DNA from: a virus
Reading direction: 5' to 3' (one strand)
IMG/VR virus record: IMGVR_UViG_3300006175_000002
Span: 39,390 to 103,389 of that record
Length of the DNA stretch: 64,000 nucleotides
Shown here: positions 1 to 64,000 of the stretch, piece after piece
How positions within the stretch are numbered: position 1 is the first letter of the stretch
Layout of the letters: the number at the start of each line of letters is the position of its first letter
Notes under the pieces: model-generated
The model's input: only the letters and a program-made list of their open reading frames with translations
Told to the model about the DNA's origin: nothing
Database searches by the model: none
Program-made: the position numbers and the translations under genes

Positions 1-127
1 ACTACCACTCCGATGGGCTGCGCGGCCCGTATCGGATTTGTGTGGAGCCGTCGCAGGGTTGCTACCAGGGCAACGGGTTCATGGTTCACAACTCGGCCAC
101 GTGCCAGTGCGTTCGGAGGCGATCGCG

Positions 128-400
128 GTGAGCCAGGATCGGGAGATTCGTAACGTCTCAGTGTCGATCTTCGTGCAGGCTCGGGACGGTTGGTACCGGT
201 GGACCTGCAACCGGTGCGGCTACCGGTCAGACCCGGAGCCCGGCGACGGCAGTTCGGCCACGCAGGCGGTCATGGCGCACTACGAACCGCCCGGCTGCCC
301 GGGGCCGCTGCCATTCGCGCCGCCCTCCGTAAAGCCGTGGCGCGCCTGGCTGAATCGGCTGTTCGACCGCCTCGACCACTGGTTGGGGCTGCCGTCATGA
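128..400 (+). CDS. small zinc-finger-like hypothetical protein
   Basis: GGAGG at 115-119 then GTG 128; WTCNRCGY...H motif; ATGA overlap with the next gene. Confidence 0.55.
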   Translation: MSQDREIRNVSVSIFVQARDGWYRWTCNRCGYRSDPEPGDGSSATQAVMAHYEPPGCPGPLPFAPPSVKPWRAWLNRLFDRLDHWLGLPS

Positions 401-699
401 CCGCCGTCGTTCAGGTCAACGTCCCAGCCCTGTACGCCGCCCTCGACCAGACGCGGGAGCAACGCGGCCTCACCTGGCGGCAAGTCGCGATCCAATTACA
501 AATCAGCCCGTCCACGTTCAGCCGCATGTCCGAGGGCGGCAAACCCTCAGCGGACATCTTCGTGTCATTGACATCATGGCTGCGTCAGCCGGCGGAAACG
601 TTCACGATCGGCTCAGTCGACCCGAGTGCTACCAGTAGTGTCGGCGCCCACCGACCGGGCGACCGACCGAACCCAACACGAACAGTACCCCGCCGATGA
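397..699 (+). CDS. XRE-family helix-turn-helix protein
   Basis: ATG 397; ALDQTREQRGLTWRQVAIQLQISPSTFSRMSEGGKPS is a typical HTH_3 pattern. Confidence 0.8.
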   Translation: MTAVVQVNVPALYAALDQTREQRGLTWRQVAIQLQISPSTFSRMSEGGKPSADIFVSLTSWLRQPAETFTIGSVDPSATSSVGAHRPGDRPNPTRTVPRR

Positions 700-784
700 T
701 CAGCAGGATCACCCCGATAGTCCAGAAGATCGGAATCCCGAGCAGGAACCCGATCACCATGAGGATGATACCGAGAGTGATCAC
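629..784 (-). CDS. small two-TM membrane protein (DUF6131-like), 51 aa, absent from ORF track
   Basis: Hand translation VITLGIILMVIGFLLGIPIFWTIGVILLIIGGVLFVLGSVGRPVGGRRHYW; purine-rich SD upstream. Confidence 0.7.
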   Translation of the reverse strand: MITLGIILMVIGFLLGIPIFWTIGVILLIIGGVLFVLGSVGRPVGGRRHYW

Positions 785-805
785 AACTGGCCTTCCCCTT
801 GCGTC

Positions 806-1162
806 TTACTTGCCCAGCGTGCGGATACCGATAGCTATAGCCAGAAGCGCAGCCAACCCCGCTATCACCGCCAGCAGCTTCTGCACCGGCGACCACGTCC
901 GTTCCACCTGCGCCCGACGGGCCTCGTCGGCGTCCTTCAACGCCTTCGCGGTCGCGATCACCGTCGCCGCGTTCGCCTCAGCCTGATCCGCGAGGCGTTG
1001 CACCGCCAACGTCAACTCATGCATCTCGCGGGCAATATCGGCCAACGAACCGTTGATGGCTGCGAAGTGCTCGTCGTGGCCGGCGAGACGAGTCGCGATC
1101 TCGCCGGCCACCACTCCCGCTTCATGGCCCCGACCGTAGGCGTCCTCGTCGCTGGCTGTCAC
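806..1162 (-). CDS. coiled-coil protein with C-terminal TM helix (holin/lysis-associated candidate)
   Basis: GTGA overlap with upstream gene; heptad-rich body, hydrophobic C-terminus LLAVIAGLAALLAIAIG. Confidence 0.6.
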   Translation of the reverse strand: MTASDEDAYGRGHEAGVVAGEIATRLAGHDEHFAAINGSLADIAREMHELTLAVQRLADQAEANAATVIATAKALKDADEARRAQVERTWSPVQKLLAVIAGLAALLAIAIGIRTLGK

Positions 1163-1668
1163 GCCTGGATCTCCTCGACGATTTCGCACGTGATCGCCGC
1201 GTCGTACCGCCACAACGCCTGATCCGCGACAGCCCGCGGCGGCGGCATCGTCGACGACAACCGCTCACCGACGGCCAGCAGTTGCGACAGTTGCCCGGTC
1301 ACCGGATCCATCGCATGGTCCGCGGCCTGGACCAGCGGCGCGTTCCGCAGCACCGCACACACAAAATCCACAATGGACGGGAACTGAAGGTCGACGTTGG
1401 GTTCGTCGAACTGCCCGAACCACAACAACCACACGTCGATCTGCCACGTCAACTCTTTCAACCCGCCGGAGGACAGGACACCCGGCCGGGCCCGCGGGAC
1501 CGCCTTACGCACCTCGTCGTGGTGGGAGCCGTAAATGTAGGCACCAGCGTTCGCGGAGTCGTTGGCCGGCAACGGCATGATGAACGCCTCCAGCTGGCCG
1601 AGGCCGAGCGGAAGGTTCAAGCCGTTCAGTTGCGTGTACAGGTACTGCTGGCAGGTGTTGAGCGGCAT
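1159..1668 (-). CDS. putative head/tail completion (tail-terminator-like) protein
   Basis: Position downstream of capsid and adaptor genes; size and beta-rich end (WRYDAAITCEIVEEIQA). Confidence 0.5.
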   Translation of the reverse strand: MPLNTCQQYLYTQLNGLNLPLGLGQLEAFIMPLPANDSANAGAYIYGSHHDEVRKAVPRARPGVLSSGGLKELTWQIDVWLLWFGQFDEPNVDLQFPSIVDFVCAVLRNAPLVQAADHAMDPVTGQLSQLLAVGERLSSTMPPPRAVADQALWRYDAAITCEIVEEIQA

Positions 1669-1675
1669 GGGTGGG

Positions 1676-1890
1676 CTACCCCCTTCGGCTCCTGGGCTTC
1701 CACCCGGTACGAGCTATCCAATCTCTCGTTGCCTTACGCGCGCACGTTCGACATGAACGGCCACCTCTTGGAAGAATGTAAGTATTCTCCGTGTCGTAGG
1801 GGTGGCCTTGGGGGCAGTGAGTCTTCCGACTGTTGTTGCCCCACGGGGAAACTCCGCGGTCGGTGTTTCATGGGCCCTTGCGACAGGTTC
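1676..1890 (-). pseudogene. C-terminal remnant of an actinophage HNH endonuclease
   Basis: Reads EPVARAHE/(frameshift)NTDRGVSPWGNNSRKTHCPQGHPYDTENTY...RSCRTC; no start codon in frame. Confidence 0.65.
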
Positions 1891-1891
1891 T

Positions 1892-2845
1892 CTACAAAAA
1901 CCTGCCGTAGCTGTGTATGAGTTCGTACGCGAGCTTCATCAACTGCTCCGCGGTCTGCGGGCCCCCGCCGGCCGCGCCACCCGACGTGGACTGCACCACT
2001 GTTGCCGTCGACCCCCGCTGCAACGCCTGCGCCACCGCGATGTAGATCGCCGCCTGCATCAGGCCCTCAGGCATCGTCGTCACCAGAACGCCCGGGTCGT
2101 GGGGGAACGCGGTCGCGGTCGCCAGCGTCAGCGTCCCCGGACCAGATGAGGCGCCCGTGGTCGTCGGTGTCACCGCCGACACGGTTACGAACTCCTGGGA
2201 CCCGCCCACGTCGTAGATGTTTGCCCCGGCCCCGGCTGCCCATCCGACGATGTCCGAGACAGTCAGCGACGTTGCCCCGACAGCCGCCGCCGCGGTCAGG
2301 GAGGTGTGCGGCCATCCGGACGTGTACGTGACCTCGATCGTGATGCCCTGCCGGCCACCCCACCACCACGACAGCCAGCCCGGTGCGACGAGGATCGCTT
2401 GCCCGCCGTCACCAGCCGCCGACGGGGCTACCCCGCTGATCGGCTGCTCGGGGCGGAACTGGTCGGCGGGGATCGTCTGCCACTGCGGCGGGAACGCCCC
2501 GGTGGGGGTCGACCGGCCGCTGACGATGCCGGTGACCGGGGTGGCGGAGGTGAGGAGCCGCCCAACCCCCGTGTTGACGTTGACGTTGCAGCGGAACGAG
2601 CCGGGCCCGACGAACGTTTCCACGTTCAGCGCCGCCCGCAGCACCTGGTTCGCGTTCGACTCGAGGATCGCGCTGGCGCGGGCGCAGATGTTCATCTGCT
2701 CGTTCAGTTGCTGCTCTGTGGTGGCGCCGCGGTTGGGGATCGTGGCCCAACTGATCCCGGTCACCGACGCGCGGAGCACCGCTGGTGTGATGTAGGGGGT
2801 GCTGGGGCCGATGATCGCTACCCCGGCGGGGTTGTCCGTGCCCAC
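1892..2845 (-). CDS. putative head-tail adaptor/connector protein
   Basis: YITPAVLR N-terminus, IEVTYTSGW and P.GLMQAAIYIA...LIHSY motifs typical of gp6/gp15-like adaptors; position after capsid. Confidence 0.6.
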   Translation of the reverse strand: MGTDNPAGVAIIGPSTPYITPAVLRASVTGISWATIPNRGATTEQQLNEQMNICARASAILESNANQVLRAALNVETFVGPGSFRCNVNVNTGVGRLLTSATPVTGIVSGRSTPTGAFPPQWQTIPADQFRPEQPISGVAPSAAGDGGQAILVAPGWLSWWWGGRQGITIEVTYTSGWPHTSLTAAAAVGATSLTVSDIVGWAAGAGANIYDVGGSQEFVTVSAVTPTTTGASSGPGTLTLATATAFPHDPGVLVTTMPEGLMQAAIYIAVAQALQRGSTATVVQSTSGGAAGGGPQTAEQLMKLAYELIHSYGRFL

Positions 2846-2875
2846 AGCACACCTCCCTCGTTGGCTCGTTGCAGG

Positions 2876-3373
2876 TCAGGGCCGGGTACGTGGCCGGCCT
2901 GGGCCGCGCTTCTCCGGCACGCTGTCCGCAGGTACGTCGGACCCGTCGTCGCCGACCGGCTGCGTGGCTGTATCCGCCTGGCTGGCCAGCAGCATCCCGG
3001 TCAGCGCTGCCCGTTCCTCTGACGACAGGGCCGCGATCTGGGCCAGCAGCGACGGCGCCTCAGCCGGCGCCTGCGAGCCGGTGATCTTCGCGAACTCGGC
3101 GGCGAGGGAGCTGGGGTCGCCCCACGTGCGGTTGCGGCGCCGGTCCGCGTCCCGCTCCGCCCGCTCCGTCTCCGCGATCTCGTCCGGGGTGAGGGCCACC
3201 CCTTCCGGGGTCACCGCGGCGCCGGTCTTCATCGCCAGGATGATCGGCTCACACTTCTCGCACACGACTTCGCCGCGCTCGCCGGCGGGTCCGCCGTCGT
3301 GGGGTTCGCCGCAGCCGCCCCGCTCGACGGGGACGGTGATGCTCAGGTGATCGGTGGGTAGGAAGACGCTCAC
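2876..3373 (-). CDS. hypothetical protein (CxxH/CxxC)
   Basis: GGAGGAG SD and GTG 3373 overlapping the upstream stop. Confidence 0.6.
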   Translation of the reverse strand: MSVFLPTDHLSITVPVERGGCGEPHDGGPAGERGEVVCEKCEPIILAMKTGAAVTPEGVALTPDEIAETERAERDADRRRNRTWGDPSSLAAEFAKITGSQAPAEAPSLLAQIAALSSEERAALTGMLLASQADTATQPVGDDGSDVPADSVPEKRGPGRPRTRP

Positions 3374-3654
3374 GTCGACTCCTCCAGTGTTGTGGCGGCG
3401 CCGCAGCGTCCGCAGATCTTCGTCCATACGTTCCATAGCCGCGCCGGTTGGCACGACCGGCACCACCGGCCCCGGCGGGTACCGAGGTGGTGCTGTTCCC
3501 TCGCCACGATCACCCCGGAGCCCTGGTACCAGGACTTCTGGATCGTGTCCACGTGCCGGTCGGCGACCTGCACAGTGCCACGCCGGTCAGCGTCGTAGCG
3601 GCGCCCGTCCGGGAAGTCGATACCGGTGCAACCCGGCGGCAACGCCACCCGCAT
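3370..3654 (-). CDS. hypothetical zinc-ribbon protein
   Basis: GAGGAGGAG SD; CRSC...CGRC. Confidence 0.65.
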   Translation of the reverse strand: MRVALPPGCTGIDFPDGRRYDADRRGTVQVADRHVDTIQKSWYQGSGVIVAREQHHLGTRRGRWCRSCQPARLWNVWTKICGRCGAATTLEEST

Positions 3655-3679
3655 AGTTCTCTCCTCCTCTGAGAAGCGG

Positions 3680-3949
3680 TCAGGTCTGGAGCACGCTGAC
3701 TGTGGATGTACTCGACGCCGTGATGGCGTACAACGCGTCGCCCGGGTAGAGGGGAATGTTGACGCTGGACGAGGTGGCCAGCGAATAGCCGGTCCCCGAC
3801 GCGACGTGCGCGCCGCCGAGGAGAACAGCGGTGCCGGAGCCGTTGGCGACGAGGACGTTGCCGACCGGCCCAGGCGCCGAAGAGTTCGGCACCTGGGCCA
3901 GCAGCACGGCTGTCGTGCCCACGGTGTACTGCTGCGACCCGACAGCCAT
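3680..3949 (-). CDS. small virion structural protein (decoration-like)
   Basis: Ser/Thr/Ala/Gly-rich beta-type protein within the capsid operon. Confidence 0.55.
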   Translation of the reverse strand: MAVGSQQYTVGTTAVLLAQVPNSSAPGPVGNVLVANGSGTAVLLGGAHVASGTGYSLATSSSVNIPLYPGDALYAITASSTSTVSVLQT

Positions 3950-3954
3950 CGACG

Positions 3955-4491
3955 TCAGCCGACCAGTCGGCCGATGAGCTGCGCGGCGTACACGGAGCTG
4001 GCGGTGGCGTTACCGACCGCGTTCACCGTCACCGACGTGGACCCGTCCAGCACCGCAATGACTGGCCCGAACGGCACCGACCCGACCGCGCCGGTGGTGC
4101 TGATCAGACCGAACGGGATGTTCGTCAGAAGGGTCGTGGAACCCTTCTTGAGGTTGAAGTTGTGAGAGTCGGCGGCGACGACGGTGGTACCTGAGATTGC
4201 CAGGGTGCCGCTGATCTCGTACGTGCCCGCCGCCGGTGTGGTCAGCGTGGCAATGGCGGTACCGGCGGTCGGTGCCGCCGCGGTCGCGCTGTTCTGGACG
4301 GTGGCGGCCTGGTCGCGGTACTGGCCGACCCCGGCGTAGAACACGCCACCGCTGGCGCCGATCGACTTGACCGCGTTCCCGGACGTGTCCGACTCCGCGA
4401 CCAGTGCGGCGGTGATCCCCGCCGCCGGCTGAATGAAGCCACCTGTGACTGGGCTGTCTGAGCCCTGTGCGATGAAATTGGTGTTGGCCAT
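3955..4491 (-). CDS. virion structural protein
   Basis: Ala/Thr/Gly-rich, beta-sandwich-like C-terminus, tight operon spacing. Confidence 0.6.
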   Translation of the reverse strand: MANTNFIAQGSDSPVTGGFIQPAAGITAALVAESDTSGNAVKSIGASGGVFYAGVGQYRDQAATVQNSATAAAPTAGTAIATLTTPAAGTYEISGTLAISGTTVVAADSHNFNLKKGSTTLLTNIPFGLISTTGAVGSVPFGPVIAVLDGSTSVTVNAVGNATASSVYAAQLIGRLVG

Positions 4492-4492
4492 G

Positions 4493-4792
4493 TTACGCCG
4501 CCAACACTGCGGTCGTCGCGACCGTGATCGAGATCGGTGCCGTCAGCGACGTGTCCGCCCTGATGACATCCGTCACGATCGACTGCGTGAGCTGGTTCGC
4601 CGCACGGATCGTTGTCTGCGGCCAGTAGATCGTGACCGTGCCCGACGCGTTCGTTGCCGTCGCGTTCGTGTCCGATACCGACAGGATCGGTAGTCCGTTG
4701 AACTTCGCGGCGATCGTGTCCCCGTCACCGCTGGACGCGGCCACGACTGTGACGACTGTGCGCCACGTGGCCGTCCCCGAAATCAAACTCAT
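4493..4792 (-). CDS. small virion structural protein
   Basis: GAGGA SD; immediately downstream of the capsid gene. Confidence 0.6.
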   Translation of the reverse strand: MSLISGTATWRTVVTVVAASSGDGDTIAAKFNGLPILSVSDTNATATNASGTVTIYWPQTTIRAANQLTQSIVTDVIRADTSLTAPISITVATTAVLAA

Positions 4793-4886
4793 GGTTCCTC
4801 ACTTCGCATTTTGCCCGCCCACACCGGCACGGCCCGCTTTCCAGACGGGCCGCGCCGGCAATGGCTGTTTGGTGTGTGGGGACGGT

Positions 4887-6761
4887 TCAGGACCAGGTGC
4901 CGGTCGACCCGGAACGGTCGCTGGCCTGGATGCCCTGAAGGATCGCCGAGTACTGCGGCGCGTTCGCAACGACCGCGCCGTAGGTGAACATCGAGTACCG
5001 GAACGTCGCGTCGATGACCGGCCACGAGATCGACAGGTAGTCCTGGACCAGGTTCACCTCGAACGCGTTGCCCACGTTCGACCAGCCGAACGGCAGGTTG
5101 TACGACATCAGCAGAACGGTGCCCTGCGGGAACCACGGGTGGACCAGGATCCGCACAATGCTGCGCGTAACCGGGTTGACGAACTCGCTGACCGCCGCAC
5201 CAGCCCGGACGCCGGGGGTGTCGGTCGGCTGAATGAACAGCCGGTAGTTCGTCGCGTTGCCCGACTGCACGATGTCGTCGGAGAGACGCATGATGTCGCC
5301 GCCCTCACCGACCAACTCGGCCGGGTCGGCGCGGAACGCGCCGGAGCCGTCGTAGACACCCTTCAACGCGTTGTTGATGACCGAAATGCCGAGGGTGTCG
5401 CCCACGGACTGGTTGATGTAGCCGCCCTGCCAACCGGTCGGGTAGATGTTCCCCGCCGAGTGACCGGAAATGACCGACACCAAGCCCTCCTGGCTGTACG
5501 CCGAAGAGGTACCTGTGTCCGACGACGGGGCCAGCGTGCCGGTGGTTGGTACCGCACCCTGCAAGGTGTAGTTCAAACCGCCGACCTTGGACACCATGAT
5601 GTGGTAGGTGCTTGCCGCCGGGGCCGAACCCACCGACACGTAGATGTTGTACCAAAGCGCCCCGGCGACCGGTGCGATCTGCACATCCACCACGCTCGTG
5701 CCGGACGTCACGGACGACGCGGCAGCAGCAGTCGACACCGCAGTCTCGCCGAACCATGTGGCGGCCGACACCTTGACGTCGAGGATGTTGCTCGTGATCG
5801 TGCCCGACAGCGCCGTCTCACCGGAGTTCGCGGCGCGGGTTGTCACGGTCGGGGCCGAAGGAGTGGTCAGCGCGGTGGAGGTACCCGCGATGTCCATGTA
5901 CTCCTCGCCGAGCATGAACTCCTGCAAGAGGATGAGGTTCGCCAGGCCGGCGACGTCCTCGAAGCCCTGACCGGCGAACTGGGCCAGCCACGACACGTTC
6001 TCAGACAGACCGCTGAACCGGTACGGGACGAGGATGTTCACGGAGTCCTGCACACCCGATGGGGGCAGGTTCAACGGCCAGTTGTTCATGTTCGGTGAGC
6101 CGGACACCAGCTCGGGGATACCGAGGTTGACGACCTGACCACCGCTGGATCCGGTCTGGCTGCCGGAGATCCCGGTAACGACCTTCTCTTGGTACGAGGT
6201 GCCCTGACCCTGGGTGCGGGGCAGCTTGTTCCGGAACGGCGTGTACACCGGGTAGATCAGCCGGGTCGGTGCGACCAGGTTGTACGGCACGAGGCCGGTC
6301 GCGTTCGGGGCGGTGAGGGTGAAGTTCTTGCCGGTGAACTGCGTCAGTTGCTGCTGCAACTGGGCGGTCCACGCGTCCATCATGGCCTGCTGCGGCGTGT
6401 TCCCGAGGAACGACCCGAAGCCCTTCCGGAATTCGGGGGTGAGGGTCTTGTAGACCTCACCGGGCGCGGCGAGGCTGCTGCGGACCGCGGCCTTCCACGC
6501 CTTCTCGGCCCGCATCGCCCGGGAGAACACCTTCTCCGGGTCGGTGAGTGGCTGGTTCGCGCCGGGGTTGATACCGCCGACGTACGCCTTGTCGGTGACG
6601 GCGTACCCGGCACCCTTGACGAGGGTTGTCATGGCCTCGGTGAGGCGCTGCGCGGCGCGGCTGGGGGTGCCCGGGTCCTCACCGAACCCGCCGGTGATGG
6701 CGTAGTCGGGGTCCAGGCCGGTGGCCGCGGGCGCGACCACCGTTGCGACGTCTGTACTCAT
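4887..6761 (-). CDS. major capsid protein (HK97-fold) with inserted Ig/FN3-like domain
   Basis: GAAAGGG SD, ATG 6761; LIYPVYTPFRNKLPR and IVRILVHPWFPQGTVLLMS...APQYSAILQGI motifs; central Thr/Ser-rich insertion; follows protease/scaffold. Confidence 0.8.
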   Translation of the reverse strand: MSTDVATVVAPAATGLDPDYAITGGFGEDPGTPSRAAQRLTEAMTTLVKGAGYAVTDKAYVGGINPGANQPLTDPEKVFSRAMRAEKAWKAAVRSSLAAPGEVYKTLTPEFRKGFGSFLGNTPQQAMMDAWTAQLQQQLTQFTGKNFTLTAPNATGLVPYNLVAPTRLIYPVYTPFRNKLPRTQGQGTSYQEKVVTGISGSQTGSSGGQVVNLGIPELVSGSPNMNNWPLNLPPSGVQDSVNILVPYRFSGLSENVSWLAQFAGQGFEDVAGLANLILLQEFMLGEEYMDIAGTSTALTTPSAPTVTTRAANSGETALSGTITSNILDVKVSAATWFGETAVSTAAAASSVTSGTSVVDVQIAPVAGALWYNIYVSVGSAPAASTYHIMVSKVGGLNYTLQGAVPTTGTLAPSSDTGTSSAYSQEGLVSVISGHSAGNIYPTGWQGGYINQSVGDTLGISVINNALKGVYDGSGAFRADPAELVGEGGDIMRLSDDIVQSGNATNYRLFIQPTDTPGVRAGAAVSEFVNPVTRSIVRILVHPWFPQGTVLLMSYNLPFGWSNVGNAFEVNLVQDYLSISWPVIDATFRYSMFTYGAVVANAPQYSAILQGIQASDRSGSTGTWS

Positions 6762-6787
6762 GAAGTGCCCTTTCGGGTGCGCGTTCG

Positions 6788-9700
6788 CTAGCTGATTTTC
6801 GTGAGCAGTCGACCCAACTGGTCTTCTGCCTGCTCGCGGATGGTCGGGTTGTCGGACCCGGCCATCTTTTGCAGGTAAGTGACGTAGTCGGCGTCGGCTG
6901 CCGCTTTTTGCAGTTGTGCCTGTTCGACCAGCGAAACGCGTTCCACGGGAACGATGGCGGGTGCTGTCGTCTGGGCTTTCGCGACGGTGACCGCGCCCCG
7001 GATCGGGGCCTGGGTCGGGTCGGGTGCTGCTCCCAACTCGTCGATTTCGGCGCGCAACGCGTCGATCTCGCGGCGGTGACTCTTGGTGGCCTTGACCACG
7101 GCGGACTTGACGGCGCCCTTGATGAGCTGGGCGAGGGCGTACTCGTTGAGTCCGGCCGCCACGGGCGGCTGCTCGTCGTAGTCGTCGTCGCTGTAGCTCT
7201 TGGTGGCGTAGGCGATCGCGGCCGGGTCGGTGGGGTGGGGTCGGCTGGTGGCCTGCATGTCGGCGGGCATCACGGGCCGCGACTCGGCCATGGGGCACAT
7301 GCCGGGAATCGTGGCCACCAAGTGGTCGTGCAACGCCTTCATTGTGGTCGCGACCGCGGCGCGGCTCGCGGTGGTGTAGAAGTCGCGGGCGGCGCCGGAC
7401 GCGGTCGATGTGGTGGGCAGGTTATCGCCCCGGTCCGACGGTGACTGCGCCTGGTGCCCTTCGGTGATCAAGCCGCGGTGGAAGTCGTCGGGGTGGATGG
7501 TGTGCGCCACGGGCGGCACCATCGGGATCCGGGTCGCGGGGGCCGTCATGGTGGCGTGGCCGGCGGCGATGTAGCCGCGCCGGTAGTCCTCAGGCTGCGG
7601 CGGTGGCCCGAAACTCTTCGCGACCATGTCGGCGCGGGCGTCGGCGAGCATCGCCGGCTCGAGGTGTTGGACGATGATGTCGGCGTTGTCGTGGAGGACA
7701 CCGGCGTACACAACCTCGGTGGTGTTGCCCGTTTCGGCGGCCTTGAGGACGAGGGTGTCGAACACGGACGGGTCAACGGCGTCGGCGACGCTGCTGAGCG
7801 CCGGGTAGGCCTGGGTGACGGCGCCCCATTCGTAGGCGGGGCACAGCGCGTCGTGCATGCGTTGGGTGGCGTAGGTCTTCATCACGCTCGCCGAGACGTG
7901 GTCGTGTTCGATGTCGGGTGTGGTGGTCATGCCTGCGTCGGCCTCCAGTGCTTCGACGGCGTCGCCGTCCGGCTCGCGGTGCGGCCCGGCGGGTAGGACG
8001 TCGGGCGGCAGGAGCCGCTTCTTGTCGGATGGGGGGGCGGTGCTCTTAGCCATGTCGACTCCTGCTGCCTTGATTCTGTGAATGCCGCGTAGTTTCGCGT
8101 TCCGGCCGTACGCTCCGGCGAGTTCGTCAACGAGCATGGGTTTAGTGAAGGGCTTGCCGTTGCTGCGTTTCGTGTCAACGTTCCACCGGTCGGCGAGCGC
8201 CCGAAGTTCGGCCGCCTTCATGCCGCCCATGATTGAGGCGGCCGCATCGCGGTTGGATGCTCCGGCGAGTTTGCGCCACGCGGCGTCGCCCGGGTGCTCG
8301 CCCTGACTGACCGATGCTCGGGCTGCTTCGTCGCGCGCCGCCTGCGATCCGGGCATCGCCCGGACCGGTCCGTGGCCGAGCGGAGTAGATCCGGACAGTG
8401 TTCGGACGGGAGGCGCGTCGATCATGCCGCCGCCGCGTCGCATCCGCGCCTCATGCGCCGCCTGGTTGCCTTGGACGGTGGGGTAGATGCCCATGCCGGT
8501 CGAGTCGCCGAGCCGCCCCACCTTCGCGTCGTGCTCAGCGCGGAACCGGGCCACCGCCTGCTCCACGGCCGCCGCCTGCTCCTCGCGGGTTAGTTTCCGG
8601 GGCCCGGACGCGTCGTGAATCTGGTTGCTGCCGTGCCCGTACGGGTTGATCGCGAACGAGTTCTCGAGCGCGCGGCGGTGTCGGTGTTCCCCGACCTGCC
8701 CGGCGATCTCGTGGGCCGGTGCGCCGCGGCGGGGCTTCACACCCTCCCGACGGGCCTCGGCCTGCCACGCGGGGCGGGACCGGCCGTCGAACGAGTCGTG
8801 ACCGGGCCCCTTCGCCGGCTTCGCCCCACCCAACAGTTCGGTGTGGCGCTGCTCCCGCGCCTCCGCGAAGTGTCGGGCCGCGATCTCCCCGGCACGGGCC
8901 GCGGTCGTCGGCACCCGCTTCTGCGGCTTCTTGCCGTCGGCTTCCGCCCGTGCCCACTCCGCGCGTACCTCCTGCTCGATGCGGTGTTGCCTCTCAGTAA
9001 GGGCACGGTCGGCGTCATGCGTAGCCGGCACGTTACTGTCGTCCTCCGGTACCGGCCGTGCGTTGCCATGCGTGGACGGCACATTCCCGATGAACGAACC
9101 CGCCTTCGGCTCCGTTTCCTTACCGTGCCGCCGCTCCAACCGCTTCCGCTGCTCGTTCGCCTGCATCACGTGATGCATCGCCTGATCGTGCTGGCCGTGG
9201 GCGGCCTCGTCGTGCGCCATCGCCAAATGCTGATGCAGGTTCCGTTCCGCGACGGTCATCTTCCCCGACGTCGACGGCGCGCCGCTGGTGATCCTCCCGG
9301 CGTGCTCCATCAACCGGTCCGCCAACGCCTTATCCTTGTCGGAGTTGGCAACCATCGACGCCGCGTGCAGGTGGTTCGTCGCCTCAGCCCACTTGCCCTT
9401 AGCCATCGCCTCATGGTGGGCCTTCATGTGCCCATGCAGCCGCGGGTTCGGACCGGGCCCCACCCAGATCCAACCGTGTTTCCACTCGTGGACACCGGCC
9501 TTCGTCAGCAACGCCTGCGCAGCCTTGCCGAGCATCTTCGGCAGCTTCTTCCCACAATCAGCGCAGCGCCGCGCGCCCGGCTCGTTGCTGGCACCGCACT
9601 TGAAACACTTCAACCCGCCGGCCTTCGTCACCATCGTGGCCTTCGGGAGTTTCTTGCCGCACCCCTCACACTTGCGGGTCTTCGCGTCCGCGTCATACGC

Positions 9701-11020
9701 CCGGCCGCACCCCTTGCACGACTTGCCGCCCTTGGTGAGGTCGGCCTCCATCATGTCCGTCTTCTCGTCCTCATCGTCGTCGATGGGGTCGTGGCGGAAC
9801 GGGCGCTGCTGGCCTTGCAGGTTGTACGGCGCCAACCCGGTCGGATTCGGTGACGTTGTGGTGAAGTTCTTCCCCGTCCACGACTCCGGCAATGCCGCCT
9901 CGAACTCCGGACCCTTCCGGCGAGCGATCGCGCGGAGCCGGGCCTTGAACTTACGCATCGGAATCAGCGGCTTCGCCCGGCCGTAGCTGGATACCGCGTC
10001 GGACACGTCACCGGGGGAGTGGATCGGGAACCGGCGCCCGTCCGGGTCGATGAAGTCCTGCGCGTCCATCGCGTCCCGGTCGACGCCGCCACCCACGTTC
10101 GGGTCGACGTTGCGTTTCGCCAACCATGTCTGGTAGCCCTGCGCGGTACCGTCCAACCCCAACTCGTGGCCCTCAGCGTCCCACGCCTCCCACTGGCTCA
10201 TCGCGGCCATCTTCGCCAGGAACGCGGTACCGGGGCCGATGTCGCTGGCGGGGGCCTTCGGTTCCCGGGCCAACCAGTCGGCGCGGGCCGTAGCGTACGA
10301 CTTCTGCGTGTCCTCGGGCTCGCCGTCGTCTTTCTTGCCGTCGCCGTTGTCGCCGCCGTCGGTGTCGTCTTCCTGCTCCTGCACGTCCTCGTCCTGAGCG
10401 TCGTCAGCTTCCGCCTTGCCGCCCTTCGCGTCGCCCTCGTCGGGCTTGCCGCCCTTGGTCACCAGCGCCGCCGCCTCGGCCTTCACGAGCAGGTCAACAA
10501 GGTCACCGTGAGTCCACGCCGCGTCGTCGCCGGCGGATTTGACCAGCGTGATCCCGCACCCGTCGTTCGCGGGCCGGTCCACGAGGCTGATCTCCGCTAC
10601 TTCCCCGCCGGTCACGATCCCACCACGCGCCTTACCGGTGAGGTCCCGTTTGATCGTGGGCCGGGCGATCCCGACGGAGTAGGCGCGGAGCACACCGGCG
10701 CGGACCAGTTTCATCGCGGTCGGTTCCACGATCAGCGACTTCACCCAGTGCCCGCCGTCGCCGTCGCGGTCAACCTCGACGGAAACACCGCGGCCGGCTG
10801 GATAGAGCTGTGGATTATGGGAGACGCGTACGTTTCCGCCCGTCTCGAGCCATTTCTGGATCGCCGATCCGGACCACTCCGGCGAGACAACTTGATCATC
10901 GGCATCGACACGACCATCGCTCGCCTTGCCATAGACCATGATGCCGTCGTCGACCTCCTCCATCTTGGCGATGGGGATGCTCATGTAGAGCTTGTGGTCT
11001 GCTGCCAAGGTGGCGGCCAT
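6788..11020 (-). CDS. prohead protease-scaffold polyprotein with zinc ribbons and accessory domains
   Basis: N-terminal HK97-type protease (VYGKAS..DADDQVV, YSVG, EISLVDRPAN); RFPIHS..DV..A motif (DUF6582-like); two double-CxxC ribbons; C-terminal coiled coil. Confidence 0.85.
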   Translation of the reverse strand: MAATLAADHKLYMSIPIAKMEEVDDGIMVYGKASDGRVDADDQVVSPEWSGSAIQKWLETGGNVRVSHNPQLYPAGRGVSVEVDRDGDGGHWVKSLIVEPTAMKLVRAGVLRAYSVGIARPTIKRDLTGKARGGIVTGGEVAEISLVDRPANDGCGITLVKSAGDDAAWTHGDLVDLLVKAEAAALVTKGGKPDEGDAKGGKAEADDAQDEDVQEQEDDTDGGDNGDGKKDDGEPEDTQKSYATARADWLAREPKAPASDIGPGTAFLAKMAAMSQWEAWDAEGHELGLDGTAQGYQTWLAKRNVDPNVGGGVDRDAMDAQDFIDPDGRRFPIHSPGDVSDAVSSYGRAKPLIPMRKFKARLRAIARRKGPEFEAALPESWTGKNFTTTSPNPTGLAPYNLQGQQRPFRHDPIDDDEDEKTDMMEADLTKGGKSCKGCGRAYDADAKTRKCEGCGKKLPKATMVTKAGGLKCFKCGASNEPGARRCADCGKKLPKMLGKAAQALLTKAGVHEWKHGWIWVGPGPNPRLHGHMKAHHEAMAKGKWAEATNHLHAASMVANSDKDKALADRLMEHAGRITSGAPSTSGKMTVAERNLHQHLAMAHDEAAHGQHDQAMHHVMQANEQRKRLERRHGKETEPKAGSFIGNVPSTHGNARPVPEDDSNVPATHDADRALTERQHRIEQEVRAEWARAEADGKKPQKRVPTTAARAGEIAARHFAEAREQRHTELLGGAKPAKGPGHDSFDGRSRPAWQAEARREGVKPRRGAPAHEIAGQVGEHRHRRALENSFAINPYGHGSNQIHDASGPRKLTREEQAAAVEQAVARFRAEHDAKVGRLGDSTGMGIYPTVQGNQAAHEARMRRGGGMIDAPPVRTLSGSTPLGHGPVRAMPGSQAARDEAARASVSQGEHPGDAAWRKLAGASNRDAAASIMGGMKAAELRALADRWNVDTKRSNGKPFTKPMLVDELAGAYGRNAKLRGIHRIKAAGVDMAKSTAPPSDKKRLLPPDVLPAGPHREPDGDAVEALEADAGMTTTPDIEHDHVSASVMKTYATQRMHDALCPAYEWGAVTQAYPALSSVADAVDPSVFDTLVLKAAETGNTTEVVYAGVLHDNADIIVQHLEPAMLADARADMVAKSFGPPPQPEDYRRGYIAAGHATMTAPATRIPMVPPVAHTIHPDDFHRGLITEGHQAQSPSDRGDNLPTTSTASGAARDFYTTASRAAVATTMKALHDHLVATIPGMCPMAESRPVMPADMQATSRPHPTDPAAIAYATKSYSDDDYDEQPPVAAGLNEYALAQLIKGAVKSAVVKATKSHRREIDALRAEIDELGAAPDPTQAPIRGAVTVAKAQTTAPAIVPVERVSLVEQAQLQKAAADADYVTYLQKMAGSDNPTIREQAEDQLGRLLTKIS

Positions 11021-11097
11021 CGCGACTCCTTACTTCGACATTGGTGCGCAAGAGATCTGCGCACCCGACAGGGCGCGCTGATGGAGGGGGTGGCGGG

Positions 11098-14000
11098 TCA
11101 GGCGGCGAGGAGTACGGTGCGGGCTTTCCACACGTACTCGGCGGCGCGGAGGATCATGCTGTATTCGTCGGCGGTCAACGCGGCCTTGTTCGCGGAGCCT
11201 TGCGCCTGGGCGCGGCGTACCCGCTCCTCCCAGTCGGCTTCGATCCGGTTCGCGACTTCGGTGTAGAGCTTGGCCATGTCCTGCCACGTCTTGTACCGGT
11301 TGTCGTAGCGGCCGAGGTCGCTGGCGTCGGCGTCGGCGATGTTGCGTTGCCGTAGCTCGGCGGCTTCCCGCAACCGCTGCACGGCTTCGGTGGGGGACAG
11401 CCGGTTCGCGACGGAGGTGTTGCGGTGGAAGCCTTGCAGGATCTGTTGCAGCGTCGAGTCTGCCGCCTGGGTGGTGCCGTACTGGTTGGTCAGGCCGGAT
11501 GGTACGCCGAGCCCGTCGGCGGCTTCTGTGATGTGCTGGGCAACGTTGGCCGGGGTGAACGGCATGGGTTTGGGTCCGTACCGGTGGACGTGGGCTTGTT
11601 CCGCGGCGGCGTGGGCGAGGCTGCCGGTGGTGTGGTTGGTGGAGTCGTGCGAGACGAGTTTGGTACTGCCGCGCCGTTCAGGTTCGACAACGATCGCCGA
11701 GTACGGATCTGAGGGTTTGCGCTCATCAGGTACGACCCATGCCCGGTTCGTGCCGGGTGCGGCGTCCCAGACCCGTCCGGTGCGTTGACTGGTGGTGCCG
11801 TCTTCGTGGTGGTGGGTCCAGGCAACCTTGGCGCCGGGGTCCAGGCCGGTCGGTTCAACGTAGTTGACCTCGGCGGGGGCTTTCGGAGCGAGGCCATGGG
11901 TACCACGGCGGGCCGGCTTCGGGATCAGCGACGGCAGCGGCTTCACCTTGACCGGTGGGGCGTCCTTCACGTGGGGTTGCAGGACGGCCTTGATTTCCTC
12001 CAGCGACCCGAACGGCTTCCCCTCGTTGTCGGACGCCTGGGGCCGGTCGGGGTGCCACCGGTTCGCGCGGGCAGCGGCGATGGCTGGACCCTCGTCGATC
12101 GTGCCGGTCGGGAGGACATGGAACTTGTCGCGGTTGAAGCCGGCAGGGACCTTGACGGGGCTGCTGGTCGGGTGGTCGCCGAGGTCGCCGTACCGCAGCG
12201 GATGGTACGTCTTGACTTCACCGTCCTTGCTGGCGCTGGCCACGCGAACCAACTCGAACTGCTTGCCCTCCTGCCGGCCGCCGCCCTGGTGGTACGTGGT
12301 GGACGTGGTTTCGCGGATGGCGAGGTCACCATGCTTGGCGCGGGCGCCGGTGACTACCGGCCGGCTGGCGGCGAGCGCCTGCCGGGCCGCTGCGGCGCGG
12401 GTCGCTTGCTCGGCTGCGGCGGCTTCCGCCCGGACTCGTTCGGCGGCGGCCTGCGCCTGCATCTCCTTGACCTTGGCGGCTTCGCCTGCGAGGACCTTTG
12501 CGTCTTCGTCGGTGGGCTTGACGTGGATCTGGTTCAGCGGTACCCAGTTCGGGTACTTCCGCTCGCCTTCGGTGGAAACCACGGCGCCGTCGATGCCGTG
12601 GTTTCGTTCGAGTCGTACGACGTGGCCGGTGCTGAACCCACCGTGCTTGACTCGGTCGCCGGCCTGGACCGGGCGGGATGAGCGGGTGGCGGGCATCGTG
12701 AACTCGTGCGCGTCGTTCGGCCGGGCCGGCTCGCCGAGCGAGGCAGGCAGGTCGGTCTGCGACACCCGTGGCATCTCGGTGCCGGTACGCCCGAACACGC
12801 TGCCCGGCTTGCGTAGCTGCCCGGTCCGCTCCTTGTAGCCGACGGATTGGTTAACCAACTGTTCGATCAAGTCGGCTTTCTTCGTCTTCCTGGGGCCGAA
12901 TGATCGGTAATTGTGCTGACGCCGGTAGGAGTCGTTGATGTCGCGCAACTCGGTCATGCTGCGACCTTGGAGCATCGCCCTAGCCTGGTCCTTGCTGGTG
13001 GCCTCGTGGAGTCGCCTGGATACCTGCCACGATTCTTCTTTGGGCGGCTCGGGCGGCTTGACAATGCTCTCCGGCACCGCGACGGCAACGGCTGGCGCCT
13101 CCGCCTTCGGTGTCGCCGGCCGGTGGTCGGTGACCCGCGCCCACGGGTATTTGACGTCCATGCCGCGACCGGCGTCGATCTGGACGGTCTTCTCGTTGGC
13201 TTTCTGGACCCGCCACCACGTTCCGTCGACCTTGATAGCGTCCCCGGCCGACACGGTGTGCTTGCTGTACTTGCCGGCGGCGTCCCGCCGGGCGGTCAAC
13301 TCCTTGAGTTGCGCCTCGGCGCGGATGTGCTGCGACTGGGCTGCGTCCCGCGCTTTGCGCGCCTCGACGTAGCGGCTCAGTTGCGCATCAGTGCTGCCCC
13401 GCCGGCCACCGCCGCTGCCGCCGGTACCGAGGGGGAAGTGTTCCCCGAGTGCTTCGGCTTTCGGGTCACGGGATGCCGCCTGAAATGCTGCCTCGGCCCG
13501 GTCGAGGCGTTCCCGGGTGACCTTGACGCGGGCCTCAGCATCGGCGATCTTACGGTCACCACCCGATGGCGCCGCCGCCGGCAGGTCGGCCTTTTGGCGC
13601 TCGATCTCGCTCCGGATCTGGTCGTACAGGCTCCGCGGCGGGGGGTTGGCCGTGTTCGCGAACACGGCGTCCAGGTTCTCGTCGGTGGGTTCATCCGTGC
13701 GCCCCTCGCGCACCACGTCCGCGATCCACTTGCCGGCGAACGACGAGGCGCGGCTCTGGTCCTTGGCCTCTTGCGACCCCCGCGCAGGTACCGCCGCTGC
13801 CGGAGTTGGCGCAACGGGCGCCGGCGGCTTGACTACCGCCGCCGGGCCCATGCGGTCCGTCTGCACCTGCGCATCCGCCGCCAGCCGATGCTCCGACTCG
13901 GACAGTGGGCGCTTCTTCGACGCGTTGTGCGCCACCCGGGACACGAAACTCATCCGCTCCGGCCCGGTAGCGGAATGCTCGAACGCCGCCTTGTGACCCG

Positions 14001-14244
14001 AGGAGAAGTGAACCTCGCTGGTCTTCTTCCCCGCCCGTACCACCCTGCCGTGCCCGTGCGTCGGGTGGTGCACCAGCGAACCGACACCGGGTGCCCCGAC
14101 GAAGATCCAGCCGTGTTCGTAGCCCTTCGGGCCGACCTTCAGCAGCTCCGCCCGTGCCTGCTCGCAGACCATCGGATCCGCCGACTTCGTCAGCCCAACT
14201 AGGTACGCCACGTACTCCTCGTCGACCAGTACGGCAGTGTCCAC
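11098..14244 (-). CDS. large multidomain protein, probable capsid-packaged cargo
   Basis: N-terminus resembles the scaffold C-terminus; LLKVGPKGYEHGW motif; SH3/Tudor-like and HeH-like segments. Confidence 0.7.
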   Translation of the reverse strand: MDTAVLVDEEYVAYLVGLTKSADPMVCEQARAELLKVGPKGYEHGWIFVGAPGVGSLVHHPTHGHGRVVRAGKKTSEVHFSSGHKAAFEHSATGPERMSFVSRVAHNASKKRPLSESEHRLAADAQVQTDRMGPAAVVKPPAPVAPTPAAAVPARGSQEAKDQSRASSFAGKWIADVVREGRTDEPTDENLDAVFANTANPPPRSLYDQIRSEIERQKADLPAAAPSGGDRKIADAEARVKVTRERLDRAEAAFQAASRDPKAEALGEHFPLGTGGSGGGRRGSTDAQLSRYVEARKARDAAQSQHIRAEAQLKELTARRDAAGKYSKHTVSAGDAIKVDGTWWRVQKANEKTVQIDAGRGMDVKYPWARVTDHRPATPKAEAPAVAVAVPESIVKPPEPPKEESWQVSRRLHEATSKDQARAMLQGRSMTELRDINDSYRRQHNYRSFGPRKTKKADLIEQLVNQSVGYKERTGQLRKPGSVFGRTGTEMPRVSQTDLPASLGEPARPNDAHEFTMPATRSSRPVQAGDRVKHGGFSTGHVVRLERNHGIDGAVVSTEGERKYPNWVPLNQIHVKPTDEDAKVLAGEAAKVKEMQAQAAAERVRAEAAAAEQATRAAAARQALAASRPVVTGARAKHGDLAIRETTSTTYHQGGGRQEGKQFELVRVASASKDGEVKTYHPLRYGDLGDHPTSSPVKVPAGFNRDKFHVLPTGTIDEGPAIAAARANRWHPDRPQASDNEGKPFGSLEEIKAVLQPHVKDAPPVKVKPLPSLIPKPARRGTHGLAPKAPAEVNYVEPTGLDPGAKVAWTHHHEDGTTSQRTGRVWDAAPGTNRAWVVPDERKPSDPYSAIVVEPERRGSTKLVSHDSTNHTTGSLAHAAAEQAHVHRYGPKPMPFTPANVAQHITEAADGLGVPSGLTNQYGTTQAADSTLQQILQGFHRNTSVANRLSPTEAVQRLREAAELRQRNIADADASDLGRYDNRYKTWQDMAKLYTEVANRIEADWEERVRRAQAQGSANKAALTADEYSMILRAAEYVWKARTVLLAA

Positions 14245-14247
14245 CGG

Positions 14248-15699
14248 TCATGCCCCCTTCGGCGGTTTCGGCAACGCGTTCGCGTACTGGTCAAGCTTCT
14301 CCGCCAACTCGCGGGCCTGAGCAGGCGTCAGGGACGACATCCACCCCTGCTCCCGCTCGTCCTGTGACATCGGATCCCACGGCTTATCGCCGCGCTCATG
14401 GGCGGTGACACGAATGATCGGCTGGTCGCCGGTGGTGTCGAGGTGCATGTGCAGATCAGTCGGGTCCATGTCTAGGTCCCGCTTTTCCTTCACGACCCGG
14501 CGGAGCCGTTTCTCATCCACGCTCGATGCTGGGATATGCGGGGCGAGGAGGGCGAGGAGGTCCTTGTAGGTGATCGGTAGTTCCTCGCCGTCGATATCCA
14601 TCTTGTCGCCGAGTTCGATCCGGTTCCGTTCGGCGTAGTTCTGGATCAGTTCGGCAGCGCGGGAGTGTTTCGTCGGCTTCGTGATGGTGGGTTTCTCACC
14701 CGACTCAGCAATCGTGGCAAGGTCGCGGAGGTGGTCGGCGGCCTGGCGGGCGCCTTTCGCGTCGAGGTTGGCCGTCGATGGCGTCGTTGATCCGCTGGTG
14801 GTTTCGACACCGATTTCGGGGGCATCGTCGTCGTAGTTGAAGATGTGCAGATCAACGGGGGTGTTGCCGGTTTCGATGCGGTGGCTGGCGTGGTAGGTGA
14901 TACCGGAATGATTCGCCCGACCGCTGGTGTATCCGAGCGCATCATGCACACCCGCGTCGACGGGGATCCATCCGTGCCAGTACTTCTGGCCCGGCTTCGG
15001 GATCCGGTCCCCTTCCGCCTTGATTAGGGTGGCCGCCGCGTTCTTCTTCTTGACCTTGTGGCCCTTACCCCACGCCGCCGTGGCCGCCGACAGGGCTGTC
15101 TGCTCGGCAGAGATTCGGCTCTCGACGGCCTTCAGCGCGGCAACGGCCCCGACCCGGCGGCGAGCCATTGTGGCCTGCGTGTGGGCGGTCGCGTTGGCTT
15201 TGCCCGCTTCGGCGTCGAGCGCGGCGACCCGGGCGGCGAGTTTCGCCTGTCGGGCTTTGAGGTGGGCCATGGTGACGGCGATACGCAGGATCGCGGCGGC
15301 GGCAGCCCGTTTCGCCGGCGACATGTGCCGCATGCTGTTCGGGATGCCGTACTGTTTGCGGGCGGCTTCCCGGGCGGCGTGGGAGTCGGCGTAGCCGCTG
15401 TGTGCGGCATCGTCGCGGGCGAGCCGGTCAGCGACCTCGCCGCCCTGGACGGCGTCGTCGTAGCGGGACTGGGCATCGTGCTGGCGGCGTTCCCGCCCGC
15501 GGCGCTGCGACGTTTCGGACGTGGTGGTAGTGGTACCACCAGTGGTCCACCGGCCGGCGGCGCGGGGTTCGGCGAGGTTGAACCCGTACTTGAGGAGCGT
15601 GTCACGGGCCTGCTCCGCGGTGGTGCGGTCAGCGGATTTGGTGAGCACTGTGAGGTAGGCGATGTACTCGTCGGGGTCGACGTTGGTTAGGACAGCCAC
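14248..15699 (-). CDS. multidomain protein, probable capsid-packaged cargo
   Basis: Same N-terminal YIAYL..LTKSAD...EQAR..LLK motif; FN..EPR..GRWT and YWHGW motifs. Confidence 0.7.
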   Translation of the reverse strand: MAVLTNVDPDEYIAYLTVLTKSADRTTAEQARDTLLKYGFNLAEPRAAGRWTTGGTTTTTSETSQRRGRERRQHDAQSRYDDAVQGGEVADRLARDDAAHSGYADSHAAREAARKQYGIPNSMRHMSPAKRAAAAAILRIAVTMAHLKARQAKLAARVAALDAEAGKANATAHTQATMARRRVGAVAALKAVESRISAEQTALSAATAAWGKGHKVKKKNAAATLIKAEGDRIPKPGQKYWHGWIPVDAGVHDALGYTSGRANHSGITYHASHRIETGNTPVDLHIFNYDDDAPEIGVETTSGSTTPSTANLDAKGARQAADHLRDLATIAESGEKPTITKPTKHSRAAELIQNYAERNRIELGDKMDIDGEELPITYKDLLALLAPHIPASSVDEKRLRRVVKEKRDLDMDPTDLHMHLDTTGDQPIIRVTAHERGDKPWDPMSQDEREQGWMSSLTPAQARELAEKLDQYANALPKPPKGA

Positions 15700-18600
15700 G
15701 GTGTCATCTCCCTAACCAGGTCGGGCTTCTTCATACGTTTCACCTCGTCGCGCCCGCCGAGCGTGCCGACGATGCCGTGCAGGCGGGCCAGCTCGCGGAG
15801 CGCGGCGACGGGGAGCGCCTTGAGGGTGGTTTCGGTGTCGCCGCCGGCCCGCAGGTGCTGGAGGGCTTCCTGGGCGGCTTCGGTCGGACCCAACTTCGTC
15901 GGCTTCGGGGCGGTAATCGGGTCCAGGCGCTGCCCCTGGCCCGGTACGCGTTCCTCGATCTTGATGTCGTGGGCTGCGTCCACGATCGGCATGCGGCGCT
16001 CGCGGCGCCGCTGGTTCTCGGGGCCGCCGTTGATCCGGTCAATGTGGTGCTGGCGCAGCGCCAGGGCTTCCTCTTCGCTGCCGGCGTGGCCGAGGACAGC
16101 GGTCGTCTGGCCACGGTTGTTGACCTGCACCACCTGGTACTGCACCGGCCCGGCCGGGCTCGGCGGGGTTTCAGCGGCGCGTACCGCGGCCGGACGGCGC
16201 CCACGGGGCGCGATCGCGACCCGGGCCGGCACGTCCGGGGTACCCGCCGGCTGGACCGTAGCCCGTGACACCGGCACCCGCTCCCCGCCGGGCAGGGTCG
16301 CCACGTGCCCAGGCCGGACGATCTCCACCTGGCTGCCTTCACGCAACGGCTGCCCGAACGGATCGTGCGCGCCCCGATTGAACGGCACAACCTCGCCGGC
16401 GGAGCCGACCCGCTCGAGGCCGGCCTGGGTCGCCATATGGTCGGCGGCGGCGAGGAGGGTGGGCGGGTCGTCGGCGAGGGTGGCGAGGTGGGTGGTGTCG
16501 ACCCCGACGCGGTTGCCGTGGGCGGTGATGCGGGCCCGTAGGGCCTGCGGTGAGGCGCCGTGGTTGACCAGTTCGTGGGCTTCGGCGACGACACCACCGA
16601 CGGCGCGGGCCCGGTCGATGTGGGCCTGCCGGGTCCGGGCGGCGTCCTCCGCCGAAACGGTTGGCGTTCGCCGTTCCCGGATGGCTGCCGCTGTTTCCCG
16701 GATGTGCGTGGGCGCGCCGGGCCGGTCCATGGCGAGGATGCGATCCTCCGCCGCCCGAGTTACTTCCGACGCCACCGCAGGCGTGGCCGCCAACTGGTCG
16801 GCCCGGGCCCGCATCTCGTCGACCTGCTGTTGCTGCTCGAGTCGCCGCTGCCATTCGGCGGTCGTGGCGCCCTGGCCGGTACCGACCGGGCCGGCGGGTG
16901 TGTGGTGGCGGCGGCTGGTGGATCCGGCGGCGGGTAGCCCAGCGTCCAGGGCGCGCTGCCGAGCTGCGGCGTGGACGCGCAGCGCCTCGGCCTCCATACG
17001 CGGCGACACCACCGGTGCGGCGGGTGCGGGTGTTGGCATGACCCGGTCGAGCAGTTCCGGGGATGCGTTCCCGCGTCGCAGCAACTCCACCTCAGTCGCC
17101 GCCGCGCTCAGCCGGTCGCCGAGCGGGGTGCCGCGATGCCGGCGCGCCTCCTGCTGCAACACCGCCGCCTCATACCCCCGGCCGCGCTGCGCGCCCGCCA
17201 GCGTGCGGAGCACCTCCGACGTGGCCGGCTTGCCCCGCAGGGGCTGCGTAAACCGCGGGTCGGCCTCCATCTCGCGGCTGAGGTTCGCCAGGTAGGCGGA
17301 CTCAACTGACCGGGCCCGGACCACGTTGCCGGGCAACACCTGCTCCGTGGTGCCATCGGCGAACCGGACCGTGGCGAGATGATGGCCGCCGACGCGGGCG
17401 GTGCCGATGTCGAGGACGGTGGCCTGCTGGTCGGTGCGGTTGTGAAGGGTGGTGGCGATGGTGACGGTGTCGCCGGGGACGAGAGCCGTTCCGTGGGCGT
17501 CGGTTTCCGGTTCCACCCCGGAGCGTGTCAGCGGCTGAATGCCTGGTGTCGGCGCGGTGTTACCTCGCCCCATCGCAATCATGTGGCGGTCGCTGTCACC
17601 GAGCCGGACCGCTGCCGCCCGGTCCCGCGAACGCAACGCCCTAGTGTTGTCGACCGGGGCCACGCGTACGCCGGGCTCCCGGGCCAACTCGCCAAGGGCC
17701 GCATCCACCTCGCCCCGGTTCAGGTCGCCGAGGTCGTCACGTAGATCGGCCAAACCAACCCAGCCGCCGGGAGCCTTGGGTCGCGCGTCGTAGGCAGCCC
17801 GAACGCGATCTTTTACCTCAGCCGTCGACCTAGTCGCCGACAAGGGTGTGACGTGGGTGCCGGGCGCCACGTACGCCACTCCCCGCCATCCGTTCGCACC
17901 ACCAGGCGTTTCCGTGACCTGTACCGCGACCGCGTCACGCTTCTTACGCCCGCGGGCCCCGATGCGTACCCCGGTCGGCTGGGACACGTAGCCGCGCAGG
18001 GTGATCGGTTTCCCGTACTGGTCCTCGCCGACCACCTCGGCGTAGTTGCCGTGCTTCAACTGCTCCACCGGGACCGTTGTGGCCGGCGGGGGTAGGCGCT
18101 CGAGCCAGTTTCCGCCGCGCATAGCCGCCGAGTCGAGACGCGCCCCGACGGTGGCGTGGACGATTCCCTCCCGGCGCTGCCCCACCGGCCCCCGACTGAC
18201 TGACAGGTGATCGGCGAGGGCTTGCAGCTCTTTGCCCTTGATGCCGGCCACGTACTGGCGGGCCTCGTCCCGCGACGACATGGCGTGCAACCGGTCGTAG
18301 TGCTCGGCCGGGGTGGGTGTGCGGGGCACCGTATGCGTCAACTCGCGGGGCAGCCCTGGCGGGAAAACGTCGGGCGTGATGTCCTCTGGCCCTTTGCCGA
18401 GGCCGAGCCACCGGTTGCGTTCCTCTGGGGGCATGGCGTCCCAGATTCGCAGCTTCTGGGCGTTCGTGTACTTCCGGGGCCGCGCCATCGGCGTCTCGGG
18501 CTTCTTCGGCGCGGCGCCCGGTGGGACGTAGCCGGACAGCATGTCTGCGGACACCATGCCACCGCTACCGTCGTCGAACTCCACATGGTGGGCGCTGCCG

Positions 18601-19472
18601 CCGCCAGCGCGGCCGGTGGAGTCCATGTCGTCGGGTCCGCCGTAGATGACCGGGCCACGGTTCCGGTGGATGAGTCGGTCCCCGACCTTCCACCCCGACC
18701 GGATCTGCGTATCCCGGGCAGCATGCCCCGTCAGCTCGGGCGTTGCCGGCTTGGCTGCTGCTTCCAGCCGCGCGGCGAGCGCCCCGGCCCGGGTGTGGAT
18801 CTCGTCGCCCGGCTGGCTCCGACGCGGCCCCTGCAACCGGGCCAACGCCTCCCGAACCGCAGTCCTGTCCTCGTCGGACATCGCCCGCCAGTCCGGGCCG
18901 GTCAACGCCTCCATGGGCCGTATCGCGCTGTACGGGTTGCCGCTCCACGAATGGGTCGCCGCTTCCCTCGCCCGCTCGATCCGGGCCGACTGGCCACCAG
19001 CAGCGACCGCGGCGCGGGACGCGTCCCGCGCCGCCCGCTCCTCCGGGCCGGTCCCCGAGCCGTGCCCGGGTCGGCCGATGAAGTGCGACCCGCCTACGCC
19101 CGGCGCTTCCGGCTTGTGCTCGAACGCGTGGTACCCCGAGTCGAACTGGATCCCGACCGTTTTCGATCCCCGGCGGGTCATCACGCCGCGGCCCAGTTCG
19201 GGGTGATGCACCTCGAACGGGTGCGTCAGCTTCGCCGGCCCGACGTAGATCCACCCGTGGATGTAGCCCTTCGGACCGACTTTGATCAGATCAGCGGTGA
19301 CCGTCTTCACCCACGTCGGGTACGGCAACTCCAACCCGAACGCGTCGCCCTCACCAGCCCACTCCGACCACGCCGCCCGGCCCAGCCCACCCATCTTCGA
19401 CAGGGCAGGCTCCCGCGCCGACCAGTCAGCGCGCAACTCCTGGTACACGGCCAGCAGCGACGTGTCAGTCAC
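15687..19472 (-). CDS. large multidomain (polyvalent) protein
   Basis: GGAGGG SD; LIKVGPKGYIHGW; SH3-like, winged-helix-like, GrpE-head-like and HeH-like segments. Confidence 0.7.
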   Translation of the reverse strand: MTDTSLLAVYQELRADWSAREPALSKMGGLGRAAWSEWAGEGDAFGLELPYPTWVKTVTADLIKVGPKGYIHGWIYVGPAKLTHPFEVHHPELGRGVMTRRGSKTVGIQFDSGYHAFEHKPEAPGVGGSHFIGRPGHGSGTGPEERAARDASRAAVAAGGQSARIERAREAATHSWSGNPYSAIRPMEALTGPDWRAMSDEDRTAVREALARLQGPRRSQPGDEIHTRAGALAARLEAAAKPATPELTGHAARDTQIRSGWKVGDRLIHRNRGPVIYGGPDDMDSTGRAGGGSAHHVEFDDGSGGMVSADMLSGYVPPGAAPKKPETPMARPRKYTNAQKLRIWDAMPPEERNRWLGLGKGPEDITPDVFPPGLPRELTHTVPRTPTPAEHYDRLHAMSSRDEARQYVAGIKGKELQALADHLSVSRGPVGQRREGIVHATVGARLDSAAMRGGNWLERLPPPATTVPVEQLKHGNYAEVVGEDQYGKPITLRGYVSQPTGVRIGARGRKKRDAVAVQVTETPGGANGWRGVAYVAPGTHVTPLSATRSTAEVKDRVRAAYDARPKAPGGWVGLADLRDDLGDLNRGEVDAALGELAREPGVRVAPVDNTRALRSRDRAAAVRLGDSDRHMIAMGRGNTAPTPGIQPLTRSGVEPETDAHGTALVPGDTVTIATTLHNRTDQQATVLDIGTARVGGHHLATVRFADGTTEQVLPGNVVRARSVESAYLANLSREMEADPRFTQPLRGKPATSEVLRTLAGAQRGRGYEAAVLQQEARRHRGTPLGDRLSAAATEVELLRRGNASPELLDRVMPTPAPAAPVVSPRMEAEALRVHAAARQRALDAGLPAAGSTSRRHHTPAGPVGTGQGATTAEWQRRLEQQQQVDEMRARADQLAATPAVASEVTRAAEDRILAMDRPGAPTHIRETAAAIRERRTPTVSAEDAARTRQAHIDRARAVGGVVAEAHELVNHGASPQALRARITAHGNRVGVDTTHLATLADDPPTLLAAADHMATQAGLERVGSAGEVVPFNRGAHDPFGQPLREGSQVEIVRPGHVATLPGGERVPVSRATVQPAGTPDVPARVAIAPRGRRPAAVRAAETPPSPAGPVQYQVVQVNNRGQTTAVLGHAGSEEEALALRQHHIDRINGGPENQRRRERRMPIVDAAHDIKIEERVPGQGQRLDPITAPKPTKLGPTEAAQEALQHLRAGGDTETTLKALPVAALRELARLHGIVGTLGGRDEVKRMKKPDLVREMTPWLS

Positions 19473-19514
19473 CAGCGCACCCTCCGGCCGTGATGGAAAG
19501 ATTCGATCATTGCG

Positions 19515-20711
19515 TTACTTATGGCCGCGTTCCATTGCGGCGTGTGTGGCCGGGTAGAACCCGAGGGCCCCCTTGTGGCGCAGGTTGCAGAACCCCTTGG
19601 CCTGGTCCGGGCGCATGTGCTCCGCCGCGATCGCCACGCACCGGTCGAAGTCGCCGTCCGTGCCCCACCCGATTCGGGCTGCGCCTTCGCCGTGCTCGTA
19701 CCAGCGGATCAGATGCCGGGCCCGGTACTCGCCCACGTCACCCTCGTGGTCTTTGGTGAGCAGGGCGCGGCGGGCCAGCTCCTCCACGAGCTGGATGCCT
19801 TTGGGGGTCAGGAACTGGCCGTCTGCGACCTTGTCGGCGTGCTGCTCGTGGTGCAGGGCGTGTTGTAGGTTCTTCGCGGCTTCCTCGACGGTGATCCCGG
19901 CGGCGTCGGCGGCGGCTTGCAGGTCCTCGATCGTGATGTGCCGGTGGTCGTCGTGTCCGTTGTGCGGCATGTCGCAGCCGCAGGTAAGGCACTTGTTGAT
20001 CGGCGCCGCGGGTAGCAATCTAAGGATCTTCCCGAGATCGTCACCAAGCTCCGGGCGCAACGCCGGATTGTCAGCCAAGTGCGCCGGATCCCACCACACG
20101 AGGGCTTCGATCCGGTCCCGGTCCGGGTCGTCCGGGTTCGTCACGTGATCCCGGTCGCCAAAGATCGGCACGTCCGCCTCATGCGGGATCGTGAGGACGT
20201 AACCGTGGTACACGCCGTTATCGCTGACCCACTCCCCGCCCGGCGTGCCCTTCGGCACAGGGCAGCCCGTCTCCTCCGCCCACTCGCGGCGAGCAGCGTC
20301 GATCGGCTTCTCCCCGGGGTCTAGTCGCCCACCGGGGAACTCCCACGTCCCCGCGGCCGGGTCCTCGTCGCCGTCCTCCGGCAGGGCGCGCTGAAGCATC
20401 AGAACCCGGCCCGTGTCGGCGGCGCGCACAGCCAGGCCTGCCGCGTCGGGGGTCTTCCCCGCCTTCGTCGCTGGCTTGTCCGAACCGGCACCACCCATGA
20501 TTTCCTGTGCCCGCTGGTGGAACTCGTCGTCGTCGCCGTCGATGTCCACGTAGTGCAGGTTGTAGTCCGACTTCGCCCCCCGCGGGTGGAACGGGCCGTC
20601 AAGGTGCCGCTGCGACCACTGATCCTGCCACGTGGCAAGCGCGGCGAGCCGTTGGCGTACGTCGTCAGGCGGCGGCACAGGGGGTGTGGTGTGGCGTTTC
20701 TTCACAGCCAT
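19515..20711 (-). CDS. NUDIX hydrolase domain protein
   Basis: Nudix box WEFPGGRLDPGEKPIDAARREWAEETG; GGGAGGG SD, ATG 20711. Confidence 0.85.
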   Translation of the reverse strand: MAVKKRHTTPPVPPPDDVRQRLAALATWQDQWSQRHLDGPFHPRGAKSDYNLHYVDIDGDDDEFHQRAQEIMGGAGSDKPATKAGKTPDAAGLAVRAADTGRVLMLQRALPEDGDEDPAAGTWEFPGGRLDPGEKPIDAARREWAEETGCPVPKGTPGGEWVSDNGVYHGYVLTIPHEADVPIFGDRDHVTNPDDPDRDRIEALVWWDPAHLADNPALRPELGDDLGKILRLLPAAPINKCLTCGCDMPHNGHDDHRHITIEDLQAAADAAGITVEEAAKNLQHALHHEQHADKVADGQFLTPKGIQLVEELARRALLTKDHEGDVGEYRARHLIRWYEHGEGAARIGWGTDGDFDRCVAIAAEHMRPDQAKGFCNLRHKGALGFYPATHAAMERGHK

Positions 20712-23700
20712 TTCACACCCTCCCAGTCGGAGCCGAGGAGGGCCAGCTTGCCGGGCCACGTGTCGTCGCGGCCGGCGCCGGCGGGTCGGCCCAGTTGGGA
20801 AATCTCGAACGGTGTGACGTGCTCACCCGCGTCGATCCTCGCTAGGAGGGCTTTCGCTTCCCGCCGTTCGGGAGTATCGGGCGACGAGTCGAGCGCATGC
20901 ATACCGATGGCTGTATGTGCGTCGTCGTAGAACTCATAGCTTCCCAGGCTTTCGCCGTTGGTCGTGACGGTGTAGTTGCCGTCCTTGTCGAAGTCGACAT
21001 GGTAGTCGTGCGAACGGTGAGGAGCGATGGCTTGGACGAGACGATCCCGGATTGAGCTGGGGACCTTGCCGTCGCGCCACGTGTACCCGGCTCTCGACCA
21101 GGCGTAGCCTCCAACATCAATGTCGGCGCGGAGTTCGATCCGCTGGATGCCGGATTCGCGGTACCAGTCTTCGAGCTGCCGGTTGAAGCTCTGCGCGAAT
21201 CCTTGCCCACGAGTGTCGGCGCTGACCTTGAGCAGTACGTGGGTGGCGAACAGGTTCCCGTCCTCGTCCCGGCCGATGGTCCGCACGGCGTGGCCGATCT
21301 GCTGGCCGGTGTGGTCGTGAATGGACAGGTCGGCCTCAAAGTACCCATCGTCGGCGGCGAGTTTCTTCAGCTTGACCGACAGTCCACCGTGGACGCCTTC
21401 AAACACGTTCTTCGCGGCGTCGAGTGCGGCGGGGTCGGTGACCTCCTTACCGTTGGCGCTGGACACGTCGTCGAGGAGGTCTTTGGCTAGTTTCTTCTTG
21501 CCGTCTTTCGCGGCTTGCGGTGCCCTGTGCCTGCCCGCACCGTGCGTCTTGTTGGGTGCGATCCCGGCGGCGTGCGGGAATGTGCGTTCCTTCCCGTCCG
21601 GGAATATGACCTTGATGCGGGTTTTCGTGACCCCGGTGACGTGGCCCTTCCCGAATCCCTTGTGGTCGATGGTGGTGCCGACGGCGGTCGGGCCGTGCCA
21701 TACCCAGCCGTGCGACCAGGGGTGCTCTTTCCAGTCTCGCGGGCCCGGTGGCAGCCGCCCTTTGTCCAGGTCGGCGCCGGCTATCTTGTTCGCTGGGTCG
21801 GCGCCGTGGTGGAACTGCCACACATGCGTCTCATCCCACGGCCCACCGTCGGCATCGACGGTGCCGACGTAGGCGCGTACCGGCTGCCCGTTTTCGCGGG
21901 CGGCGAGGGTGCGGTGGTGCCCGTCGATGATTTTGATTTTGTCGCCGCCGGGTTCCTGGACCGCAACGACGGGCTTGACGTCGTTGCCCTTGCGGAGTTG
22001 CTTCGCGAAGTGCTTGACCCGCGCCTTGTCGTGGCTGGCAGCCCACCGGTCGATGTCGTCGAAGTCGATGCTGTCCAGCGGCACATCGACCGGGCCGGAC
22101 CACTGGGCGCCCTTCATCCAGCCGAGCGCTTTCGGCGGGTAGTTCTCCCGCATCTGCTGCGTCACCGCAGCGCCCGGGTCGGGCTCGTCGTCCTTGGCGG
22201 CCTTCGTGACCAGCCACGTCCGCAGCGCGTTCGCGCCGCGGGTCGCCGCAGTCAGAATGTCCTTCAACAGCCCCATCAGCCAGCTGCGCTGCGCTTCGGC
22301 CCGCTCGTCGGCGAGGTCGGCCAGCACCAGCGCCAGCGCCGCGTTCGGGTCGTCGTCGTTCAGGGCGCGACGGATCGCCTGCGCGTCCTGGGCCCGCTGG
22401 TCCGCGGCGGCGAGCTGCTCAGGTGTGGGAGTGGTGTCGGCGTGACGGAGTTGGATCGCCTCGACCTCGGCGGGGCTGGCCAGCCGATACGCCAGCCGGC
22501 ACCGGCAGCGCGGACCGCCCTCGCACACGGTAGCGTCGGCGCCGAACCCGCCCTGGCCGGGCATGCCGGGCAGCGTGTCGGCGGTGTGGAGCATCGTGGA
22601 CCAGGTGTCGCACAGGTCGCACGCGTCGGGTCGGGCGTGCCACTCGATGACGATGTTGTCGGGGTTGTCGTGGGCGCCGATCGTGGCGAGCCCGTACCCC
22701 ATCTCGTACGCCTGCGCGACGGTGCCGGCGTACAACCCGAACCGGCCGTCGAGCCCATCAACCCAGCCCGGCCCGTCGCCGGTGGCTTTGGTCGCCCACG
22801 CGGTGCGCTGGGTGGCCCGGCCGGCGTCGACCAGGGCGTGACCGGTACCGAGCCGCAACCCCTCGTGGATGCTCGAGCGGAGCAGCGCCACGGCGGCGTC
22901 GATGAACCCGGGCGTGGACAGCGACCCGTCTCCGACCTGCGCGGCGAGGTCGTGGAGACTGTTGATGACCTGCTGCTGCGTGGCGGCGAGCGCGGTGTCC
23001 CGGCGTTGGCGCTGGCCGGCGTCCTTTACCACCATCCGAGCCTTGGCCACGTCACCGTCGGCGCGGAGCGTGTCGAACACGTCGGCGGGTAGGTGCCGGT
23101 TTACCCACCCGTTCAGGCCAGCACCTTTGGTAAGGCGGTGGCCGATGAGGTCCAGCTCCCGGAGTGCGGCGGGCACGTCGACCGTGGTGACGAGGCGCGG
23201 GCCGCGGTCGAACGCGGCCTTGACCTGCTCGACCGGCTCGTCGTCTTCGTAGAAGGTGCCGAGGTCGGCGCCCTTGGCCAGCAGCGCCCGCTGCACATAC
23301 CGGTCGGCCGCCTTGTTGATCGGCTTACGGTCCAACGGCGAGTCCGGATCCTGATGCGCCAGGACTGGTTTCGGCAACGGCTTCGGATGCGCCGGCAGCA
23401 TCTGCCCACCCGCCGCCGCCTGCGCACCGGCGTGCGCCGGTGTCGGCGCGCCCCCGCCGGGACCTTTCGGCCCGTTCGGACCCTTCGGCTTCGGCTTGCC
23501 CCCGCCGCCGCCCGGCTTGCCCGGACCACCCGGGCCGCCACCGAACGCGGGCGGCGCACCCGGCACCACACCCGCAGCGGCCTGCATCGCGTTCGCCGGC
23601 GGTGCCCCGACCGGCGCACCCGTAGACATGTCGATAGACCCGAGCGGCGTAATGCCCGTCGCGGTGAAGTACACCGGCTCGCTGGTCATCGGAATTCCCC

Positions 23701-25234
23701 ACGGCTGGTGGCCGCGGATAACTCGCGCCTCATCAATGCTAACCAGACCGTGCGTCATTTCGTTGACGAGTACCTCCACCGTGGCGGCCTCGTCCTCGCC
23801 TTCCTCCAGCCCTTCCCAATGCCATTGCATGTCGGGTTGGCCCATGTGCTCACGGATCGCGTAGTCGAAAATGTTTGCTTTCAACCACTTCAGCAGCGGC
23901 TTCAACGCCTTCCGCTCGTTGATTTTCTCGCTGGCTTTCGCGATCTGCGACGCCGCACCCATCGCTGACTTCGACCCCGATGTGGAGATCCCCAACTCCA
24001 TCGGCATCACGTCGAACGCCATACACACCTGCGTCATGACGATCTCGTCGAACTGGTCAGCCAGCGGTGTCGGCCTGATCGGGTCGATTTTCGACCCACC
24101 CGGAATCACGATGATCTTATGTTTCCACGCGGGGTCGCCGGCCATCGCGTTCAACGCGTCCTGCAACTCGCGGCACTGGTTCGGCGTGGAGTTCGGATCC
24201 CCGGTCGACAGGAAAATCCCCGGCGTCGACCCCTGCGAGTAGTAGTCGAGCTGCCACTGTTGGCGTTGCAGACCGGACGTGATCGGTACCAGCGCCTGCT
24301 CGATCAGCGACAACCCGTACGGCGTCCACGAGCGGGGCGTGAACGGCAGGTACATCATCTGGTCGGCGCGGTACTCAGTCGTCAACGCGTCTTTCATGTC
24401 CTTGACGTCTTCGCCCATCCACGACGTCATCAGGTCAACGCGGGGTACCCCGTACTGGTAGATCTGCCATGCCGGGTTCGGTGGCTGCGGGATCCCGCCG
24501 CGCAGGTCCAGCATCGGCCGCACAATGTCGCCGGAGATCAGGCACAGCGCGCCGAGGTTCGACCCGGGAATCCCGCGGGCCTTGCCCCGCTGCCGGGACG
24601 GTTGCAGGTACAACGACAACGCGTCCACCACGAAGATCTCTTCGAGGAGCGCGGACAGCCACGACTCAAACCCGTGGTACTTGCCCGGGTCGGGGCGATT
24701 GAAGAACCGCTTCACCGGCCCGCGGCGCTCGTCGAACTCTTTCCGGGCCGCCCGGTCGCCGCGCATCGCTTTCTCGGCGTCCTTTGTGGGTACCACGTCC
24801 CACTCGATCGCCAGGATTTCCTGGATCCGCAGCTGAATGCAGGCACGGGCGACGGAGTACGCATCCGCCATGATCCGCATCTGGGAGAACGACGCCAGTT
24901 TCAGCCCCTCGTCGCCGGGCTGACCGTGGGGCATGTTCCACGACGTGGGGTAGGTGAACCGTCGCGGTTCGGGCCGGTCCTCGCCGGGTGGGGGCTGGTC
25001 GATCGGCTGGGGCCGCATCGGGGCCAACGGCCCGAACGTGCCGTTCAGGAACGTGGCCGGGTCGCGGGGCAGGGCGGCGTTGACCCGACCGGTGGACCAC
25101 TCGGCGTACGACGCGATCAGCGGGCTCGCCGGCCCGCCCAAACCGGTACCGGTGGGTGGGCCCCCGAACGCGCCGGTAGGGTTCGCGACGGTGGTCGGCA
25201 GCGCGCGGGCAACGGCGGCGAGGTTACGTGCCAC
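20702..25234 (-). CDS. portal protein fused to MuF-like, ParB-like and GNAT-like domains
   Basis: Portal motifs (PYGLSLIEQAL, DEIVMTQVCMAFDVMPMELG, SIDEAR); ACDLC...CRCRL (MuF); IIDGHHRTLAA (ParB/Srx); RGQGFA...GGYAWSRAGY (GNAT-like). Confidence 0.85.
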   Translation of the reverse strand: MARNLAAVARALPTTVANPTGAFGGPPTGTGLGGPASPLIASYAEWSTGRVNAALPRDPATFLNGTFGPLAPMRPQPIDQPPPGEDRPEPRRFTYPTSWNMPHGQPGDEGLKLASFSQMRIMADAYSVARACIQLRIQEILAIEWDVVPTKDAEKAMRGDRAARKEFDERRGPVKRFFNRPDPGKYHGFESWLSALLEEIFVVDALSLYLQPSRQRGKARGIPGSNLGALCLISGDIVRPMLDLRGGIPQPPNPAWQIYQYGVPRVDLMTSWMGEDVKDMKDALTTEYRADQMMYLPFTPRSWTPYGLSLIEQALVPITSGLQRQQWQLDYYSQGSTPGIFLSTGDPNSTPNQCRELQDALNAMAGDPAWKHKIIVIPGGSKIDPIRPTPLADQFDEIVMTQVCMAFDVMPMELGISTSGSKSAMGAASQIAKASEKINERKALKPLLKWLKANIFDYAIREHMGQPDMQWHWEGLEEGEDEAATVEVLVNEMTHGLVSIDEARVIRGHQPWGIPMTSEPVYFTATGITPLGSIDMSTGAPVGAPPANAMQAAAGVVPGAPPAFGGGPGGPGKPGGGGGKPKPKGPNGPKGPGGGAPTPAHAGAQAAAGGQMLPAHPKPLPKPVLAHQDPDSPLDRKPINKAADRYVQRALLAKGADLGTFYEDDEPVEQVKAAFDRGPRLVTTVDVPAALRELDLIGHRLTKGAGLNGWVNRHLPADVFDTLRADGDVAKARMVVKDAGQRQRRDTALAATQQQVINSLHDLAAQVGDGSLSTPGFIDAAVALLRSSIHEGLRLGTGHALVDAGRATQRTAWATKATGDGPGWVDGLDGRFGLYAGTVAQAYEMGYGLATIGAHDNPDNIVIEWHARPDACDLCDTWSTMLHTADTLPGMPGQGGFGADATVCEGGPRCRCRLAYRLASPAEVEAIQLRHADTTPTPEQLAAADQRAQDAQAIRRALNDDDPNAALALVLADLADERAEAQRSWLMGLLKDILTAATRGANALRTWLVTKAAKDDEPDPGAAVTQQMRENYPPKALGWMKGAQWSGPVDVPLDSIDFDDIDRWAASHDKARVKHFAKQLRKGNDVKPVVAVQEPGGDKIKIIDGHHRTLAARENGQPVRAYVGTVDADGGPWDETHVWQFHHGADPANKIAGADLDKGRLPPGPRDWKEHPWSHGWVWHGPTAVGTTIDHKGFGKGHVTGVTKTRIKVIFPDGKERTFPHAAGIAPNKTHGAGRHRAPQAAKDGKKKLAKDLLDDVSSANGKEVTDPAALDAAKNVFEGVHGGLSVKLKKLAADDGYFEADLSIHDHTGQQIGHAVRTIGRDEDGNLFATHVLLKVSADTRGQGFAQSFNRQLEDWYRESGIQRIELRADIDVGGYAWSRAGYTWRDGKVPSSIRDRLVQAIAPHRSHDYHVDFDKDGNYTVTTNGESLGSYEFYDDAHTAIGMHALDSSPDTPERREAKALLARIDAGEHVTPFEISQLGRPAGAGRDDTWPGKLALLGSDWEGVKWL

Positions 25235-25256
25235 GGGCTACTGCCTCCCCTCGAGG

Positions 25257-25586
25257 TTACTGTTCAATGGCGGGCTGGTCTGGGTCCGGTGGGTCGACGT
25301 CGCAGTCTTCGGGCCAGATGATGTTGTCGTCGGACCATTTCCCGTCGGGCCAGAACTCGACGCTCAACAGTTGCGACGACGTTGGTTGGAATTCCATCCG
25401 CCGCACCCGCGGGCATGAGCGGTTGTGGATGCCGCCGCAGTGCTGGCACGGCTTGACTCCCGTAACGCGGGCAGCCTCGGCCGCGTGTTTCTCGAAGATG
25501 TCCCGCATCCGTTTGGCAAGGTCGGGGGGTAACCGCCGGTCGACGGGCGGGGGCGGGTCGGGTTGTGGTGGGCGTCGAATGGCCAT
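25257..25586 (-). CDS. hypothetical zinc-binding protein
   Basis: AGGAGGAG SD; CQHCGGIH..SCPR. Confidence 0.65.
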   Translation of the reverse strand: MAIRRPPQPDPPPPVDRRLPPDLAKRMRDIFEKHAAEAARVTGVKPCQHCGGIHNRSCPRVRRMEFQPTSSQLLSVEFWPDGKWSDDNIIWPEDCDVDPPDPDQPAIEQ

Positions 25587-25594
25587 GTCTCCTC

Positions 25595-25858
25595 CTACGT
25601 GGACCATTCCGGCTGGTCTTTATCGCCCGGCACCGGCCCCTTCCGCTGCTCGACACCGGTGTAGTGGTAGTGGCGGAACTTGCCCGGCGCGGTGCCGGCG
25701 GCGTTGCGCTGGGGCGGGGTGAACACGTACCGGGCCAACGCCACCCAGCCGGACTCGCCGCGGGCGGCTTCGGTGGCGTAGTAGCGGGTCTGCGTGAGCG
25801 CTTCCACCGGGACGCGTCGGTTGTCGACGGGGCCGCCGTGGTGGACCGCGGTCGCCAT
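25595..25858 (-). CDS. hypothetical protein
   Basis: GAGGTGG SD; overlaps the terL stop; HGGP motif. Confidence 0.6.
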   Translation of the reverse strand: MATAVHHGGPVDNRRVPVEALTQTRYYATEAARGESGWVALARYVFTPPQRNAAGTAPGKFRHYHYTGVEQRKGPVPGDKDQPEWST

Positions 25859-28596
25859 CAGACCACCTCAGCGTCGTCGTCGTCGAGGTCACGTGGGCGG
25901 TGGCAGTGCGGGCATCGTTCGGGGTGCAGCTCGGCCACGAACGCCTCCGCGCAGTGGTCGCAGCGGATGATCCCCATCGCCCCGAACCAGTCCAGCGACT
26001 GCGGCCAGAACGCCATCACCGCTGAGTCCCCATCGTCGGGGGACCGGCCGAGCCGTTTCTTGATGTCGTCTTTCGACTCGACCTGGACGTTGCCTCCGGA
26101 CACGACCCGCCAGTGCGGGGCGGTCAGGTCGCCGGTGAGTTTGTCGTCGGGTGGCAACGCCACTTCGAGCCCGCGGGACGGGTCGAGCATCTCCCGCATG
26201 TTCCACCACGCCGCGCTTCGGCAGTTCGTGAATCCCATTTCGCGAGTCGCGTCGCGGCGTTTCGTTTTCTCGGACGCGTTGAACCCTTCCACGGTGATGC
26301 CCTGTTCGCGGAGCCGGTCAACGACACCAGCGCCGATCCCGATCACGTCGACAACGGGCAGCATGCCTGCGTGGTCGGGGTTCGCCAGCGCCGCCCGGAC
26401 CCGACCAGTCGTCTGCATCGTGTCCTCTTTGGACGTGCGGCGGAGTTCGGTGAGAATGTCGCCGAGCCGGATCGAGATCACCGTTTTGTCGGACCCGGAC
26501 CGGGCCACGTCGACACCGCACGTGCGGCGCCCCTCCGGGACCTGCCGGCCGGCCTCATCCCAGGTGCGCCACCGCTCGTTGGCCTGCTCCACCCACGACA
26601 GGGGAATCACCCCATCCTCGTCGGAGGAGTGGAACTCGCCTTCAACACGGTTGTAGTAGACAGCCGAGTCGCCCCACTGCTCCCACCGCCGCCGGCACCA
26701 CTCCTCAGTGATCCGGCCGGCGCGGATCGCTTCCTCGCGGGTGACATGACGCACCCACCAGTCATCAAACCCAGGCGCGCGGCGGTGGATGTCGTAGAAC
26801 CGACCGTTCGGCTCGCCGGGGGTCGACATCGCGATCGCGAACGCTTCGTTGCTGGAGCCCTCGCCGGCGCCGGAGAACGCGCCCTCAGCGGCGTCGAACG
26901 TTTCCGGGGCAATCGCCTTGGACTCGTCGAAGACATACAAGATCGAGTCGGCGTGGGCGCCTTCGATCAGTTCCGGGTTGTCGGACGCGACCGCGAACGC
27001 CGACCCGAGCCGGAGCTTGATGTTCAGGGTCAACAGTTGGCTCTGGGTGTTGAGGGGTTCCCGACCCAACTCGTCCCAGCGGATCAACCGCGCCCACTTG
27101 TGGATCTCAGGCCAGGTGAACCGTTCCAACTGCCGCCACGCCCCGGCAGTGGTAACGCATTTCCAGTCCCGGCCGGCTGACTCGCGGGTGAGCGCGAACC
27201 AGAGAATCGCGATCGCGATCGTGGTGGTGTTGTGCTCAATAAAATCGGTCACGAACGTGTGTGGTCCCGGTACGGTGATCGCCACCGTTGGTTCCGGTGC
27301 GAGGACCTCAACAGTCCTTACGCGCTCCCACGCAAATCCGGACGGGAGCCGAAAGGACTGCCACCGCTGTTGTTTAGCCAGGGTCGCGACCCGGCAAGAG
27401 GCGGCGAGTCGGTTGAGGGCGTCCTCCTTGCCGAGGATGCCGACTACTTCAGCGAAACGGAGGATGCCGGCCGCGTCGTGGATGGCAACGGTGTGCGACT
27501 CACCATGCTTACGCACTCCCAGGTGAGTCCACGACACTCGCCGGGCGCGAACCTCAGCGACGATCCCCAAACGCAAGAGTGCTCGCTGGACGTCCTCGGC
27601 TAGCGCCCGACTGGAGGTGCCGTAGCCGACCTCTCGGTTCGCCCTGTTCCCCGCGCGTTCATTGTGGTGCGCCCATCCGTCACACGCAAACATACGGTTC
27701 AGTAGCAAGGCTAGGCTTTTGTCGTCGAGCCGCCACACCAAGGCGGGAAGACGCTTGGTCAATGCGGAATGACCATAGATACCCCACGCGCGACACATTT
27801 GCTTGACGGGGTTCGTGCGCCGCCCTTTACCCCCCGGCGTCGTGACCCTGTAGTCGACGCGGGAAATGTGTACTAGACGGCAACCGTGCTCAGCGACAGA
27901 TCGGCCCATTGCGTCGAGCATGGGTCCGTCGGCCTGTGAAAATATGACAGAGCCGCCCGTAAGCCCCCCATCGGCGACGAGTCCGCCAAGGATAGTCGCC
28001 TCAGACTCAGTGAGAGTCTCGGTCGCACCCTCATTACCGAGGTATGCGGCAATGACCGAGCCGGGCCGCAACTCGCCAGCAGCTACCCAGTCGCCCTCGG
28101 GACGCATGCGACCGCGACCAAGGGGGGAGGGATGACCTTTCGGGTCGACGTCAGCCCACATCGGATGGTTGAGGGTTCGTACGACCGCACGTCCCTTGTC
28201 GGTAGTAACCCGGACAACGGGTTGGACGCCATTGTCGACGGCGTACGCATTCGCGCGATGAACATCGCCCGTGATGGGGTCGACCGCCAGCACCTCAAAC
28301 GATCGACCGACGAGGTCACACGCCTGAACAAGTGTGCCGTCGGCCAAACGCATCCACTCATGGTAGTGCAGGCACTTCCCCAACCCGTGCGGACCGCGGA
28401 CCGCGACGCGTTTCTTGACGGGGATTTCCCCGAGAATCTCGTCCTGGTAGAACGTCAACGCTTTACCGGCGGGCCACGCAATGCAGTGCCGGGCGAAACC
28501 GATCGGGTCGTGGTAGTACTTGACGGCGGCCTGGCCGGCGGTGCCGATGTCCCGTTCGAGGCTGTCGGCGACGCTGGCGAGCAACGTATCGAACAC
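25858..28596 (-). CDS. terL: terminase large subunit containing an intein
   Basis: VAVRGPHGLGK|T Walker A, YVFDES Walker B, STP motif, nuclease GVDVARSGSD and SPDDGDS; GTG 28596 after GAAAGGG. Confidence 0.92.
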   Translation of the reverse strand: MFDTLLASVADSLERDIGTAGQAAVKYYHDPIGFARHCIAWPAGKALTFYQDEILGEIPVKKRVAVRGPHGLGKCLHYHEWMRLADGTLVQACDLVGRSFEVLAVDPITGDVHRANAYAVDNGVQPVVRVTTDKGRAVVRTLNHPMWADVDPKGHPSPLGRGRMRPEGDWVAAGELRPGSVIAAYLGNEGATETLTESEATILGGLVADGGLTGGSVIFSQADGPMLDAMGRSVAEHGCRLVHISRVDYRVTTPGGKGRRTNPVKQMCRAWGIYGHSALTKRLPALVWRLDDKSLALLLNRMFACDGWAHHNERAGNRANREVGYGTSSRALAEDVQRALLRLGIVAEVRARRVSWTHLGVRKHGESHTVAIHDAAGILRFAEVVGILGKEDALNRLAASCRVATLAKQQRWQSFRLPSGFAWERVRTVEVLAPEPTVAITVPGPHTFVTDFIEHNTTTIAIAILWFALTRESAGRDWKCVTTAGAWRQLERFTWPEIHKWARLIRWDELGREPLNTQSQLLTLNIKLRLGSAFAVASDNPELIEGAHADSILYVFDESKAIAPETFDAAEGAFSGAGEGSSNEAFAIAMSTPGEPNGRFYDIHRRAPGFDDWWVRHVTREEAIRAGRITEEWCRRRWEQWGDSAVYYNRVEGEFHSSDEDGVIPLSWVEQANERWRTWDEAGRQVPEGRRTCGVDVARSGSDKTVISIRLGDILTELRRTSKEDTMQTTGRVRAALANPDHAGMLPVVDVIGIGAGVVDRLREQGITVEGFNASEKTKRRDATREMGFTNCRSAAWWNMREMLDPSRGLEVALPPDDKLTGDLTAPHWRVVSGGNVQVESKDDIKKRLGRSPDDGDSAVMAFWPQSLDWFGAMGIIRCDHCAEAFVAELHPERCPHCHRPRDLDDDDAEVV
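27229..28374 (-). mobile_element. intein with LAGLIDADG homing endonuclease (382 aa)
   Basis: Begins CLHY after GK; block B TLNHPMW; LAGLIDADG motifs ILGGLVADG and LNRMFACDG; ends IEHN followed by Thr. Confidence 0.93.
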
Positions 28597-28613
28597 AGCG
28601 GGGGACCGCCCTT

Positions 28614-29276
28614 TCAGGCGGCGGTGATCTGCGCTGGCATCTGGCTCACCGTGCGCAGGTAGCGGCCCGCTTCGATCCGGGCTTCGACAGCCATGGGTCC
28701 GGTGACGTTGACCTTCGCCAGGCCGGCCTCGATCGCGGCGAGGATCATTTCCTTCTGCCCCTCGGCGATCTTCACCAGGCGTTCGTCGATGTTCAACTTC
28801 GCGATCATCGCGAGAGTGGTCGCGAGCCGATCCATGGACCGTTCGTACAGTTGGATTTCGCCGCGGATCGCTTCGCCGCCGTCGGTGCCGTAGCGGAGCT
28901 TCTCCTGCTCGAGGAGTTCCGCGACCCGTTCGGCCATGGCCTGTTTCCACTGCTTCATTTCCCCGGCGAGGAGTTGCAGCTCGCGCAGCGGGTCCTCGAC
29001 CGCGGCGGCGGGGAACTGGCCGAGGACCATCCGTACCCGGCGGGTGGTGGCGCTCTGGGCTTCCCGCGCGGCGTACGCCTCCGCTTTGATCATCTGAGAT
29101 TTCGCTTGGGACGCACCCGTCGCGCCGCCATGCCTACGGCACACACTGAGGCCGGTGACCTTGTACGCCTTGCACTGTGAGCCGGCCTGGTTACGGCTAT
29201 GCCCCTGGCACCGGTCGGGGTTGTGTACGGCGTCGCAGGTGCCGCAGATCCGGCCGTCAGCCGGCGGCAGGGCCAC
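28614..29276 (-). CDS. probable terminase small subunit (HGGxSTG-like)
   Basis: CRRHGGATG motif; directly upstream of terL. Confidence 0.7.
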   Translation of the reverse strand: MALPPADGRICGTCDAVHNPDRCQGHSRNQAGSQCKAYKVTGLSVCRRHGGATGASQAKSQMIKAEAYAAREAQSATTRRVRMVLGQFPAAAVEDPLRELQLLAGEMKQWKQAMAERVAELLEQEKLRYGTDGGEAIRGEIQLYERSMDRLATTLAMIAKLNIDERLVKIAEGQKEMILAAIEAGLAKVNVTGPMAVEARIEAGRYLRTVSQMPAQITAA

Positions 29277-29577
29277 GGCGTGCTACTTCCTCGGCCGACT
29301 GCTGCATCAACGGTCGCATGTCGCGGATCTTCTGGCAGATCAGGGTAAGCCCGTCGGGAGTCACCTCGATCGGCCGGTACCAGACCACCCCGGCAACGCG
29401 GATCCCCTCGTGGTCCACGGCGAACGGCCAGTACCGGCCAGCGAACATGGTGAGTTCGGCTAGGGCGATACGGGTCAGGTCCGGGGCGTTGGTCACGACC
29501 GGGGCGCCCGGATTACGGGTGTCGATGACGAGGTCCCCGAACGAACCCCGACTGACAACACGCTCTGCTGTGATCAT
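29257..29577 (-). CDS. hypothetical protein
   Basis: AGGAGGAG SD, ATG 29577. Confidence 0.6.
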   Translation of the reverse strand: MITAERVVSRGSFGDLVIDTRNPGAPVVTNAPDLTRIALAELTMFAGRYWPFAVDHEGIRVAGVVWYRPIEVTPDGLTLICQKIRDMRPLMQQSAEEVARRGPAAG

Positions 29578-29594
29578 GTGTTTCTCCTCCTGCA

Positions 29595-30995
29595 TCACAC
29601 GATCTGAAGTTGACCAACCTCGGCGACGGGAATGGTCGGGTTGTCGGTCACCCGCACCCACCACGAGTAGATCCCCAACCCGAGAACAACACCACCGGTG
29701 CCAGGCCCGACGAGGCACTGCGCCAGGTAGGTGCCGCCCGGTGCGGTGTCCCACGACCCGGTGTGCCAGTCCCCGGACCCAGGCCGGGCACCCACAGTCG
29801 TGAACGCCATCTCGATGAGATCGCTGGTCGGGTTGACCGGGGCACCGTCCACGTACGCGGCGGCGGGAACCTGCACGTAGTCGGTGGCCAGAATTGACAG
29901 GATCACCGGGCCTCCCCCCGCTGTGATTCCGCTGCTGGTACGTGGTGTCCCGAACGACCACAGAAACTGCGGCTGACCGAAAATGAGTGTGAGGGTGCGG
30001 GCCCCACTGGTACCGGTGGCCACATCGGTGAACGTGATCGAGCCGGTGACGGCGCGAGCTTGGGTGAACGCCCGGGTCGCGACGTCGGCGAACGTGACCG
30101 CGTCGCTGATGCCGCGGGCGAGGATCACCGACGCGGCGACCACATCGGACAGGGTCGTAACGTCCGTGGCGCCGCGCGGCAGCACAACACGGCTGGTGAC
30201 AGCATCGGACAGGGTGACGGCGTCCGTGCCGGCGCGGGCCAGTGCCGCGGCACGGGTCGCCACGTCGGACAGGGTGGTGGAGTCGGTAACGCCCCGGGTC
30301 TGGGTAACGGTTCGGGTTGCCGCATCGGACAGGGTGACCGCGTCGGTAGCGGTGCCGGTGAACGATGAGGTGGCCGTGAACGCGATGACCTGGATGTAAC
30401 GGTCCGATGCGGCGTTGGTCCAACTCACCGACGGGGACTCGGCGGCGGTTCCCGCAGGCACCTTGACCGCGGCGAACTGGAACGCCGCCGACCCGCCGGC
30501 CCCGATGCCCGGCGATTCAAGATTCGTGTAACCGGCAGACCAGACGGGAGTGTTCGGGCTCGTGACGGAGTGCAGCATCCCGGCGGCGAGGACGAGGTCC
30601 ACAGTGGTGGCGAGGGTGCCCGTCGACACGGCCGGGGTGCTGCTGCCCGTCGACGAGTCGGCATGCGCTTCGGCTATACCGTTCGGGCTGTCGACACCGG
30701 TAGCGTTGTGGACCCGGATCCACGACACGACACAGTTGAAGTTGCCGGAGGTCGTGACGGTGACGGTGTCAGACTCACCGCCCACGGCCAGCCGGGCGAA
30801 TGTGTAGGCGCCCTGGTCGCCAACGAAACTGGTTTCGAGGGTGAACCCGGACGGGGTCGCTACGACCGTGTCGGAGTTGGCGAACAGAACATCGAAGTCG
30901 CCGACCAGTGGCGCACCGGCGGAGAAAACGCAGGCGTGGCCCCCGTTACCGTCGGCGAAGGCGTAGGACTGGTGCGCGGAGACGGTAGCGCCCAC
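29595..30995 (-). CDS. virion fibre/appendage-like protein with 20-aa repeats
   Basis: Thr/Ala/Ser-rich; six D.VTLSD..TR repeats. Confidence 0.65.
   Translation of the reverse strand: MGATVSAHQSYAFADGNGGHACVFSAGAPLVGDFDVLFANSDTVVATPSGFTLETSFVGDQGAYTFARLAVGGESDTVTVTTSGNFNCVVSWIRVHNATGVDSPNGIAEAHADSSTGSSTPAVSTGTLATTVDLVLAAGMLHSVTSPNTPVWSAGYTNLESPGIGAGGSAAFQFAAVKVPAGTAAESPSVSWTNAASDRYIQVIAFTATSSFTGTATDAVTLSDAATRTVTQTRGVTDSTTLSDVATRAAALARAGTDAVTLSDAVTSRVVLPRGATDVTTLSDVVAASVILARGISDAVTFADVATRAFTQARAVTGSITFTDVATGTSGARTLTLIFGQPQFLWSFGTPRTSSGITAGGGPVILSILATDYVQVPAAAYVDGAPVNPTSDLIEMAFTTVGARPGSGDWHTGSWDTAPGGTYLAQCLVGPGTGGVVLGLGIYSWWVRVTDNPTIPVAEVGQLQIV
30015..30355 (-). repeat. about six imperfect 60-bp (20-aa) coding tandem repeats
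   Basis: Recurrent TCGGACAGGGT / TCGGCGAACGT on the + strand at 60-bp spacing. Confidence 0.8.
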
Positions 30996-31020
30996 GGGTC
31001 AGCCCTTCCCTGCTCCGCCG

Positions 31021-31413
31021 CTAGGACATAGTGACGGTGTCGGTCAACACGAGCTGATCTCCAGAGGCGGTCAGGGTGGCGGTCGCTGAGAGCAGCGTCT
31101 CGAACATCATCGTCCCCCCGGACGGGGTGGCGTTGAACGTGGCCATCTTCGCGATCGTGACCGGCAGCGAGTCGGAGCCGTTCGCGGTGAACGTCTTCGT
31201 CAACGTCCACGTGGACGTGCCGTTCGTGTGTGCTGGGGTGCCCTGCGCCCGGATCAGACCACCACTGGCGGTGGTGATCTCCCCGGTCAGGGTGGTGTCG
31301 GTCGCGACCGGTGAGGCGGAGTTCGCGGTCAACGCCATGTAGTTCGCCGCCGCCGCCTGCGACAGGCTGACCATGTTGGTGTAGGTGAGGTCTTTACCAC
31401 CGTTGAGGTACAT
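31021..31413 (-). CDS. tail-fibre-like structural protein
   Basis: YMALT....P...DTTLTGE and TLTASGDQLVLT motifs; TGATG overlap with upstream gene. Confidence 0.6.
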   Translation of the reverse strand: MYLNGGKDLTYTNMVSLSQAAAANYMALTANSASPVATDTTLTGEITTASGGLIRAQGTPAHTNGTSTWTLTKTFTANGSDSLPVTIAKMATFNATPSGGTMMFETLLSATATLTASGDQLVLTDTVTMS

Positions 31414-31718
31414 CACGCCTCCGGTTCGGGGTCGCGCGCTTCGCAGCCCCACACACTGGCTAGGACCTGCGTCAACTCCGGGTCGGTCGACGCGACCCAT
31501 GCGGGGGCGTCGGCGTTGGAGTGGGCCGCCCACACGCCGCTGGGATGAGTCAACGTGGTGATGATCTCGGCGACAGAAATGTCGTCGGGGGGTTGCACGA
31601 TCGTGCACCGCTTGCCCTCTATAGGAGTGCGGACCTTCACGTGCTCACCACGGTCGTCGACTTCGCCGGTCGGGATGTGATCAACGGCGGCATGGTTGCC
31701 GAGCCAGATGGTGGGCAC
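31413..31718 (-). CDS. hypothetical protein
   Basis: GAGGAGG SD, GTG start. Confidence 0.6.
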   Translation of the reverse strand: MPTIWLGNHAAVDHIPTGEVDDRGEHVKVRTPIEGKRCTIVQPPDDISVAEIITTLTHPSGVWAAHSNADAPAWVASTDPELTQVLASVWGCEARDPEPEA

Positions 31719-31721
31719 CGG

Positions 31722-31883
31722 TCAGCCTCCTCGAATGGGTTCCACGGTCAGAACAACCTCATCAGGGGTCACCGTAAGTTCGGTCACGGCGTGCCGTGCG
31801 CCGTCGCCGGTGACCACGATCAGGGGCTTAGCGTCTTGCGGGTACTGCTCGTTCAGCAGTGACCGCACGTGTAGCAGGTCCAA
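31722..31883 (-). CDS. small hypothetical protein (53 aa)
   Basis: GAAAGG SD, TTG start, LDLLHVRSLLNEQYPQDAKPLIVV... Confidence 0.45.
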   Translation of the reverse strand: MDLLHVRSLLNEQYPQDAKPLIVVTGDGARHAVTELTVTPDEVVLTVEPIRGG

Positions 31884-31996
31884 CGTGTTTGTGGCCTTTC
31901 AAGGTGAAGGGCCGGAAGGGCGCCCCGGGCGGACGGAGGAGTGTGCCCGAACCCCGAGGGGGTTGCTCCCCGGGGCGCCCAGCTCGCTACCCGGCC

Positions 31997-32533
31997 CTAC
32001 GGCTGGGTGGTGACCGGGCCTTCGGTCAGTGAGATCAGGGCGGTGCCGCCCGGTACGACGTCGATCGCCTCGGTCGCGGACAGGACCCCGTCGGTCACAG
32101 TGACCACGGCGCTGCCCGGGTTGCCGGCCACGACGGTTGCGGTGCGGGTGTCGTCGGATACGACCACGGTCGCTACCGTCTCGTCATCGACGGTCCAGAC
32201 GACCTGGTCCGGCGTCTCGAACCCCTTCGCGTCCTTGGTGTCGACGGTCAAGTCGAACTGCTCGTTGTCGTGCAGCTGCACGGTGCCTCCTTGACTTGTG
32301 GGCGTGCCGGTTGGCAGCCCGGACTGTTGATCGGTGATCGGACCGGCGATCAAGGTCAAGCTGACGGTGCCCTTGAGCCACGCCAGGAAGACCTCCGCTG
32401 TGTTTCGGACGGCGGTTTCGCCGGCTGCGATCGTGTCGGCCACGGCGACGCCGAGTTCCTCGGTGAGGTCGCCAACGGCCGCGTGGAAGACGGTCGCCGC
32501 TTGGAGCGCGGACGCCCTGTCTGGGTCGGTCAA
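31997..32533 (-). CDS. protein with C-terminal Ig-like (Big_2-like) domain
   Basis: VVWTVDDETVATV....ATVVAGNPGSAVVTVT. Confidence 0.65.
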   Translation of the reverse strand: MTDPDRASALQAATVFHAAVGDLTEELGVAVADTIAAGETAVRNTAEVFLAWLKGTVSLTLIAGPITDQQSGLPTGTPTSQGGTVQLHDNEQFDLTVDTKDAKGFETPDQVVWTVDDETVATVVVSDDTRTATVVAGNPGSAVVTVTDGVLSATEAIDVVPGGTALISLTEGPVTTQP

Positions 32534-32563
32534 GTGACCACCACCTTCGGGTTGAGTGGGCAC

Positions 32564-32590
32564 AAAAAACCCGGCCAACGCGGGCCGGGT
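32564..32590 (-). terminator. intrinsic terminator-like hairpin at the head of the morphogenesis operon
   Basis: Minus strand ACCCGGCC-CGCGTT-GGCCGGGT followed by a T-tract. Confidence 0.65.
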
Positions 32591-32672
32591 CGACTAAGGA
32601 AGAAATGCGATCAACGTCGTCTATTTGCTAGCCTGTTTGCACAGGTCACATTTCGGAGGAGGAAAAAACAGA

Positions 32673-32801
32673 ATGCTGAATCAGCCCACCGGTCCCAGCG
32701 ACCCGGGAATGCCGGTGCCGGGGCCGAAGCCGAGTCCACAGTTCATGCGCGGCGGTAGCCCGAACCCCATCCTGGACCCGCCGCCGTTCCCGCCGAAGTA
32801 G
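32673..32801 (+). CDS. putative 42-aa proline-rich peptide
   Basis: GGAGGAGG SD, ATG 32673, MLNQPTGPSDPGMPVPGPKPSPQFMRGGSPNPILDPPPFPPK, followed by a long hairpin. Confidence 0.45.
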   Translation: MLNQPTGPSDPGMPVPGPKPSPQFMRGGSPNPILDPPPFPPK

Positions 32802-32811
32802 ACAAGCACGC

Positions 32812-32862
32812 CGCCACCGCCTCGCATCTCCCGTTTGGGGGGGGCGAGGCGGTTGGCGTTTG
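32812..32862 (+). terminator. long GC-rich hairpin
   Basis: CGCCACCGCCTCGC...GCGAGGCGGTTGGCG then TTT. Confidence 0.5.
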
Positions 32863-32981
32863 GGGGGAGAGATCGCAGAGGGGGTAGACAGTGACGTGCG
32901 TCTATATGTGTCTGGGTGGTTCGTCAGTACCACCCAGCATGGGTCACCCCTGCGCAGAGTAGCTATCCGCGCCGATGATCG

Positions 32982-34040
32982 TCAAGCGACCGCGCTGCCC
33001 GCCGCCCTCCGCCGCGTTGCCGCCTGCTCAATCCGGTCCAACACGTCCCCGATCCGGTACAACGGCCGCCCCGACCAGTCGTTGCCCCGGGGCCAGATCA
33101 ACCGCCGCTTGATCCAGTTGCGGAGCATGCCGTGGAAGTCGGAACTGATCACCGTCGCATACGCCGACACGAGCCGAGCCACATCCGCCGCCGGCGCCTG
33201 ATACTCCCTCGCCTTCTCGAGCAGCCACGTCCGCCGGTCCGCGACCCGATGCGTCGCCCGACACCCCGGGCAGCGGATCGTGTCCTGGTCCGGTGAGGCG
33301 TACAGATCCACCTGACACTCCGTACCGCCGGGCAGCGGCTCCCAGCAGCGACCGGCGTACCACTGGTCGGCGGGCCGGTCCACAGCCCGGGTCGCCCGGT
33401 CATGGCAACGGCCCAGGTCGGCCCACGCCGTGGGCGCCTGGGGGTGGGTACGCAGCCAGCCGAGGTGCGCGGCAACGAACTTCGCCACAACGGCCAAGGG
33501 GTCATCGACCGGTTGGGTACGTACGGTGTGGCAGGTGGAGTGTTCGCACCAGCCGTACGGGCAGGCCGGGCCAACCAACCGGGGCGGCGGGGCCGGGACC
33601 GGGCCGCAGTGCTCAACGATCAGGTCGGCCCAGAAGTGCAGCGTCGTCGCGGTGGCGTCGCGGACCGCAGCAGCGTCGAGGTTCACGGGCAGCGCTTTCG
33701 GGGACAGCGCCGATTCGGGGCCCGGCCGGCGGGCGACGAGGTTCACGCCGGGGCGGCGTACCCAGTAGGCGCGGATCGTGCGGCAGGTGGGGTGATCGCA
33801 CCACCCATTAGCGCAGGCGGGCCCGGCCGGGCGGGGCGCCTCGGTCGGCGCTGGCCCGGCCGGGGCGGTGGGTCGGCTGATCGTGGGTCGGGTGATCCGG
33901 TCCTGCCGGGCCACAGTGACGGCCAGTTCCTCGGCGACGCGGGCCAGCTCAGTCAACGTGTTCGCGAGGGCGGCGGTGCACTGGTGGCAGATGTAGCCGT
34001 TGTCGGAGACGGGTTTCGGACAGACGGCGCAGTCGGCCAC
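32982..34040 (-). CDS. zinc-ribbon + C-terminal HTH protein, putative late-gene regulator
   Basis: CxxC pairs, duplicated C..GWC.H.TC motif, LRNWIKR...LYRIGDVL terminus; lies just upstream of the late operon. Confidence 0.65.
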   Translation of the reverse strand: MADCAVCPKPVSDNGYICHQCTAALANTLTELARVAEELAVTVARQDRITRPTISRPTAPAGPAPTEAPRPAGPACANGWCDHPTCRTIRAYWVRRPGVNLVARRPGPESALSPKALPVNLDAAAVRDATATTLHFWADLIVEHCGPVPAPPPRLVGPACPYGWCEHSTCHTVRTQPVDDPLAVVAKFVAAHLGWLRTHPQAPTAWADLGRCHDRATRAVDRPADQWYAGRCWEPLPGGTECQVDLYASPDQDTIRCPGCRATHRVADRRTWLLEKAREYQAPAADVARLVSAYATVISSDFHGMLRNWIKRRLIWPRGNDWSGRPLYRIGDVLDRIEQAATRRRAAGSAVA

Positions 34041-34092
34041 GTGGCTCCCTTCCCGGGGCGGTGTGGCCTGATCTTAGTCTTACGGCGGGCGG

Positions 34093-34380
34093 CTACTCGG
34101 CTGGCTGAACGGTTGGTTCAGGTTGGCGCTCCGCCTCAAACTCGGCCCGTACCCGCGCGTCGCCGACCTCGCGTTGCGTGATCGCGGCCCGCACGAAACA
34201 GTCCTTCGCCTCCAATAGGTGCCGCAGACCAGCGGTCAACTCCGGCCCACCGTCCGGGTACGCCTCGGCCATCCTCTCCGCCAGCGCATAGCAGTCACCG
34301 ACCACAGTGGCCAAGTCGGCGGGCAGGTGACCGCTTGTGAACCATCGCAGCACCTGCGCGGTCGCCGGGTGCATGCTCAC
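34093..34380 (-). CDS. small helical-hairpin protein (possible Acb2/Tad1-like)
   Basis: F..GHLP...PELTAGLRHLLEAKDCFVRAA motif. Confidence 0.6.
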   Translation of the reverse strand: MSMHPATAQVLRWFTSGHLPADLATVVGDCYALAERMAEAYPDGGPELTAGLRHLLEAKDCFVRAAITQREVGDARVRAEFEAERQPEPTVQPAE

Positions 34381-34838
34381 CGCGGTACCCGCGCCATCAA
34401 CGCGTCGTCGATGTGCCGCCGAGTCCCCACGATGCCTGTGGGCTGATCGGATCCGTCGCCGAACACAGCGACCGCGCTGCCCGTGAACCGGTCAGGATGC
34501 TGCGGGTCGATGAACACCCGAATGCCCACGGTCAGATCCGGGGCCGGCAGGTGCGTGTCCGCGTGGGCGTTGAGTTGCCAGAACTGCAACTCGAACACGC
34601 TGGATTCGCCAAGCCACCCGCGGACCTGCCGCCACAGTCCCATTCCGACCGAGTCGTTGATTCCCGACAGGTCGGCGCCTTGCTCCACGTTCGTCGGGTT
34701 GGTAATCAGAAACGTGCCGGTCGGGAAGACCGTGAACAGGTGATCGGGGTAGGGGGCGCTGTCGGTCGTGGCACGCCACACCCCGGGCAGCAGAGAATCG
34801 AACACGGCGCGTGCGCTGGCAATGCTGGGACCGGTCAT
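34377..34838 (-). CDS. hypothetical beta-barrel-like protein
   Basis: ATG 34838; GVW and G.G.W motifs; the ORF-track extension into the tRNA region is spurious. Confidence 0.55.
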   Translation of the reverse strand: MTGPSIASARAVFDSLLPGVWRATTDSAPYPDHLFTVFPTGTFLITNPTNVEQGADLSGINDSVGMGLWRQVRGWLGESSVFELQFWQLNAHADTHLPAPDLTVGIRVFIDPQHPDRFTGSAVAVFGDGSDQPTGIVGTRRHIDDALMARVPR

Positions 34839-34864
34839 GGTGCACATTGTGTCAGAGAAAAGGG

Positions 34865-34894
34865 TTGCGTGTACCCTCCTGCGTCCCCTACCGT
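34865..34894 (+). promoter_or_regulatory. putative sigma70-type promoter of the tRNA array
   Basis: TTGCGT-N18-TACCGT. Confidence 0.55.
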
Positions 34895-35078
34895 TGACCC
34901 CGTGACCGCAACCTGGACTCTCCAACCGCAGCGACCCTTCGGGGTGCTGGGGTCCACGGCCGCCGCCAAGCGGTCGACGGATGAGCACAACCCGGGCAGG
35001 CCACGATGACGGAACGTTGATCAACGCAACGTCATCGCCGCCCACCCAGACCGGGACCGGGCGGCGATTCACGTTCAT

Positions 35079-35152
35079 AGGGGTGTAGCTCAGCAGGTCA
35101 GAGCGCCGATCTCCAAAGTCGGATGTCGCAGGTTCGATTCCTGTCACCCCTG
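35079..35152 (+). tRNA. tRNA-Trp(CCA)
   Basis: Cloverleaf, loop CT-CCA-AA, GTTCGA T-loop. Confidence 0.9.
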
Positions 35153-35251
35153 CTCAGCCTCGACTAATGGGCCGAGGGCACAGCACCATTGACAAATCCA
35201 CAGTGGATGGCATGAAAGACGTGCCGGGGGGCTTCCGCTTCCCCGGCGCTT

Positions 35252-35324
35252 CGGGGGCGTGGGGCACGGTGACCCCTCCTGGCCTGGGACCAGGCAACAC
35301 GGCGTTCGACTCGCCGGCTCCCGA
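35252..35324 (+). tRNA. tRNA-Pro(TGG), atypical
   Basis: Cloverleaf, loop CC-TGG-GA. Confidence 0.7.
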
Positions 35325-35330
35325 CAACAT

Positions 35331-35404
35331 GCCTCGCAAGCTCCGAAGGTGTGAGCGCCCGGTTGAAGCCCGGGAGGCGCCCCGTTCGATCCGGGGGCGA
35401 GGCA
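35331..35404 (+). tRNA. tRNA-Phe(GAA)
   Basis: Cloverleaf, loop TT-GAA-GC. Confidence 0.85.
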
Positions 35405-35409
35405 CGCTC

Positions 35410-35480
35410 GGCGGGTTCGGCTATCGGTAGGCCACCTGGTTCTCAGCCAGGCAGGACGGGTTCGACTCCCGTACTCGCTA
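35410..35480 (+). tRNA. tRNA-Glu(CTC)
   Basis: Cloverleaf, loop TT-CTC-AG. Confidence 0.85.
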
Positions 35481-35531
35481 CGTCGGCAGGGGAAGCGTCG
35501 AGGCGCGCAACCTCGCCTCTGCCGGCTCCAT

Positions 35532-35606
35532 GCCGGCGGGGTGTCCACGGTGACATGCCACTCTTCCAAAGTGGAGTAACGGGTTCGACTCCCGTCGCCG
35601 GTTCCA
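35532..35606 (+). tRNA. tRNA-Gly(TCC)
   Basis: Cloverleaf, loop CT-TCC-AA, encoded CCA. Confidence 0.85.
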
Positions 35607-35617
35607 GAATAGTTCGG

Positions 35618-35689
35618 TGGCGATTCGGCTAATTGGGAGGCCGACGGGCTTTGGTCCCGTCTGTCCAGGTTCGAGTCCTGGATCGCCAG
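35618..35689 (+). tRNA. tRNA-Gln(TTG)
   Basis: Cloverleaf, loop CT-TTG-GT, U1-A72. Confidence 0.9.
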
Positions 35690-35693
35690 CAAC

Positions 35694-35767
35694 GCCGCGG
35701 TAGGCTAAATGGCAAAGCCGTTTGCTTCAAAAGCAGATGATTGTCGGTTCGACTCCGACGCGCGGCA
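35694..35767 (+). tRNA. tRNA-Leu(CAA), short variable arm
   Basis: Cloverleaf, loop TT-CAA-AA. Confidence 0.75.
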
Positions 35768-35772
35768 CACCC

Positions 35773-35845
35773 GCCCTTGAAGCTCACCAGGTAGAGCGCG
35801 CGCATGGTAAGCGCGAGGCTGCCGGTTCGACTCCGGCCAGGGGCT
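35773..35845 (+). tRNA. tRNA-Thr(GGT)
   Basis: Cloverleaf, loop AT-GGT-AA. Confidence 0.9.
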
Positions 35846-35853
35846 CGTTCAAT

Positions 35854-35925
35854 GCGGCCATAGCTCAATGGTCCGAGTACTGCCTTGCCAAGGCAATGAT
35901 CCGAGTTCGATCCTCGGTGGCCGCT
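35854..35925 (+). tRNA. tRNA-Gly(GCC)
   Basis: Cloverleaf, loop TT-GCC-AA. Confidence 0.9.
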
Positions 35926-35957
35926 CGCAACCCACACACATCAGGAGGTGACCCGCA

Positions 35958-36401
35958 GTGGAAGCCGTACTAGTCCTCAACGCCGACCTCGGCCCCCTAC
36001 ACCGGGTCAGCCTCCGCCACGCAATCCGGATGCTCTGCCGCCAAGTCGCCGTGGTCCACGAAGCGGAGCCTGACATACGCATCGGTATCTTCCCGATGCC
36101 CCGGGCTGTCCGCCTCGTCCAGTACATCGTCACGAAATGGCGCTACACGACCGGACCCACCTGGTCCCGCACCGGCGTCATGAACCGCGACGGACACCGC
36201 TGCGGATACTGCCACGGACAGGCGACCACAATCGACCACATCCGGCCCCGCGCGCAGGGCGGCCGTAACTCCTGGCTCAACACAGTCGCCGCCTGCGCTT
36301 CGTGTAACCAGCGTAAGGGCGACCGCACCCCGGAGCAGGCGGGTATGCGGTTGCGTCTCACCCCGACCGCGCCAACGTGGGCGGTCCTGGGGATGCGCTG
36401 A
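35958..36401 (+). CDS. HNH endonuclease (McrA/HNH_5-like) inside the tRNA array
   Basis: AGGAGGTG SD; VLVLNA, RDGHRCGYC, TIDHIRPRAQGG..SWLNTVAAC..CN..KG. Confidence 0.93.
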   Translation: MEAVLVLNADLGPLHRVSLRHAIRMLCRQVAVVHEAEPDIRIGIFPMPRAVRLVQYIVTKWRYTTGPTWSRTGVMNRDGHRCGYCHGQATTIDHIRPRAQGGRNSWLNTVAACASCNQRKGDRTPEQAGMRLRLTPTAPTWAVLGMR

Positions 36402-36436
36402 AAGGGGTGCCGGCGGGTGTGGCGCCGGCCCCACAT

Positions 36437-36508
36437 TCTCCTGTCGTCTAACCGGTAGGATGCCTGATTCTGGCTCAGGTGATCGAGGTTCGAGTCCTTG
36501 CGGGAGAG
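36437..36508 (+). tRNA. tRNA-Gln(CTG)
   Basis: Cloverleaf, loop TT-CTG-GC. Confidence 0.9.
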
Positions 36509-36512
36509 CTTT

Positions 36513-36587
36513 GCTGGTGTAGCTCACGTTGGTTCGAGCGGCTGCCTTGTAAGCAGCAGAACGCGGGTTCGATTCCTGTCACCAGCT
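36513..36587 (+). tRNA. tRNA-Thr(TGT)
   Basis: Cloverleaf, loop CT-TGT-AA. Confidence 0.9.
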
Positions 36588-36591
36588 CTGA

Positions 36592-36660
36592 GGGCGACGC
36601 ACAGGTGTGCAGGGCTGTTTTGCAAACAGCCTTTGCTCGGTTCGATACCGAGGTTGTCCA
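36592..36660 (+). tRNA. tRNA-Ala(TGC), reduced D-arm
   Basis: Loop TT-TGC-AA; G3-U70 alanine identity pair. Confidence 0.75.
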
Positions 36661-36661
36661 C

Positions 36662-36735
36662 GCTCGCGTAGCCCAACTGGTAGAGGCGTCAGGCTTAGAC
36701 CCTGATCAGTGCACGTTCGACTCGTGTCGCGAGTA
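36662..36735 (+). tRNA. tRNA-Leu(TAG), short variable arm
   Basis: Cloverleaf, loop CT-TAG-AC. Confidence 0.85.
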
Positions 36736-36740
36736 CGCAT

Positions 36741-36814
36741 GATGGCGTGGCCTAGCTGGTTAAGGCACCACCCTGTCAAGGTGGAAATCGCGGGTTCGAG
36801 TCCCGTCGTCATCG
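36741..36814 (+). tRNA. tRNA-Asp(GTC)
   Basis: Cloverleaf, loop CT-GTC-AA. Confidence 0.9.
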
Positions 36815-36817
36815 CTT

Positions 36818-36906
36818 GGAAGGGTGGCCGAGCCCGGTCGATGGCGCCGCGCTGCTAACGCGGTTCACCTCGTGTGACGCGGGTTCAAATCCCGCCCCTT
36901 CCGCCA
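36818..36906 (+). tRNA. tRNA-Ser(GCT)
   Basis: Cloverleaf with long variable arm, loop CT-GCT-AA, encoded CCA. Confidence 0.9.
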
Positions 36907-36907
36907 C

Positions 36908-36981
36908 GTCGCCGTAGCTCAGTCGGTTCGAGCGCTTCGCTGATAACGAAGAGGTCGGGGGTTCGATCCCCTCCGGCGACA
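36908..36981 (+). tRNA. tRNA-Ile(GAT)
   Basis: Cloverleaf, loop CT-GAT-AA. Confidence 0.9.
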
Positions 36982-36991
36982 CGCACCACAT

Positions 36992-37064
36992 GCCCCCGTA
37001 GCTCAATGGATGGAGCACTTCGCTACGAACGAAAAGGATGCGCGTTCGAGTCGCGCCGGGGGCA
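36992..37064 (+). tRNA. tRNA-Arg(ACG)
   Basis: Cloverleaf, loop CT-ACG-AA. Confidence 0.9.
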
Positions 37065-37070
37065 CGCAAT

Positions 37071-37144
37071 CAGGGTGTAGCTCAACTTGGTGGAGCACGT
37101 GCCTGGGGGGCACGCGGCCGCAGGTTCAAATCCTGTCACCCTGA
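37071..37144 (+). tRNA. tRNA-Pro(GGG)
   Basis: Cloverleaf, loop CT-GGG-GG. Confidence 0.9.
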
Positions 37145-37149
37145 CTCAT

Positions 37150-37232
37150 GGAAGGTAGCGCCCAGTGGTGGGCAACCGGTCTTGAAAACCGGGCCGGGGT
37201 GACTCCCGAGGGTTCGACTCCTTTACCTTCCG
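37150..37232 (+). tRNA. tRNA-Ser(TGA)
   Basis: Long variable arm, loop CT-TGA-AA. Confidence 0.85.
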
Positions 37233-37233
37233 C

Positions 37234-37310
37234 GCGCTGGTAGCTCAGCCTGGCAGAGCGGCCGATTCTTAATCGGCGGGTCGGGGGTTCAAATCCCTCT
37301 CGGCGCACCA
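37234..37310 (+). tRNA. tRNA-Lys(CTT)
   Basis: Cloverleaf, loop TT-CTT-AA, encoded CCA. Confidence 0.9.
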
Positions 37311-37311
37311 T

Positions 37312-37385
37312 CCCCTCGTAGCTCAGTGGACAGAGCCGCAGGTTTCTACCCTGCGAGGGCGCCCGTTCGAGTCGGGCCGGGGGGA
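37312..37385 (+). tRNA. tRNA-Arg(TCT)
   Basis: Cloverleaf, loop TT-TCT-AC. Confidence 0.85.
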
Positions 37386-37389
37386 CGAT

Positions 37390-37462
37390 CTCCTGCTAGC
37401 TCAATGGATAGAGCACTTCGGTCCTAACGAAACGGTTCCCGGTTCGAGTCCGGGGCAGGAGA
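37390..37462 (+). tRNA. tRNA-Arg(CCT)
   Basis: Cloverleaf, loop GT-CCT-AA. Confidence 0.85.
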
Positions 37463-37470
37463 CGTTTTGC

Positions 37471-37542
37471 GGGCTGCTAACTCAATGGCAGAGTAGCGGG
37501 CTTTTAACCCGAGAGTTCTCGGTTCAAGTCCGAGGCAGCCCA
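37471..37542 (+). tRNA. tRNA-Lys(TTT)
   Basis: Cloverleaf, loop CT-TTT-AA. Confidence 0.9.
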
Positions 37543-37543
37543 C

Positions 37544-37615
37544 CGCGGGGTAGAGCAGTGGCAGCTCACCGTCCTCATAAGTCGGAGGTCACCGGTTCGA
37601 CTCCGGTCCCCGCTT
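37544..37615 (+). tRNA. tRNA-Met(CAT), initiator-like 5' end
   Basis: CGCGGGGTAGAGCAG start, C1 mismatch, loop CT-CAT-AA; lacks the three G-C anticodon-stem pairs. Confidence 0.8.
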
Positions 37616-37617
37616 CC

Positions 37618-37690
37618 GTCCTGGTAGCTCAGTGGGAGAGCGCCCGCCTGACGCGCGGGAGGTTCGCAGGTTCGACCCCTGCCCGGGACA
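37618..37690 (+). tRNA. tRNA-Val(GAC)
   Basis: Cloverleaf, loop CT-GAC-GC. Confidence 0.85.
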
Positions 37691-37695
37691 CGCTT

Positions 37696-37767
37696 GGCCT
37701 CGTCGACTATTGGTTAGGTTTCCGCTCTTTCACAGCGGAGGACAGGGTTCGATTCCCTGCGAGGCTA
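37696..37767 (+). tRNA. tRNA-Glu(TTC)
   Basis: Cloverleaf, loop CT-TTC-AC. Confidence 0.9.
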
Positions 37768-37772
37768 CTCAT

Positions 37773-37846
37773 TCCGGTATCGCCTAGTTGGTATGGCAAC
37801 GCACTGTTAATGCGTACAAGGGTTGGTTCGAGTCCAACTGCCGGAG
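37773..37846 (+). tRNA. tRNA-Asn(GTT)
   Basis: Cloverleaf, loop CT-GTT-AA. Confidence 0.9.
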
Positions 37847-37854
37847 CCTGTCGT

Positions 37855-37927
37855 GCCTCGCGGTCCCTCTGGTGGGGGTGCCTGACTTATGATCAGGACG
37901 TGGTGGGTTCAATTCCCACGCGGGGTA
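37855..37927 (+). tRNA. tRNA-Ile(TAT), atypical
   Basis: Stem CCTGA/TCAGG, loop CT-TAT-GA, GTTCAAT T-loop. Confidence 0.7.
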
Positions 37928-37931
37928 CTTT

Positions 37932-38003
37932 GCGCGCGTAGCTCAGTGGGAGAGCAGCCCGTTCACACCGGGCAGGCCGGAGGTTCGAGTCCTTCCGTGC
38001 GTA
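37932..38003 (+). tRNA. tRNA-Val(CAC)
   Basis: Cloverleaf, loop TT-CAC-AC. Confidence 0.9.
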
Positions 38004-38005
38004 CT

Positions 38006-38077
38006 GTGTCTATGGCGTAGTGGTCTGCGCGTCGGGTTGTGGCCCCGAAGGTCCCGGATCGTAACCGGGTAGACACC
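38006..38077 (+). tRNA. tRNA-His(GTG), atypical T-loop
   Basis: Loop TT-GTG-GC, C73, T-loop ATCGTAA. Confidence 0.75.
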
Positions 38078-38079
38078 CC

Positions 38080-38150
38080 GGGAGTGACGCATGGTGTCGA
38101 GCGCTCGCTGTAAACGAGTAGCCCTGGGGGTTCGAGTCCCTCCGCTCCCA
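38080..38150 (+). tRNA. tRNA-Tyr(GTA), short variable region
   Basis: Loop CT-GTA-AA, GTTCGAGT T-loop. Confidence 0.75.
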
Positions 38151-38155
38151 CGCTT

Positions 38156-38229
38156 GCCCTCGTAGCTCAGCGGATTAGAGCACCAGGTTCCGAACCTGAC
38201 GGTCGCGCGTTCGAGTCGCGCCGGGGGCA
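38156..38229 (+). tRNA. tRNA-Arg(CCG)
   Basis: Cloverleaf, loop TT-CCG-AA. Confidence 0.9.
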
Positions 38230-38233
38230 CGTT

Positions 38234-38304
38234 GGCGCTGTGACCGAGTGGTTAGGTGGCGGTCTGCAAAACCGCATACGCCGGTTCGAGTCCGGCCCGC
38301 GCCT
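38234..38304 (+). tRNA. tRNA-Cys(GCA)
   Basis: Cloverleaf, loop CT-GCA-AA. Confidence 0.9.
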
Positions 38305-38331
38305 CGATCATGCCATCCGCTGTGGATTTCT

Positions 38332-38401
38332 CGCGGGCGGGCCGGCCGCCCAGCTGGCTTTCATACGGCCGGTGTGCCCGGTTCGACACCGGGGCCCGCG
38401 A
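38332..38401 (+). tRNA. tRNA with CAT anticodon (Met or Ile2), atypical D-arm
   Basis: Acceptor CGCGGGC/GCCCGCG, loop TT-CAT-AC, GTTCGAC T-loop. Confidence 0.65.
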
Positions 38402-38409
38402 CTCTTCTT

Positions 38410-39150
38410 CTATCGCCAGAGCGCCCACGCCACGCTGACCGCGGCCACCGCGACGGGGGCTACGGCGTGGATGTGTTCGATCGGCGAGCCGGTGTGGATC
38501 CGTAGCGGCTGCCACAGTCCGACCATCCGCCATCGTTGCCCGCGGATCCGGGCTGGCCACCAGAGGGGTACGCCCTGCACGGAGCAGGCGTCCCCGGCGA
38601 GGTGGGTCAGCCAGCCGGCGGTGACGATCGGGCCGAGCCACCACCCGCCCACGTGGGTTAGGGCGGCGGCGATCCCGGCGAGGATGCCGGCTGCCCAGGC
38701 GTAGCGGTGGCGGCGCCAGCGGCGTACCCGGGCCGGGGCCATGGCCTGAACGGCGGCGGCGGCGAGGATGGTGATGAGGGCGGCGGATCCGTACGGGATG
38801 AGCCACCCGATCAGGGTGGCTGCTGCGCCGGCGGTGAGGGCGGCGAGGATGGTGTGGGTCAGGCCGCGGTGTCCGTCGCTGGTTGGTCGGTCGTAGCGGG
38901 TGCGGGTGGCGCGGTGGGCCCAGATGGACAGGTCAGCGACACCACCGCACGCGTAGGCGGTGACCGGGCCGGCGAGGCGGGCGAGGGTGGCTTCGCGGTG
39001 GTCGCAGTCGGGGAGCAGCGCGGCGCCGGCGATCGTGGCGGCGCCGGCGAGTACCACTGGTAGGGGGGCGGGGTGGTGGGTGACGGCGGCGGCGACGCAG
39101 CTGGTTGCCCATACGGCGACGGCTTGGGTGACGTGCGTGCGACCCATCAC
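38410..39150 (-). CDS. membrane metal-dependent hydrolase (YdjM family)
   Basis: MMGRTH, ALLPDCDH, HRGLTHT, HLAGD...GVPLWWP. Confidence 0.9.
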   Translation of the reverse strand: MMGRTHVTQAVAVWATSCVAAAVTHHPAPLPVVLAGAATIAGAALLPDCDHREATLARLAGPVTAYACGGVADLSIWAHRATRTRYDRPTSDGHRGLTHTILAALTAGAAATLIGWLIPYGSAALITILAAAAVQAMAPARVRRWRRHRYAWAAGILAGIAAALTHVGGWWLGPIVTAGWLTHLAGDACSVQGVPLWWPARIRGQRWRMVGLWQPLRIHTGSPIEHIHAVAPVAVAAVSVAWALWR

Positions 39151-39229
39151 CAGTGCGCCCCGTACGTGTCGTGCCAGGTGTTGACGTCCATGTCGACGAG
39201 GCCGGCGATGGTCACCGCCAGGATGGTCA

Positions 39230-39856
39230 TCAGTCGTCGCCCTCCACGATCAGGTGTGCGGCTTCGGTGTCCTTGAAGTCGAAGAACCCGTGGCCGGCTT
39301 CTCCGCTACCGCCGCACTGCTCGCACCGGTCCGCGGCGTCGGCCCACTGATAGCAGGCCATGGCGTGGTCGTACCGGCCGGCGCGGACAAGGCGGGTGCA
39401 CGGGTCGCCGTTGGGTGCCAGGCTCTGTCCGCCGCATTCGCAGGCGTAGATCGCGTCCCGGATCGGGCCGCAGTCGTCGCACGGCTGGCCGACCTTCAAC
39501 ACCTCGACGACACCGAGCACGCCCTTGTGGTAGGGGGCGGTGACCCGGTACACGGTGTCGCCGTCCCAGCCGACGAACTCGTGGCCCTCCTCCAGCACAC
39601 CGATCGGCACATCGAGGGTGGCCACCTCCCCATACGGGTCGACGACGAACCGCTCACTGTTGCGCTGCGTGCGCCACGGGCCGCGGGGGACGGCGTTGTG
39701 GTCGTAGTCGGGTGGGTTGCTGCTCCACTGGGGCAGGTGCCGCCAGTCCACGTCCAACGGGCCGGAGAACCCGTGATCCGTTTTGGGTGTGGCGTCGGCT
39801 TCGATGTCCTCGCCGCAGTAGGTGCAATCACCTGCGTACCTCGCGTAAACCTGCAT
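39230..39856 (-). CDS. hypothetical Cys-rich protein
   Basis: GAAAGGA SD; several CxxC motifs. Confidence 0.6.
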   Translation of the reverse strand: MQVYARYAGDCTYCGEDIEADATPKTDHGFSGPLDVDWRHLPQWSSNPPDYDHNAVPRGPWRTQRNSERFVVDPYGEVATLDVPIGVLEEGHEFVGWDGDTVYRVTAPYHKGVLGVVEVLKVGQPCDDCGPIRDAIYACECGGQSLAPNGDPCTRLVRAGRYDHAMACYQWADAADRCEQCGGSGEAGHGFFDFKDTEAAHLIVEGDD

Positions 39857-39910
39857 GGGGGCTTAGATCCTTTCAGTTCGGGAGACGACAGCGGGAAAAC
39901 TCGGCGGGGG

Positions 39911-40102
39911 CTAGCAGCCGGGGCAGGCGGTGAAGCCTGTCCCTCCGCAGACGAGGCATTCGTGGTCGTAGTAGTAGTGGAAACTGTCCGCGCCGTCGGG
40001 TCCGCCGCAGCCGTCGCAGAGGACCTGGCCGGGGCAGTCGGGGTGGTGCGTCACACCGTCGTCGGCCGGCGCGGCGCGGAAGAGATCGAACAGCCACCTC
40101 AT
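39911..40102 (-). CDS. small Cys-rich protein
   Basis: ATGA overlap; CDGCGG...CLVCGGTG. Confidence 0.5.
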   Translation of the reverse strand: MRWLFDLFRAAPADDGVTHHPDCPGQVLCDGCGGPDGADSFHYYYDHECLVCGGTGFTACPGC

Positions 40103-40500
40103 GGCAGGCATTCTCCCTGGCACTGTGTTGTTGGCATGTTGTTGCACACGTCGCAGTTCCACACGTCGCCGCAGCTCGGGCATCGTTCCCACAGGGCCGG
40201 GCACCCCTCAACGTGGTCGTTGTAGTTGGCGTCGAAGTTGTGGTAGTGCAGGTCGCAGTCGCTGGCTGGTAACCCGGCGAGAAACGGGGTGCGTAGTTCG
40301 TTGATCGCGTTCAGCAGCGCGGCGACTTCCTCGTCGGTGACAACCATTCCCTCGAGTTGGAGTTGCTGCGAGTCGCAGTGCGTTCCGGTCAGAAACACCC
40401 GGCAGCCGTATTGGGCGTCGCCGATCTGCTCTACCAGCAGACAGGTTCCGTCGTCTTCGTGGACGTCAACACACCAGGGCATGTGCTCATACCGGGGCAT
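40099..40500 (-). CDS. hypothetical protein
   Basis: H.PWC motif; overlapping operon spacing. Confidence 0.55.
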   Translation of the reverse strand: MPRYEHMPWCVDVHEDDGTCLLVEQIGDAQYGCRVFLTGTHCDSQQLQLEGMVVTDEEVAALLNAINELRTPFLAGLPASDCDLHYHNFDANYNDHVEGCPALWERCPSCGDVWNCDVCNNMPTTQCQGECLP

Positions 40501-40891
40501 TGGCGTCTTCTTCCGCCCCGGGGTACGCCCATTTCCAACTGGTCGCGTCTTCCGCCTGCGCTTGGGCTGCCTCGAACACGGCGATCATGTCCGCTATCTC
40601 GTCGGCGTGGAGGAAGAGGTCCGCGGTGGCGCCTTCCATCATCGGTGTGGCGCCGACGCCGGAGATCGTGACCCGCACGTAGGCGTGGGCCGGTTCGTTG
40701 TCGGTGTCGGCCCACCACTCCTGTTCGGCGCGGACCTGAACGTCGACGTCTTCGTCGACGCCGCCGTTGTCGAGGGCCTGCTCCCACCCGCCGATGTGCG
40801 ACTGGTACGCGGGTTCGTCTTCCTCGTCCTGCGTGCACCATGCGGGGCATTGCAGGAGGCCGTGTTCGGCCATGATGTCGGCGCGGCTCAT
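40487..40891 (-). CDS. hypothetical protein (CPAWC motif, DUF6907-like)
   Basis: CPAWCT...H motif, acidic. Confidence 0.6.
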   Translation of the reverse strand: MSRADIMAEHGLLQCPAWCTQDEEDEPAYQSHIGGWEQALDNGGVDEDVDVQVRAEQEWWADTDNEPAHAYVRVTISGVGATPMMEGATADLFLHADEIADMIAVFEAAQAQAEDATSWKWAYPGAEEDANAPV

Positions 40892-41061
40892 CAGGACGTC
40901 AAAGCGACGAAGAACTGACCGAACCGGTCGGCGACGTGGCCGACGCCGGACCCGATGTGGCGGGCCGTACCTGCCGCTCCGGCGGGGTCATGCATGACCG
41001 CAACGAAGATGATGATCGCGACGAAGAGGCCTTTCCAGTGGTCGCGCAGCCAAGAGGACAT
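40891..41061 (-). CDS. small membrane protein
   Basis: GAAGGA SD; one TM helix followed by DPAGAA. Confidence 0.6.
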   Translation of the reverse strand: MSSWLRDHWKGLFVAIIIFVAVMHDPAGAAGTARHIGSGVGHVADRFGQFFVALTS

Positions 41062-41095
41062 GATGGGTTTCCTTCGGTGTGAGATCGTGTAGGGC

Positions 41096-41284
41096 ATGGA
41101 TGAGCAGCAGCGGGTGGAGCAACGCGTCAAGGACCGGCAGAAGTGGCTGTCGCAGGTCGAGAACGGGGCCTACTCGGCGATCATTGGCGGGGCCAGCGAC
41201 GACGAGGTGCGGGCGGCGTGTGAGCGGGGTGTGGACGCCGCGATGGAGTCGGCCCTGTACCGGGCCACTCATCGGGTGGCGTGA
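41096..41284 (+). CDS. small helical hypothetical protein
   Basis: Fills the intergenic gap; protein-like composition. Confidence 0.4.
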   Translation: MDEQQRVEQRVKDRQKWLSQVENGAYSAIIGGASDDEVRAACERGVDAAMESALYRATHRVA

Positions 41285-43362
41285 TCAACGCAGATCCAGG
41301 TGGCGTACTGCTCGGCCTTGGTTACCTTGCCTGCATCGCGGAGTTCGTTGATCCAGCGTGAGATCGTCGCGCGGCGGCGGGTCAGGCCGGCCGCCTGCGC
41401 CTTGAGGAAGATCGTTCCTGTTCGTACTCCTTCGGGTCCGGCGGCGCGGATCAGGTCCAGGACGAACGCGACGCCGGTCTGATCGGTGGCGTCGTCGTTG
41501 TCGACGGTGGTGGGCAGCGCGGCGAGTTGAGCGGCGGTGGTCCGCCACTCCTCCGGCAGGTCATCCTCCACCGGTTTCGCCGGCCGCGGCGCGGCGGTGG
41601 CTGGTGTGGCGGCTTCTCCTCGTAGCCGGGCCCGGATCCGGTCGGCGATGGTGGCGGCGTCGTTGAGGGTCAGCGCTGGTTCCGGTACCACGTACGGGGT
41701 GGCTTCGTCTTCGTCTGGTTCGACACCGGCCAGGGCCTGCAACCACGGCCGGGCCCGTTCCCACCGTTTCGCCATGACGTCTCCACCGATCCGCAGTGCT
41801 GCCGGGTCCATGTCGGGGCGCCGGTCCTGGGTGGCTACCGCGATCTGGATCATCTGTTCGGGGAGTAGTCGGAACCAGCGGAATTTGCGTGGCGGCAACC
41901 CGCGGCGGCGGATGAATCCCGTTGGGCTGATGTTCGGGTTCAGCGGGTCGGGGCCGTTGATGTCTGACACGCGGAGGCCCTTACTCCAGTCCATGACGTA
42001 CGCGATTTCGGAGTCGTCTTCAACCATGCCGACGATCTTCAACGCGGTGGCTTTACGCACGTCGGAGGGAATGTAGGTCGCGGTGCCCCGCTGCGTGGAG
42101 AAGATCACGTTGACGCATTCGGCGCGGCCGATCGCCTGCAAATGCTGCAACGCGGCCGCGGCTTGGCGGGCTGTTTTGGGCGCGGAGCCGCCGAACACTT
42201 CGCCGCCCTCGTCGACGATGACGAAGATCGCGGGGAGTTCCGCGGACACGGGCAGCACGTCCACGTTGCGGCTGACGCGTAGCCGCTGGTAGCGGGCCTT
42301 GCGGTCTTTCGCGATCGCGGTGAGGACTTCCGCGACGATGAGGGCCTCTTCGGCGTTGCGGGCCACCCAGTAGATCGGGGGCTTGGCGAGCTGACCGGTG
42401 GCGTAGGGCATCAGCCACGGCGCGGACATGCCGCCGCCGTTGAGGTCGACGTGGATAACGATCGACTCGGTGCAGCAGAGCAGCCGGGCGGTGAGAACGT
42501 TCAGGAGGACCGTTTTCCCGGCGCCGCGCATACCGGCGATCATCGCGGAGGACTGATACACCTCGACCATCGTCGGGTCACGGTCTGCGTAGGCGCCGAT
42601 TGGGAACTCTTTCGTCACCGACCGGGGTGAGTAGTCGGTGGGGAAGTCGATGACGGAGGTGTCGTTCACGGTCGCGACGTGCAGTACCGCCGCGCCCTGG
42701 TGGGCTCCGGGGGTGGCGGAGATGACGCATCCGTTGGGGAGACGTTTCGCGGCGGCGAGGTCAGTGGCCTTGTCCTGGAGGAGCCGGTAGGAGTGGGGGG
42801 AGCCGGGCGGGAACTCGACGGGAAGGTCGTAGCCGGCCCGGTTGGGCCAGTGGGTGATGGATTGGATGTGCACGCCAGGCGGTTCCTGGATGCCGCAGAT
42901 ACGGTTGATCAGCGTTTCCCATTGCTGCTCGTCGCGGCGTACCAACGGCAGTGGTGGTGTTGCCGGTGGGGTGGGTGGGGCGAACGCGGGGGCGGTGGCC
43001 ATGGCGTAGCCGGTCGCGACCAACGCGACGATGGTGGCCACGATGCCCCACCCGTGGCCGCTGATGACCCACCCGGCCCAAAGAGTGGCGCCGCCGATGT
43101 TGTAAAGCCAGAACCGAATCGTGGCCGGATAGGCGTGGCGGCGGCGGCCGAGTACGTACACCGCCGCCGCCGCGGGGCCGGCGAGGATGGCTGGCAGGAT
43201 AGGCAGCCATGGCAGCACCTGCGGGGAAGTCAGGTGCTGCCGGCGGATGACCGCGGCGGCGGCGACGGTGAGCAGGGCGGTCAGGAAGCACACCAACGGC
43301 CCGGCGACGGGGCCGTGCGTCGGGTCGGTGCGGGGTGCCGGTGGCGGCAGCGGCGGCTTCAC
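41269..43362 (-). CDS. FtsK/SpoIIIE-family TraB-like conjugal DNA translocase
   Basis: N-terminal TM helices, Walker A GMRGAGKT, Walker B IFVIVDE, GRA...STQR, C-terminal wHTH. Confidence 0.85.
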   Translation of the reverse strand: MKPPLPPPAPRTDPTHGPVAGPLVCFLTALLTVAAAAVIRRQHLTSPQVLPWLPILPAILAGPAAAAVYVLGRRRHAYPATIRFWLYNIGGATLWAGWVISGHGWGIVATIVALVATGYAMATAPAFAPPTPPATPPLPLVRRDEQQWETLINRICGIQEPPGVHIQSITHWPNRAGYDLPVEFPPGSPHSYRLLQDKATDLAAAKRLPNGCVISATPGAHQGAAVLHVATVNDTSVIDFPTDYSPRSVTKEFPIGAYADRDPTMVEVYQSSAMIAGMRGAGKTVLLNVLTARLLCCTESIVIHVDLNGGGMSAPWLMPYATGQLAKPPIYWVARNAEEALIVAEVLTAIAKDRKARYQRLRVSRNVDVLPVSAELPAIFVIVDEGGEVFGGSAPKTARQAAAALQHLQAIGRAECVNVIFSTQRGTATYIPSDVRKATALKIVGMVEDDSEIAYVMDWSKGLRVSDINGPDPLNPNISPTGFIRRRGLPPRKFRWFRLLPEQMIQIAVATQDRRPDMDPAALRIGGDVMAKRWERARPWLQALAGVEPDEDEATPYVVPEPALTLNDAATIADRIRARLRGEAATPATAAPRPAKPVEDDLPEEWRTTAAQLAALPTTVDNDDATDQTGVAFVLDLIRAAGPEGVRTGTIFLKAQAAGLTRRRATISRWINELRDAGKVTKAEQYATWICVDHATR

Positions 43363-43386
43363 TGGTTTGTGGCGCCCTTTCTGGGG

Positions 43387-44832
43387 TTATACGTGGTCCC
43401 GGTTGTTTTTCGAGTCTGCTTTCTCTTCCACGGCGGGGGACTTGCGTGGGTTCTCGGCGCGTTCCCGGTCGGCTTCGTGTTGCCGGTCAAACGTGGCGGG
43501 CAGCTCGCCGAGGATGGACTCAGCTTCACGCATGAATTTGGCGGCGGTGCGGATCGCGTCGGGGATCGCCGAATCGACGGGTTGTGTGTCTTCGGCGACG
43601 GCGGCGAGTTTCTCGTAGTGGGCGGCGACTTCCGCGACGGCGTCGTGGCCTGCGCGGAGGGAGTTACCGAACTCGAGCAGGGACATGTCTTCGACGGCGC
43701 CCGGGTCGGGCCGCGGGCTGGTGGTGGTCACGGAGTCTCCTGTTCTGCTGTCTCCTGTTCTGCTGTGGCGGGGCTCGGCGGGGCGGGGTGGTGGCGTAGG
43801 TGGGGTGGTGGTCGGGCGGGGCGCGGCTGGTGGTGGCTGCGGGGCGGGTGATGCGGTGGCCTTCGCGGGCTCGGCCGGGGCGGCGGTCTTGGTTGGCGGC
43901 GTCGGCGCGGCGCTGGTGGTGATGTTGCGGCGGCGCCAGTTACGCAGGTTGAACTTGCTCCTCCACGAGGTGGTACCCGACGGCGACGGGGAGGACTTGG
44001 TGTTCTTGGCCGCCTTGTCTGTAGTTGCGCTCTTTGCCCGCCGCCGGAAGGGGTTCAGGCGGGCGGCCAGCGCCGCCGCGGGTGACCTGCCGCCGCCGCG
44101 GTCCGCGGCCCCGCCACCGCTGCCGGCGGTCGAGGAACTCCGCTTGCGGAAGGGGTTGAGGCGACTCGCCGCCTTCGACCAGGGGCGCCCACCGCTGCTG
44201 CCGCCACCGGAGCTGCTGCCGCCAGGCGTTTTCGACCCGCCCCGGAACGGGTTCGTCCACTTCCGCCCCCCGCCGCCGCTGCCTGACCCGGTCGACGTTG
44301 ATCGCCGGCCCCAATTGAGCGGGTTGAACCGGCCCCCGCGCCGGGCGGGCGTACCCGACTGAGGTGCCCGGCCGCGGGTACCGCCGAGCACGCGAGGCAG
44401 CCGGGACCGAAGCCCACCCCCCGGGCGGGAGCCGACAGCCCCGCGTGCGCCGCCGAGGCGACCCGGACCGGTCCCCGACCGGCCGGGGCGTCGGAACAGT
44501 CCGCCGAAGCGACCGGTCCCCCGCGGTCCCCGACCCGGACCGCCCAGACCGGTCCCCCGCGTTCGACCAGACCGGCGACGTCGGCGGTAGACCAGACCGG
44601 TAACCACGGTCCCCCCGACCGCGGCGATCGTGACGCCACCCCACACCAGTCCGAGCCACGCGATCAGTCCGAGTACACCGGACGCGGCGAGCAGACCGAG
44701 GCAGACCCACATCAGACCGGACGGGGACTGTGGTGGTGTCGCAGCCGGGCCGGTCCGGGCGGCCGGGCGGGGCCCGACCGGCCGTGGGCGTGGCGGGGCC
44801 GGTGCTACGGGGCCGGCGGGGGGGAGGCTCAC
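43387..44832 (-). CDS. membrane-anchored Gly/Arg-rich protein (Spd/transfer accessory-like)
   Basis: AGGAGA SD; two TM helices, low-complexity linker with LNPFR repeats, helical C-terminus. Confidence 0.6.
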   Translation of the reverse strand: MSLPPAGPVAPAPPRPRPVGPRPAARTGPAATPPQSPSGLMWVCLGLLAASGVLGLIAWLGLVWGGVTIAAVGGTVVTGLVYRRRRRSGRTRGTGLGGPGRGPRGTGRFGGLFRRPGRSGTGPGRLGGARGAVGSRPGGGLRSRLPRVLGGTRGRAPQSGTPARRGGRFNPLNWGRRSTSTGSGSGGGGRKWTNPFRGGSKTPGGSSSGGGSSGGRPWSKAASRLNPFRKRSSSTAGSGGGAADRGGGRSPAAALAARLNPFRRRAKSATTDKAAKNTKSSPSPSGTTSWRSKFNLRNWRRRNITTSAAPTPPTKTAAPAEPAKATASPAPQPPPAAPRPTTTPPTPPPRPAEPRHSRTGDSRTGDSVTTTSPRPDPGAVEDMSLLEFGNSLRAGHDAVAEVAAHYEKLAAVAEDTQPVDSAIPDAIRTAAKFMREAESILGELPATFDRQHEADRERAENPRKSPAVEEKADSKNNRDHV

Positions 44833-44990
44833 ACCATCTCCTGTTCGTTACTGTCTGTAAGACTTGACTCTTTGCCCTTTGCCTCTGGCGGTGGGGGTAA
44901 TGGGGGTTTTGCCTCGGCTAGCGGCGCGTACGCCCCGTCCTTGGCGGGTGGGGGCACAGGGCACACAGCACAGGGCAACGTCACGCTGTG

Positions 44991-45440
44991 TCACCACTTT
45001 TCGGCGAGGATCGGATCCCACTGCTGCTCCACAGCGGCGCGGGGGAGAAGTTCCGGGCGTACCGACTGGACCAGCGGGGCGGCGGGTGCCGGACCAGGCG
45101 GTGCGGGATCCGGGTCGGGTCGGTCCCCCACTGTGGCGGGGGACCGGTCTGGGTCCGGACTGGCCGAACGAGGCGGACCGGGGACCGGGCGGGGCGGGGT
45201 CCGGATCGGACCGGTCCCCTTCCGGGTCGCGGACCGTTGCAGCAGACCACCGACGGCGGCGATGGTCCCCGCGATGACGAGGGCCCCGACGTACACCTTG
45301 GTCACCGACCCGCCGGACCCGCCCAGCGACGCCAGTCCGAACACGGTGATCACGGCGGCGATGGCCCAGGCGCAGCGGGCGCGGACATACAGTCGGCTGG
45401 CCCGGCCGTCGGGGTACGGCTCCCGGACGCTTCGAGGCAT
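44991..45440 (-). CDS. membrane protein (Spd-like)
   Basis: Two TM helices and a Pro-rich tail. Confidence 0.55.
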   Translation of the reverse strand: MPRSVREPYPDGRASRLYVRARCAWAIAAVITVFGLASLGGSGGSVTKVYVGALVIAGTIAAVGGLLQRSATRKGTGPIRTPPRPVPGPPRSASPDPDRSPATVGDRPDPDPAPPGPAPAAPLVQSVRPELLPRAAVEQQWDPILAEKW

Positions 45441-45455
45441 GGTGGGGTTCCCTTC

Positions 45456-46508
45456 TCAGGTGACGGGGCCGCGGTCGGATAGGGCCTCGATCAGTTCCCG
45501 GACGGCGCGTTGGGTGTCCCGGCCGCCGACGCCGGCGCACTCCTTGACTTCGGCGCAGGTGATCCGGTTGGGGCGCGACTTCCAGTCCGGGATGCGTTCC
45601 TGGACCGCGCTGATCCGGTCGGCGTGGCGTACCAGCGGATCCACGCGCTCACGCGGCGCGGTCGGGGCCTTGGCCTTGGTGGTGGTGGTGATGACCCGGC
45701 GGGTCGGCCGGGCCGGGGCGCCCTCGTCGACCAGGGCGGCGGGGCGGCGGATCCGGTCGGTGGTCAGTGACTGCGCCAACGCCCGACCGACGCCGGCGCT
45801 GTCGACTTCGGCGCGCATCGCGGCGACCATTTCGTCGAGGTCGTAGGTGGCCAGGGCGGCGGCGCGGCGGGACTCGGGCACGTTGTGGATGAGCAGGTCG
45901 GCGACCGCTTCCCGCAACGCGGCGTGCGCGTCGGCGCGGCGGGTCGCTTCTGCGGCGGCGGCGGCGGCGGTGTCCTTTTCGGTGACGACTGCGGCGAGGG
46001 AGTCGTACAGGTTGAGTCCGTCGCGGCGGGCGAGGAACCTCGCCCGGTACGTCACCTGGGGGTTGCAGAGCCATTGCATGATTCCGTAGGCGGGTGCGGT
46101 CGGGGGGAGTTTCCCGATGGCGCGGAGGTGGTCGCGGCGGGCGTCGCCGGATCGGATCAGGTACACCCCGTACCCGACCACGGAAAAACTGGTGAAGAAC
46201 ACGGCGAGGATCGGTTCGTGGGTGTGCCCGAACCAGTTGATGCCGGCGGCGACCATGGCCACTGCGGCGGATGTGATCCGCCACGCGTATGCGGATTCGC
46301 CGAGGCGGCGGCGGTGGTCGGCGTTCACGGCGAGCGCGACGCCGCCCAGTTCGAGGCAGAACACGGCGGGGGTTTTCGCGGCCCATCCCCACGGCAGCCA
46401 GTCGGCGGTGACGTTCCCGTACCCGGCGACGGTGACGACGACGAGGTAGAACACGTTCGTTGCCCACCACGCGGCTCGTTCGTTGTTCGGGAGGGGCAAT
46501 TGGGTCAT
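45456..46508 (-). CDS. four-TM SpdB/DUF2637-like spread protein
   Basis: Four TM helices, coiled region, C-terminal HTH-like end; lies between GntR and TraB. Confidence 0.6.
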   Translation of the reverse strand: MTQLPLPNNERAAWWATNVFYLVVVTVAGYGNVTADWLPWGWAAKTPAVFCLELGGVALAVNADHRRRLGESAYAWRITSAAVAMVAAGINWFGHTHEPILAVFFTSFSVVGYGVYLIRSGDARRDHLRAIGKLPPTAPAYGIMQWLCNPQVTYRARFLARRDGLNLYDSLAAVVTEKDTAAAAAAEATRRADAHAALREAVADLLIHNVPESRRAAALATYDLDEMVAAMRAEVDSAGVGRALAQSLTTDRIRRPAALVDEGAPARPTRRVITTTTKAKAPTAPRERVDPLVRHADRISAVQERIPDWKSRPNRITCAEVKECAGVGGRDTQRAVRELIEALSDRGPVT

Positions 46509-46574
46509 ACGGGGATGGTGCCAGATTTGCGTCAGCAATGCCAGCGTATGCTGACGCAAACCGGGCGGGAGGGT

Positions 46575-47345
46575 TTATGCCAGTGACTGGTGATATGCGA
46601 ACTTGACCAGGCCGGCGTCGGCGACGATCCGGAGCGCCTCGATCGGCTTGTCATTGTTGTCGTGGGTGACGCGCCACGCTTCTATCACGACCGACCCGGC
46701 CGGCCGGTCCAGAATGGTCAGCTCGGCGTCGGTACCGACGCGGGCGGCGACTTCCTCGGTGAACCAGGCCGGTTGGATACCGACGGTGGTCATGTACGCG
46801 TACACGCCGCCGAGGATGTCACCTGACCGGGCTAGGGCGGTGTCCTTGACCCGTTCGTAGGGCATGAACGCGCGCTGCAACTGGGCTGGGCCGACGCCGT
46901 CGATGGTGGGGTTGCGGTACCGGACGACGACTCTGGTGCCGGCGTCGACCTTGAGGAGTTCAGCGATGTGGGAGTCGGCGTGTTCGATGCGTACGTCGTG
47001 GACGCGGCCGTGGCCGGTGAGGTTGTGGGCGCGTAGCGCGGTTTCCCAGGGGCCGAGGGTGGCGTGCTCGCGGTGCGGGTCCATCGCGGCGAGCATGTGT
47101 CGGGCCACGGTGACCTGGACTCGCAGGGGTGCGGTGAAGATGCCGGTGCTGCGCCGTGACACGACGAGTCCTTCTCGTTTGAGGATGTCGAGGGCGCGGC
47201 CGATGGTGGTGCGGTTGACGTCGAAGCGGTCGCTGAGTGTGGCTTCGGTGCCGATGTGGGTGTTCGGGGGGAACAGGCCGGTGGTGAGTTCGGCGCGGAG
47301 TTCGCCGGCGATTTGCTGGTAGCGGGGGTGGTGCACGTTGCTCAT
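46575..47345 (-). CDS. GntR/HutC-family regulator with UTRA domain (KorA/TraR-like)
   Basis: PRYQQIAGELR..TEATLSDRFDVNRTTIGRAL..L..EGLV; UTRA-like C-terminus. Confidence 0.9.
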   Translation of the reverse strand: MSNVHHPRYQQIAGELRAELTTGLFPPNTHIGTEATLSDRFDVNRTTIGRALDILKREGLVVSRRSTGIFTAPLRVQVTVARHMLAAMDPHREHATLGPWETALRAHNLTGHGRVHDVRIEHADSHIAELLKVDAGTRVVVRYRNPTIDGVGPAQLQRAFMPYERVKDTALARSGDILGGVYAYMTTVGIQPAWFTEEVAARVGTDAELTILDRPAGSVVIEAWRVTHDNNDKPIEALRIVADAGLVKFAYHQSLA

Positions 47346-47467
47346 CGGGCCTCCCTAGTTGACGGTTGTCGATGACGATCGTACTGGGTTTTGTGTCCGC
47401 AAACCGATCTGGGGGTGTCCCATGCAGGGGACATTCCGGCCGTGGGGGTCGCGGCGGGGTTTTAGGG

Positions 47468-47496
47468 TTGCGGCGACGCAGTGATACCGCTAACGT
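47468..47496 (+). promoter_or_regulatory. putative promoter of the Y RNA-Ro60 operon
   Basis: TTGCGG-N17-TAACGT. Confidence 0.55.
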
Positions 47497-47516
47497 GGCC
47501 CTTGCGCAGTTCCCCC

Positions 47517-47591
47517 CCTCCCGGTGCGTAGTTTGCGGTTACTTCAAACTTCGGATTTGACCCGTACCGCAGGCGTCATGATCGCGGGAGG
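47517..47591 (+). ncRNA. Y-RNA-like RNA 1 (short, no tRNA-like module)
   Basis: Terminal stem CCTCCCG/CGGGAGG with CCCGGTGCGTAG...GATCGCGGG shared with the other two copies; upstream of Ro60. Confidence 0.65.
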
Positions 47592-47610
47592 TCACACAAC
47601 TGGATATGCA

Positions 47611-47757
47611 CCTTCCCGGTGCGCAGACGCGTGGTTACTTCATAGGGAACCGTCGGTTGCAGGTTCGACTCCTGCCGGCCCGCCCACATGTGGGCCGTAG
47701 CTCAATGGCAGAGCATCGGTACGAAAACGCCAAGCGTCGTTTCTGATCTCGGGAGGG
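47611..47757 (+). ncRNA. YrlA-like Y RNA 2 with permuted tRNA-like module
   Basis: Same terminal stem; T-arm GCAGG-TTCGACT-CCTGC, loop-closed acceptor stem, then D-arm TAGCTCAATGGCAGAGC. Confidence 0.8.
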
Positions 47758-47775
47758 GTAGACAATTGGATCGTG

Positions 47776-47918
47776 GGTGCCCGGTGCGTAGGGGTTCGAT
47801 ACTTCCATTGCTAAGGACGAGGTCGCAGGTTCGATCCCTGCCAGTCCCCGGGAAACCAGGGCTGTAGCTCAGCGGTAGAGCGCGTAAAGACTCGAACGCC
47901 GCCTAGATCTCGGGCATC
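47776..47918 (+). ncRNA. YrlA-like Y RNA 3 with permuted tRNA-like module
   Basis: Same terminal stem; GCAGG-TTCGATC-CCTGC then TAGCTCAGCGGTAGAGC. Confidence 0.8.
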
Positions 47919-47936
47919 TTTCACTCTCCACATTCG

Positions 47937-47967
47937 ACGCTCCTCCCCTAGCTGGAGGAGCGTTTTT
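47937..47967 (+). terminator. terminator-like hairpin that also sequesters the Ro60 SD
   Basis: ACGCTCCTCC-7nt-GGAGGAGCGT-TTTT immediately followed by the GTG start. Confidence 0.65.
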
Positions 47968-49602
47968 GTGTCGAGGTTCAACACTGTGGACAAGCGGGCG
48001 CCGCGGGAGCGGGCCACGTCGCCGATCACGACGGAGGCGACGGCGTCGGGTGTGACGCATGAGGGCGGGCCCGGGTTCGCGCGGAACGCCAAGTCGGAAC
48101 TGTTCTTGCTGGCCGTGTCCAATATGGTCGGTGAGGACACGTTCTACGAGAAGGCCGGCGACCGCGACGGCCGGTACGCGGAGCTGGTGCGCCAGGTGGC
48201 GGTGGCCGACCCGGTGTGGATGCTGGGGTTCCTGGGCTGGCTGCGTAGTGAGGGCAACATGCGGTCGGCGTCGCTGGTCGGCGCGGCGGAGGCGGTCCAC
48301 GCCCGGCTGGCGGTCAACCGGACCATTGAGGCGGGTGGCCACGTCACGGTGGTCGAGTCGGGGAACCGTCAGATGGTGGCTGCGGTGTTGCAGCGCGCGG
48401 ACGAGCCGGGCGAGTTCCTCGCCTACTGGCGGCAGACGTTCGGCAGGAACCTGCCGAAGCCGGTGAAGCGGGGCATCGCCGACGCGGTCCGTCGCCTCTA
48501 CAACGAGTACGCGCTGCTGAAGTACGACACCGCCTCGCACAGGTTCCGGTTCGGTGACGTGATCGACCTCGTCCACCCGTCGCCGTCGGCGCCGTGGCAG
48601 GGGGACCTGTTCCGGTACGCGCTGGACCGCCGCCACGGCCGCAACAACGAGGTGCCGGGGTTGCTGTCCATGGTGCGCCGGCAGGCCGAGTGGCGGGCCA
48701 ACGCTGACGCGTCGCCGCTGCCGGTGGAGGGACTGCTCGACCCGGAGCACATTCGCGGTGCTGGGCTCACGTGGGAGGACGTGCTGTCGCTGCTCGGGTC
48801 GAAGGTCGACAAGGCGCAGCTCTGGTCGGCGCTGATCCCGTCAATGGGGTACATGGCGCTGCTACGGAACCTGCGCAACTTCGACGAGGCCGGCGTGCCC
48901 GACGAGATCGCCGCTGAGGTGGCGGCGCGGCTCGCGGATCCGGAGCAGGTCGCGAAGTCGCGGCAGTTGCCGATGCGGTTCCTGTCGGCGTTCCGGTCGG
49001 TGCCGTCGCTGCGGTGGGGGCAGGCGCTCGAGGTCGCGTTGGGTCATTCGTTGGCCAACGTGCCCCCACTGCCCGGCCGCACGTTGGTCCTGGTCGACGT
49101 GTCCGGGTCGATGGACAACCGGATGTCGGGGAAGTCGGGTCTGTCGCGGGTCGACGCGGCGAAGGTGTTCGGTGCGGCGGTCGCGTTGCGGGCTGAGCAG
49201 CCGACGCTGGTGTGGTTCAACAACGCGTCGGGGCAGGTGCCGGTGCCGAAGGGAATGGCGTTGCTGCGCCTGGTGCAGGTGCTGCCGTCGGCGATGGGTG
49301 GCACAGCGACCGCGGCGGCGGTGCAGCGATGGTTCGACCGCCACGATCGGGTTGTGATCGTCACCGACGAGCAGGCCGGGAACCACTTCGGCGGATGGGG
49401 GTCGGGTCCGGTGGATGCGGCGGTGCCGGCGTCGACGCCGATCTACACGTGGAACCTCGCCGGGTACGAGCGGGGCCACTTGCCGTCAGGGTCGGGTGCG
49501 CGGCACACGTTCGGTGGGCTATCCGACGCGGCTTTTCGGATGATTCCGCTGCTCGAGGCGGGCCGGAACGCGGCGTGGCCGTGGCAGGCCGTCGCAAGTT
49601 AG
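47968..49602 (+). CDS. rsr: Ro60/Rsr (TROVE + vWA domain) RNA-binding protein
   Basis: THEGG.G, ELFLLAV, TFYE, TWE..LS, MGYMALLRNLRNF, vWA MIDAS LVDVSGSM, GGT, IVTDEQ. Confidence 0.93.
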   Translation: MSRFNTVDKRAPRERATSPITTEATASGVTHEGGPGFARNAKSELFLLAVSNMVGEDTFYEKAGDRDGRYAELVRQVAVADPVWMLGFLGWLRSEGNMRSASLVGAAEAVHARLAVNRTIEAGGHVTVVESGNRQMVAAVLQRADEPGEFLAYWRQTFGRNLPKPVKRGIADAVRRLYNEYALLKYDTASHRFRFGDVIDLVHPSPSAPWQGDLFRYALDRRHGRNNEVPGLLSMVRRQAEWRANADASPLPVEGLLDPEHIRGAGLTWEDVLSLLGSKVDKAQLWSALIPSMGYMALLRNLRNFDEAGVPDEIAAEVAARLADPEQVAKSRQLPMRFLSAFRSVPSLRWGQALEVALGHSLANVPPLPGRTLVLVDVSGSMDNRMSGKSGLSRVDAAKVFGAAVALRAEQPTLVWFNNASGQVPVPKGMALLRLVQVLPSAMGGTATAAAVQRWFDRHDRVVIVTDEQAGNHFGGWGSGPVDAAVPASTPIYTWNLAGYERGHLPSGSGARHTFGGLSDAAFRMIPLLEAGRNAAWPWQAVAS

Positions 49603-49720
49603 TTATGAGGCCGTCCTTACTGATTTTGAGGGTCGGCGAAGGATAGGGGCACCGGTGGGCCGCTAACCCGCCGGTGCCCCACTTCGTTTGCGCAGCGGGA
49701 CGTCGGGGTATGCGGATCAC

Positions 49721-49876
49721 ATGTTCGCTCTTCTCGCTTTGCTGTGTTTCGTGCTCGCGTTGTTCCACGCGCATGTCGGAACGCTGAACCTCGTCACGTT
49801 GGGGTTCGTGTTCCTCGCCGCCAGTCTGGTGTTCGCAGGCCCGCTCCTGCCGGCGTGGCCGCCTCGACGGCGGTAG
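49721..49876 (+). CDS. small membrane protein
   Basis: Two hydrophobic stretches, basic tail. Confidence 0.55.
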   Translation: MFALLALLCFVLALFHAHVGTLNLVTLGFVFLAASLVFAGPLLPAWPPRRR

Positions 49877-49994
49877 CCGATCGGGGCGCATCCGGGGGGA
49901 GGGGCGTTGGTCCCTCCCCTTTTGCTGTGTTCTAATTGCGGTATCGGTTCACGATGGGCTTTCCGCATGAGACAAGCCCAGCATTCTGGAGGAG

Positions 49995-50456
49995 ATGAAA
50001 CAAGTGGGTACGAAGACTGTTCTGTGTGACGACCTGGACCAGGAAAGCCCGGCCGATGAGACGGTGGAGTTCCGCGGCCCGGACGGGTTGCTGCGGGTGA
50101 TTGACCTGACCGCCGACCACGCGAAGCAGCTGCGTGACGCGCAGGACGAGTACGCGGCGGCGATGTCCGATTTCGTGAACGCGGGCCGGCTGGTCGATGT
50201 GAAGCCGACGGCGAAGCGTGCGCCGGCCGGAAGGGGCCGACCGGCCGGGAAGGGTGGTCGGGCGTCGGCGCGAGGGGACAGTGCGCAGAACGAGGCGATC
50301 CGGGAGTGGGCGCAGCGCAACGGGTACGACGTGGCGGCGCGGGGCCGGATTTCGCAGGAAATCCGTGACGCGTTCCAGGCGAACCAGCCGGCGCCGATGA
50401 CGACGGTGGAGGCCCCCGCTGTGCCGGGCGCCGCGGGGCGTCGCCGCAAGGGGTAA
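49995..50456 (+). CDS. lsr2: Lsr2 nucleoid-associated protein
   Basis: GGAGGAG SD; DDLD...ADETVEF...IDLT..HA..LR and AIREWAQRNGYDVAARGRIS. Confidence 0.93.
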   Translation: MKQVGTKTVLCDDLDQESPADETVEFRGPDGLLRVIDLTADHAKQLRDAQDEYAAAMSDFVNAGRLVDVKPTAKRAPAGRGRPAGKGGRASARGDSAQNEAIREWAQRNGYDVAARGRISQEIRDAFQANQPAPMTTVEAPAVPGAAGRRRKG

Positions 50457-51027
50457 ACTCAGCGTTGCCTTTCCGTCGAGAGGCCGGGCCGAAGCGGCCC
50501 CGGATACCGCCCCCTACAGGGGATGGTCCGGGGCCGCTTTCGTGCGCGCTTGGCCTGCTAGGGCAGGTTCCACCGGTTGACGGTGAACGGGTCGTTGCCG
50601 ACGGGTTTGCTGGGTCCGTTGCTGCCGGTGTTGGCGCCTCTACTCCTCATTGGGCGGATGGTACCGGATCGCAGAACACGCATCGCTGGGCGGGCATGCT
50701 GGTGGCACAAACAACGGCCCCCCACGCCTGACCGTGGGAGGCCGTTGCTGTGCGCTGGTCGGTGTCTCACCGCTTCCACATCCTGCCGGAGCCTATCCGG
50801 CCTCGCGCCTGCCCCGCTATCAGCGGCCGTTACGGGGCCACACCCAAAAAAAGAGTCTTGACCAGCCTATCTGTTATCACATGGGGACGAATTGGGGGGC
50901 GGTCCGGTGGGCCGTGGATCAGACCGGACCGCCGTCGCTGATCGTAGCAGCCACCCCCCAACCCGTGATGGAGCTGGGGAGCCGAACCGGACGGGTTGGG
51001 GGGTGGACTGTGCTTGGTGTGCTGGGG

Positions 51028-51423
51028 CTATTCATCTGCCTTGCGCTGATGGTAGCGGTTCATCAGGCGCCGCCACAGCCCCGGCCGGGCCCGTTGTGGG
51101 AGAAGACTGTCGTCGATGAGGACATCGGGTCGGAAGGCGGCGGCATCACGTTCCAGCAACCTCCGCGCCAGCGTACGGTAGGCCGTCTCGTCGGACTCGA
51201 ACCGGTACCGTGGCCCGTCGTTGAAGTGGGGTTCGGGGCGGTGCAGCACCTCGTACGGGTTGGTCGCGCGGAGACGATGCCACGCGGATTGGCAGTTGTC
51301 GTTGCAGAAGTCCCCGGACGCGCCTTTGCTCGGCAGTTCGGCTCCGCAGTGACCACACGCGACGGCGGCGGTGATCCGGGCCACGATGGCGTCGACAGTT
51401 CGCCGGCCCGCACTGATCGGCAT
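51028..51423 (-). CDS. zinc-finger hypothetical protein
   Basis: C..CGA.L......DFC...CQ..W; paralog of 51929-52303. Confidence 0.6.
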   Translation of the reverse strand: MPISAGRRTVDAIVARITAAVACGHCGAELPSKGASGDFCNDNCQSAWHRLRATNPYEVLHRPEPHFNDGPRYRFESDETAYRTLARRLLERDAAAFRPDVLIDDSLLPQRARPGLWRRLMNRYHQRKADE

Positions 51424-51438
51424 GAAAGGTGGCCTTTT

Positions 51439-51903
51439 CTAGTCGCGTACGTAGCCGAGCCACAAGGCCGCGGGTGCGGGGATTGTGGTCACCCACTCCT
51501 GAATGTCGTACTTCGTGCCGACAGCAACGTCGTTGAGGAGTTGCCGGGCGTCGGCGTCGTCGCAGAGCCACAGCCACGTCCAGGGCCCGTTGACCGTCCA
51601 GGCCCCGTTGGATCGGCCGTCGGCGGTGAACAGTTCAACGCGGAAGTACGCGCACTGGCCGTCGCCGCCGCTGGACTCGATGCGGGTGATGTCGATGTCG
51701 ACGACGGAGCCGGTGCTGCATTTCTCGACGTAGAACCGGTTCGTGGTCATGACAACTGAGCTGCCCGAGAGGGGGTAGGCGGCCCAGGGGCTGAGGATGC
51801 GGCAACCGGCGGTGGCCTGTGCGGGTGCGCTGGCGGCGAGGAGGCCGGTGATGGCCAGGGTGAGGGCGGTGAGGATGGTGGTGAGGCGTTGCCGGATGGT
51901 CAT
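51439..51903 (-). CDS. secreted protein
   Basis: AGGAGGAG SD, ATG 51903; signal peptide ending APAQA. Confidence 0.7.
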   Translation of the reverse strand: MTIRQRLTTILTALTLAITGLLAASAPAQATAGCRILSPWAAYPLSGSSVVMTTNRFYVEKCSTGSVVDIDITRIESSGGDGQCAYFRVELFTADGRSNGAWTVNGPWTWLWLCDDADARQLLNDVAVGTKYDIQEWVTTIPAPAALWLGYVRD

Positions 51904-51928
51904 TGTGCTCCTCCTTCGGGGTGGTGGC

Positions 51929-52303
51929 TTACGGCGCGTCAGCCGGTAGGAGCCGGTATGACTGGCCGTCGTGGATGATCTGGTACCAGCCTGATGCGGG
52001 TGCGGTGAGCCGCGGCGCGTCGATCTGGGCCAACGGTTCGGGTGCCGGGATCGTGTCGAACTCGAACGTGGCCGCGGGTTGGGCGGGTCGGGGTGGCACA
52101 CCCAGCTCGGCGGGGGTGAGGTCTGTCCGGGCGTACACACTGTTCGGGTCGGTGACGAACAGGTCGGCCCAGTCGTGTTGGCAGTCGGGGCCGCAGAAGT
52201 CTGGCGACGGCCCGGACGGTGCTAGCGGTGCGGTGCAGCGGCGGCAGCGGGCGGCGGTGACCTCATCAATGCGGGCCAGGATGTCAGTCACACTTGCCTC
52301 CAT
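51929..52303 (-). CDS. zinc-finger hypothetical protein
   Basis: CRRC...DFCGPDCQHDW. Confidence 0.6.
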   Translation of the reverse strand: MEASVTDILARIDEVTAARCRRCTAPLAPSGPSPDFCGPDCQHDWADLFVTDPNSVYARTDLTPAELGVPPRPAQPAATFEFDTIPAPEPLAQIDAPRLTAPASGWYQIIHDGQSYRLLPADAP

Positions 52304-52484
52304 GTCCGACCGGCCGGCGGCATCGGTCGCCGTTGCGGCGCTGGCCGGTGCAGCGTGCGGCGGGTGTGAACGGGCCGTGGTACGCGCATCGGTTCGTGCC
52401 GAGGGAGCAGCGGTACATGTACGGGCCGTCCCACACTTCGACGGGGCACCCGGCGAGCGTCTCGGCGGCAGCGGCTTCGGTCAT
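52284..52484 (-). CDS. small Cys/His-rich protein
   Basis: TAATG overlap with upstream gene; C..C..HG motifs. Confidence 0.45.
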   Translation of the reverse strand: MTEAAAAETLAGCPVEVWDGPYMYRCSLGTNRCAYHGPFTPAARCTGQRRNGDRCRRPVGHGGKCD

Positions 52485-52672
52485 TACGCCGTCCAGTGTC
52501 GTGGGTCGTCGCGCCAACCCCAACAGTACGGGGTACCGCACTGCGTACCGGCCTGATCGGTGGGAATGAACGGGTGCCGCCACGTCACGAGGCGCAGCCG
52601 GGGACGACGCAGCCGGTACGGCAACGGCCCATAGTCCCGCGCGGCACGCCGAGCCGAAGTAGTGGTGATCAT
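52484..52672 (-). CDS. small hypothetical protein
   Basis: ATGA overlap with upstream gene. Confidence 0.45.
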   Translation of the reverse strand: MITTTSARRAARDYGPLPYRLRRPRLRLVTWRHPFIPTDQAGTQCGTPYCWGWRDDPRHWTA

Positions 52673-53067
52673 GTCCGGACCGGTTCCGGGACGACGACGA
52701 GGCCTTCCACTGTGGCTTTGATCCGGTCCGTAATCCGCTTACGGCGCCGTTTCCACCGGTCGTCGTTGTCGTCGAGTCTGCACGCCCAGTATGCGGCGAC
52801 ACCGAACGCGTTGCCGATCATGTCGATCGGCGAATGGTGGCCGGGCAGGTCCCCGGCTGTCCAGAATATGAAAGCGGGCAGGTAGAACGGGCGCAGTTCC
52901 GCGAACAATATCCGGGCGATGTGGGCGACCCGATCAATCCATGGCGGCGTCGGTAGCCGCCGCTTAGCCGCCTCCTCGTGAACCATCGCGATCCACCACG
53001 AAGACCACCACAGCATGCAAACCCAGGCGCAAACCCAGACACATATGGTGCCTAAAACGGTGATCAC
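52669..53067 (-). CDS. membrane protein
   Basis: GGAGAGGGG SD, GTG 53067; TM helices, DDNDDRWKRRRK tail. Confidence 0.6.
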   Translation of the reverse strand: MITVLGTICVWVCAWVCMLWWSSWWIAMVHEEAAKRRLPTPPWIDRVAHIARILFAELRPFYLPAFIFWTAGDLPGHHSPIDMIGNAFGVAAYWACRLDDNDDRWKRRRKRITDRIKATVEGLVVVPEPVRT

Positions 53068-53091
53068 TTCGGCCCCCTCTCCTCGGCTTGC

Positions 53092-53132
53092 CCGCGCGGG
53101 CCGGGCCAGACCCCCCAACCCGGCCCGCGCGG
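53092..53132 (-). terminator. 14-bp perfect inverted repeat just downstream of the Cas7-like gene
   Basis: CCGCGCGGGCCGGG...CCCGGCCCGCGCGG. Confidence 0.55.
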
Positions 53133-53142
53133 AGTCTCGTAC

Positions 53143-54090
53143 TTACTCCTCGCCGGTCACGATATCGGCGTCGACCGTCTTACCGGCAGCCTTACGGGGC
53201 TTCCCGGCGGCGGCGCCTGTGGTGGTTGCCTTGACCCGCGGGCCCGCTGAAGCGATCCTCTCCCACCTCGTGACCTTGAACCGGCCGAAACCCTGCGACC
53301 TCGACGCACCCAACCCGTTCTGCTGGGCAACCAGCCAGAACCTCCGCCACTCCTCGTCGGAGTAGTCGTGAATCGACCGGACAGTGAAATCGATGACCGC
53401 GCCGACCACGTACTCCTCGTACTGGATGCCCGACCCGCGGAACGTGTGCACGAACCTTTGGTTCACCGCCGTCGGCTCGAGGACCGCGTTCAGGCCACCG
53501 CGGAGCGGGTTCTCCTGGTCGGCGAATGTGTAGAGGTGCAGCCGGTCCTCAACAACGAACAGTGTCTCCGCGAAGAACGACAGCAACCCTTTCTTGTTGT
53601 TGTTGCCGTACCCGCGGGCCGACACGAGGTTAGTATCCGCCGCGATCGAGCAGGCTTCTTTCAGGCACGCCTTGAGTTGCCGGCCCTCGACGTAGAGTTG
53701 ACCCCTCGCCGCGCTGGGGAGTCCTTCCTCGGCTTGCTCCTTCGCGTGGGCGATCGCGGCGGGGGTGCGCTTGTCACGCTTGAACTGGTTCAGGTGCTTG
53801 TCGGCTTCCTTCGCGACGGCTTCGTCGGCGGTGGCACCGGTTTCGACCATCGTTTCCGCGACGGCCTGGCGGACGAGGTCGTCACGCTGGAGGCCGAGCT
53901 TCGTGCGGAGCCACCCCTCAACGACGTTCTGATCGACGGGGATCCCGCCGGCGATGATGCTACACACGAGTTGGCCGGCGTACTCGTGGTAGACGTCGGT
54001 TTCGTACTTGTCGAATGCGCCTTCGATGGCGTATTCGAGGTTGAAGACGGGCAGTGCGGGTGCGGGTTTCCGTGCGACTGCGGTGGCCAC
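53143..54090 (-). CDS. solo Cas7/RAMP-superfamily protein (315 aa)
   Basis: GAAAGGA SD, GTG 54090; LYVEGRQLKACLKEA resembles the Cas7 P.IPGSS.KG..R helix; C-terminal glycine-rich loop GLGASRSQGFGRF; no other cas genes in window. Confidence 0.8.
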   Translation of the reverse strand: MATAVARKPAPALPVFNLEYAIEGAFDKYETDVYHEYAGQLVCSIIAGGIPVDQNVVEGWLRTKLGLQRDDLVRQAVAETMVETGATADEAVAKEADKHLNQFKRDKRTPAAIAHAKEQAEEGLPSAARGQLYVEGRQLKACLKEACSIAADTNLVSARGYGNNNKKGLLSFFAETLFVVEDRLHLYTFADQENPLRGGLNAVLEPTAVNQRFVHTFRGSGIQYEEYVVGAVIDFTVRSIHDYSDEEWRRFWLVAQQNGLGASRSQGFGRFKVTRWERIASAGPRVKATTTGAAAGKPRKAAGKTVDADIVTGEE

Positions 54091-54104
54091 GGGTGTGTCC
54101 TTTC

Positions 54105-55645
54105 GGGGTTGGGTAGTTGCCGGACTGGCTGGGCTTGTCAGTTTCGGCCCGGCGGGGGGAGGCGTCGGTAGGGCTTGTCGGACCTTGGGTCTGGGTCGGC
54201 AAGGCTTGTCGGGGTCGGGTGGACTTTGTGCCACGGAGCGGACAGGTTAGTCGGCGCGGGGGCCGGTTGGGCTTGTCGGGCAGTCAGGAGGGTGCCGGTT
54301 GCGTAGGCGGCATGGGTCGGGTAGTCGAGAGGGAAGGTTGACAGGTAGTGGCGTGGGTTGTCGGAAGAGACGTGAAGTTGGGTGATCTGGCCTGGCTTGT
54401 CAGAAGTGTTCAAGGGTCGTATTGGCTCGTCAGGCTTGGGGCGTAAGGGACAGTTCCGGATTGGATGGGCTTGTCGGGAAACGGATTGAGATGAACGTGG
54501 TTCTGGCCTGGATTGTCAGTGTGCGGCCGGGAGGAACAGAACGGGGGGCGGGGTTGTCAGTAGGGGGCCGGATTGAGTTTGGGCTGGGATGTCGATGTTG
54601 GCTGGTCGCGGCATGGATCGTCGGCGTGAGGCTGAGGTAAATCAGGGCAGGGTAGTCGCATGGGATCGGCAAGGCGCGGATCGTGGCATGGGTAGTCGAT
54701 GAGGGGCGTACGCGAGCGAGGGTGGGGCTGTCAGACACGGGATGTTCATGACCTTGTTCGAGGGACGGGTAGTCGATTGAGGCGGGAAGAACTCAGGGTG
54801 AGGGTGGGCTGTCAGGTACGGAATGGCAGGCGCAGATGGGTGCGGCATGCTTATGGCTTGTCAGATCGGGCAAGAAGCGTTCTCCATGGCACGGGTTGGC
54901 TTGTCGGACGTGACGTGAGCTGGGAATGACTCGGGCCGGGTTGTCAGGGGTGTCGCGTGTAGAAGCGGACGGGCATGGATTGTCGGGTAAGAACAGTGCG
55001 CGGCATGACGCGGGTAGTCAGACTTAGGGGGGGAGAACCAAGGGGAGTTCTGGATGGTCAGCTTCGGCCGGGGTTGAACGCGATCAGGACTGTCGGTTCG
55101 GGGATGGAAATTGGGCGGAGCCAGAAGCGGGGCGGGTTGTCGGAGTGTGGAGTGGTGTACGGGTCCTGGGATGGTATGTCAGTTGAGGGTAGGAAGCGCC
55201 ACGGCTTGGATCGGGTAGTCAGAGCCGGTAGGTACGGGTGGGTTCGGGTTGTCAGATTCGGGCCGCGTCGGCTGGCGGTGGCATGGCTTGTCAGCTTTCG
55301 GAGTGGCGGGGAACAGGTAATCGCGGCATGGCTCGTCAGGTGAGGGTGGGAAGGATCGGGTAGTCAGAATCGGTAGGTGCGGCGCCGAGCCGGGTCGGGT
55401 TGTCAGAGGATGTGGAGTGATGCGGGGCATGTTGGGTCGGGTAGTCAGATCAGACGCGGGTCGTACTTGATGGAGTAGGTGTGGGCTGTCAGAAGCGGAC
55501 TGGGCGGGGAGTCCTGATCTGGGTTGTCAGATTCGGGCGGTAAGGCTCTGAGCTTGTCTTGGGTAGTCAGAAAAGGGCAGGAATGAACGAAGACCAGGGG
55601 TGTCAAGTTTGGGGTGAGGTAGAGCGTACTGGCTCGGATTGTCAT
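54105..55645 (-). repeat. non-coding array 1: ~40 degenerate units (25-49 nt, mean ~39) with 5-nt periodicity
   Basis: + strand GGNTW-GTCRG anchor at 54137, 54177, 54208, 54250 ... 55566, 55602, 55641; G/GG recurring every 5 nt before each anchor. Confidence 0.88.
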
Positions 55646-56196
55646 TACGCCGCCGCCGCCATCGAATGCCACATCCGCGCCAACTGCTCATCAGTGAACA
55701 GATCCGCCACCGTCTCCGCGCCCCGCCGCGACTTCAACTTCTTCGCCACCGCCCGCAGGAACGCCGCGTTCAACGCGTTCTCCGCCGCCTGCGCCTCATA
55801 ATCGGTCGCGACCGACTCCAGATCAGAAACAGTCAGCGCCGACAGTGGCTTACGGGCCCCGTCGATGACGTACCGCACGTTGAGGAACGACTCAATGCCT
55901 CCCATGTCGCCGGCCTGGGCGCGGCTTGTGGCCGCGGCGAAGTCGTGGCGGCCGTTGACGACGCGGGCGTGGCCGCGGCGGCTGCGTTCAATGGTTGCGA
56001 TCGTGTCGCGGAGCAGGTTCACGGCTTGCATGTGGAGCCAGCCGTGGAGGAGGTCAGGGTCGGTGGTGTCGAGGGTACGGACGAGGTTCTCGGCGATGGT
56101 GCGGTCGGGCACAGTGCCGCGGATGGTGAGGGCGTTGTCGATGTGGACGCGCATGTCGGCGGCGTAGTTACGTTGTTCTGGGGTGTCGGGCGGCAT
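55645..56196 (-). CDS. helical hypothetical protein (183 aa) between the two arrays
   Basis: AAGGA SD, ATG 56196; normal codon usage unlike the flanking arrays. Confidence 0.75.
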   Translation of the reverse strand: MPPDTPEQRNYAADMRVHIDNALTIRGTVPDRTIAENLVRTLDTTDPDLLHGWLHMQAVNLLRDTIATIERSRRGHARVVNGRHDFAAATSRAQAGDMGGIESFLNVRYVIDGARKPLSALTVSDLESVATDYEAQAAENALNAAFLRAVAKKLKSRRGAETVADLFTDEQLARMWHSMAAAA

Positions 56197-56204
56197 GTGA
56201 CGTC

Positions 56205-57205
56205 CTTGGGTCGGGGTGGTCGGGTGGGAGGGGAGGCGACGGCGGGTACTGGATAGTCGGGTGGGGACTGGAACGGTTCGGATTGTCGGGGTGTGATGGT
56301 TGAGGTTGGATCGTCGGGATGGTTCTGGAGTGGATAGTCGGATGTGGTCTGGCTCTGGCTCGGAGCGTCGGGTTCGGGAGGTTCGGCTGGTGGTGGACTG
56401 TCTGACTGGGGTGGACAAAGGGCATTGGCTTGGACTGTCGGTTGGTGGTTTGCGCCGGGGTGGATTTTGCTGGTGAGTCAGAATTTCGGTGTGAGTTGCG
56501 GGGCTAGGGCTGGCAAGGGTAGTCAGGGTGTGGCAGGGCAGTTTGGGCAAGATCCGGGATGTCGGATTCGGGTGGGTGGGTGGGCATGAGTTGACAAGTC
56601 GGGGTGGTGCTGGCCGGGTGTTTGGGCCGGGCCGTTGAGGGCGAGGTTGGCTTGTCGGTCCGGGAGAGATCGGGACTGGGGCCGGTTAGTCGGGCGGGGC
56701 GGGTTGAACATTCGCGGCTGGGTGTGGGTTGTCGGACCGGGCCGCGGAGGGAAGGCGAGGTCTGGCTTGTCGGGCTGGTTCTGGCGTAGACACGGGCTGG
56801 ATCGTCGGTTCTTTCGGTGAGGGGTGATTCGGGTCGTCAGAGTGTGGGGGATCGTGGTCAAGTAGTGGCTTGTCGGGGCCTGGATGGGGGCTTGGCTTGG
56901 CCTGTCAGCGGGGGGTTACGAATCGGGAGTGGAGGGGTCTGTCGAATTGGGAGGAAGCAGGTACGGCATGGCTTGTCGGGCAGGTGGGCGCTGCGGCGGC
57001 TTGGTTCTGTCTTGTCAGTTTCGGTGAAGGAGGCGTCGGCAGGGGCTTGGGATGTCAGTTTCGGTTCGGAAGTACCTGGGATGGATTGTCGGTACGGCCA
57101 GTTGCGGATAGGTAAGTCGCGGCTTGTCAGATCCGGGTGCGTGCAGGCAGAGAATGGCTCGGGGTGTCAGTTTCGGTCCAGGAGTTCGCGGAGTTGGCTT
57201 GTCAG
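56205..57205 (-). repeat. non-coding array 2: ~28 units with the same grammar
   Basis: GTCRG anchors at 56219, 56256, 56285, 56313 ... 57126, 57166, 57201. Confidence 0.88.
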
Positions 57206-57208
57206 CGC

Positions 57209-57412
57209 TCACCCTAGCGATCCTTCTACGACATGGCAACCCCGCTCGTCGTGGTCCAACGCGATGGTGACAAGAAGGTGCACGGCGTAGCTGACCGTCA
57301 TATTTTGCGCATCTGCGTACGCGGCGACGCGGGCGTACACAGCCGGATCCCACCGCATCGTCTGCATATGCAGGTGACCGGCGGCCGGTGAGGGGAGGCG
57401 TTGTTTCGTCAT
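57209..57412 (-). CDS. ribbon-helix-helix (Arc/CopG-like) protein
   Basis: MQTMRWDPAVYARVAAYADAQNMTVSYAVHLLV pattern; ATGA overlap. Confidence 0.6.
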   Translation of the reverse strand: MTKQRLPSPAAGHLHMQTMRWDPAVYARVAAYADAQNMTVSYAVHLLVTIALDHDERGCHVVEGSLG

Positions 57413-57567
57413 CGGCGCCGCCATTTTCTGGGGTAGCGGGTGTGCATGGTACGGATCCGGTCGTGGACCTTGTCCCAGTAGCGGTGCACGGCCAGGGCGA
57501 GGGGTTTCGCGTCGCCGGTGGCGTCGTAGTGGCGCATCGCGGCGAGGACGTCGGGCGGGGTGGTCAT
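57409..57567 (-). CDS. small hypothetical protein (52 aa)
   Basis: ATGA overlaps at both ends. Confidence 0.45.
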   Translation of the reverse strand: MTTPPDVLAAMRHYDATGDAKPLALAVHRYWDKVHDRIRTMHTRYPRKWRRR

Positions 57568-57809
57568 AGCCACTTCCGGATGATCTCGGGGGCGCGGGTG
57601 TAATCAACGGGGAGGTTAATGATCAGGGGTTCTGAGTTGCGTACCCCGAACCAGATGACCAGGATCGGTGCCCGGTCGATGACGGTGAACGATTCCAGCC
57701 AGAGATGGCGTTGCTCGAGGTGGCCGGCGGCGGCGACGCAGCGTTTCCAGTGGCCGCTGGGGAGTAGGCCCTGCGCGAGGCACCTCGGGTCGGGGGCGGG
57801 TGTGGTCAT
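57564..57809 (-). CDS. hypothetical protein
   Basis: ATGA overlap; C...C....GH...H motif. Confidence 0.5.
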   Translation of the reverse strand: MTTPAPDPRCLAQGLLPSGHWKRCVAAAGHLEQRHLWLESFTVIDRAPILVIWFGVRNSEPLIINLPVDYTRAPEIIRKWL

Positions 57810-58156
57810 GGCGTTTCCGTGTCGAGGTAGCGCCATTCGATGCGAGTCACGTCGGTGACGCAGCCCATGTGTTCGACGAAGAAACGAACGAACTCCTCCG
57901 GTGTGACGTCGAACCCTTCCCGGGCTACGTCGTCGGGTGCGTTGAAGATCGCGCGCAACGGCTCACGCCGCACCGATACCACCTCGACGTCAGTGATGCG
58001 ATCGAGTGGCTCACCCGGGCGCCGGCCCTGGACCTTGCGGCAAAGTGTTAGCCGGTCACCGGGTTTGAGGAACTTCCACCCGAGACGTCTGGTAACGGTC
58101 TTGCGGCGATCGCGTACCGCCTGCTCGGTCAGGGCAACGGACATGAGGCGACTCAT
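57806..58156 (-). CDS. ASCH/PUA-domain protein
   Basis: RKTVTRR.GW..LKPGD and DDVAREGF motifs. Confidence 0.8.
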   Translation of the reverse strand: MSRLMSVALTEQAVRDRRKTVTRRLGWKFLKPGDRLTLCRKVQGRRPGEPLDRITDVEVVSVRREPLRAIFNAPDDVAREGFDVTPEEFVRFFVEHMGCVTDVTRIEWRYLDTETP

Positions 58157-58281
58157 ACGCAGACTACGAACGCGGTCGCGTACGTTATGGCCAGGCCAAC
58201 CAATCCGGCGACGCACGCGATCAAGGAGCCGACCAAGGTGTAGAAGAACGTCGCTATGACGAGCGGCATGACGTCGGTCAT
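58153..58281 (-). CDS. small membrane peptide
   Basis: GGAGGAG SD; hydrophobic; ATGA overlaps. Confidence 0.4.
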   Translation of the reverse strand: MTDVMPLVIATFFYTLVGSLIACVAGLVGLAITYATAFVVCV

Positions 58282-58859
58282 GGGCGCTTCAGCTCCTCCG
58301 GGAAGTCGGGCTGGCCGGCGAACGGCGAGGCATCGTCGAGGACCTCGGGACACGGCCACGGGTCGCCCTGGTCGACGCAGTACCAGATGATCGGCGGCTC
58401 GTCGACCACGAACGTGGGCCGGTGCCGCTCCAGCCGGCGCAGCGCGGACTCGCACACCGCGACGGCGAATGCGGGGTCGAACGCGGCGATGTGGTCGGCG
58501 TCGGCGGTCTGCCGGTCAAGGTTGATGTTCCAGTTGCCATCGTGGCTTTGCACCTCCAGCCACACGGCCTTGAAAGCACCGGTGGCCTTCTCGCCATCTC
58601 CTGGGCCACGGCTGAGCACCGTATTCTGCCCGTCGGAGTCCTGTGCGAGCGCTTCCCACGGCCCCGGTGTGGCTGCCCAGGCCACGTCGAGCTTGGCCTG
58701 CCACTGGGCGACCACCCAGGCGTGCAGCTCGGCGGGACGGCTAACCTTGCCGTCGTTAGCCGTCGATTGGTCGTTGGCGAGTCGCGCCACGTCGCGGGCG
58801 GTCAGGGGCGGGCGGTGGCCGGCCACGCCGGGCGAGTCGTGCATGCCGCCGTCTTTCAC
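58278..58859 (-). CDS. DUF6221/Ead-like phage protein
   Basis: ATPGPW, DADHIAAFDP, WPCP.V...A.PFAGQPDF. Confidence 0.7.
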   Translation of the reverse strand: MKDGGMHDSPGVAGHRPPLTARDVARLANDQSTANDGKVSRPAELHAWVVAQWQAKLDVAWAATPGPWEALAQDSDGQNTVLSRGPGDGEKATGAFKAVWLEVQSHDGNWNINLDRQTADADHIAAFDPAFAVAVCESALRRLERHRPTFVVDEPPIIWYCVDQGDPWPCPEVLDDASPFAGQPDFPEELKRP

Positions 58860-59416
58860 GTCGTCTCCTTCGGGTCGGGTGCGATCCGGTCGGCGATGGC
58901 CTGCACGATGTCCCACGGGTCATCACCGAGCCATGTGCTCTGCAGGGCCAGCAGTTCGGCGCGGACCTTGGCCCGCTCGTCGGCGCGGATCAGCGTCGCC
59001 ACTTCCGTGTCGGGGTACAGCATTCCGGCTGTCTGTTCCCACGTGATCGGCTCGTACCGCAACGACCGGTGCCCATCGTCGGCGATGAACACGACCGGCA
59101 GGACCGGTGTTGGCTTGGGTGGTTCGGGTGCGTGTTCGCAGCCGCCCCATTCCAGGCTGTGTACGCCTGCGGTGCGGCATCGGCGGTGGCAGCCGTCGAA
59201 GTCGGATGGCTGTTCGGCGGCGATGACCGGGCGTTGCGGTGTCGTGGCCTCCGGGGCGTCCAGGGCGTTGACGGCGGCGGTGAGCGCGTCCATGGCGGCG
59301 CGGTTGGCGGCGATCCACTCGTCGGTGTCGATGCTACCGTCGTATCGGCTGGCTTCGCTGGCGACCAGCGCACGTGCGGCCTCGACGACGGCGGCGAGTC
59401 TGGTTGTGTCAGACAT
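58856..59416 (-). CDS. hypothetical protein
   Basis: ATG 59416; GTGA overlap downstream. Confidence 0.55.
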   Translation of the reverse strand: MSDTTRLAAVVEAARALVASEASRYDGSIDTDEWIAANRAAMDALTAAVNALDAPEATTPQRPVIAAEQPSDFDGCHRRCRTAGVHSLEWGGCEHAPEPPKPTPVLPVVFIADDGHRSLRYEPITWEQTAGMLYPDTEVATLIRADERAKVRAELLALQSTWLGDDPWDIVQAIADRIAPDPKETT

Positions 59417-59682
59417 TGAGCCACGTCTCCCCTCCACCGGTGCCGAACACGACGACGGCAACGGTGATGATGTATATCCAGGTGTGGGCGATCATTCCTG
59501 AGATGATCGGCAGGAACGCTGCCTGCATAGGCTTCGGTTCGGGTGTGGTCATTCGCATGTCCAGCAGGGGCCCTGCGGTGTGCCGCCGGCGTGGTGGGTT
59601 GGGTGGCTGCTTTCGTAGCAGCCGGCGATAGCGGTCAGGATCGCGACGGCGATCGCGAATCCGATCGCGGCGACACGGGGGG

Positions 59683-59955
59683 TCATGGGGTGGTCTTTCC
59701 TCTCTGGGTGGGGGGTGGGCAGCCGGTTTCTTTGGCTGTGCCGTCGGCGCGGTAGGTGACGTAATGGTCGAGGCCAGCGGCCGCGTCGTCGGCGACGCCG
59801 CGGACGAGGGTTTGGAGGGCGTCGGCGAGGTAGCGGGGGTTGTCGCCGGGAGCTTGGACGCGTTCCCATTCGATGCGTTGGGGCATGCCGATCTCTTCGG
59901 TTGCCCGGTTGATGTCGTATTCGATCTGGACGACGAGGTACGCGCGGATCCTCAT
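59683..59955 (-). CDS. hypothetical protein
   Basis: GAGGAGGAG SD; ATGA overlap. Confidence 0.55.
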   Translation of the reverse strand: MRIRAYLVVQIEYDINRATEEIGMPQRIEWERVQAPGDNPRYLADALQTLVRGVADDAAAGLDHYVTYRADGTAKETGCPPPTQRGKTTP

Positions 59956-62171
59956 GTCGGCTCCTCCTCGTCATCGGTGGTGATGTACGCGTCGTCGACG
60001 GCGACGGTGTTCGTGACTTGGGCGATCATGTGCAGGTCGGCTGCGGTTGGCTGGGTGATGTCGGGTTCGGTCCAGTCGTCGTCGGCGGCGTGGTCGGGGT
60101 CGACGCGGTTGACCGGTACCTGTGTGGCCGTTTCGTTGTTGAGGAGGCCGGCGAGGTAGGTGTCCGCGTCGGCGTCGCTGGTGATGGTTGGGTGGGTGTG
60201 CCATGGGTCGGTGCAGGCGTTTTTGGGTGTGCCGATGCTGTGGCAGGTGGGACAGGACCGGGCGACGAAGCCAGCACGTGCAACGCCCGGCCGGGGTGTT
60301 ATTATGACGGGCGGCACCCAACGGCGACCGTCTTTGCTTTGGTGCCAGTTGCCGTCGTGGCCTTGGGTGAGGACGCAGGGGCCGGCCAGTCCGATGACGG
60401 TGCCGTCGGATGAGCGGGCGGCGAGGGCGGTGGCGGCGCAGGCCGGGCTGCGCGTCGGGCTTGCTGATCCGTCCGGGTGCCAGGTGACGGCGATGTCTGC
60501 CGGTTGGGTGGTGTCGATCGGTGCGCCACCGGTGCCGTACTGAGGTTCGGTGAGACGGGTTGTGGTGGTGAGGAGGTCTTCGACGCGGATGAGGTCATTG
60601 AGGGCGGCGACCCGGGCACGCTTGTGGCCGCGGGCGCGTTTCTTCCACCGCTTCACGCGGCGGCGGAGCTGGGCGATGGTGTCCTCGTCGGCGTCGGTGA
60701 GTCGCCGCCAGTCTCGTTCGGCGCTGGCAGCTTCGTAGCGGATCCGGTCCCGTTCGGTGCGGGCTTGGTCGAGCAGGTCGGCGAGGTCGTTCACCTGGGC
60801 TTCGCGGGCTTCGAGTTCGATCCGGTACCGGTTGGTTTCTGTCCCGGCCACGTCGACCTGAACTTGCAGGTCGGCGATGCGGGTTTTCAGGGCGGCTGTG
60901 CTGGCGCGCAGGGCATCGTCGGAATCGGTAGTGAGTCGGTCGCCCTCGGCCCCCCATAGGGACCATAGGAAAGCGATGCGTGCTGCGGTCACCGTCTTGT
61001 TGTGCAACTCCACGTCGATCGGTTCGATGTGGTACGGCTTGTCGGGCTGCACCATGCCGAGGGTGGACTTGAGGTGAACGAGGCGGTTGCCGCGGCAGGC
61101 GAAGATGTTGGGTGCTACTTCCATGGCAGTGTGGCCGGAGGTCCGGTAGTCGGTTGTAGTGACCACGGCGACGCCTGCCTTCGCGGCAACCTCAGCAAGG
61201 TAGGTCAGGTTGGCGTAGGTATCGTCGGCCAGCCCACCTGTGAGCGGGTCGACGATAAGGAGTGCCACGTTGTCGTCGGCGCACAGGGTGGCTAGTTTGT
61301 CTCCGATCGACATGATCGGTGGGAATGCGTGCATGACCCGTTGAGTGTCGGCGCCGGCGGCGATGAGGCGGGGTACGACGGTCGTGTTGGGGTCGTCTTG
61401 GCCGCCGTTGATCCATACGACGTTGCAGGGGGTGTCGGCGAACAGGCCGGGCAGCTGGCCGCGGGTGACGCGGGCGGCGAGCCACGCGGCGGTCAACGAT
61501 TTGCCGGAGCCTTCGGTACCGGTGATGACGGTGAGGGCGCCGAGGGGGATCCGCTGGTCCCATAGCCACGTGGGGGCGGTCGGGGTCGGATCGGGGTCGG
61601 GTTTCTCAGCTGTGATGTAGGCGGTGACGGCGGCCTCGAGCTGGTCTATGCGCGCAGAGGAGGATGTGCGGTGCCCGGCCAGTTCGTAGTTACCCCACTC
61701 GGTGACCATGTCGACGGCGGCGTCCACCACTGGCCGGTACCAGCCGATCTGGGTGCGGGCGGCGGCGAGGAGCGCTTCGGTTCGTTCGGCCCAGCCGCGG
61801 TTCTGGTCGGCGCGTGTCCGTTCGGTGTCGAGGTCGGTCAGGGTGGCGTCGAGGGTGGCGGTGAGTTGGTCCCGTTCGTCCTGGACCTGCTGCAACGTTG
61901 CTACAGAGCGGGCGGTCTGGTCGCGCAGCTCGGCGGTCAGCCGGTTCACTTCGGCGCGCCCGGTGTTGAAGGCGTGGGTAAGCCGGTCGATCTCGCCACG
62001 GTGGTCGGCGCGGAGTCGGTTCATGTTGGCTTCGAGCCGATTCACTTCGATGAGTAGGGCCGGTACGTCGTTGTACGTGTCGACGGCGGTGGTGGGGATC
62101 AGCCCGACTTCGAGCATGCGGGCCCGTTGCGTAGCGCGGTGCCGGATCGCAGCCAGTTCACCAGGGGTCAT
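59952..62171 (-). CDS. coiled-coil protein with embedded AAA_25/RecA-like ATPase domain
   Basis: GAAAGGA SD, ATG 62171; WLW..RIPLGALTVITGTEGSGKS Walker A, PRLIAAGAD, LLIVDP Walker B. Confidence 0.75.
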   Translation of the reverse strand: MTPGELAAIRHRATQRARMLEVGLIPTTAVDTYNDVPALLIEVNRLEANMNRLRADHRGEIDRLTHAFNTGRAEVNRLTAELRDQTARSVATLQQVQDERDQLTATLDATLTDLDTERTRADQNRGWAERTEALLAAARTQIGWYRPVVDAAVDMVTEWGNYELAGHRTSSSARIDQLEAAVTAYITAEKPDPDPTPTAPTWLWDQRIPLGALTVITGTEGSGKSLTAAWLAARVTRGQLPGLFADTPCNVVWINGGQDDPNTTVVPRLIAAGADTQRVMHAFPPIMSIGDKLATLCADDNVALLIVDPLTGGLADDTYANLTYLAEVAAKAGVAVVTTTDYRTSGHTAMEVAPNIFACRGNRLVHLKSTLGMVQPDKPYHIEPIDVELHNKTVTAARIAFLWSLWGAEGDRLTTDSDDALRASTAALKTRIADLQVQVDVAGTETNRYRIELEAREAQVNDLADLLDQARTERDRIRYEAASAERDWRRLTDADEDTIAQLRRRVKRWKKRARGHKRARVAALNDLIRVEDLLTTTTRLTEPQYGTGGAPIDTTQPADIAVTWHPDGSASPTRSPACAATALAARSSDGTVIGLAGPCVLTQGHDGNWHQSKDGRRWVPPVIITPRPGVARAGFVARSCPTCHSIGTPKNACTDPWHTHPTITSDADADTYLAGLLNNETATQVPVNRVDPDHAADDDWTEPDITQPTAADLHMIAQVTNTVAVDDAYITTDDEEEPT

Positions 62172-62434
62172 CGGTTCGTTCCTTTCGGCGGCGTCATGGA
62201 CAGAATCCAGGTCAACGAAGTGATCAGCGAGATTGACCCCGCCGCCTGCGCCATCCATGGCCACGACGGATGTACGGGAGTCACCAGCATCCACATCACG
62301 GCTTCGACGGCGCCGAGGAACACAGCCAACCCAAGCGCGATCAGGAACCGGAACAGGTAGAAACGCCCCCAAGGGCTAGGTCTGAGATTCACGTGTTCAC
62401 GCCATGCGGGGTGTTCCGATCGGTGGTACGTCAC
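62168..62434 (-). CDS. small membrane protein
   Basis: GTGA/ATGA overlaps; two TM helices. Confidence 0.5.
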   Translation of the reverse strand: MTYHRSEHPAWREHVNLRPSPWGRFYLFRFLIALGLAVFLGAVEAVMWMLVTPVHPSWPWMAQAAGSISLITSLTWILSMTPPKGTNR

Positions 62435-62952
62435 CGCGTGTCCCCGCCGCCGAAGAACAGCGAGAATGTGAACGCGCAAATCGCGGTCCACTCGGCTGCC
62501 CAGACCGGAACGAGCGCCGACCACAGATGCCCGTGCCAGGGGGTCACTGACACGTAGCCGACAACAGCAGCGGCGGCGGGGACCACGAACGTCACAAACT
62601 CAACGACCACCTGCATCCGGCGGCGACGGCGGGGCCCGTTCTCCCATCCGAGGACCGGGCCACCGGCGAGGGTGGTGAGGCGGGGGCCGAGGTCGTTGCG
62701 AAGGTACGTCTTGATGTGCGCCACGTGCCGGTCGTTACGGACGTACGTCCAGCCGAGGATCAGACACACCGGGGGCAGGAGGAGCAGCCCGGCGGGGCCG
62801 GTGTGGGTTAAGGCGGCGGCGAGGACACCGGCGACGGCGGTGAGGTTGGCGTACACGAGTTGGTCGCGGCGCCCGATCCGATCAACCTGCTCGCGTTTCA
62901 GCTCGCTGTACTCAGCGAGGAGGATCCGCTCGAGGACGCCGGGGTCAGGCAT
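62431..62952 (-). CDS. four-TM membrane protein
   Basis: EY..LK.EQ..RI..RD motif followed by TM helices. Confidence 0.65.
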   Translation of the reverse strand: MPDPGVLERILLAEYSELKREQVDRIGRRDQLVYANLTAVAGVLAAALTHTGPAGLLLLPPVCLILGWTYVRNDRHVAHIKTYLRNDLGPRLTTLAGGPVLGWENGPRRRRRMQVVVEFVTFVVPAAAAVVGYVSVTPWHGHLWSALVPVWAAEWTAICAFTFSLFFGGGDTR

Positions 62953-63736
62953 TGGTGTTCAGCGCGTCGAGGACGGCTCGGGCCAGACGGCAGCGGGCAT
63001 CGGTGGCGAGGTACGTGTCCGGCATGGCCTGGGCGGCGAGGTCCAGCAGTGACGAGGCCAGCATGTGCAACGCCTCCTCGTCTCGGCCGTGACCGAACCC
63101 GCCGAGATCGATTCGGTCAGCCAACTTGGCGACCCGATCGGTCGGCGTGCGCTGGTCAGCGGCTGGGGCCGGCCACGTCAGCCGATCAATTTCGGCCAAT
63201 AGCAGCGGCGCATGGCCCAGCAGGATCGACTCCACGTCGGCAAGCGCCTGCGTCCAGGTGGCCAGGCCGGGATGCGGGTCGGCGAGCAACGTAGCGCGCC
63301 GGGCCAGGTGCTCGCGGATCGCGTCCGCGTCGCGTTGCCGTTCCGCGCCGGGGCACGTCGGGTACCGGTGCATCTCGCCGGGTTCGACGGAGCAGTCATC
63401 GCAGCCGCGCGGGGCGACCGGGGTGATCCGGCGGGTCGGGCCGAGGTTCACCGGCTGATCGGTGCCCAGCTCCGCATGATCGGCGTCGACGTGCAGGCGC
63501 AGCCCGTCCCGGACCGGACCGACCGCCTCGCCGATCATTTCGGCGATGGCGTCGATCACCGGGGTCACAGCCTGCGCACCCGACCCCTGAACTAGGTCGG
63601 CGAGGTGGCGGATCGCGTGCTGCCGCGCGGTCGTGCGCTCGGCGGTGAGCCGGGCGGTCAGTGTGGCGGCCCGCTGCTTCGCCTCATCAAGCGTCATGGG
63701 GGTATCGGGTCCGTTGGGCGTTTTGGGGTCGGTCAT
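62945..63736 (-). CDS. hypothetical protein
   Basis: ATG 63736; CDDCSVEPGEMH...C motif. Confidence 0.55.
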   Translation of the reverse strand: MTDPKTPNGPDTPMTLDEAKQRAATLTARLTAERTTARQHAIRHLADLVQGSGAQAVTPVIDAIAEMIGEAVGPVRDGLRLHVDADHAELGTDQPVNLGPTRRITPVAPRGCDDCSVEPGEMHRYPTCPGAERQRDADAIREHLARRATLLADPHPGLATWTQALADVESILLGHAPLLLAEIDRLTWPAPAADQRTPTDRVAKLADRIDLGGFGHGRDEEALHMLASSLLDLAAQAMPDTYLATDARCRLARAVLDALNTNA

Positions 63737-64000
63737 GCCATCACCATACCGCAACCGGTATCACAACGCAGCCCCCTTGCCGACCCACACCGGGAGTTGA
63801 GCCTGTGACACTCAACCTCCCTCCGGATTCAGGCAATACCGGCACACAAGCCCCGTATCCTCGTCTTTCATGACAGTTCCGCATCCACGCACGCATAAGC
63901 GGACGGGCCCCCCGGCGGATGCCGACGGGGGCTCGTATTCACCAGCTTCGCTCGATGGTGACTCAGAGTGATTGTTACGGGGGTTTGTGACAACAGATTG

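What the first reader, a model, noticed from the sequence alone, without database searches (positions are those of the whole stretch)
53092..57412. Solo Cas7/RAMP-like gene with two 5-nt-periodic non-CRISPR arrays: candidate phage RNA-guided system
Seen: the minus-strand order is RHH gene > array 2 (~28 units) > 183-aa gene > array 1 (~40 units) > 315-aa gene > strong hairpin. The 315-aa protein has a RAMP glycine-rich loop (GLGASRSQGFGRF) and a Cas7-like LYVEGRQLKACLKEA helix. I see no cas1/2/3/5/6/8/10 and no identical CRISPR repeats. Established: Cas7/RAMP proteins polymerise along guide RNAs with a fixed per-subunit footprint. Inference: the arrays give ~70 different small RNAs that load onto a homopolymeric RAMP filament and act as programmable guides, e.g. 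against competing phages or for transcriptional control. From memory, this resembles recently reported viral solo-RAMP/periodic-repeat (VIPR-type, GGY/NN) loci. Here the gene-sense strand is C-periodic, so it may be a distinct variant. I cannot verify that relationship without a search.
Basis: partly seen in the sequence, partly recalled or inferred. Interest (0 to 1): 0.96.

Follow-up and report, generated by a model that had tools for sequence, protein, structure and literature searches.

The report
Actinophage VIPR locus, C-type guide arrays
A complete 103-kb phage of actinomycete bacteria carries a lone CRISPR-like (Cas7-fold) protein, a conserved partner gene and two arrays of about 67 different short five-base-periodic guide units; this is a VIPR RNA-guided DNA-silencing system, a kind first described in 2026 preprints, here with C-C rather than G-G fixed bases on the gene strand.

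Summary
On the minus strand lie a small RHH-like gene, array 2 (about 26-28 units), a 183-aa gene, array 1 (about 41 units), a 315-aa gene and a strong hairpin.

The 315-aa protein has a Cas7/Csm3-type RAMP fold (VIA Z up to 10.3; Foldseek E about 3e-5). It belongs to a family of more than 1,000 unnamed proteins.

In related viral and actinomycete loci, a C-rich 5-nt-periodic array sits directly upstream of nearly every homologous gene for which upstream sequence is held. A homologue of the 183-aa gene lies upstream of the RAMP gene, on the same strand, in 32 of the 57 viral loci, mostly with the array in between.

The family unit is GAC-W-A followed by (n-c-C-N-N) repeats. Unit lengths are quantised at 5n+3.

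The published VIPR "1-nt skip" rule holds in this family. Only skip 1 gives perfect guide-to-gene matches (16, against 0 for skips 0, 2 and 3). Two guides from relatives hit the most conserved codons of vipr genes, with the skipped base at the wobble position.

This is therefore a VIPR system (bioRxiv 10.64898/2026.04.26.720920), not a new kind. What differs is the C-type core on the gene-sense strand, the anchored back-to-back guides and the size of the arrays.

The RNA strand is inferred, not shown. No targets were found for the window's own guides. This scan has met VIPR loci before on other DNA.

The parts
57209..57412 (-). A 67-aa ORF at the head of the block. It looks like a ribbon-helix-helix protein by sequence pattern only.
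   Evidence: ORF and sequence were read. Pfam gave no hit. It weakly matches PHROG 8682, of unknown function, at E 0.007. tblastn of the longer 132-aa reading of this frame (57607-57209), which contains the 67-aa ORF, found no homologue in 57 related loci. It is therefore not a conserved part of the system.
56197..57208 (-). Array 2: about 26-28 back-to-back guide-like units. It starts 3 nt after the RHH-like stop codon and ends at the ribosome-binding site of the 183-aa gene.
55645..56196 (-). A 183-aa conserved partner gene, a candidate Vap (vipr-accessory protein). The predicted fold is mostly helical with one beta-hairpin.
   Evidence: Homologues of 29-44% identity lie upstream of the RAMP gene, on the same strand, in 32 of 57 viral loci. 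The AlphaFold2 model has pLDDT 87.7. No informative fold match was found. It weakly matches PHROG 4604, of unknown function.
54091..55644 (-). Array 1: about 41 back-to-back guide-like units. The first anchor overlaps the stop codon of the 183-aa gene. The last unit carries the GAAAGGA ribosome-binding site of the RAMP gene.
53143..54090 (-). A Vipr-like solo RAMP of 315 aa with a Cas7/Csm3-type fold. It has helix alpha-1 (LYVEGRQLKACLKEA) and a glycine-rich loop (GLGASRSQGFGRF). Compared with the roughly 222-aa family norm it carries an N-terminal extension, two insertions and a basic, Ala-rich C-terminal tail.
   Evidence: Family of 1,191 hits. Alignment A1. Model pLDDT 76. Foldseek against PDB gave E about 3e-5 with all listed hits type III or type VII CRISPR effector complexes or Csm3. 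The VIA wide search gave Z 10.3, and the top 42 rows are CRISPR RAMPs. BFVD phage RAMP proteins hit at E 3.5e-11. PADLOC Cas7_IIId hit at E 6.6e-4.
53091..53133 (-). A perfect 19-bp GC-rich hairpin 9 nt after the RAMP gene's stop codon. It is probably the intrinsic terminator of the block and has no U-tract.
   Evidence: -41.9 kcal/mol, z -3.4. The consensus terminator scan, which requires a T run, did not list it.

Best explanation
This is a VIPR (Viral Interference Programmable Repeat) system of a complete actinophage genome.

**Proposed mechanism.**
- The block RHH-like gene > array 2 > vap-like gene > array 1 > vipr > hairpin is transcribed as one sense-strand unit.
- The array RNA is cut or trimmed into about 67 different guides of roughly 35-45 nt.
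- Each guide is headed by a GAC-W-A pentamer, followed by about 5-8 pentamers of the form n-c-C/N-N.
- The 315-aa Cas7-fold Vipr protein polymerises along each guide, one protomer per pentamer. It holds the fixed bases and presents the variable NN dinucleotides.
- The filament binds double-stranded DNA whose sequence matches NN-x-NN-x-NN (one base skipped per repeat) and blocks transcription there.
- The likely targets are competing phages, prophages or satellites in the same actinomycete host. In relatives, the targets include vipr genes themselves.

**Shown here.**
- The RAMP fold.
- The array architecture and its conservation next to the gene.
- The conserved partner gene.
- That the 1-nt-skip code gives specific matches for guides of this family.

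**Inferred.**
- Transcription and processing of the arrays.
- That the C-rich sense strand is the guide (my estimate is about 0.7-0.75).
- Filament formation and silencing, by analogy with the solved SUSP1 system.
- What the window's own guides target.
For: **Fold.**
- VIA Z is 10.3 to Csm3 (9g9a_D), and 10.0 and 9.7 to Csm3 (6ae2_B) and type VII Cas7 (8yhd_A). The top 42 rows are CRISPR RAMPs.
- Foldseek gives probability 1.0 to Csm3 and type VII Cas7 chains.
- The best BFVD hits are phage RAMP proteins.
- Weak sequence hits go only to RAMP models: Cas7_IIId at best E 3e-6, plus Csm3, Csm4 and Cas6.

**Arrays.**
- Period 5, no period 3, and an enriched anchor motif.

**Conservation.**
- In 57 viral loci, nearly every homologue with upstream sequence has a C-rich period-5 array abutting its start.
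- 805 units give the consensus GAC-W-A then (n c C N N)k. The fixed C is 75-88% conserved, the NN positions are near-uniform, and unit lengths peak at 28, 33, 38, 43, 48 and 53.

**Partner gene.**
- A homologue was found in 32 viral loci.
- Junctions are tight in most loci. At the median the first anchor lies about 28 nt after the vap stop and the last anchor about 30 nt before the vipr start.
- A GAAAGGA-type ribosome-binding site sits inside the last unit.

**Targeting code.**
- 134 clean guides were searched against 645 kb. Skip 1 gave 16 perfect hits. Skips 0, 2 and 3 gave 0. Shuffled guides gave 0-2.
- The guide at L008:4928 matches the VAEGWL codons of vipr in 30 of 71 sources.
- The guide at L045:5672 matches the G(F/Y)GRYE codons in 21 of 71 sources.
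- In both, the skipped base falls on the wobble position.

**Sense strand.**
- There is no room for a separate vipr promoter.
- The C-rich strand is the sense strand of the flanking genes throughout, including in an inverted array in L043.
- A distant homologue's locus, L055, has canonical GGC/NN guides on the sense strand, packed between genes in the same way.
- The heading pentamer GAC/WA is itself a G-R-Y/NN unit. GAC/NN is a published non-canonical VIPR core.

**Literature.**
Against: - No expression data exist, so neither transcription, processing nor the guide strand is shown.
- The profile of this family shows no sequence similarity to SUSP1 Vipr (hhalign probability 0.2). Kinship to published Vipr proteins rests on fold and locus logic.
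- The canonical GGY core is absent on the sense strand.
- The window's own units are irregular. Only 35 of 67 stay in register, and typical guides offer just 12-14 specifying bases.
- No target was found for any window guide above shuffled controls.
- The code test rests mainly on two strongly recurrent guides from relatives. Both also match their own vipr gene, which the 2026 paper did not see in the types it tested.
Confidence: 0.72

Rival explanations
1. It is the same VIPR system, but the guides are transcribed from the G-rich plus strand, antisense to the genes. They would then read (N-N-G-g-g)k followed by a short 3' tail T-W-G-T-C. That corresponds to the NNNGG-type alternative repeat already listed in the 2026 paper.
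For: - Every core reported in the two VIPR papers read for repeat motifs is G-based. The methods of the first name NNNGG, YNNNG and NNNNG as alternatives.
- Solved Vipr pockets recognise G1 and G2.
- In this reading a variable tract precedes a conserved 3' element, as in type II vrRNAs.
- An inversion of the array relative to the gene is a simpler evolutionary step than a change of base specificity. The distant homologue's locus L055 is G-type.
- The skip-1 matches cannot tell the strands apart, because a gapped match on one DNA strand is equally a match on the other.
Against: - The arrays fill the space between co-directional genes up to the ribosome-binding site and start codon, so the sense strand must be transcribed for vipr to be expressed.
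- Antisense guides would then be fully complementary to the operon mRNA.
- An antisense promoter would have to lie inside the vipr or vap coding sequence in every locus.
- The base after G-G on this strand is not a pyrimidine.
Confidence: 0.2
2. The arrays serve the phage's own gene regulation, or are DNA-level elements rather than weapons against competitors. Possibilities include autoregulatory guides against its own vipr and other genes, iterons, or protein-binding sites. They might also be decaying relics.
For: - In two relatives, the clearest guides match their own vipr gene perfectly.
- Array-to-own-gene matches number 13 against 4-6 in shuffles.
- The window's units are degenerate compared with relatives.
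Against: - In the window's own genome only one perfect guide match was found, from a low-complexity guide. Counts are no higher than in shuffles.
- 67 mutually different units with conserved anchors are not what iterons look like.
- The same guides hit 21-30 foreign vipr genes.
- The array is conserved next to a RAMP gene across 26-100% protein identity.
Confidence: 0.05
3. The RAMP filament is guided to RNA rather than DNA, as in type III CRISPR Cas7/Csm3, or it works with an unknown effector instead of acting by simple silencing.
For: The closest solved folds are Csm3 and type VII Cas7, both of which target RNA. The function of the conserved 183-aa partner is unknown.
Against: - The two recurrent guides match opposite strands of vipr genes, one the coding strand and one the template strand. 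This fits DNA targeting and is hard to fit to mRNA targeting with a single guide strand.
- Published VIPR binds dsDNA.
Confidence: 0.03

Closest known systems
VIPR systems (Vipr + Vap + vrRNA), seven types; type II of Escherichia phage SUSP1 is the reference. Sources: bioRxiv 10.64898/2026.04.26.720920; structures in 10.64898/2026.04.26.720927; satellite conflict in 10.64898/2026.10.15.759431.
   Same: - Phage-borne minimal locus with one single-RRM RAMP that has a G-loop.
- One small accessory gene.
- No cas genes and no CRISPR array.
- Guides built from 5-nt repeats with three constrained and two hypervariable positions.
- The 1-nt-skip match to targets, with skipped bases at codon wobble positions.
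- Some guides aimed at other VIPR systems.
- Back-to-back arrays, which recall the 'staggered arrays' of the paper's Fig. S18 legend.
   Different: - The fixed core on the gene-sense strand is n-c-C, not G-G-Y.
- Guides are short (about 33-48 nt; 35-45 in the window). Each is headed by a GAC-W-A pentamer, with no long structured tail and no individual promoters. In SUSP1, each GGT/NN vrRNA stands alone with a hairpin tail.
- There are about 67 guides against 4 in SUSP1.
- There is no detectable sequence similarity to SUSP1 Vipr.
- The relation of the partner gene to vap1-6 could not be tested.
- Relatives carry guides that match their own vipr gene.
- I could not see the paper's figures or tables, so I cannot say which of the seven types, if any, includes this clade.
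Non-canonical VIPR arrays found with a genomic language model (bioRxiv 10.64898/2026.10.21.760802).
   Same: - Period-5 arrays next to Vipr-fold proteins, with fixed trinucleotides other than GGY.
- The text names GAC/NN, CAC/NN, WGT/NN and TGH/NN.
- The heading pentamer here is GAC/WA.
   Different: A c-C-C or n-C-C core is not named in the text I could read. Its Fig. S10, which lists all the patterns, is not held.
CRISPR class 1 Cas7-family backbones (Csm3, Cmr4, type VII Cas7, Csf2).
   Same: RRM core, helix alpha-1, glycine-rich loop, and a periodic footprint of one protomer per fixed number of guide bases. These are the best structural matches.
   Different: No Cas5, Cas6, Cas8, Cas10 or Cas11 partners, no Cas1, no identical repeats or spacers. 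The footprint is 5 nt rather than 6 nt, and the guide code is non-contiguous.

Membership tests
VIPR system | The effector is a stand-alone single-RRM RAMP (Vipr) with a G-loop and thumb. | tested here: met
   The AlphaFold2 model matches Cas7/Csm3 and type VII Cas7 (Z up to 10.3). The G-loop GLGASRSQGFGRF is nearly invariant in the family. The model shows a helical and hairpin insertion where a thumb would sit, but at low confidence.
VIPR system | Vipr protein homology to published Vipr proteins (phylogenetic placement in types I-VII). | tested here: inconclusive
   hhalign of the family profile against SUSP1 Vipr gave probability 0.2. The paper itself says RAMPs lack sequence similarity. A distant homologue of this family (25% identity) in locus L055 sits among canonical GGC/NN guides. 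The paper's tables and tree are not held.
VIPR system | Adjacent non-coding arrays of 5-nt repeats with three constrained plus two hypervariable positions. | tested here: met
   The fixed C is 75-88% conserved, the base before it is 52-64% C, and the NN positions are near-uniform over 805 units.
VIPR system | The fixed core is GGY, or the published related forms NNNGG, YNNNG or NNNNG. | tested here: inconclusive
   On the gene-sense strand the core is n-c-C, not GGY. On the opposite strand it reads NN-G-g-g, which would fit 'NNNGG'. Which strand is the RNA was not testable.
VIPR system | Targets are recognised by the NN dinucleotides with one skipped base per repeat. | tested here: met
   This was tested on the family, not on the window's own guides. 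Skip 1 gave 16 perfect hits against 0 for skips 0, 2 and 3 and 0-2 for shuffles. The hits lie on conserved vipr codons with wobble-position skips. For the window's guides alone, no enrichment was seen.
VIPR system | A small accessory gene (vap) in the locus. | tested here: met
   A homologue of the 183-aa gene lies upstream of vipr in 32 of 57 viral loci. Homology to vap1-6 could not be tested, and its fold gave no match.
VIPR system | Viral location, with no cas operon and no CRISPR array. | tested here: met
   The source is a complete 103,389-bp virus record with terminal repeats, carrying portal, terminase and 33 tRNA genes. No Cas1 was found and no identical repeats.
VIPR system | vrRNAs are expressed, co-purify with Vipr, and silence transcription of matching DNA. 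| not testable with these tools
   This needs small-RNA sequencing, pull-down and reporter assays.
CRISPR-Cas class 1 effector | Cas7 backbone together with Cas5 and large-subunit partners, and a repeat-spacer array. | tested here: not met
   No identical direct repeats. The neighbouring proteins give no cas hits in PADLOC or Pfam. No Cas1 was found in the genome.

The most novel reading that the evidence does not exclude
This actinophage clade may be a distinct VIPR branch with the following properties:
- Its guides are read from the C-rich sense strand of a vap-array-vipr polycistron.
- The fixed core is c-C-C in place of G-G-Y, so a RAMP filament has switched base specificity while keeping the 1-nt-skip DNA code.
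- Each short guide is delimited by a single ancestral-type GAC/WA unit that marks the processing or nucleation site.
- Some guides match the phage's own vipr gene, giving built-in negative autoregulation as well as attack on rival VIPR systems.

If so, the window's divergence at exactly the two targeted motifs (VVEGWL instead of VAEGWL; GFGRFK instead of G(F/Y)GRYE) would be an escape signature.
Probability: 0.4. Interest if true: 0.68.

Novelty: new variant of a known kind. Interest (0 to 1): 0.55.

Why it matters
VIPR systems were described only in 2026. They are proposed as the viral ancestors of CRISPR effectors and as a new programmable DNA-binding tool.

**What this locus adds.**
- It shows the same logic in high-GC actinophages, with a different fixed core on the gene strand.
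- It uses a compact anchor-delimited guide format.
- With about 67 different guides, it has the largest array among the 71 sources compared here.

If the C-rich strand is the guide, the Vipr scaffold can be retuned to hold C-C instead of G-G without changing the skip-1 code. That would widen the design space for programmable silencers. It would also give a natural pair (L055-type G-core against this C-core) for working out how the core bases are recognised.

**Arms race between phages.**
- Guides of relatives hit the most conserved codons of vipr genes.
- The window's Vipr differs at exactly those codons.
- Together these make an arms race between phage VIPR systems directly testable in Streptomyces-type hosts.

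Tried and rejected
- **Metagenome scans.** Two scans for close relatives found none.
- **Targets of the window's guides.**
  - In-register NN codes of 47 guides against 645 kb gave 152 hits with up to one mismatch, against 181-189 in shuffles.
  - An any-phase scan for hits recurring across loci was no better than shuffles.
  - A scan restricted to vipr and vap genes was no better than shuffles.
  - Collection-wide pattern scans were not run. Guides with 12-14 specified bases would return mostly chance hits.
- **Fold of the 183-aa partner.** Foldseek found no hit at E <= 0.001. The best VIA Z was 6.3, on a helical hairpin only.
- **Sequence links.** phmmer and a profile search against PDB chains found nothing relevant. 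hhalign to SUSP1 Vipr found nothing.
- **Rfam.** With permissive thresholds over 52500-58000 there were no hits, so no ribozymes or tRNA-like separators lie between the guides.
- **Promoter and terminator scan.** No sigma-70-type promoter and no informative terminator was found. This is weak evidence in a 67% GC actinophage.
- **Second period-5 stretch at 44450-45100.** It lies mostly inside a low-complexity Gly/Arg/Ser/Pro-rich 481-aa ORF and is unrelated to the arrays.
- **Purine after C-C.** The idea that it mirrors the Y of GGY was rejected. It holds only for the first repeat after the anchor.
- **Supplementary tables of the VIPR paper** are not held.

Full report
**1. What is in the sequence**

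All elements lie on the minus strand, in this order:
- a 67-aa ORF at 57412-57209, RHH-like by pattern only (no Pfam hit)
- a non-coding stretch at 57208-56197 (array 2)
- a 183-aa ORF at 56196-55645
- a second non-coding stretch at 55644-54091 (array 1)
- a 315-aa ORF at 54090-53143
- a perfect 19-bp GC hairpin, 9 nt further on (-41.9 kcal/mol, z -3.4)

The two non-coding stretches are 45-46% C on the minus strand. Their C autocorrelation is +0.14 to +0.16 at lag 5 and negative at lag 3, whereas both genes show lag-3 periodicity.

A sliding score picks these two stretches out of the 64-kb window. A third stretch, at 44450-45100, lies mostly within a low-complexity Gly/Arg/Ser/Pro-rich ORF and is unrelated.

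The motif YGACWAVCC occurs 45 times against 7.2 expected. Thirty-five copies lie in the arrays, all on the minus strand. Cutting at the anchors gives 41 units in array 1 and 26 in array 2, mostly 35, 39 or 40 nt long. All units differ from one another.

- Array 1 starts with an anchor that overlaps the stop codon of the 183-aa gene. It ends with a unit that carries the GAAAGGA ribosome-binding site of the 315-aa gene.
- Array 2 starts 3 nt after the stop of the small ORF. It ends at the AAGGA site before the 183-aa gene.

**2. The genome**

The window is the right-hand 64 kb of a single 103,389-bp virus record.
- It has terminal repeats and CheckV rates it 100% complete.
- It encodes portal, large terminase, FtsK-like and primase-like proteins.
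- It carries a block of 33 tRNA genes.
- It has no Cas1 and only one copy of the RAMP gene and its arrays.

Homologues of the RAMP gene occur in contigs of Nocardiopsis, Streptomyces, Streptosporangium, Actinomadura, Streptacidiphilus and other actinomycetes. The host is therefore most likely an actinomycete.

**3. The 315-aa protein**

It belongs to a large unnamed family: 1,191 proteins at E <= 0.001, most about 222 aa long. Its near-invariant motifs include EGRQLKxxLKEA and GxGASRSQGxGR.

The AlphaFold2 model has pLDDT 76 and pTM 0.70. Structural and sequence comparisons all point to RAMPs:
- Foldseek against PDB: every listed hit is a chain of a type III or type VII CRISPR effector complex, or Csm3 itself, at E about 3e-5 and probability 1.0.
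- A Foldseek-independent search of 48,161 chains: the top 42 rows are CRISPR RAMPs. The best are Csm3 at Z 10.3 (rmsd 5.3, 162 aligned), Csm3 at 10.0 and type VII Cas7 at 9.7.
- BFVD: the best hits are phage proteins, one of them annotated as a RAMP (E 3.5e-11 to 6e-7), followed by archaeal-virus proteins.
- PADLOC: family members give weak hits only to RAMP models, namely Cas7_IIId (best E 3e-6), Csm3, Csm4, Cas6 and Cmr6.

Compared with the family norm, the window's protein has an N-terminal extension, two insertions and a basic C-terminal tail.

**4. Conservation of the locus**

Fifty-seven viral loci and thirteen genome loci were fetched.
- Nearly every homologue with upstream sequence has a period-5 array directly upstream of the gene. 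The array is C-rich on the gene strand, with a GC skew of -0.3 to -0.55. Some loci have further arrays downstream.
- A homologue of the 183-aa protein (29-44% identity) lies upstream on the same strand in 32 viral loci, with the array filling the gap to the RAMP gene.
- In most loci the first anchor follows the partner's stop within about 2-50 nt. The last anchor lies about 8-60 nt before the RAMP start, and the last 20 nt hold a GAAAGGA-type ribosome-binding site.
- The small RHH-like ORF is not conserved.
- The partner's model is mostly helical (pLDDT 87.7) and matched no known fold.

**5. Grammar of the guides**

Pooling 805 anchored units gives GAC-W-A followed by pentamers n-c-C-N-N.
- The third position is C in 88, 82, 77, 75 and 67% of successive repeats.
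- The second position is C in 52-64%.
- The two following positions are close to uniform.

Unit lengths peak at 28, 33, 38, 43, 48 and 53 nt, that is 5n+3. This is the three-fixed, two-variable architecture of vrRNAs.

The window's own units are a looser version. They carry one extra pyrimidine before GAC and frequent internal register slips. Only 35 of 67 stay in register with a pyrimidine throughout.

A more distant relative, L053 (26% identity), has the same NNNCC repeats on the sense strand with a different anchor, TTGCAAC.

**6. The known system**

VIPR was reported in 2026. It comprises a stand-alone RAMP (Vipr), an accessory gene (vap) and vrRNAs of GGY/NN repeats. These bind dsDNA through the NN dinucleotides with one target base skipped per repeat, and they silence transcription.
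- Seven types are described, with 'related' cores (NNNGG, YNNNG, NNNNG), staggered arrays and ribozyme-separated arrays.
- Cryo-EM shows one protomer per repeat, with G1, G2 and Y3 held by the protein.
- A later preprint lists further non-canonical cores: GAC/NN, CAC/NN, WGT/NN and TGH/NN.
- In SUSP1 itself I confirmed that GGT/NN tracts with hairpin tails lie on the gene-sense strand.
- The family profile has no detectable sequence similarity to SUSP1 Vipr, as expected for RAMPs.

**7. Test of the targeting code**

From arrays of all loci I took 134 guides with at least seven in-register repeats. I searched their NN strings against 645 kb (all loci plus the whole phage genome, with arrays masked), allowing 0-3 skipped bases.
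- Skip 1 gave 16 perfect matches.
- Skips 0, 2 and 3 gave none.
- Shuffled NN orders gave 0-2.

All 16 come from one guide, L008:4928. It matches the codons for the conserved VAEGWL motif of vipr genes on the template strand, with every skipped base at a wobble position.

A second recurrent guide, L045:5672, matches the codons of the G-loop motif G(F/Y)GRYE on the coding strand.

Without masking, the two guides match 30 and 21 of 71 sources perfectly. These include their own vipr genes.

Array-to-own-gene matches are about 2.5-fold above shuffles (13 against 4-6).

The window's vipr differs from both guides. It has one mismatch at VVEGWL and two at GFGRFK.

**8. Which strand is the guide?**

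The skip-1 matches cannot decide this, because a gapped match on one DNA strand is also a match on the other. I favour the C-rich sense strand at about 0.7-0.75, for these reasons:
- The arrays fill the space between co-directional genes up to the ribosome-binding site, so the sense strand must be transcribed for vipr to be expressed.
- The C-rich strand is the sense strand of the neighbouring genes in all loci of the clade. This includes an inverted array in L043, which is flanked by minus-strand genes. A block inversion would keep this relation under either reading.
- The locus of a distant homologue, L055, has canonical GGC/NN guides packed in the same way on the sense strand.
- The heading pentamer GAC/WA is a G-R-Y/NN unit only on the sense strand.
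- On the opposite strand, the base after G-G is not a pyrimidine.

Against this, every core reported in the two VIPR papers I read for repeat motifs is G-based, and the solved pockets hold G.

**9. Targets of the window's guides**

None were found.
- In-register codes of 47 guides gave no excess over shuffles.
- Any-phase scans for recurrent hits gave no excess.
- Scans restricted to vipr and vap genes gave no excess.
- There is no meaningful self-targeting in the 103-kb genome.

With 12-14 specifying bases per guide and no large target collection open to gapped searches, the question stays open.

**10. Verdict**

- The kind of system is already published, so this is not categorically new.
- It is best filed as a variant of VIPR, with a C-type core on the gene strand, anchor-delimited short guides, a conserved helical partner of unknown fold and an unusually large repertoire of guides.
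- This scan has met VIPR loci before on other genomes, and this same array was noted in another reading.
- Tools that were unavailable or gave nothing are listed under Tried and rejected.

Noticed in passing
window 35079-38402 (+): A block of 33 tRNA genes covering most amino acids lies in a 3.3-kb stretch of the phage genome. One of them is 95% identical to a tRNA-Thr of Mycobacterium phage StAugustine.
   Followed up: no
L008:4928-4970 and L045:5672-5710 (related viral loci): [quoted passage not shown] They hit 30 and 21 of 71 sources, including their own vipr gene. This may mean autoregulation, or anti-VIPR guides that also hit self.
   Followed up: partly
window 53143-54090 (-), residues about 56-61 and 267-273: The window's Vipr and its 80%-identical relative read VVEGWL and GFGRFK where the family consensus has VAEGWL and GYGRYE. 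These are exactly the sites hit by the two recurrent guides. It may be an escape signature and is only suggestive.
   Followed up: partly
L055:3330-4900: This viral locus holds a gene found as a 25%-identical homologue of the window's RAMP and, just upstream, a second ORF of similar size that I read as Vipr-like by eye only. Four short canonical GGC/NN guide tracts (with GAC variants) lie on the sense strand, packed between co-directional genes. It is a G-core counterpart of the C-core clade.
   Followed up: partly
L053:5690-6100: A 26%-identical relative in a 47% GC virus has a sense-strand NNNCC array downstream of the gene. The array is punctuated by a different anchor, (C/T)(A/T)TTGCAAC.
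   Followed up: no
L043:7780-8850: A third array of this locus is inverted. It is co-oriented with minus-strand genes on both sides and is followed by a 12-bp stem-loop before a gene that matches PHROG 6439.
   Followed up: partly
window 43387-44832 (-): A 481-aa ORF extremely rich in Gly, Arg, Ser and Pro gives a spurious period-5 signal over most of the 44450-45100 stretch. It lies next to an FtsK/SpoIIIE-like gene at 41269-43362.
   Followed up: partly
window 20702-25234 (-): A 1,510-aa ORF combines a portal-protein match (residues 84-545) with a short ParB-like match and a further PHROG match near the C-terminus. This is an unusually long portal fusion.
   Followed up: no
genome ends (G000:C1:1-110 and 103280-103389; window 63891-64000): A 110-bp direct terminal repeat is present, so the 103-kb record is a complete genome.
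   Followed up: yes

What the first reader, a model, noticed from the sequence alone, without database searches (positions are those of the whole stretch)
54105..55645. Grammar of array 1: short anchor plus pentamer register with hypervariable fill
Seen on the + strand: GGGGC GTAAG GGACA GTTCC GGATT GGATG GGCTT GTCGG (54438-54477) and GGTCT GGGTC GGCAA GGCTT GTCGG (54188-54212). On the gene strand each unit starts with CYGAC, then approximately WANCC, NNNCC, NNNNC... The register is tightest next to the anchor and often slips 1-2 nt distally. Anchor spacings of about 30, 35, 39-40 and 44-45 nt are common, and by eye no two units are identical. This is neither satellite decay nor CRISPR repeat-spacer structure. 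Inference: fixed bases are protein contacts (one subunit per 5 nt, versus 6 nt in canonical Cascade), and the variable bases encode a gapped, non-contiguous target.
Basis: partly seen in the sequence, partly recalled or inferred. Interest (0 to 1): 0.88.

Follow-up and report, generated by a model that had tools for sequence, protein, structure and literature searches.

The report
Phage VIPR guide array, C-lattice variant
The stretch is a non-coding array of about 40 short guide-like units next to a lone Cas7-like gene in a 103-kb phage, a C-based variant of the VIPR RNA-guided silencing systems first described in 2026, so it is real and interesting but belongs to a published kind.

Summary
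Array 1 (54091-55644) and a second array (56197-57208) are non-coding and C-rich/G-poor on the gene (minus) strand. They hold 61 non-identical units that start with CYGAC, and they show a real 5-nt period and no 3-nt period.

The downstream gene (53143-54090) folds like Cas7 (Csm3, Z 10.3). It belongs to a family of more than 870 metagenomic proteins. About 44 of 50 related viral loci carry the same kind of CCGAC-punctuated C-lattice array beside this gene, and 33 carry the same helical accessory gene.

This matches VIPR (Vipr + vap + vrRNA; bioRxiv 10.64898/2026.04.26.720920 and .720927), where one protomer binds each 5-nt repeat and only two bases per repeat pair with DNA, skipping every third target base.

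- **Family-wide code test:** of 20 models, only "NN = the two bases after the fixed C, 1-nt skip" beat shuffles. One guide matches the KVAEGWL codons of rival vipr genes.
- **Window guide at 55220:** it decodes to YENVALL in the motif-A region of a viral family-B DNA polymerase (46 of 107 hits; controls 9 or fewer).

It departs from canonical VIPR in several ways: nyC/NN instead of GGY/NN, bare (Y)GAC punctuation, no structured tail, and only 5-9 NN per unit. The transcribed strand and RNA ends are not shown. This scan found the same family earlier on other DNA.

The parts
53143..54090 (-). vipr-like gene: lone Cas7/RAMP-like protein, 315 aa, GTG start after a GAAAGGA ribosome-binding site
   Evidence: AF2 model pLDDT 71. 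Foldseek PDB best hits are Csm3 and type VII Cas7 at E 5e-5. VIA-align gives Z 10.3 to Csm3 9g9a_D, and the top 15 are all Cas7-class. Family of more than 870 proteins, no Pfam domain, invariant G-loop GASRSQG.G. Profile-profile against the SUSP1 Vipr family: E 0.0077, probability 5%, collinear over helix-1, thumb and G-loop.
54091..55644 (-). array 1: about 39 CYGAC-punctuated units, putative vrRNA guides, filling the whole gap between the stop of the accessory gene and the ribosome-binding site of vipr
55182..55220 (-). one clean unit of array 1: GAC then TA-CCC-GA-TCC-AA-GCC-GT-GGC-GC-TTC-CT-ACC-CT. Its NN string reads TA.GA.AA.GT.GC.CT.CT, i.e. the codons of Y-E/D-N/K-V-A-L-L
   Evidence: 46 of 107 returned IMG/VR matches lie in frame on YENVALLD(V/I)ASMHP of one roughly 1250-aa protein. 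Its C-terminal half matches E. coli DNA polymerase II (family B) at E 3.7e-5 over that region. Controls with the same dinucleotides reordered give largest clusters of 7 and 9.
55645..56196 (-). conserved accessory gene (vap-like), 183 aa, mostly helical, fold unknown
   Evidence: Homologues sit directly upstream of the array or vipr on the same strand in 33 related loci and in Microcystis phage Mae-JY09. AF2 pLDDT 89.7. No significant fold match. No similarity to SUSP1 vap1. Weak phrog_4604 hit.
56197..57208 (-). array 2: about 22 units of the same grammar
57209..57460 (-). small upstream ORF (83 aa) whose stop abuts array 2; function not established
Evidence: ORF only. No Pfam or PHROG hit.

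Best explanation
Array 1, with array 2, is the guide-RNA array of a phage VIPR-type system.

Shown:
- A lone Cas7-like protein gene, a conserved accessory gene and hypervariable 5-nt-lattice arrays travel together in many phages.
- The lattice has one strongly fixed C every 5 nt, a weaker pyrimidine before it, and two near-random bases after it.
- Units are punctuated by (Y)GAC.

Inferred from the published VIPR mechanism:
- The operon transcript, C-rich and unstructured, is coated by Vipr-like protomers, one per pentamer.
- Each protomer pair sequesters the n-y-C trinucleotide and presents the following NN.
- The NN strings pair with double-stranded DNA while skipping every third target base, so guides read codon positions 1-2 of conserved genes in rival mobile elements and silence them.
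- (Y)GAC probably marks unit boundaries or processing sites, giving about 60 mini-guides of 5-9 NN.

Candidate targets seen: a rival phage DNA polymerase B motif A (window guide at 55220) and the KVAEGWL motif of rival vipr genes (guide in relative L016).
For: - **Fold:** Cas7 class by Foldseek (E 5e-5) and VIA-align (Z 10.3), with domain order RRM strand, helical bundle, helix-1, thumb, G-loop.
- **Context:** complete 103-kb phage record with terminal repeats and a portal.
- **Conservation:** about 44 of 50 related viral loci have a C-rich array with about 2.5 CGAC per 100 nt beside the gene. A cultured Microcystis phage has one too.
- **Family logo (986 anchors):** the fixed C recurs every 5 nt out to +33 and -25, and anchor spacings peak at 5k+3.
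- **Hypervariability:** arrays do not align between relatives whose flanking genes are 86-88% identical.
- **Code test on 0.71 Mb:** only NN = the two bases after the fixed C with 1-nt skip is enriched, 20 hits against 3.3 +/- 1.8 (maximum 9 in 200 shuffles). The other 19 models are at chance.
- **L016 guide:** 8/8 NN on the vipr KVAEGWLK codons of five rivals, with skips on wobble positions.
- **Window guide 55220:** 46 of 107 hits in one polymerase B motif, against 9 or fewer for reordered controls.
- **G-loop alignment to SUSP1 Vipr:** the two G-reading residues are replaced (D177 to A, W178 to S) while the pyrimidine-pocket Arg179 is kept. This fits a lattice that keeps only the pyrimidine (with residue roles).
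- **RNA:** the C-strand RNA folds worse than shuffles (z +1.75) and has no Rfam family.
Against:
- Sequence homology to published Vipr is weak (hhalign probability 5%).
- The canonical GGY motif, 9-16 repeats and structured 3' tail are absent.
- In this window only about a third of units keep a clean lattice to their end, and 5-9 NN gives only 10-18 specified bases.
- Three other window guides gave nothing convincing: 9 scattered hits, 0 hits, and small clusters.
- No other window guide converges on the polymerase-bearing contigs.
- The family-wide enrichment rests largely on one guide, which also matches its own vipr at 7/8 NN.
- Two loci carry arrays inverted relative to vipr.
Confidence: 0.72

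Rival explanations
1. It is a VIPR array, but the functional RNA is the G-rich strand, antisense to vipr. It would read G-r-n/NN, i.e. the published NNNGG/NNNNG-type repeats, with GTC as the last trinucleotide of each unit.
For: All published vrRNAs are G-based, and NNNGG, YNNNG and NNNNG variants are reported. The geometry G1-g2-n3-N4-N5 fits the same lattice, and double-stranded targets are identical under both strand readings (my derivation). L027 has an array whose G-rich strand runs with the flanking genes.
Against: In SUSP1 the vrRNAs lie on the vipr strand. Here the C-rich strand is the vipr strand in about 44 loci, and the arrays fill the gene-to-gene gaps with no room for promoters. 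The G-reading residues D177 and W178 are not conserved, while the pyrimidine-pocket Arg is. Non-canonical cores that end in C (GAC/NN, CAC/NN) are already reported.
Confidence: 0.17
2. The arrays are not guides. They would be a Vipr-binding scaffold or sponge, or a long C-rich leader that controls expression of the operon (for example Rho loading on C-rich, G-poor RNA), with the variable bases drifting neutrally.
For: C-rich, G-poor unstructured RNA is what Rho prefers (established knowledge). The lattice in this window is sloppy and the units are short. Most tested guides found no target.
Against: Neutral drift does not explain why the two positions after the fixed C are the least biased. It does not explain why only that pair with a 1-nt skip gives matches. 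It does not explain in-frame matches to invariant motifs of vipr and a DNA polymerase.
Confidence: 0.07
3. The repeats act at the DNA level, as iterons, a partition or packaging site, or primase or translocase recognition sites (GTC on the + strand).
For: Strict single orientation and short anchors resemble polar DNA motifs. The array lies 7-10 kb from a genome end.
Against: Position relative to contig ends varies among relatives, while linkage to the Cas7-like gene does not. The 5-nt lattice with only one fixed base, and the hypervariability between close relatives, are unlike iterons.
Confidence: 0.03
4. The array is a translated proline-rich repeat protein.
For: C-rich sequence has few stop codons, and ORFs of 60-100 aa exist on the minus strand.
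Against: There is no 3-nt periodicity (lag 3 z -4.9). Unit lengths are not multiples of three. Frames are broken every 60-100 codons.
Confidence: 0.01

Closest known systems
Type II VIPR of Escherichia phage SUSP1 (Vipr + vap1 + four vrRNAs; bioRxiv 10.64898/2026.04.26.720920 and .720927)
   Same: Phage-borne. A lone Cas7-like RAMP plus one small accessory gene. Flanking non-coding tracts with a 5-nt period and two hypervariable bases per repeat. Arrays on the vipr strand. The 1-nt-skip code reads codon positions 1-2. Guides against other phages and other vipr genes.
   Different: The fixed letters are n-y-C, not GGY. There is no promoter, leader or pseudoknot tail per RNA. Units have 5-9 NN instead of 9-16 repeats. 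They abut each other, separated only by (Y)GAC, about 61 units in two arrays. The accessory protein is unrelated to vap1. Protein similarity is only at profile/fold level.
Non-canonical and alternative VIPR arrays (NNNGG, YNNNG, NNNNG repeats and 'staggered' arrays in 10.64898/2026.04.26.720920; GAC/NN, CAC/NN, WGT/NN, TGH/NN cores in 10.64898/2026.10.21.760802)
   Same: Shows that the fixed trinucleotide can differ from GGY, that it may end in C, and that tail-less abutting vrRNAs exist.
   Different: Those texts name no C-only lattice with GAC used once per unit as punctuation. The figures that would settle whether this family is among their seven types are not held here.
Csm3/Cmr4/Cas7 backbone of class 1 CRISPR effectors
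   Same: Best structural matches (Z 8-10). RRM core, thumb and glycine-rich loop. One subunit per short RNA step.
   Different: 6-nt step with one flipped base in CRISPR against a 5-nt step with three sequestered bases here. No cas operon, no repeats of 20 nt or more, no Cas6 or Cas5 partner.

Membership tests
VIPR | Lone RAMP protein with RRM core, thumb and G-loop, outside a cas operon | tested here: met
   Foldseek E 5e-5 and VIA-align Z 10.3 to Csm3, with the top 15 all Cas7-class. Neighbouring genes show no Cas families.
VIPR | Sequence homology to published Vipr (SUSP1 clade) | tested here: inconclusive
   hhalign of 26 against 26 sequences: E 0.0077, probability 5%, 141 collinear columns including helix-1 and the G-loop. 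HMM search of the SUSP1 genome found nothing.
VIPR | Encoded by a virus, in a minimal locus with one accessory (vap) gene | tested here: met
   Complete phage record. The accessory gene is conserved in 33 loci. Its relation to vap1-6 could not be tested beyond vap1, which shows no similarity.
VIPR | Flanking non-coding tract with 5-nt repeats in which fixed bases alternate with two hypervariable bases | tested here: met
VIPR | GGY/NN consensus on the vipr strand | tested here: not met
   The vipr strand reads n-y-C/NN and the opposite strand G-r-n/NN. Published work allows 'a related consensus'.
VIPR | 9-16 repeats followed by a conserved structured 3' tail | tested here: not met
   Units have 5-9 NN and abut at (Y)GAC. 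No Rfam hit and no excess structure. Tail-less 'staggered' arrays are published.
VIPR | Targets obey the 1-nt-skip rule, with skips on wobble positions | tested here: met
   Only this model is enriched. L016 guide on vipr at 8/8 NN. Window guide on polymerase B motif A, 46 of 107 hits against 9 or fewer in controls. The support rests on two guides.
VIPR | vrRNAs expressed and bound by Vipr | not testable with these tools
CRISPR array | Near-identical direct repeats of about 24-40 nt separated by unique spacers of similar length | tested here: not met
   The only shared element is a 5-10 nt anchor. The longest shared word is 15 nt, and Tandem Repeats Finder finds no array.

The most novel reading that the evidence does not exclude
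This is a distinct, very large VIPR branch in which the protein has lost both guanine pockets and reads only a pyrimidine lattice (n-y-C/NN) on the sense strand. Dozens of tail-less mini-guides would be cut at (Y)GAC from the operon's own read-through transcript. They would aim at catalytic motifs of rivals' replication genes and at rivals' vipr genes. That would be a new guide grammar and biogenesis route within VIPR.
Probability: 0.5. Interest if true: 0.62.

Novelty: new variant of a known kind. Interest (0 to 1): 0.5.

Why it matters
VIPR is a months-old class of RNA-guided DNA binders with a gapped code, and only the G-based type II system has been worked out. This family would extend that in several ways:

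- It is large (more than 870 protein clusters) and occurs in high-GC and low-GC phages and in one cultured cyanophage.
- Its lattice keeps only a pyrimidine, and its guides are packed head to tail in arrays of up to about 60.
- It would show how far the repeat code and guide biogenesis can vary.
- It would give natural sequence contrasts for the base-reading pockets (D-W replaced by A-S in the G-loop).
- It would offer very compact multiplexed guide arrays.

For phage biology it points to silencing of rivals' polymerase and vipr genes.

Tried and rejected
**Explanations I considered first and dropped**
- Promoter arrays: no sigma-70-like sites.
- TraB/FtsK recognition repeats: the 705-aa neighbour has no FtsK domain, only faint P-loop hits.
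- Iterons, Rho sponge, T7-type primase GTC sites and a translated repeat protein.

**Searches that found nothing useful**
- blastn of the locus against cultured phages: no match.
- Single-protein locus search: nothing.
- HMM of the family against the SUSP1 genome: nothing.
- Sequence profile against the PDB: nothing relevant.
- Accessory gene: no Pfam family and no fold match.
- Rfam: nothing.

**Target searches that failed**
- Window guides against 1.2 Mb of related phage DNA.
- Guide 54475: 9 scattered low-GC hits.
- Guide 54862: 0 hits.
- Guide 56563: clusters of 6 or fewer.
- No second window guide hits the polymerase-bearing contigs.
- Period-5 test after masking anchors was underpowered.

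**Tools unavailable**
- All 8 viral-collection scans are used.

Full report
**1. What is there**

The window is the last 64 kb of a complete 103,389-bp viral record with direct terminal repeats. It has 67% G+C and encodes a portal fusion protein and other phage genes.

Genes between 53.1 and 57.5 kb run on the minus strand. Two stretches there are non-coding: 54091-55644 (array 1, the finding) and 56197-57208 (array 2). Both are strongly C-rich and G-poor on the minus strand, with + strand GC skew of +0.42 and +0.47.

- **Periodicity:** G autocorrelation on the + strand peaks at lag 5 (z 6.1) and lag 10 (z 3.8) against dinucleotide shuffles. Lag 3 is negative. A coding control shows the usual lag-3 signal.
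- **Anchor logo:** aligning 64 units on the anchor gives CC-nnnn-C-Y-GAC-W-A-n-CC-r-nn-CC-nnnn-C.
- **Orientation:** the strict 15-nt pattern occurs 29 times in the genome, all on the minus strand and 28 inside the arrays, against 0 for the backwards control.
- **No repeat array in the usual sense:** none of 61 units is identical to another, the longest shared word is 15 nt, and Tandem Repeats Finder reports no array.

**2. The neighbours**

Array 1 runs from the stop codon of a 183-aa gene (55645-56196) to the ribosome-binding site of a 315-aa gene (53143-54090).

*The 315-aa protein.* It has no Pfam, PHROG or NCBIfam family, only faint Cas6/Csm4 hits at its glycine-rich C-terminus. It has more than 870 relatives in metagenomes, typically 222 aa and about 50% identical, with an invariant GASRSQG.G loop.
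- An AlphaFold2 model (pLDDT 71) matches Csm3, type VII Cas7 and Cmr4 by Foldseek (E about 5e-5).
- It matches independently by VIA-align (Z 10.3 to Csm3, with the top 15 all Cas7-class).

*The 183-aa protein.* It is mostly helical (pLDDT 89.7) and has no informative fold match.

**3. Comparative evidence**

A profile search found 50 related viral loci.
- In about 44 of them a 0.3-2.2-kb C-rich, G-poor stretch with about 2.5 CGAC per 100 nt lies directly upstream or downstream of the Cas7-like gene, on its strand. This includes relatives with 45% G+C and only 26% protein identity.
- In 33 loci a homologue of the 183-aa gene sits just upstream.
- The cultured Microcystis phage Mae-JY09 has the same trio.
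- Arrays do not align between relatives whose flanking genes are 86-88% identical, so they turn over fast.

Over 986 CGAC anchors from 39 loci, a fixed C recurs every 5 nt, at +3, +8 and so on to +33, and at 0, -5 and so on to -25. The base before it is mostly a pyrimidine, and the two bases after it are the least biased. Anchor spacings peak sharply at 5k+3: 28, 33, 38, 43, 48 and 53. The family unit is therefore GAC-NN-(xyC-NN)n-xyC.

In this window the punctuation carries one extra pyrimidine (CYGAC). Spacings of 40, 35 and 39 dominate, and the lattice is noisier.

**4. What it is**

After the fold result, a look-up of earlier notes of this scan named VIPR. I then read the papers.

VIPR systems consist of a lone Cas7-like Vipr protein, a small accessory gene (vap) and vrRNAs made of 5-nt repeats. 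One protomer binds each repeat. GGY is sequestered and NN is presented. NN strings pair with double-stranded DNA while every third target base is skipped. Natural targets are rival phages, satellites and other VIPR loci, and the outcome is transcriptional silencing. Variants with NNNGG, YNNNG and NNNNG repeats, tail-less 'staggered' arrays, and non-canonical cores such as GAC/NN and CAC/NN have been reported.

I located the reference locus in phage SUSP1 (KT454805.2, 27.6-29.3 kb). There the vrRNAs are G-rich on the vipr strand.

**5. Tests of membership and mechanism**

*Homology.* Profile-profile comparison of this family with the SUSP1 Vipr family gives a collinear 141-column alignment through helix-1, the thumb and the G-loop. 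Support is weak (E 0.0077, probability 5%). Homology therefore rests mainly on fold and locus architecture.

*The code.* I took 209 clean units from the relatives and searched 0.71 Mb of related phage DNA under 20 models: five choices of two positions within the pentamer, each with 0-3 skipped bases.
- Only 'the two bases right after the fixed C, one base skipped' exceeded order-shuffled guides: 20 hits against 3.3 +/- 1.8, with a maximum of 9 in 200 shuffles.
- Sixteen of those hits come from one guide in L016. It matches 8/8 NN on the K-V-A-E-G-W-L-K codons of vipr in five other phages, with all differences on the skipped wobble bases. It matches its own vipr at 7/8.
- Enlarging the database to 1.2 Mb kept the excess but added no second clear pair.

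*This window's guides.* I ran four exact scans of IMG/VR.
- Guide 54475 (16 specified bases): 9 scattered hits.
- Guide 54862 (18 specified bases): none.
- Guide 56563: no cluster above 6.
- Guide 55220, which lies inside the finding: 46 of 107 returned hits in a single roughly 1250-aa protein, in frame, on YENVALLD(V/I)ASMHP. That region aligns to the motif-A region of E. coli DNA polymerase II, a family B enzyme, at E 3.7e-5. The N-terminal part carries a DUF5906 NTPase domain.
- The same seven dinucleotides in reversed or permuted order gave largest clusters of 7 and 9.
- The phage itself and five relatives lack that protein.
- No other window guide hits those contigs.

I regard this as a plausible natural target, not a proven one.

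**6. Which strand?**

Double-stranded targets are the same whichever strand is the guide, so targets cannot decide this.

In favour of the C-rich sense strand:
- It is the vipr strand in about 44 loci, as in SUSP1.
- The arrays fill the gene-to-gene gaps with no promoter-like or terminator-like sites.
- The C-strand RNA is less structured than shuffles (z +1.75).
- In the G-loop alignment the residues that read G1 and G2 in SUSP1 (D177, W178) are Ala-Ser here, while Arg179 of the pyrimidine pocket is invariant. This fits a lattice that keeps only position 3 as C.

Against it:
- All published vrRNAs are G-based.
- Two loci have arrays inverted relative to vipr.

I put about 4:1 on the C strand.

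**7. Verdict**

The locus is best filed as a new variant of a known kind: a VIPR-type system with a C lattice, (Y)GAC punctuation, no tail, short units and very large arrays.

Earlier follow-ups of this scan reached the same family on other genomes. I re-derived the lattice, the punctuation and the code independently.

Still missing are RNA ends and strand, protein-RNA binding, and a database-wide target test.

Noticed in passing
window 47815-49602 (+): A 595-aa phage protein with TROVE (E 1.8e-19) and a weak Ro60 vWA domain, i.e. a Ro60/Rsr-like protein.
   Followed up: no
window 20702-25237 (-) and 19515-20822 (-): The portal domain sits inside a 1511-aa ORF, followed by a 435-aa NUDIX protein. 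Four further ORFs of about 490-1410 aa (6788-19514) have no Pfam family apart from a sub-threshold zinc-ribbon hit.
   Followed up: no
It shows only faint P-loop matches to VirB4 and EccC (E 0.013-0.09). A GntR/UTRA regulator lies at 46575-47354.
   Followed up: partly
L016:7926-7969 and L016:8100-8122: The last full unit before vipr in this relative matches the KVAEGWLK codons of five other phages' vipr genes at 8/8 NN. It matches its own vipr at 7/8; the one mismatch is the Lys/Arg codon. This could be rival targeting with self-avoidance, or autoregulation.
   Followed up: partly
L027:1850-2480 and L047:2151-2936: Arrays of the same grammar lie in inverted orientation relative to vipr. In L047 the array follows a gene on its own strand. 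In L027 it sits between two genes of the other strand with a 210-nt gap to vipr. Some arrays must therefore have their own promoter.
   Followed up: partly
L074 (Microcystis phage Mae-JY09, PP395641.1 37174-38850): A cultured cyanophage carries the accessory gene, the Cas7-like gene and a downstream CCGAC-punctuated C-rich array, all annotated as hypothetical or unannotated. It is a ready experimental model for this variant.
   Followed up: partly
L278:6052-9540 and about 45 other IMG/VR loci (L225-L327): A widespread viral protein of about 1250 aa fuses a DUF5906 NTPase with a divergent family-B DNA polymerase. Pfam does not detect the polymerase part. Host G+C ranges from 0.38 to 0.63.
   Followed up: partly
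window 56307-56352: The only tandem repeat that TRF reports in the locus is two 24-nt copies (82% match) at the vipr-distal end of array 2, where units are shortest. It may be a recent unit duplication.
   Followed up: no
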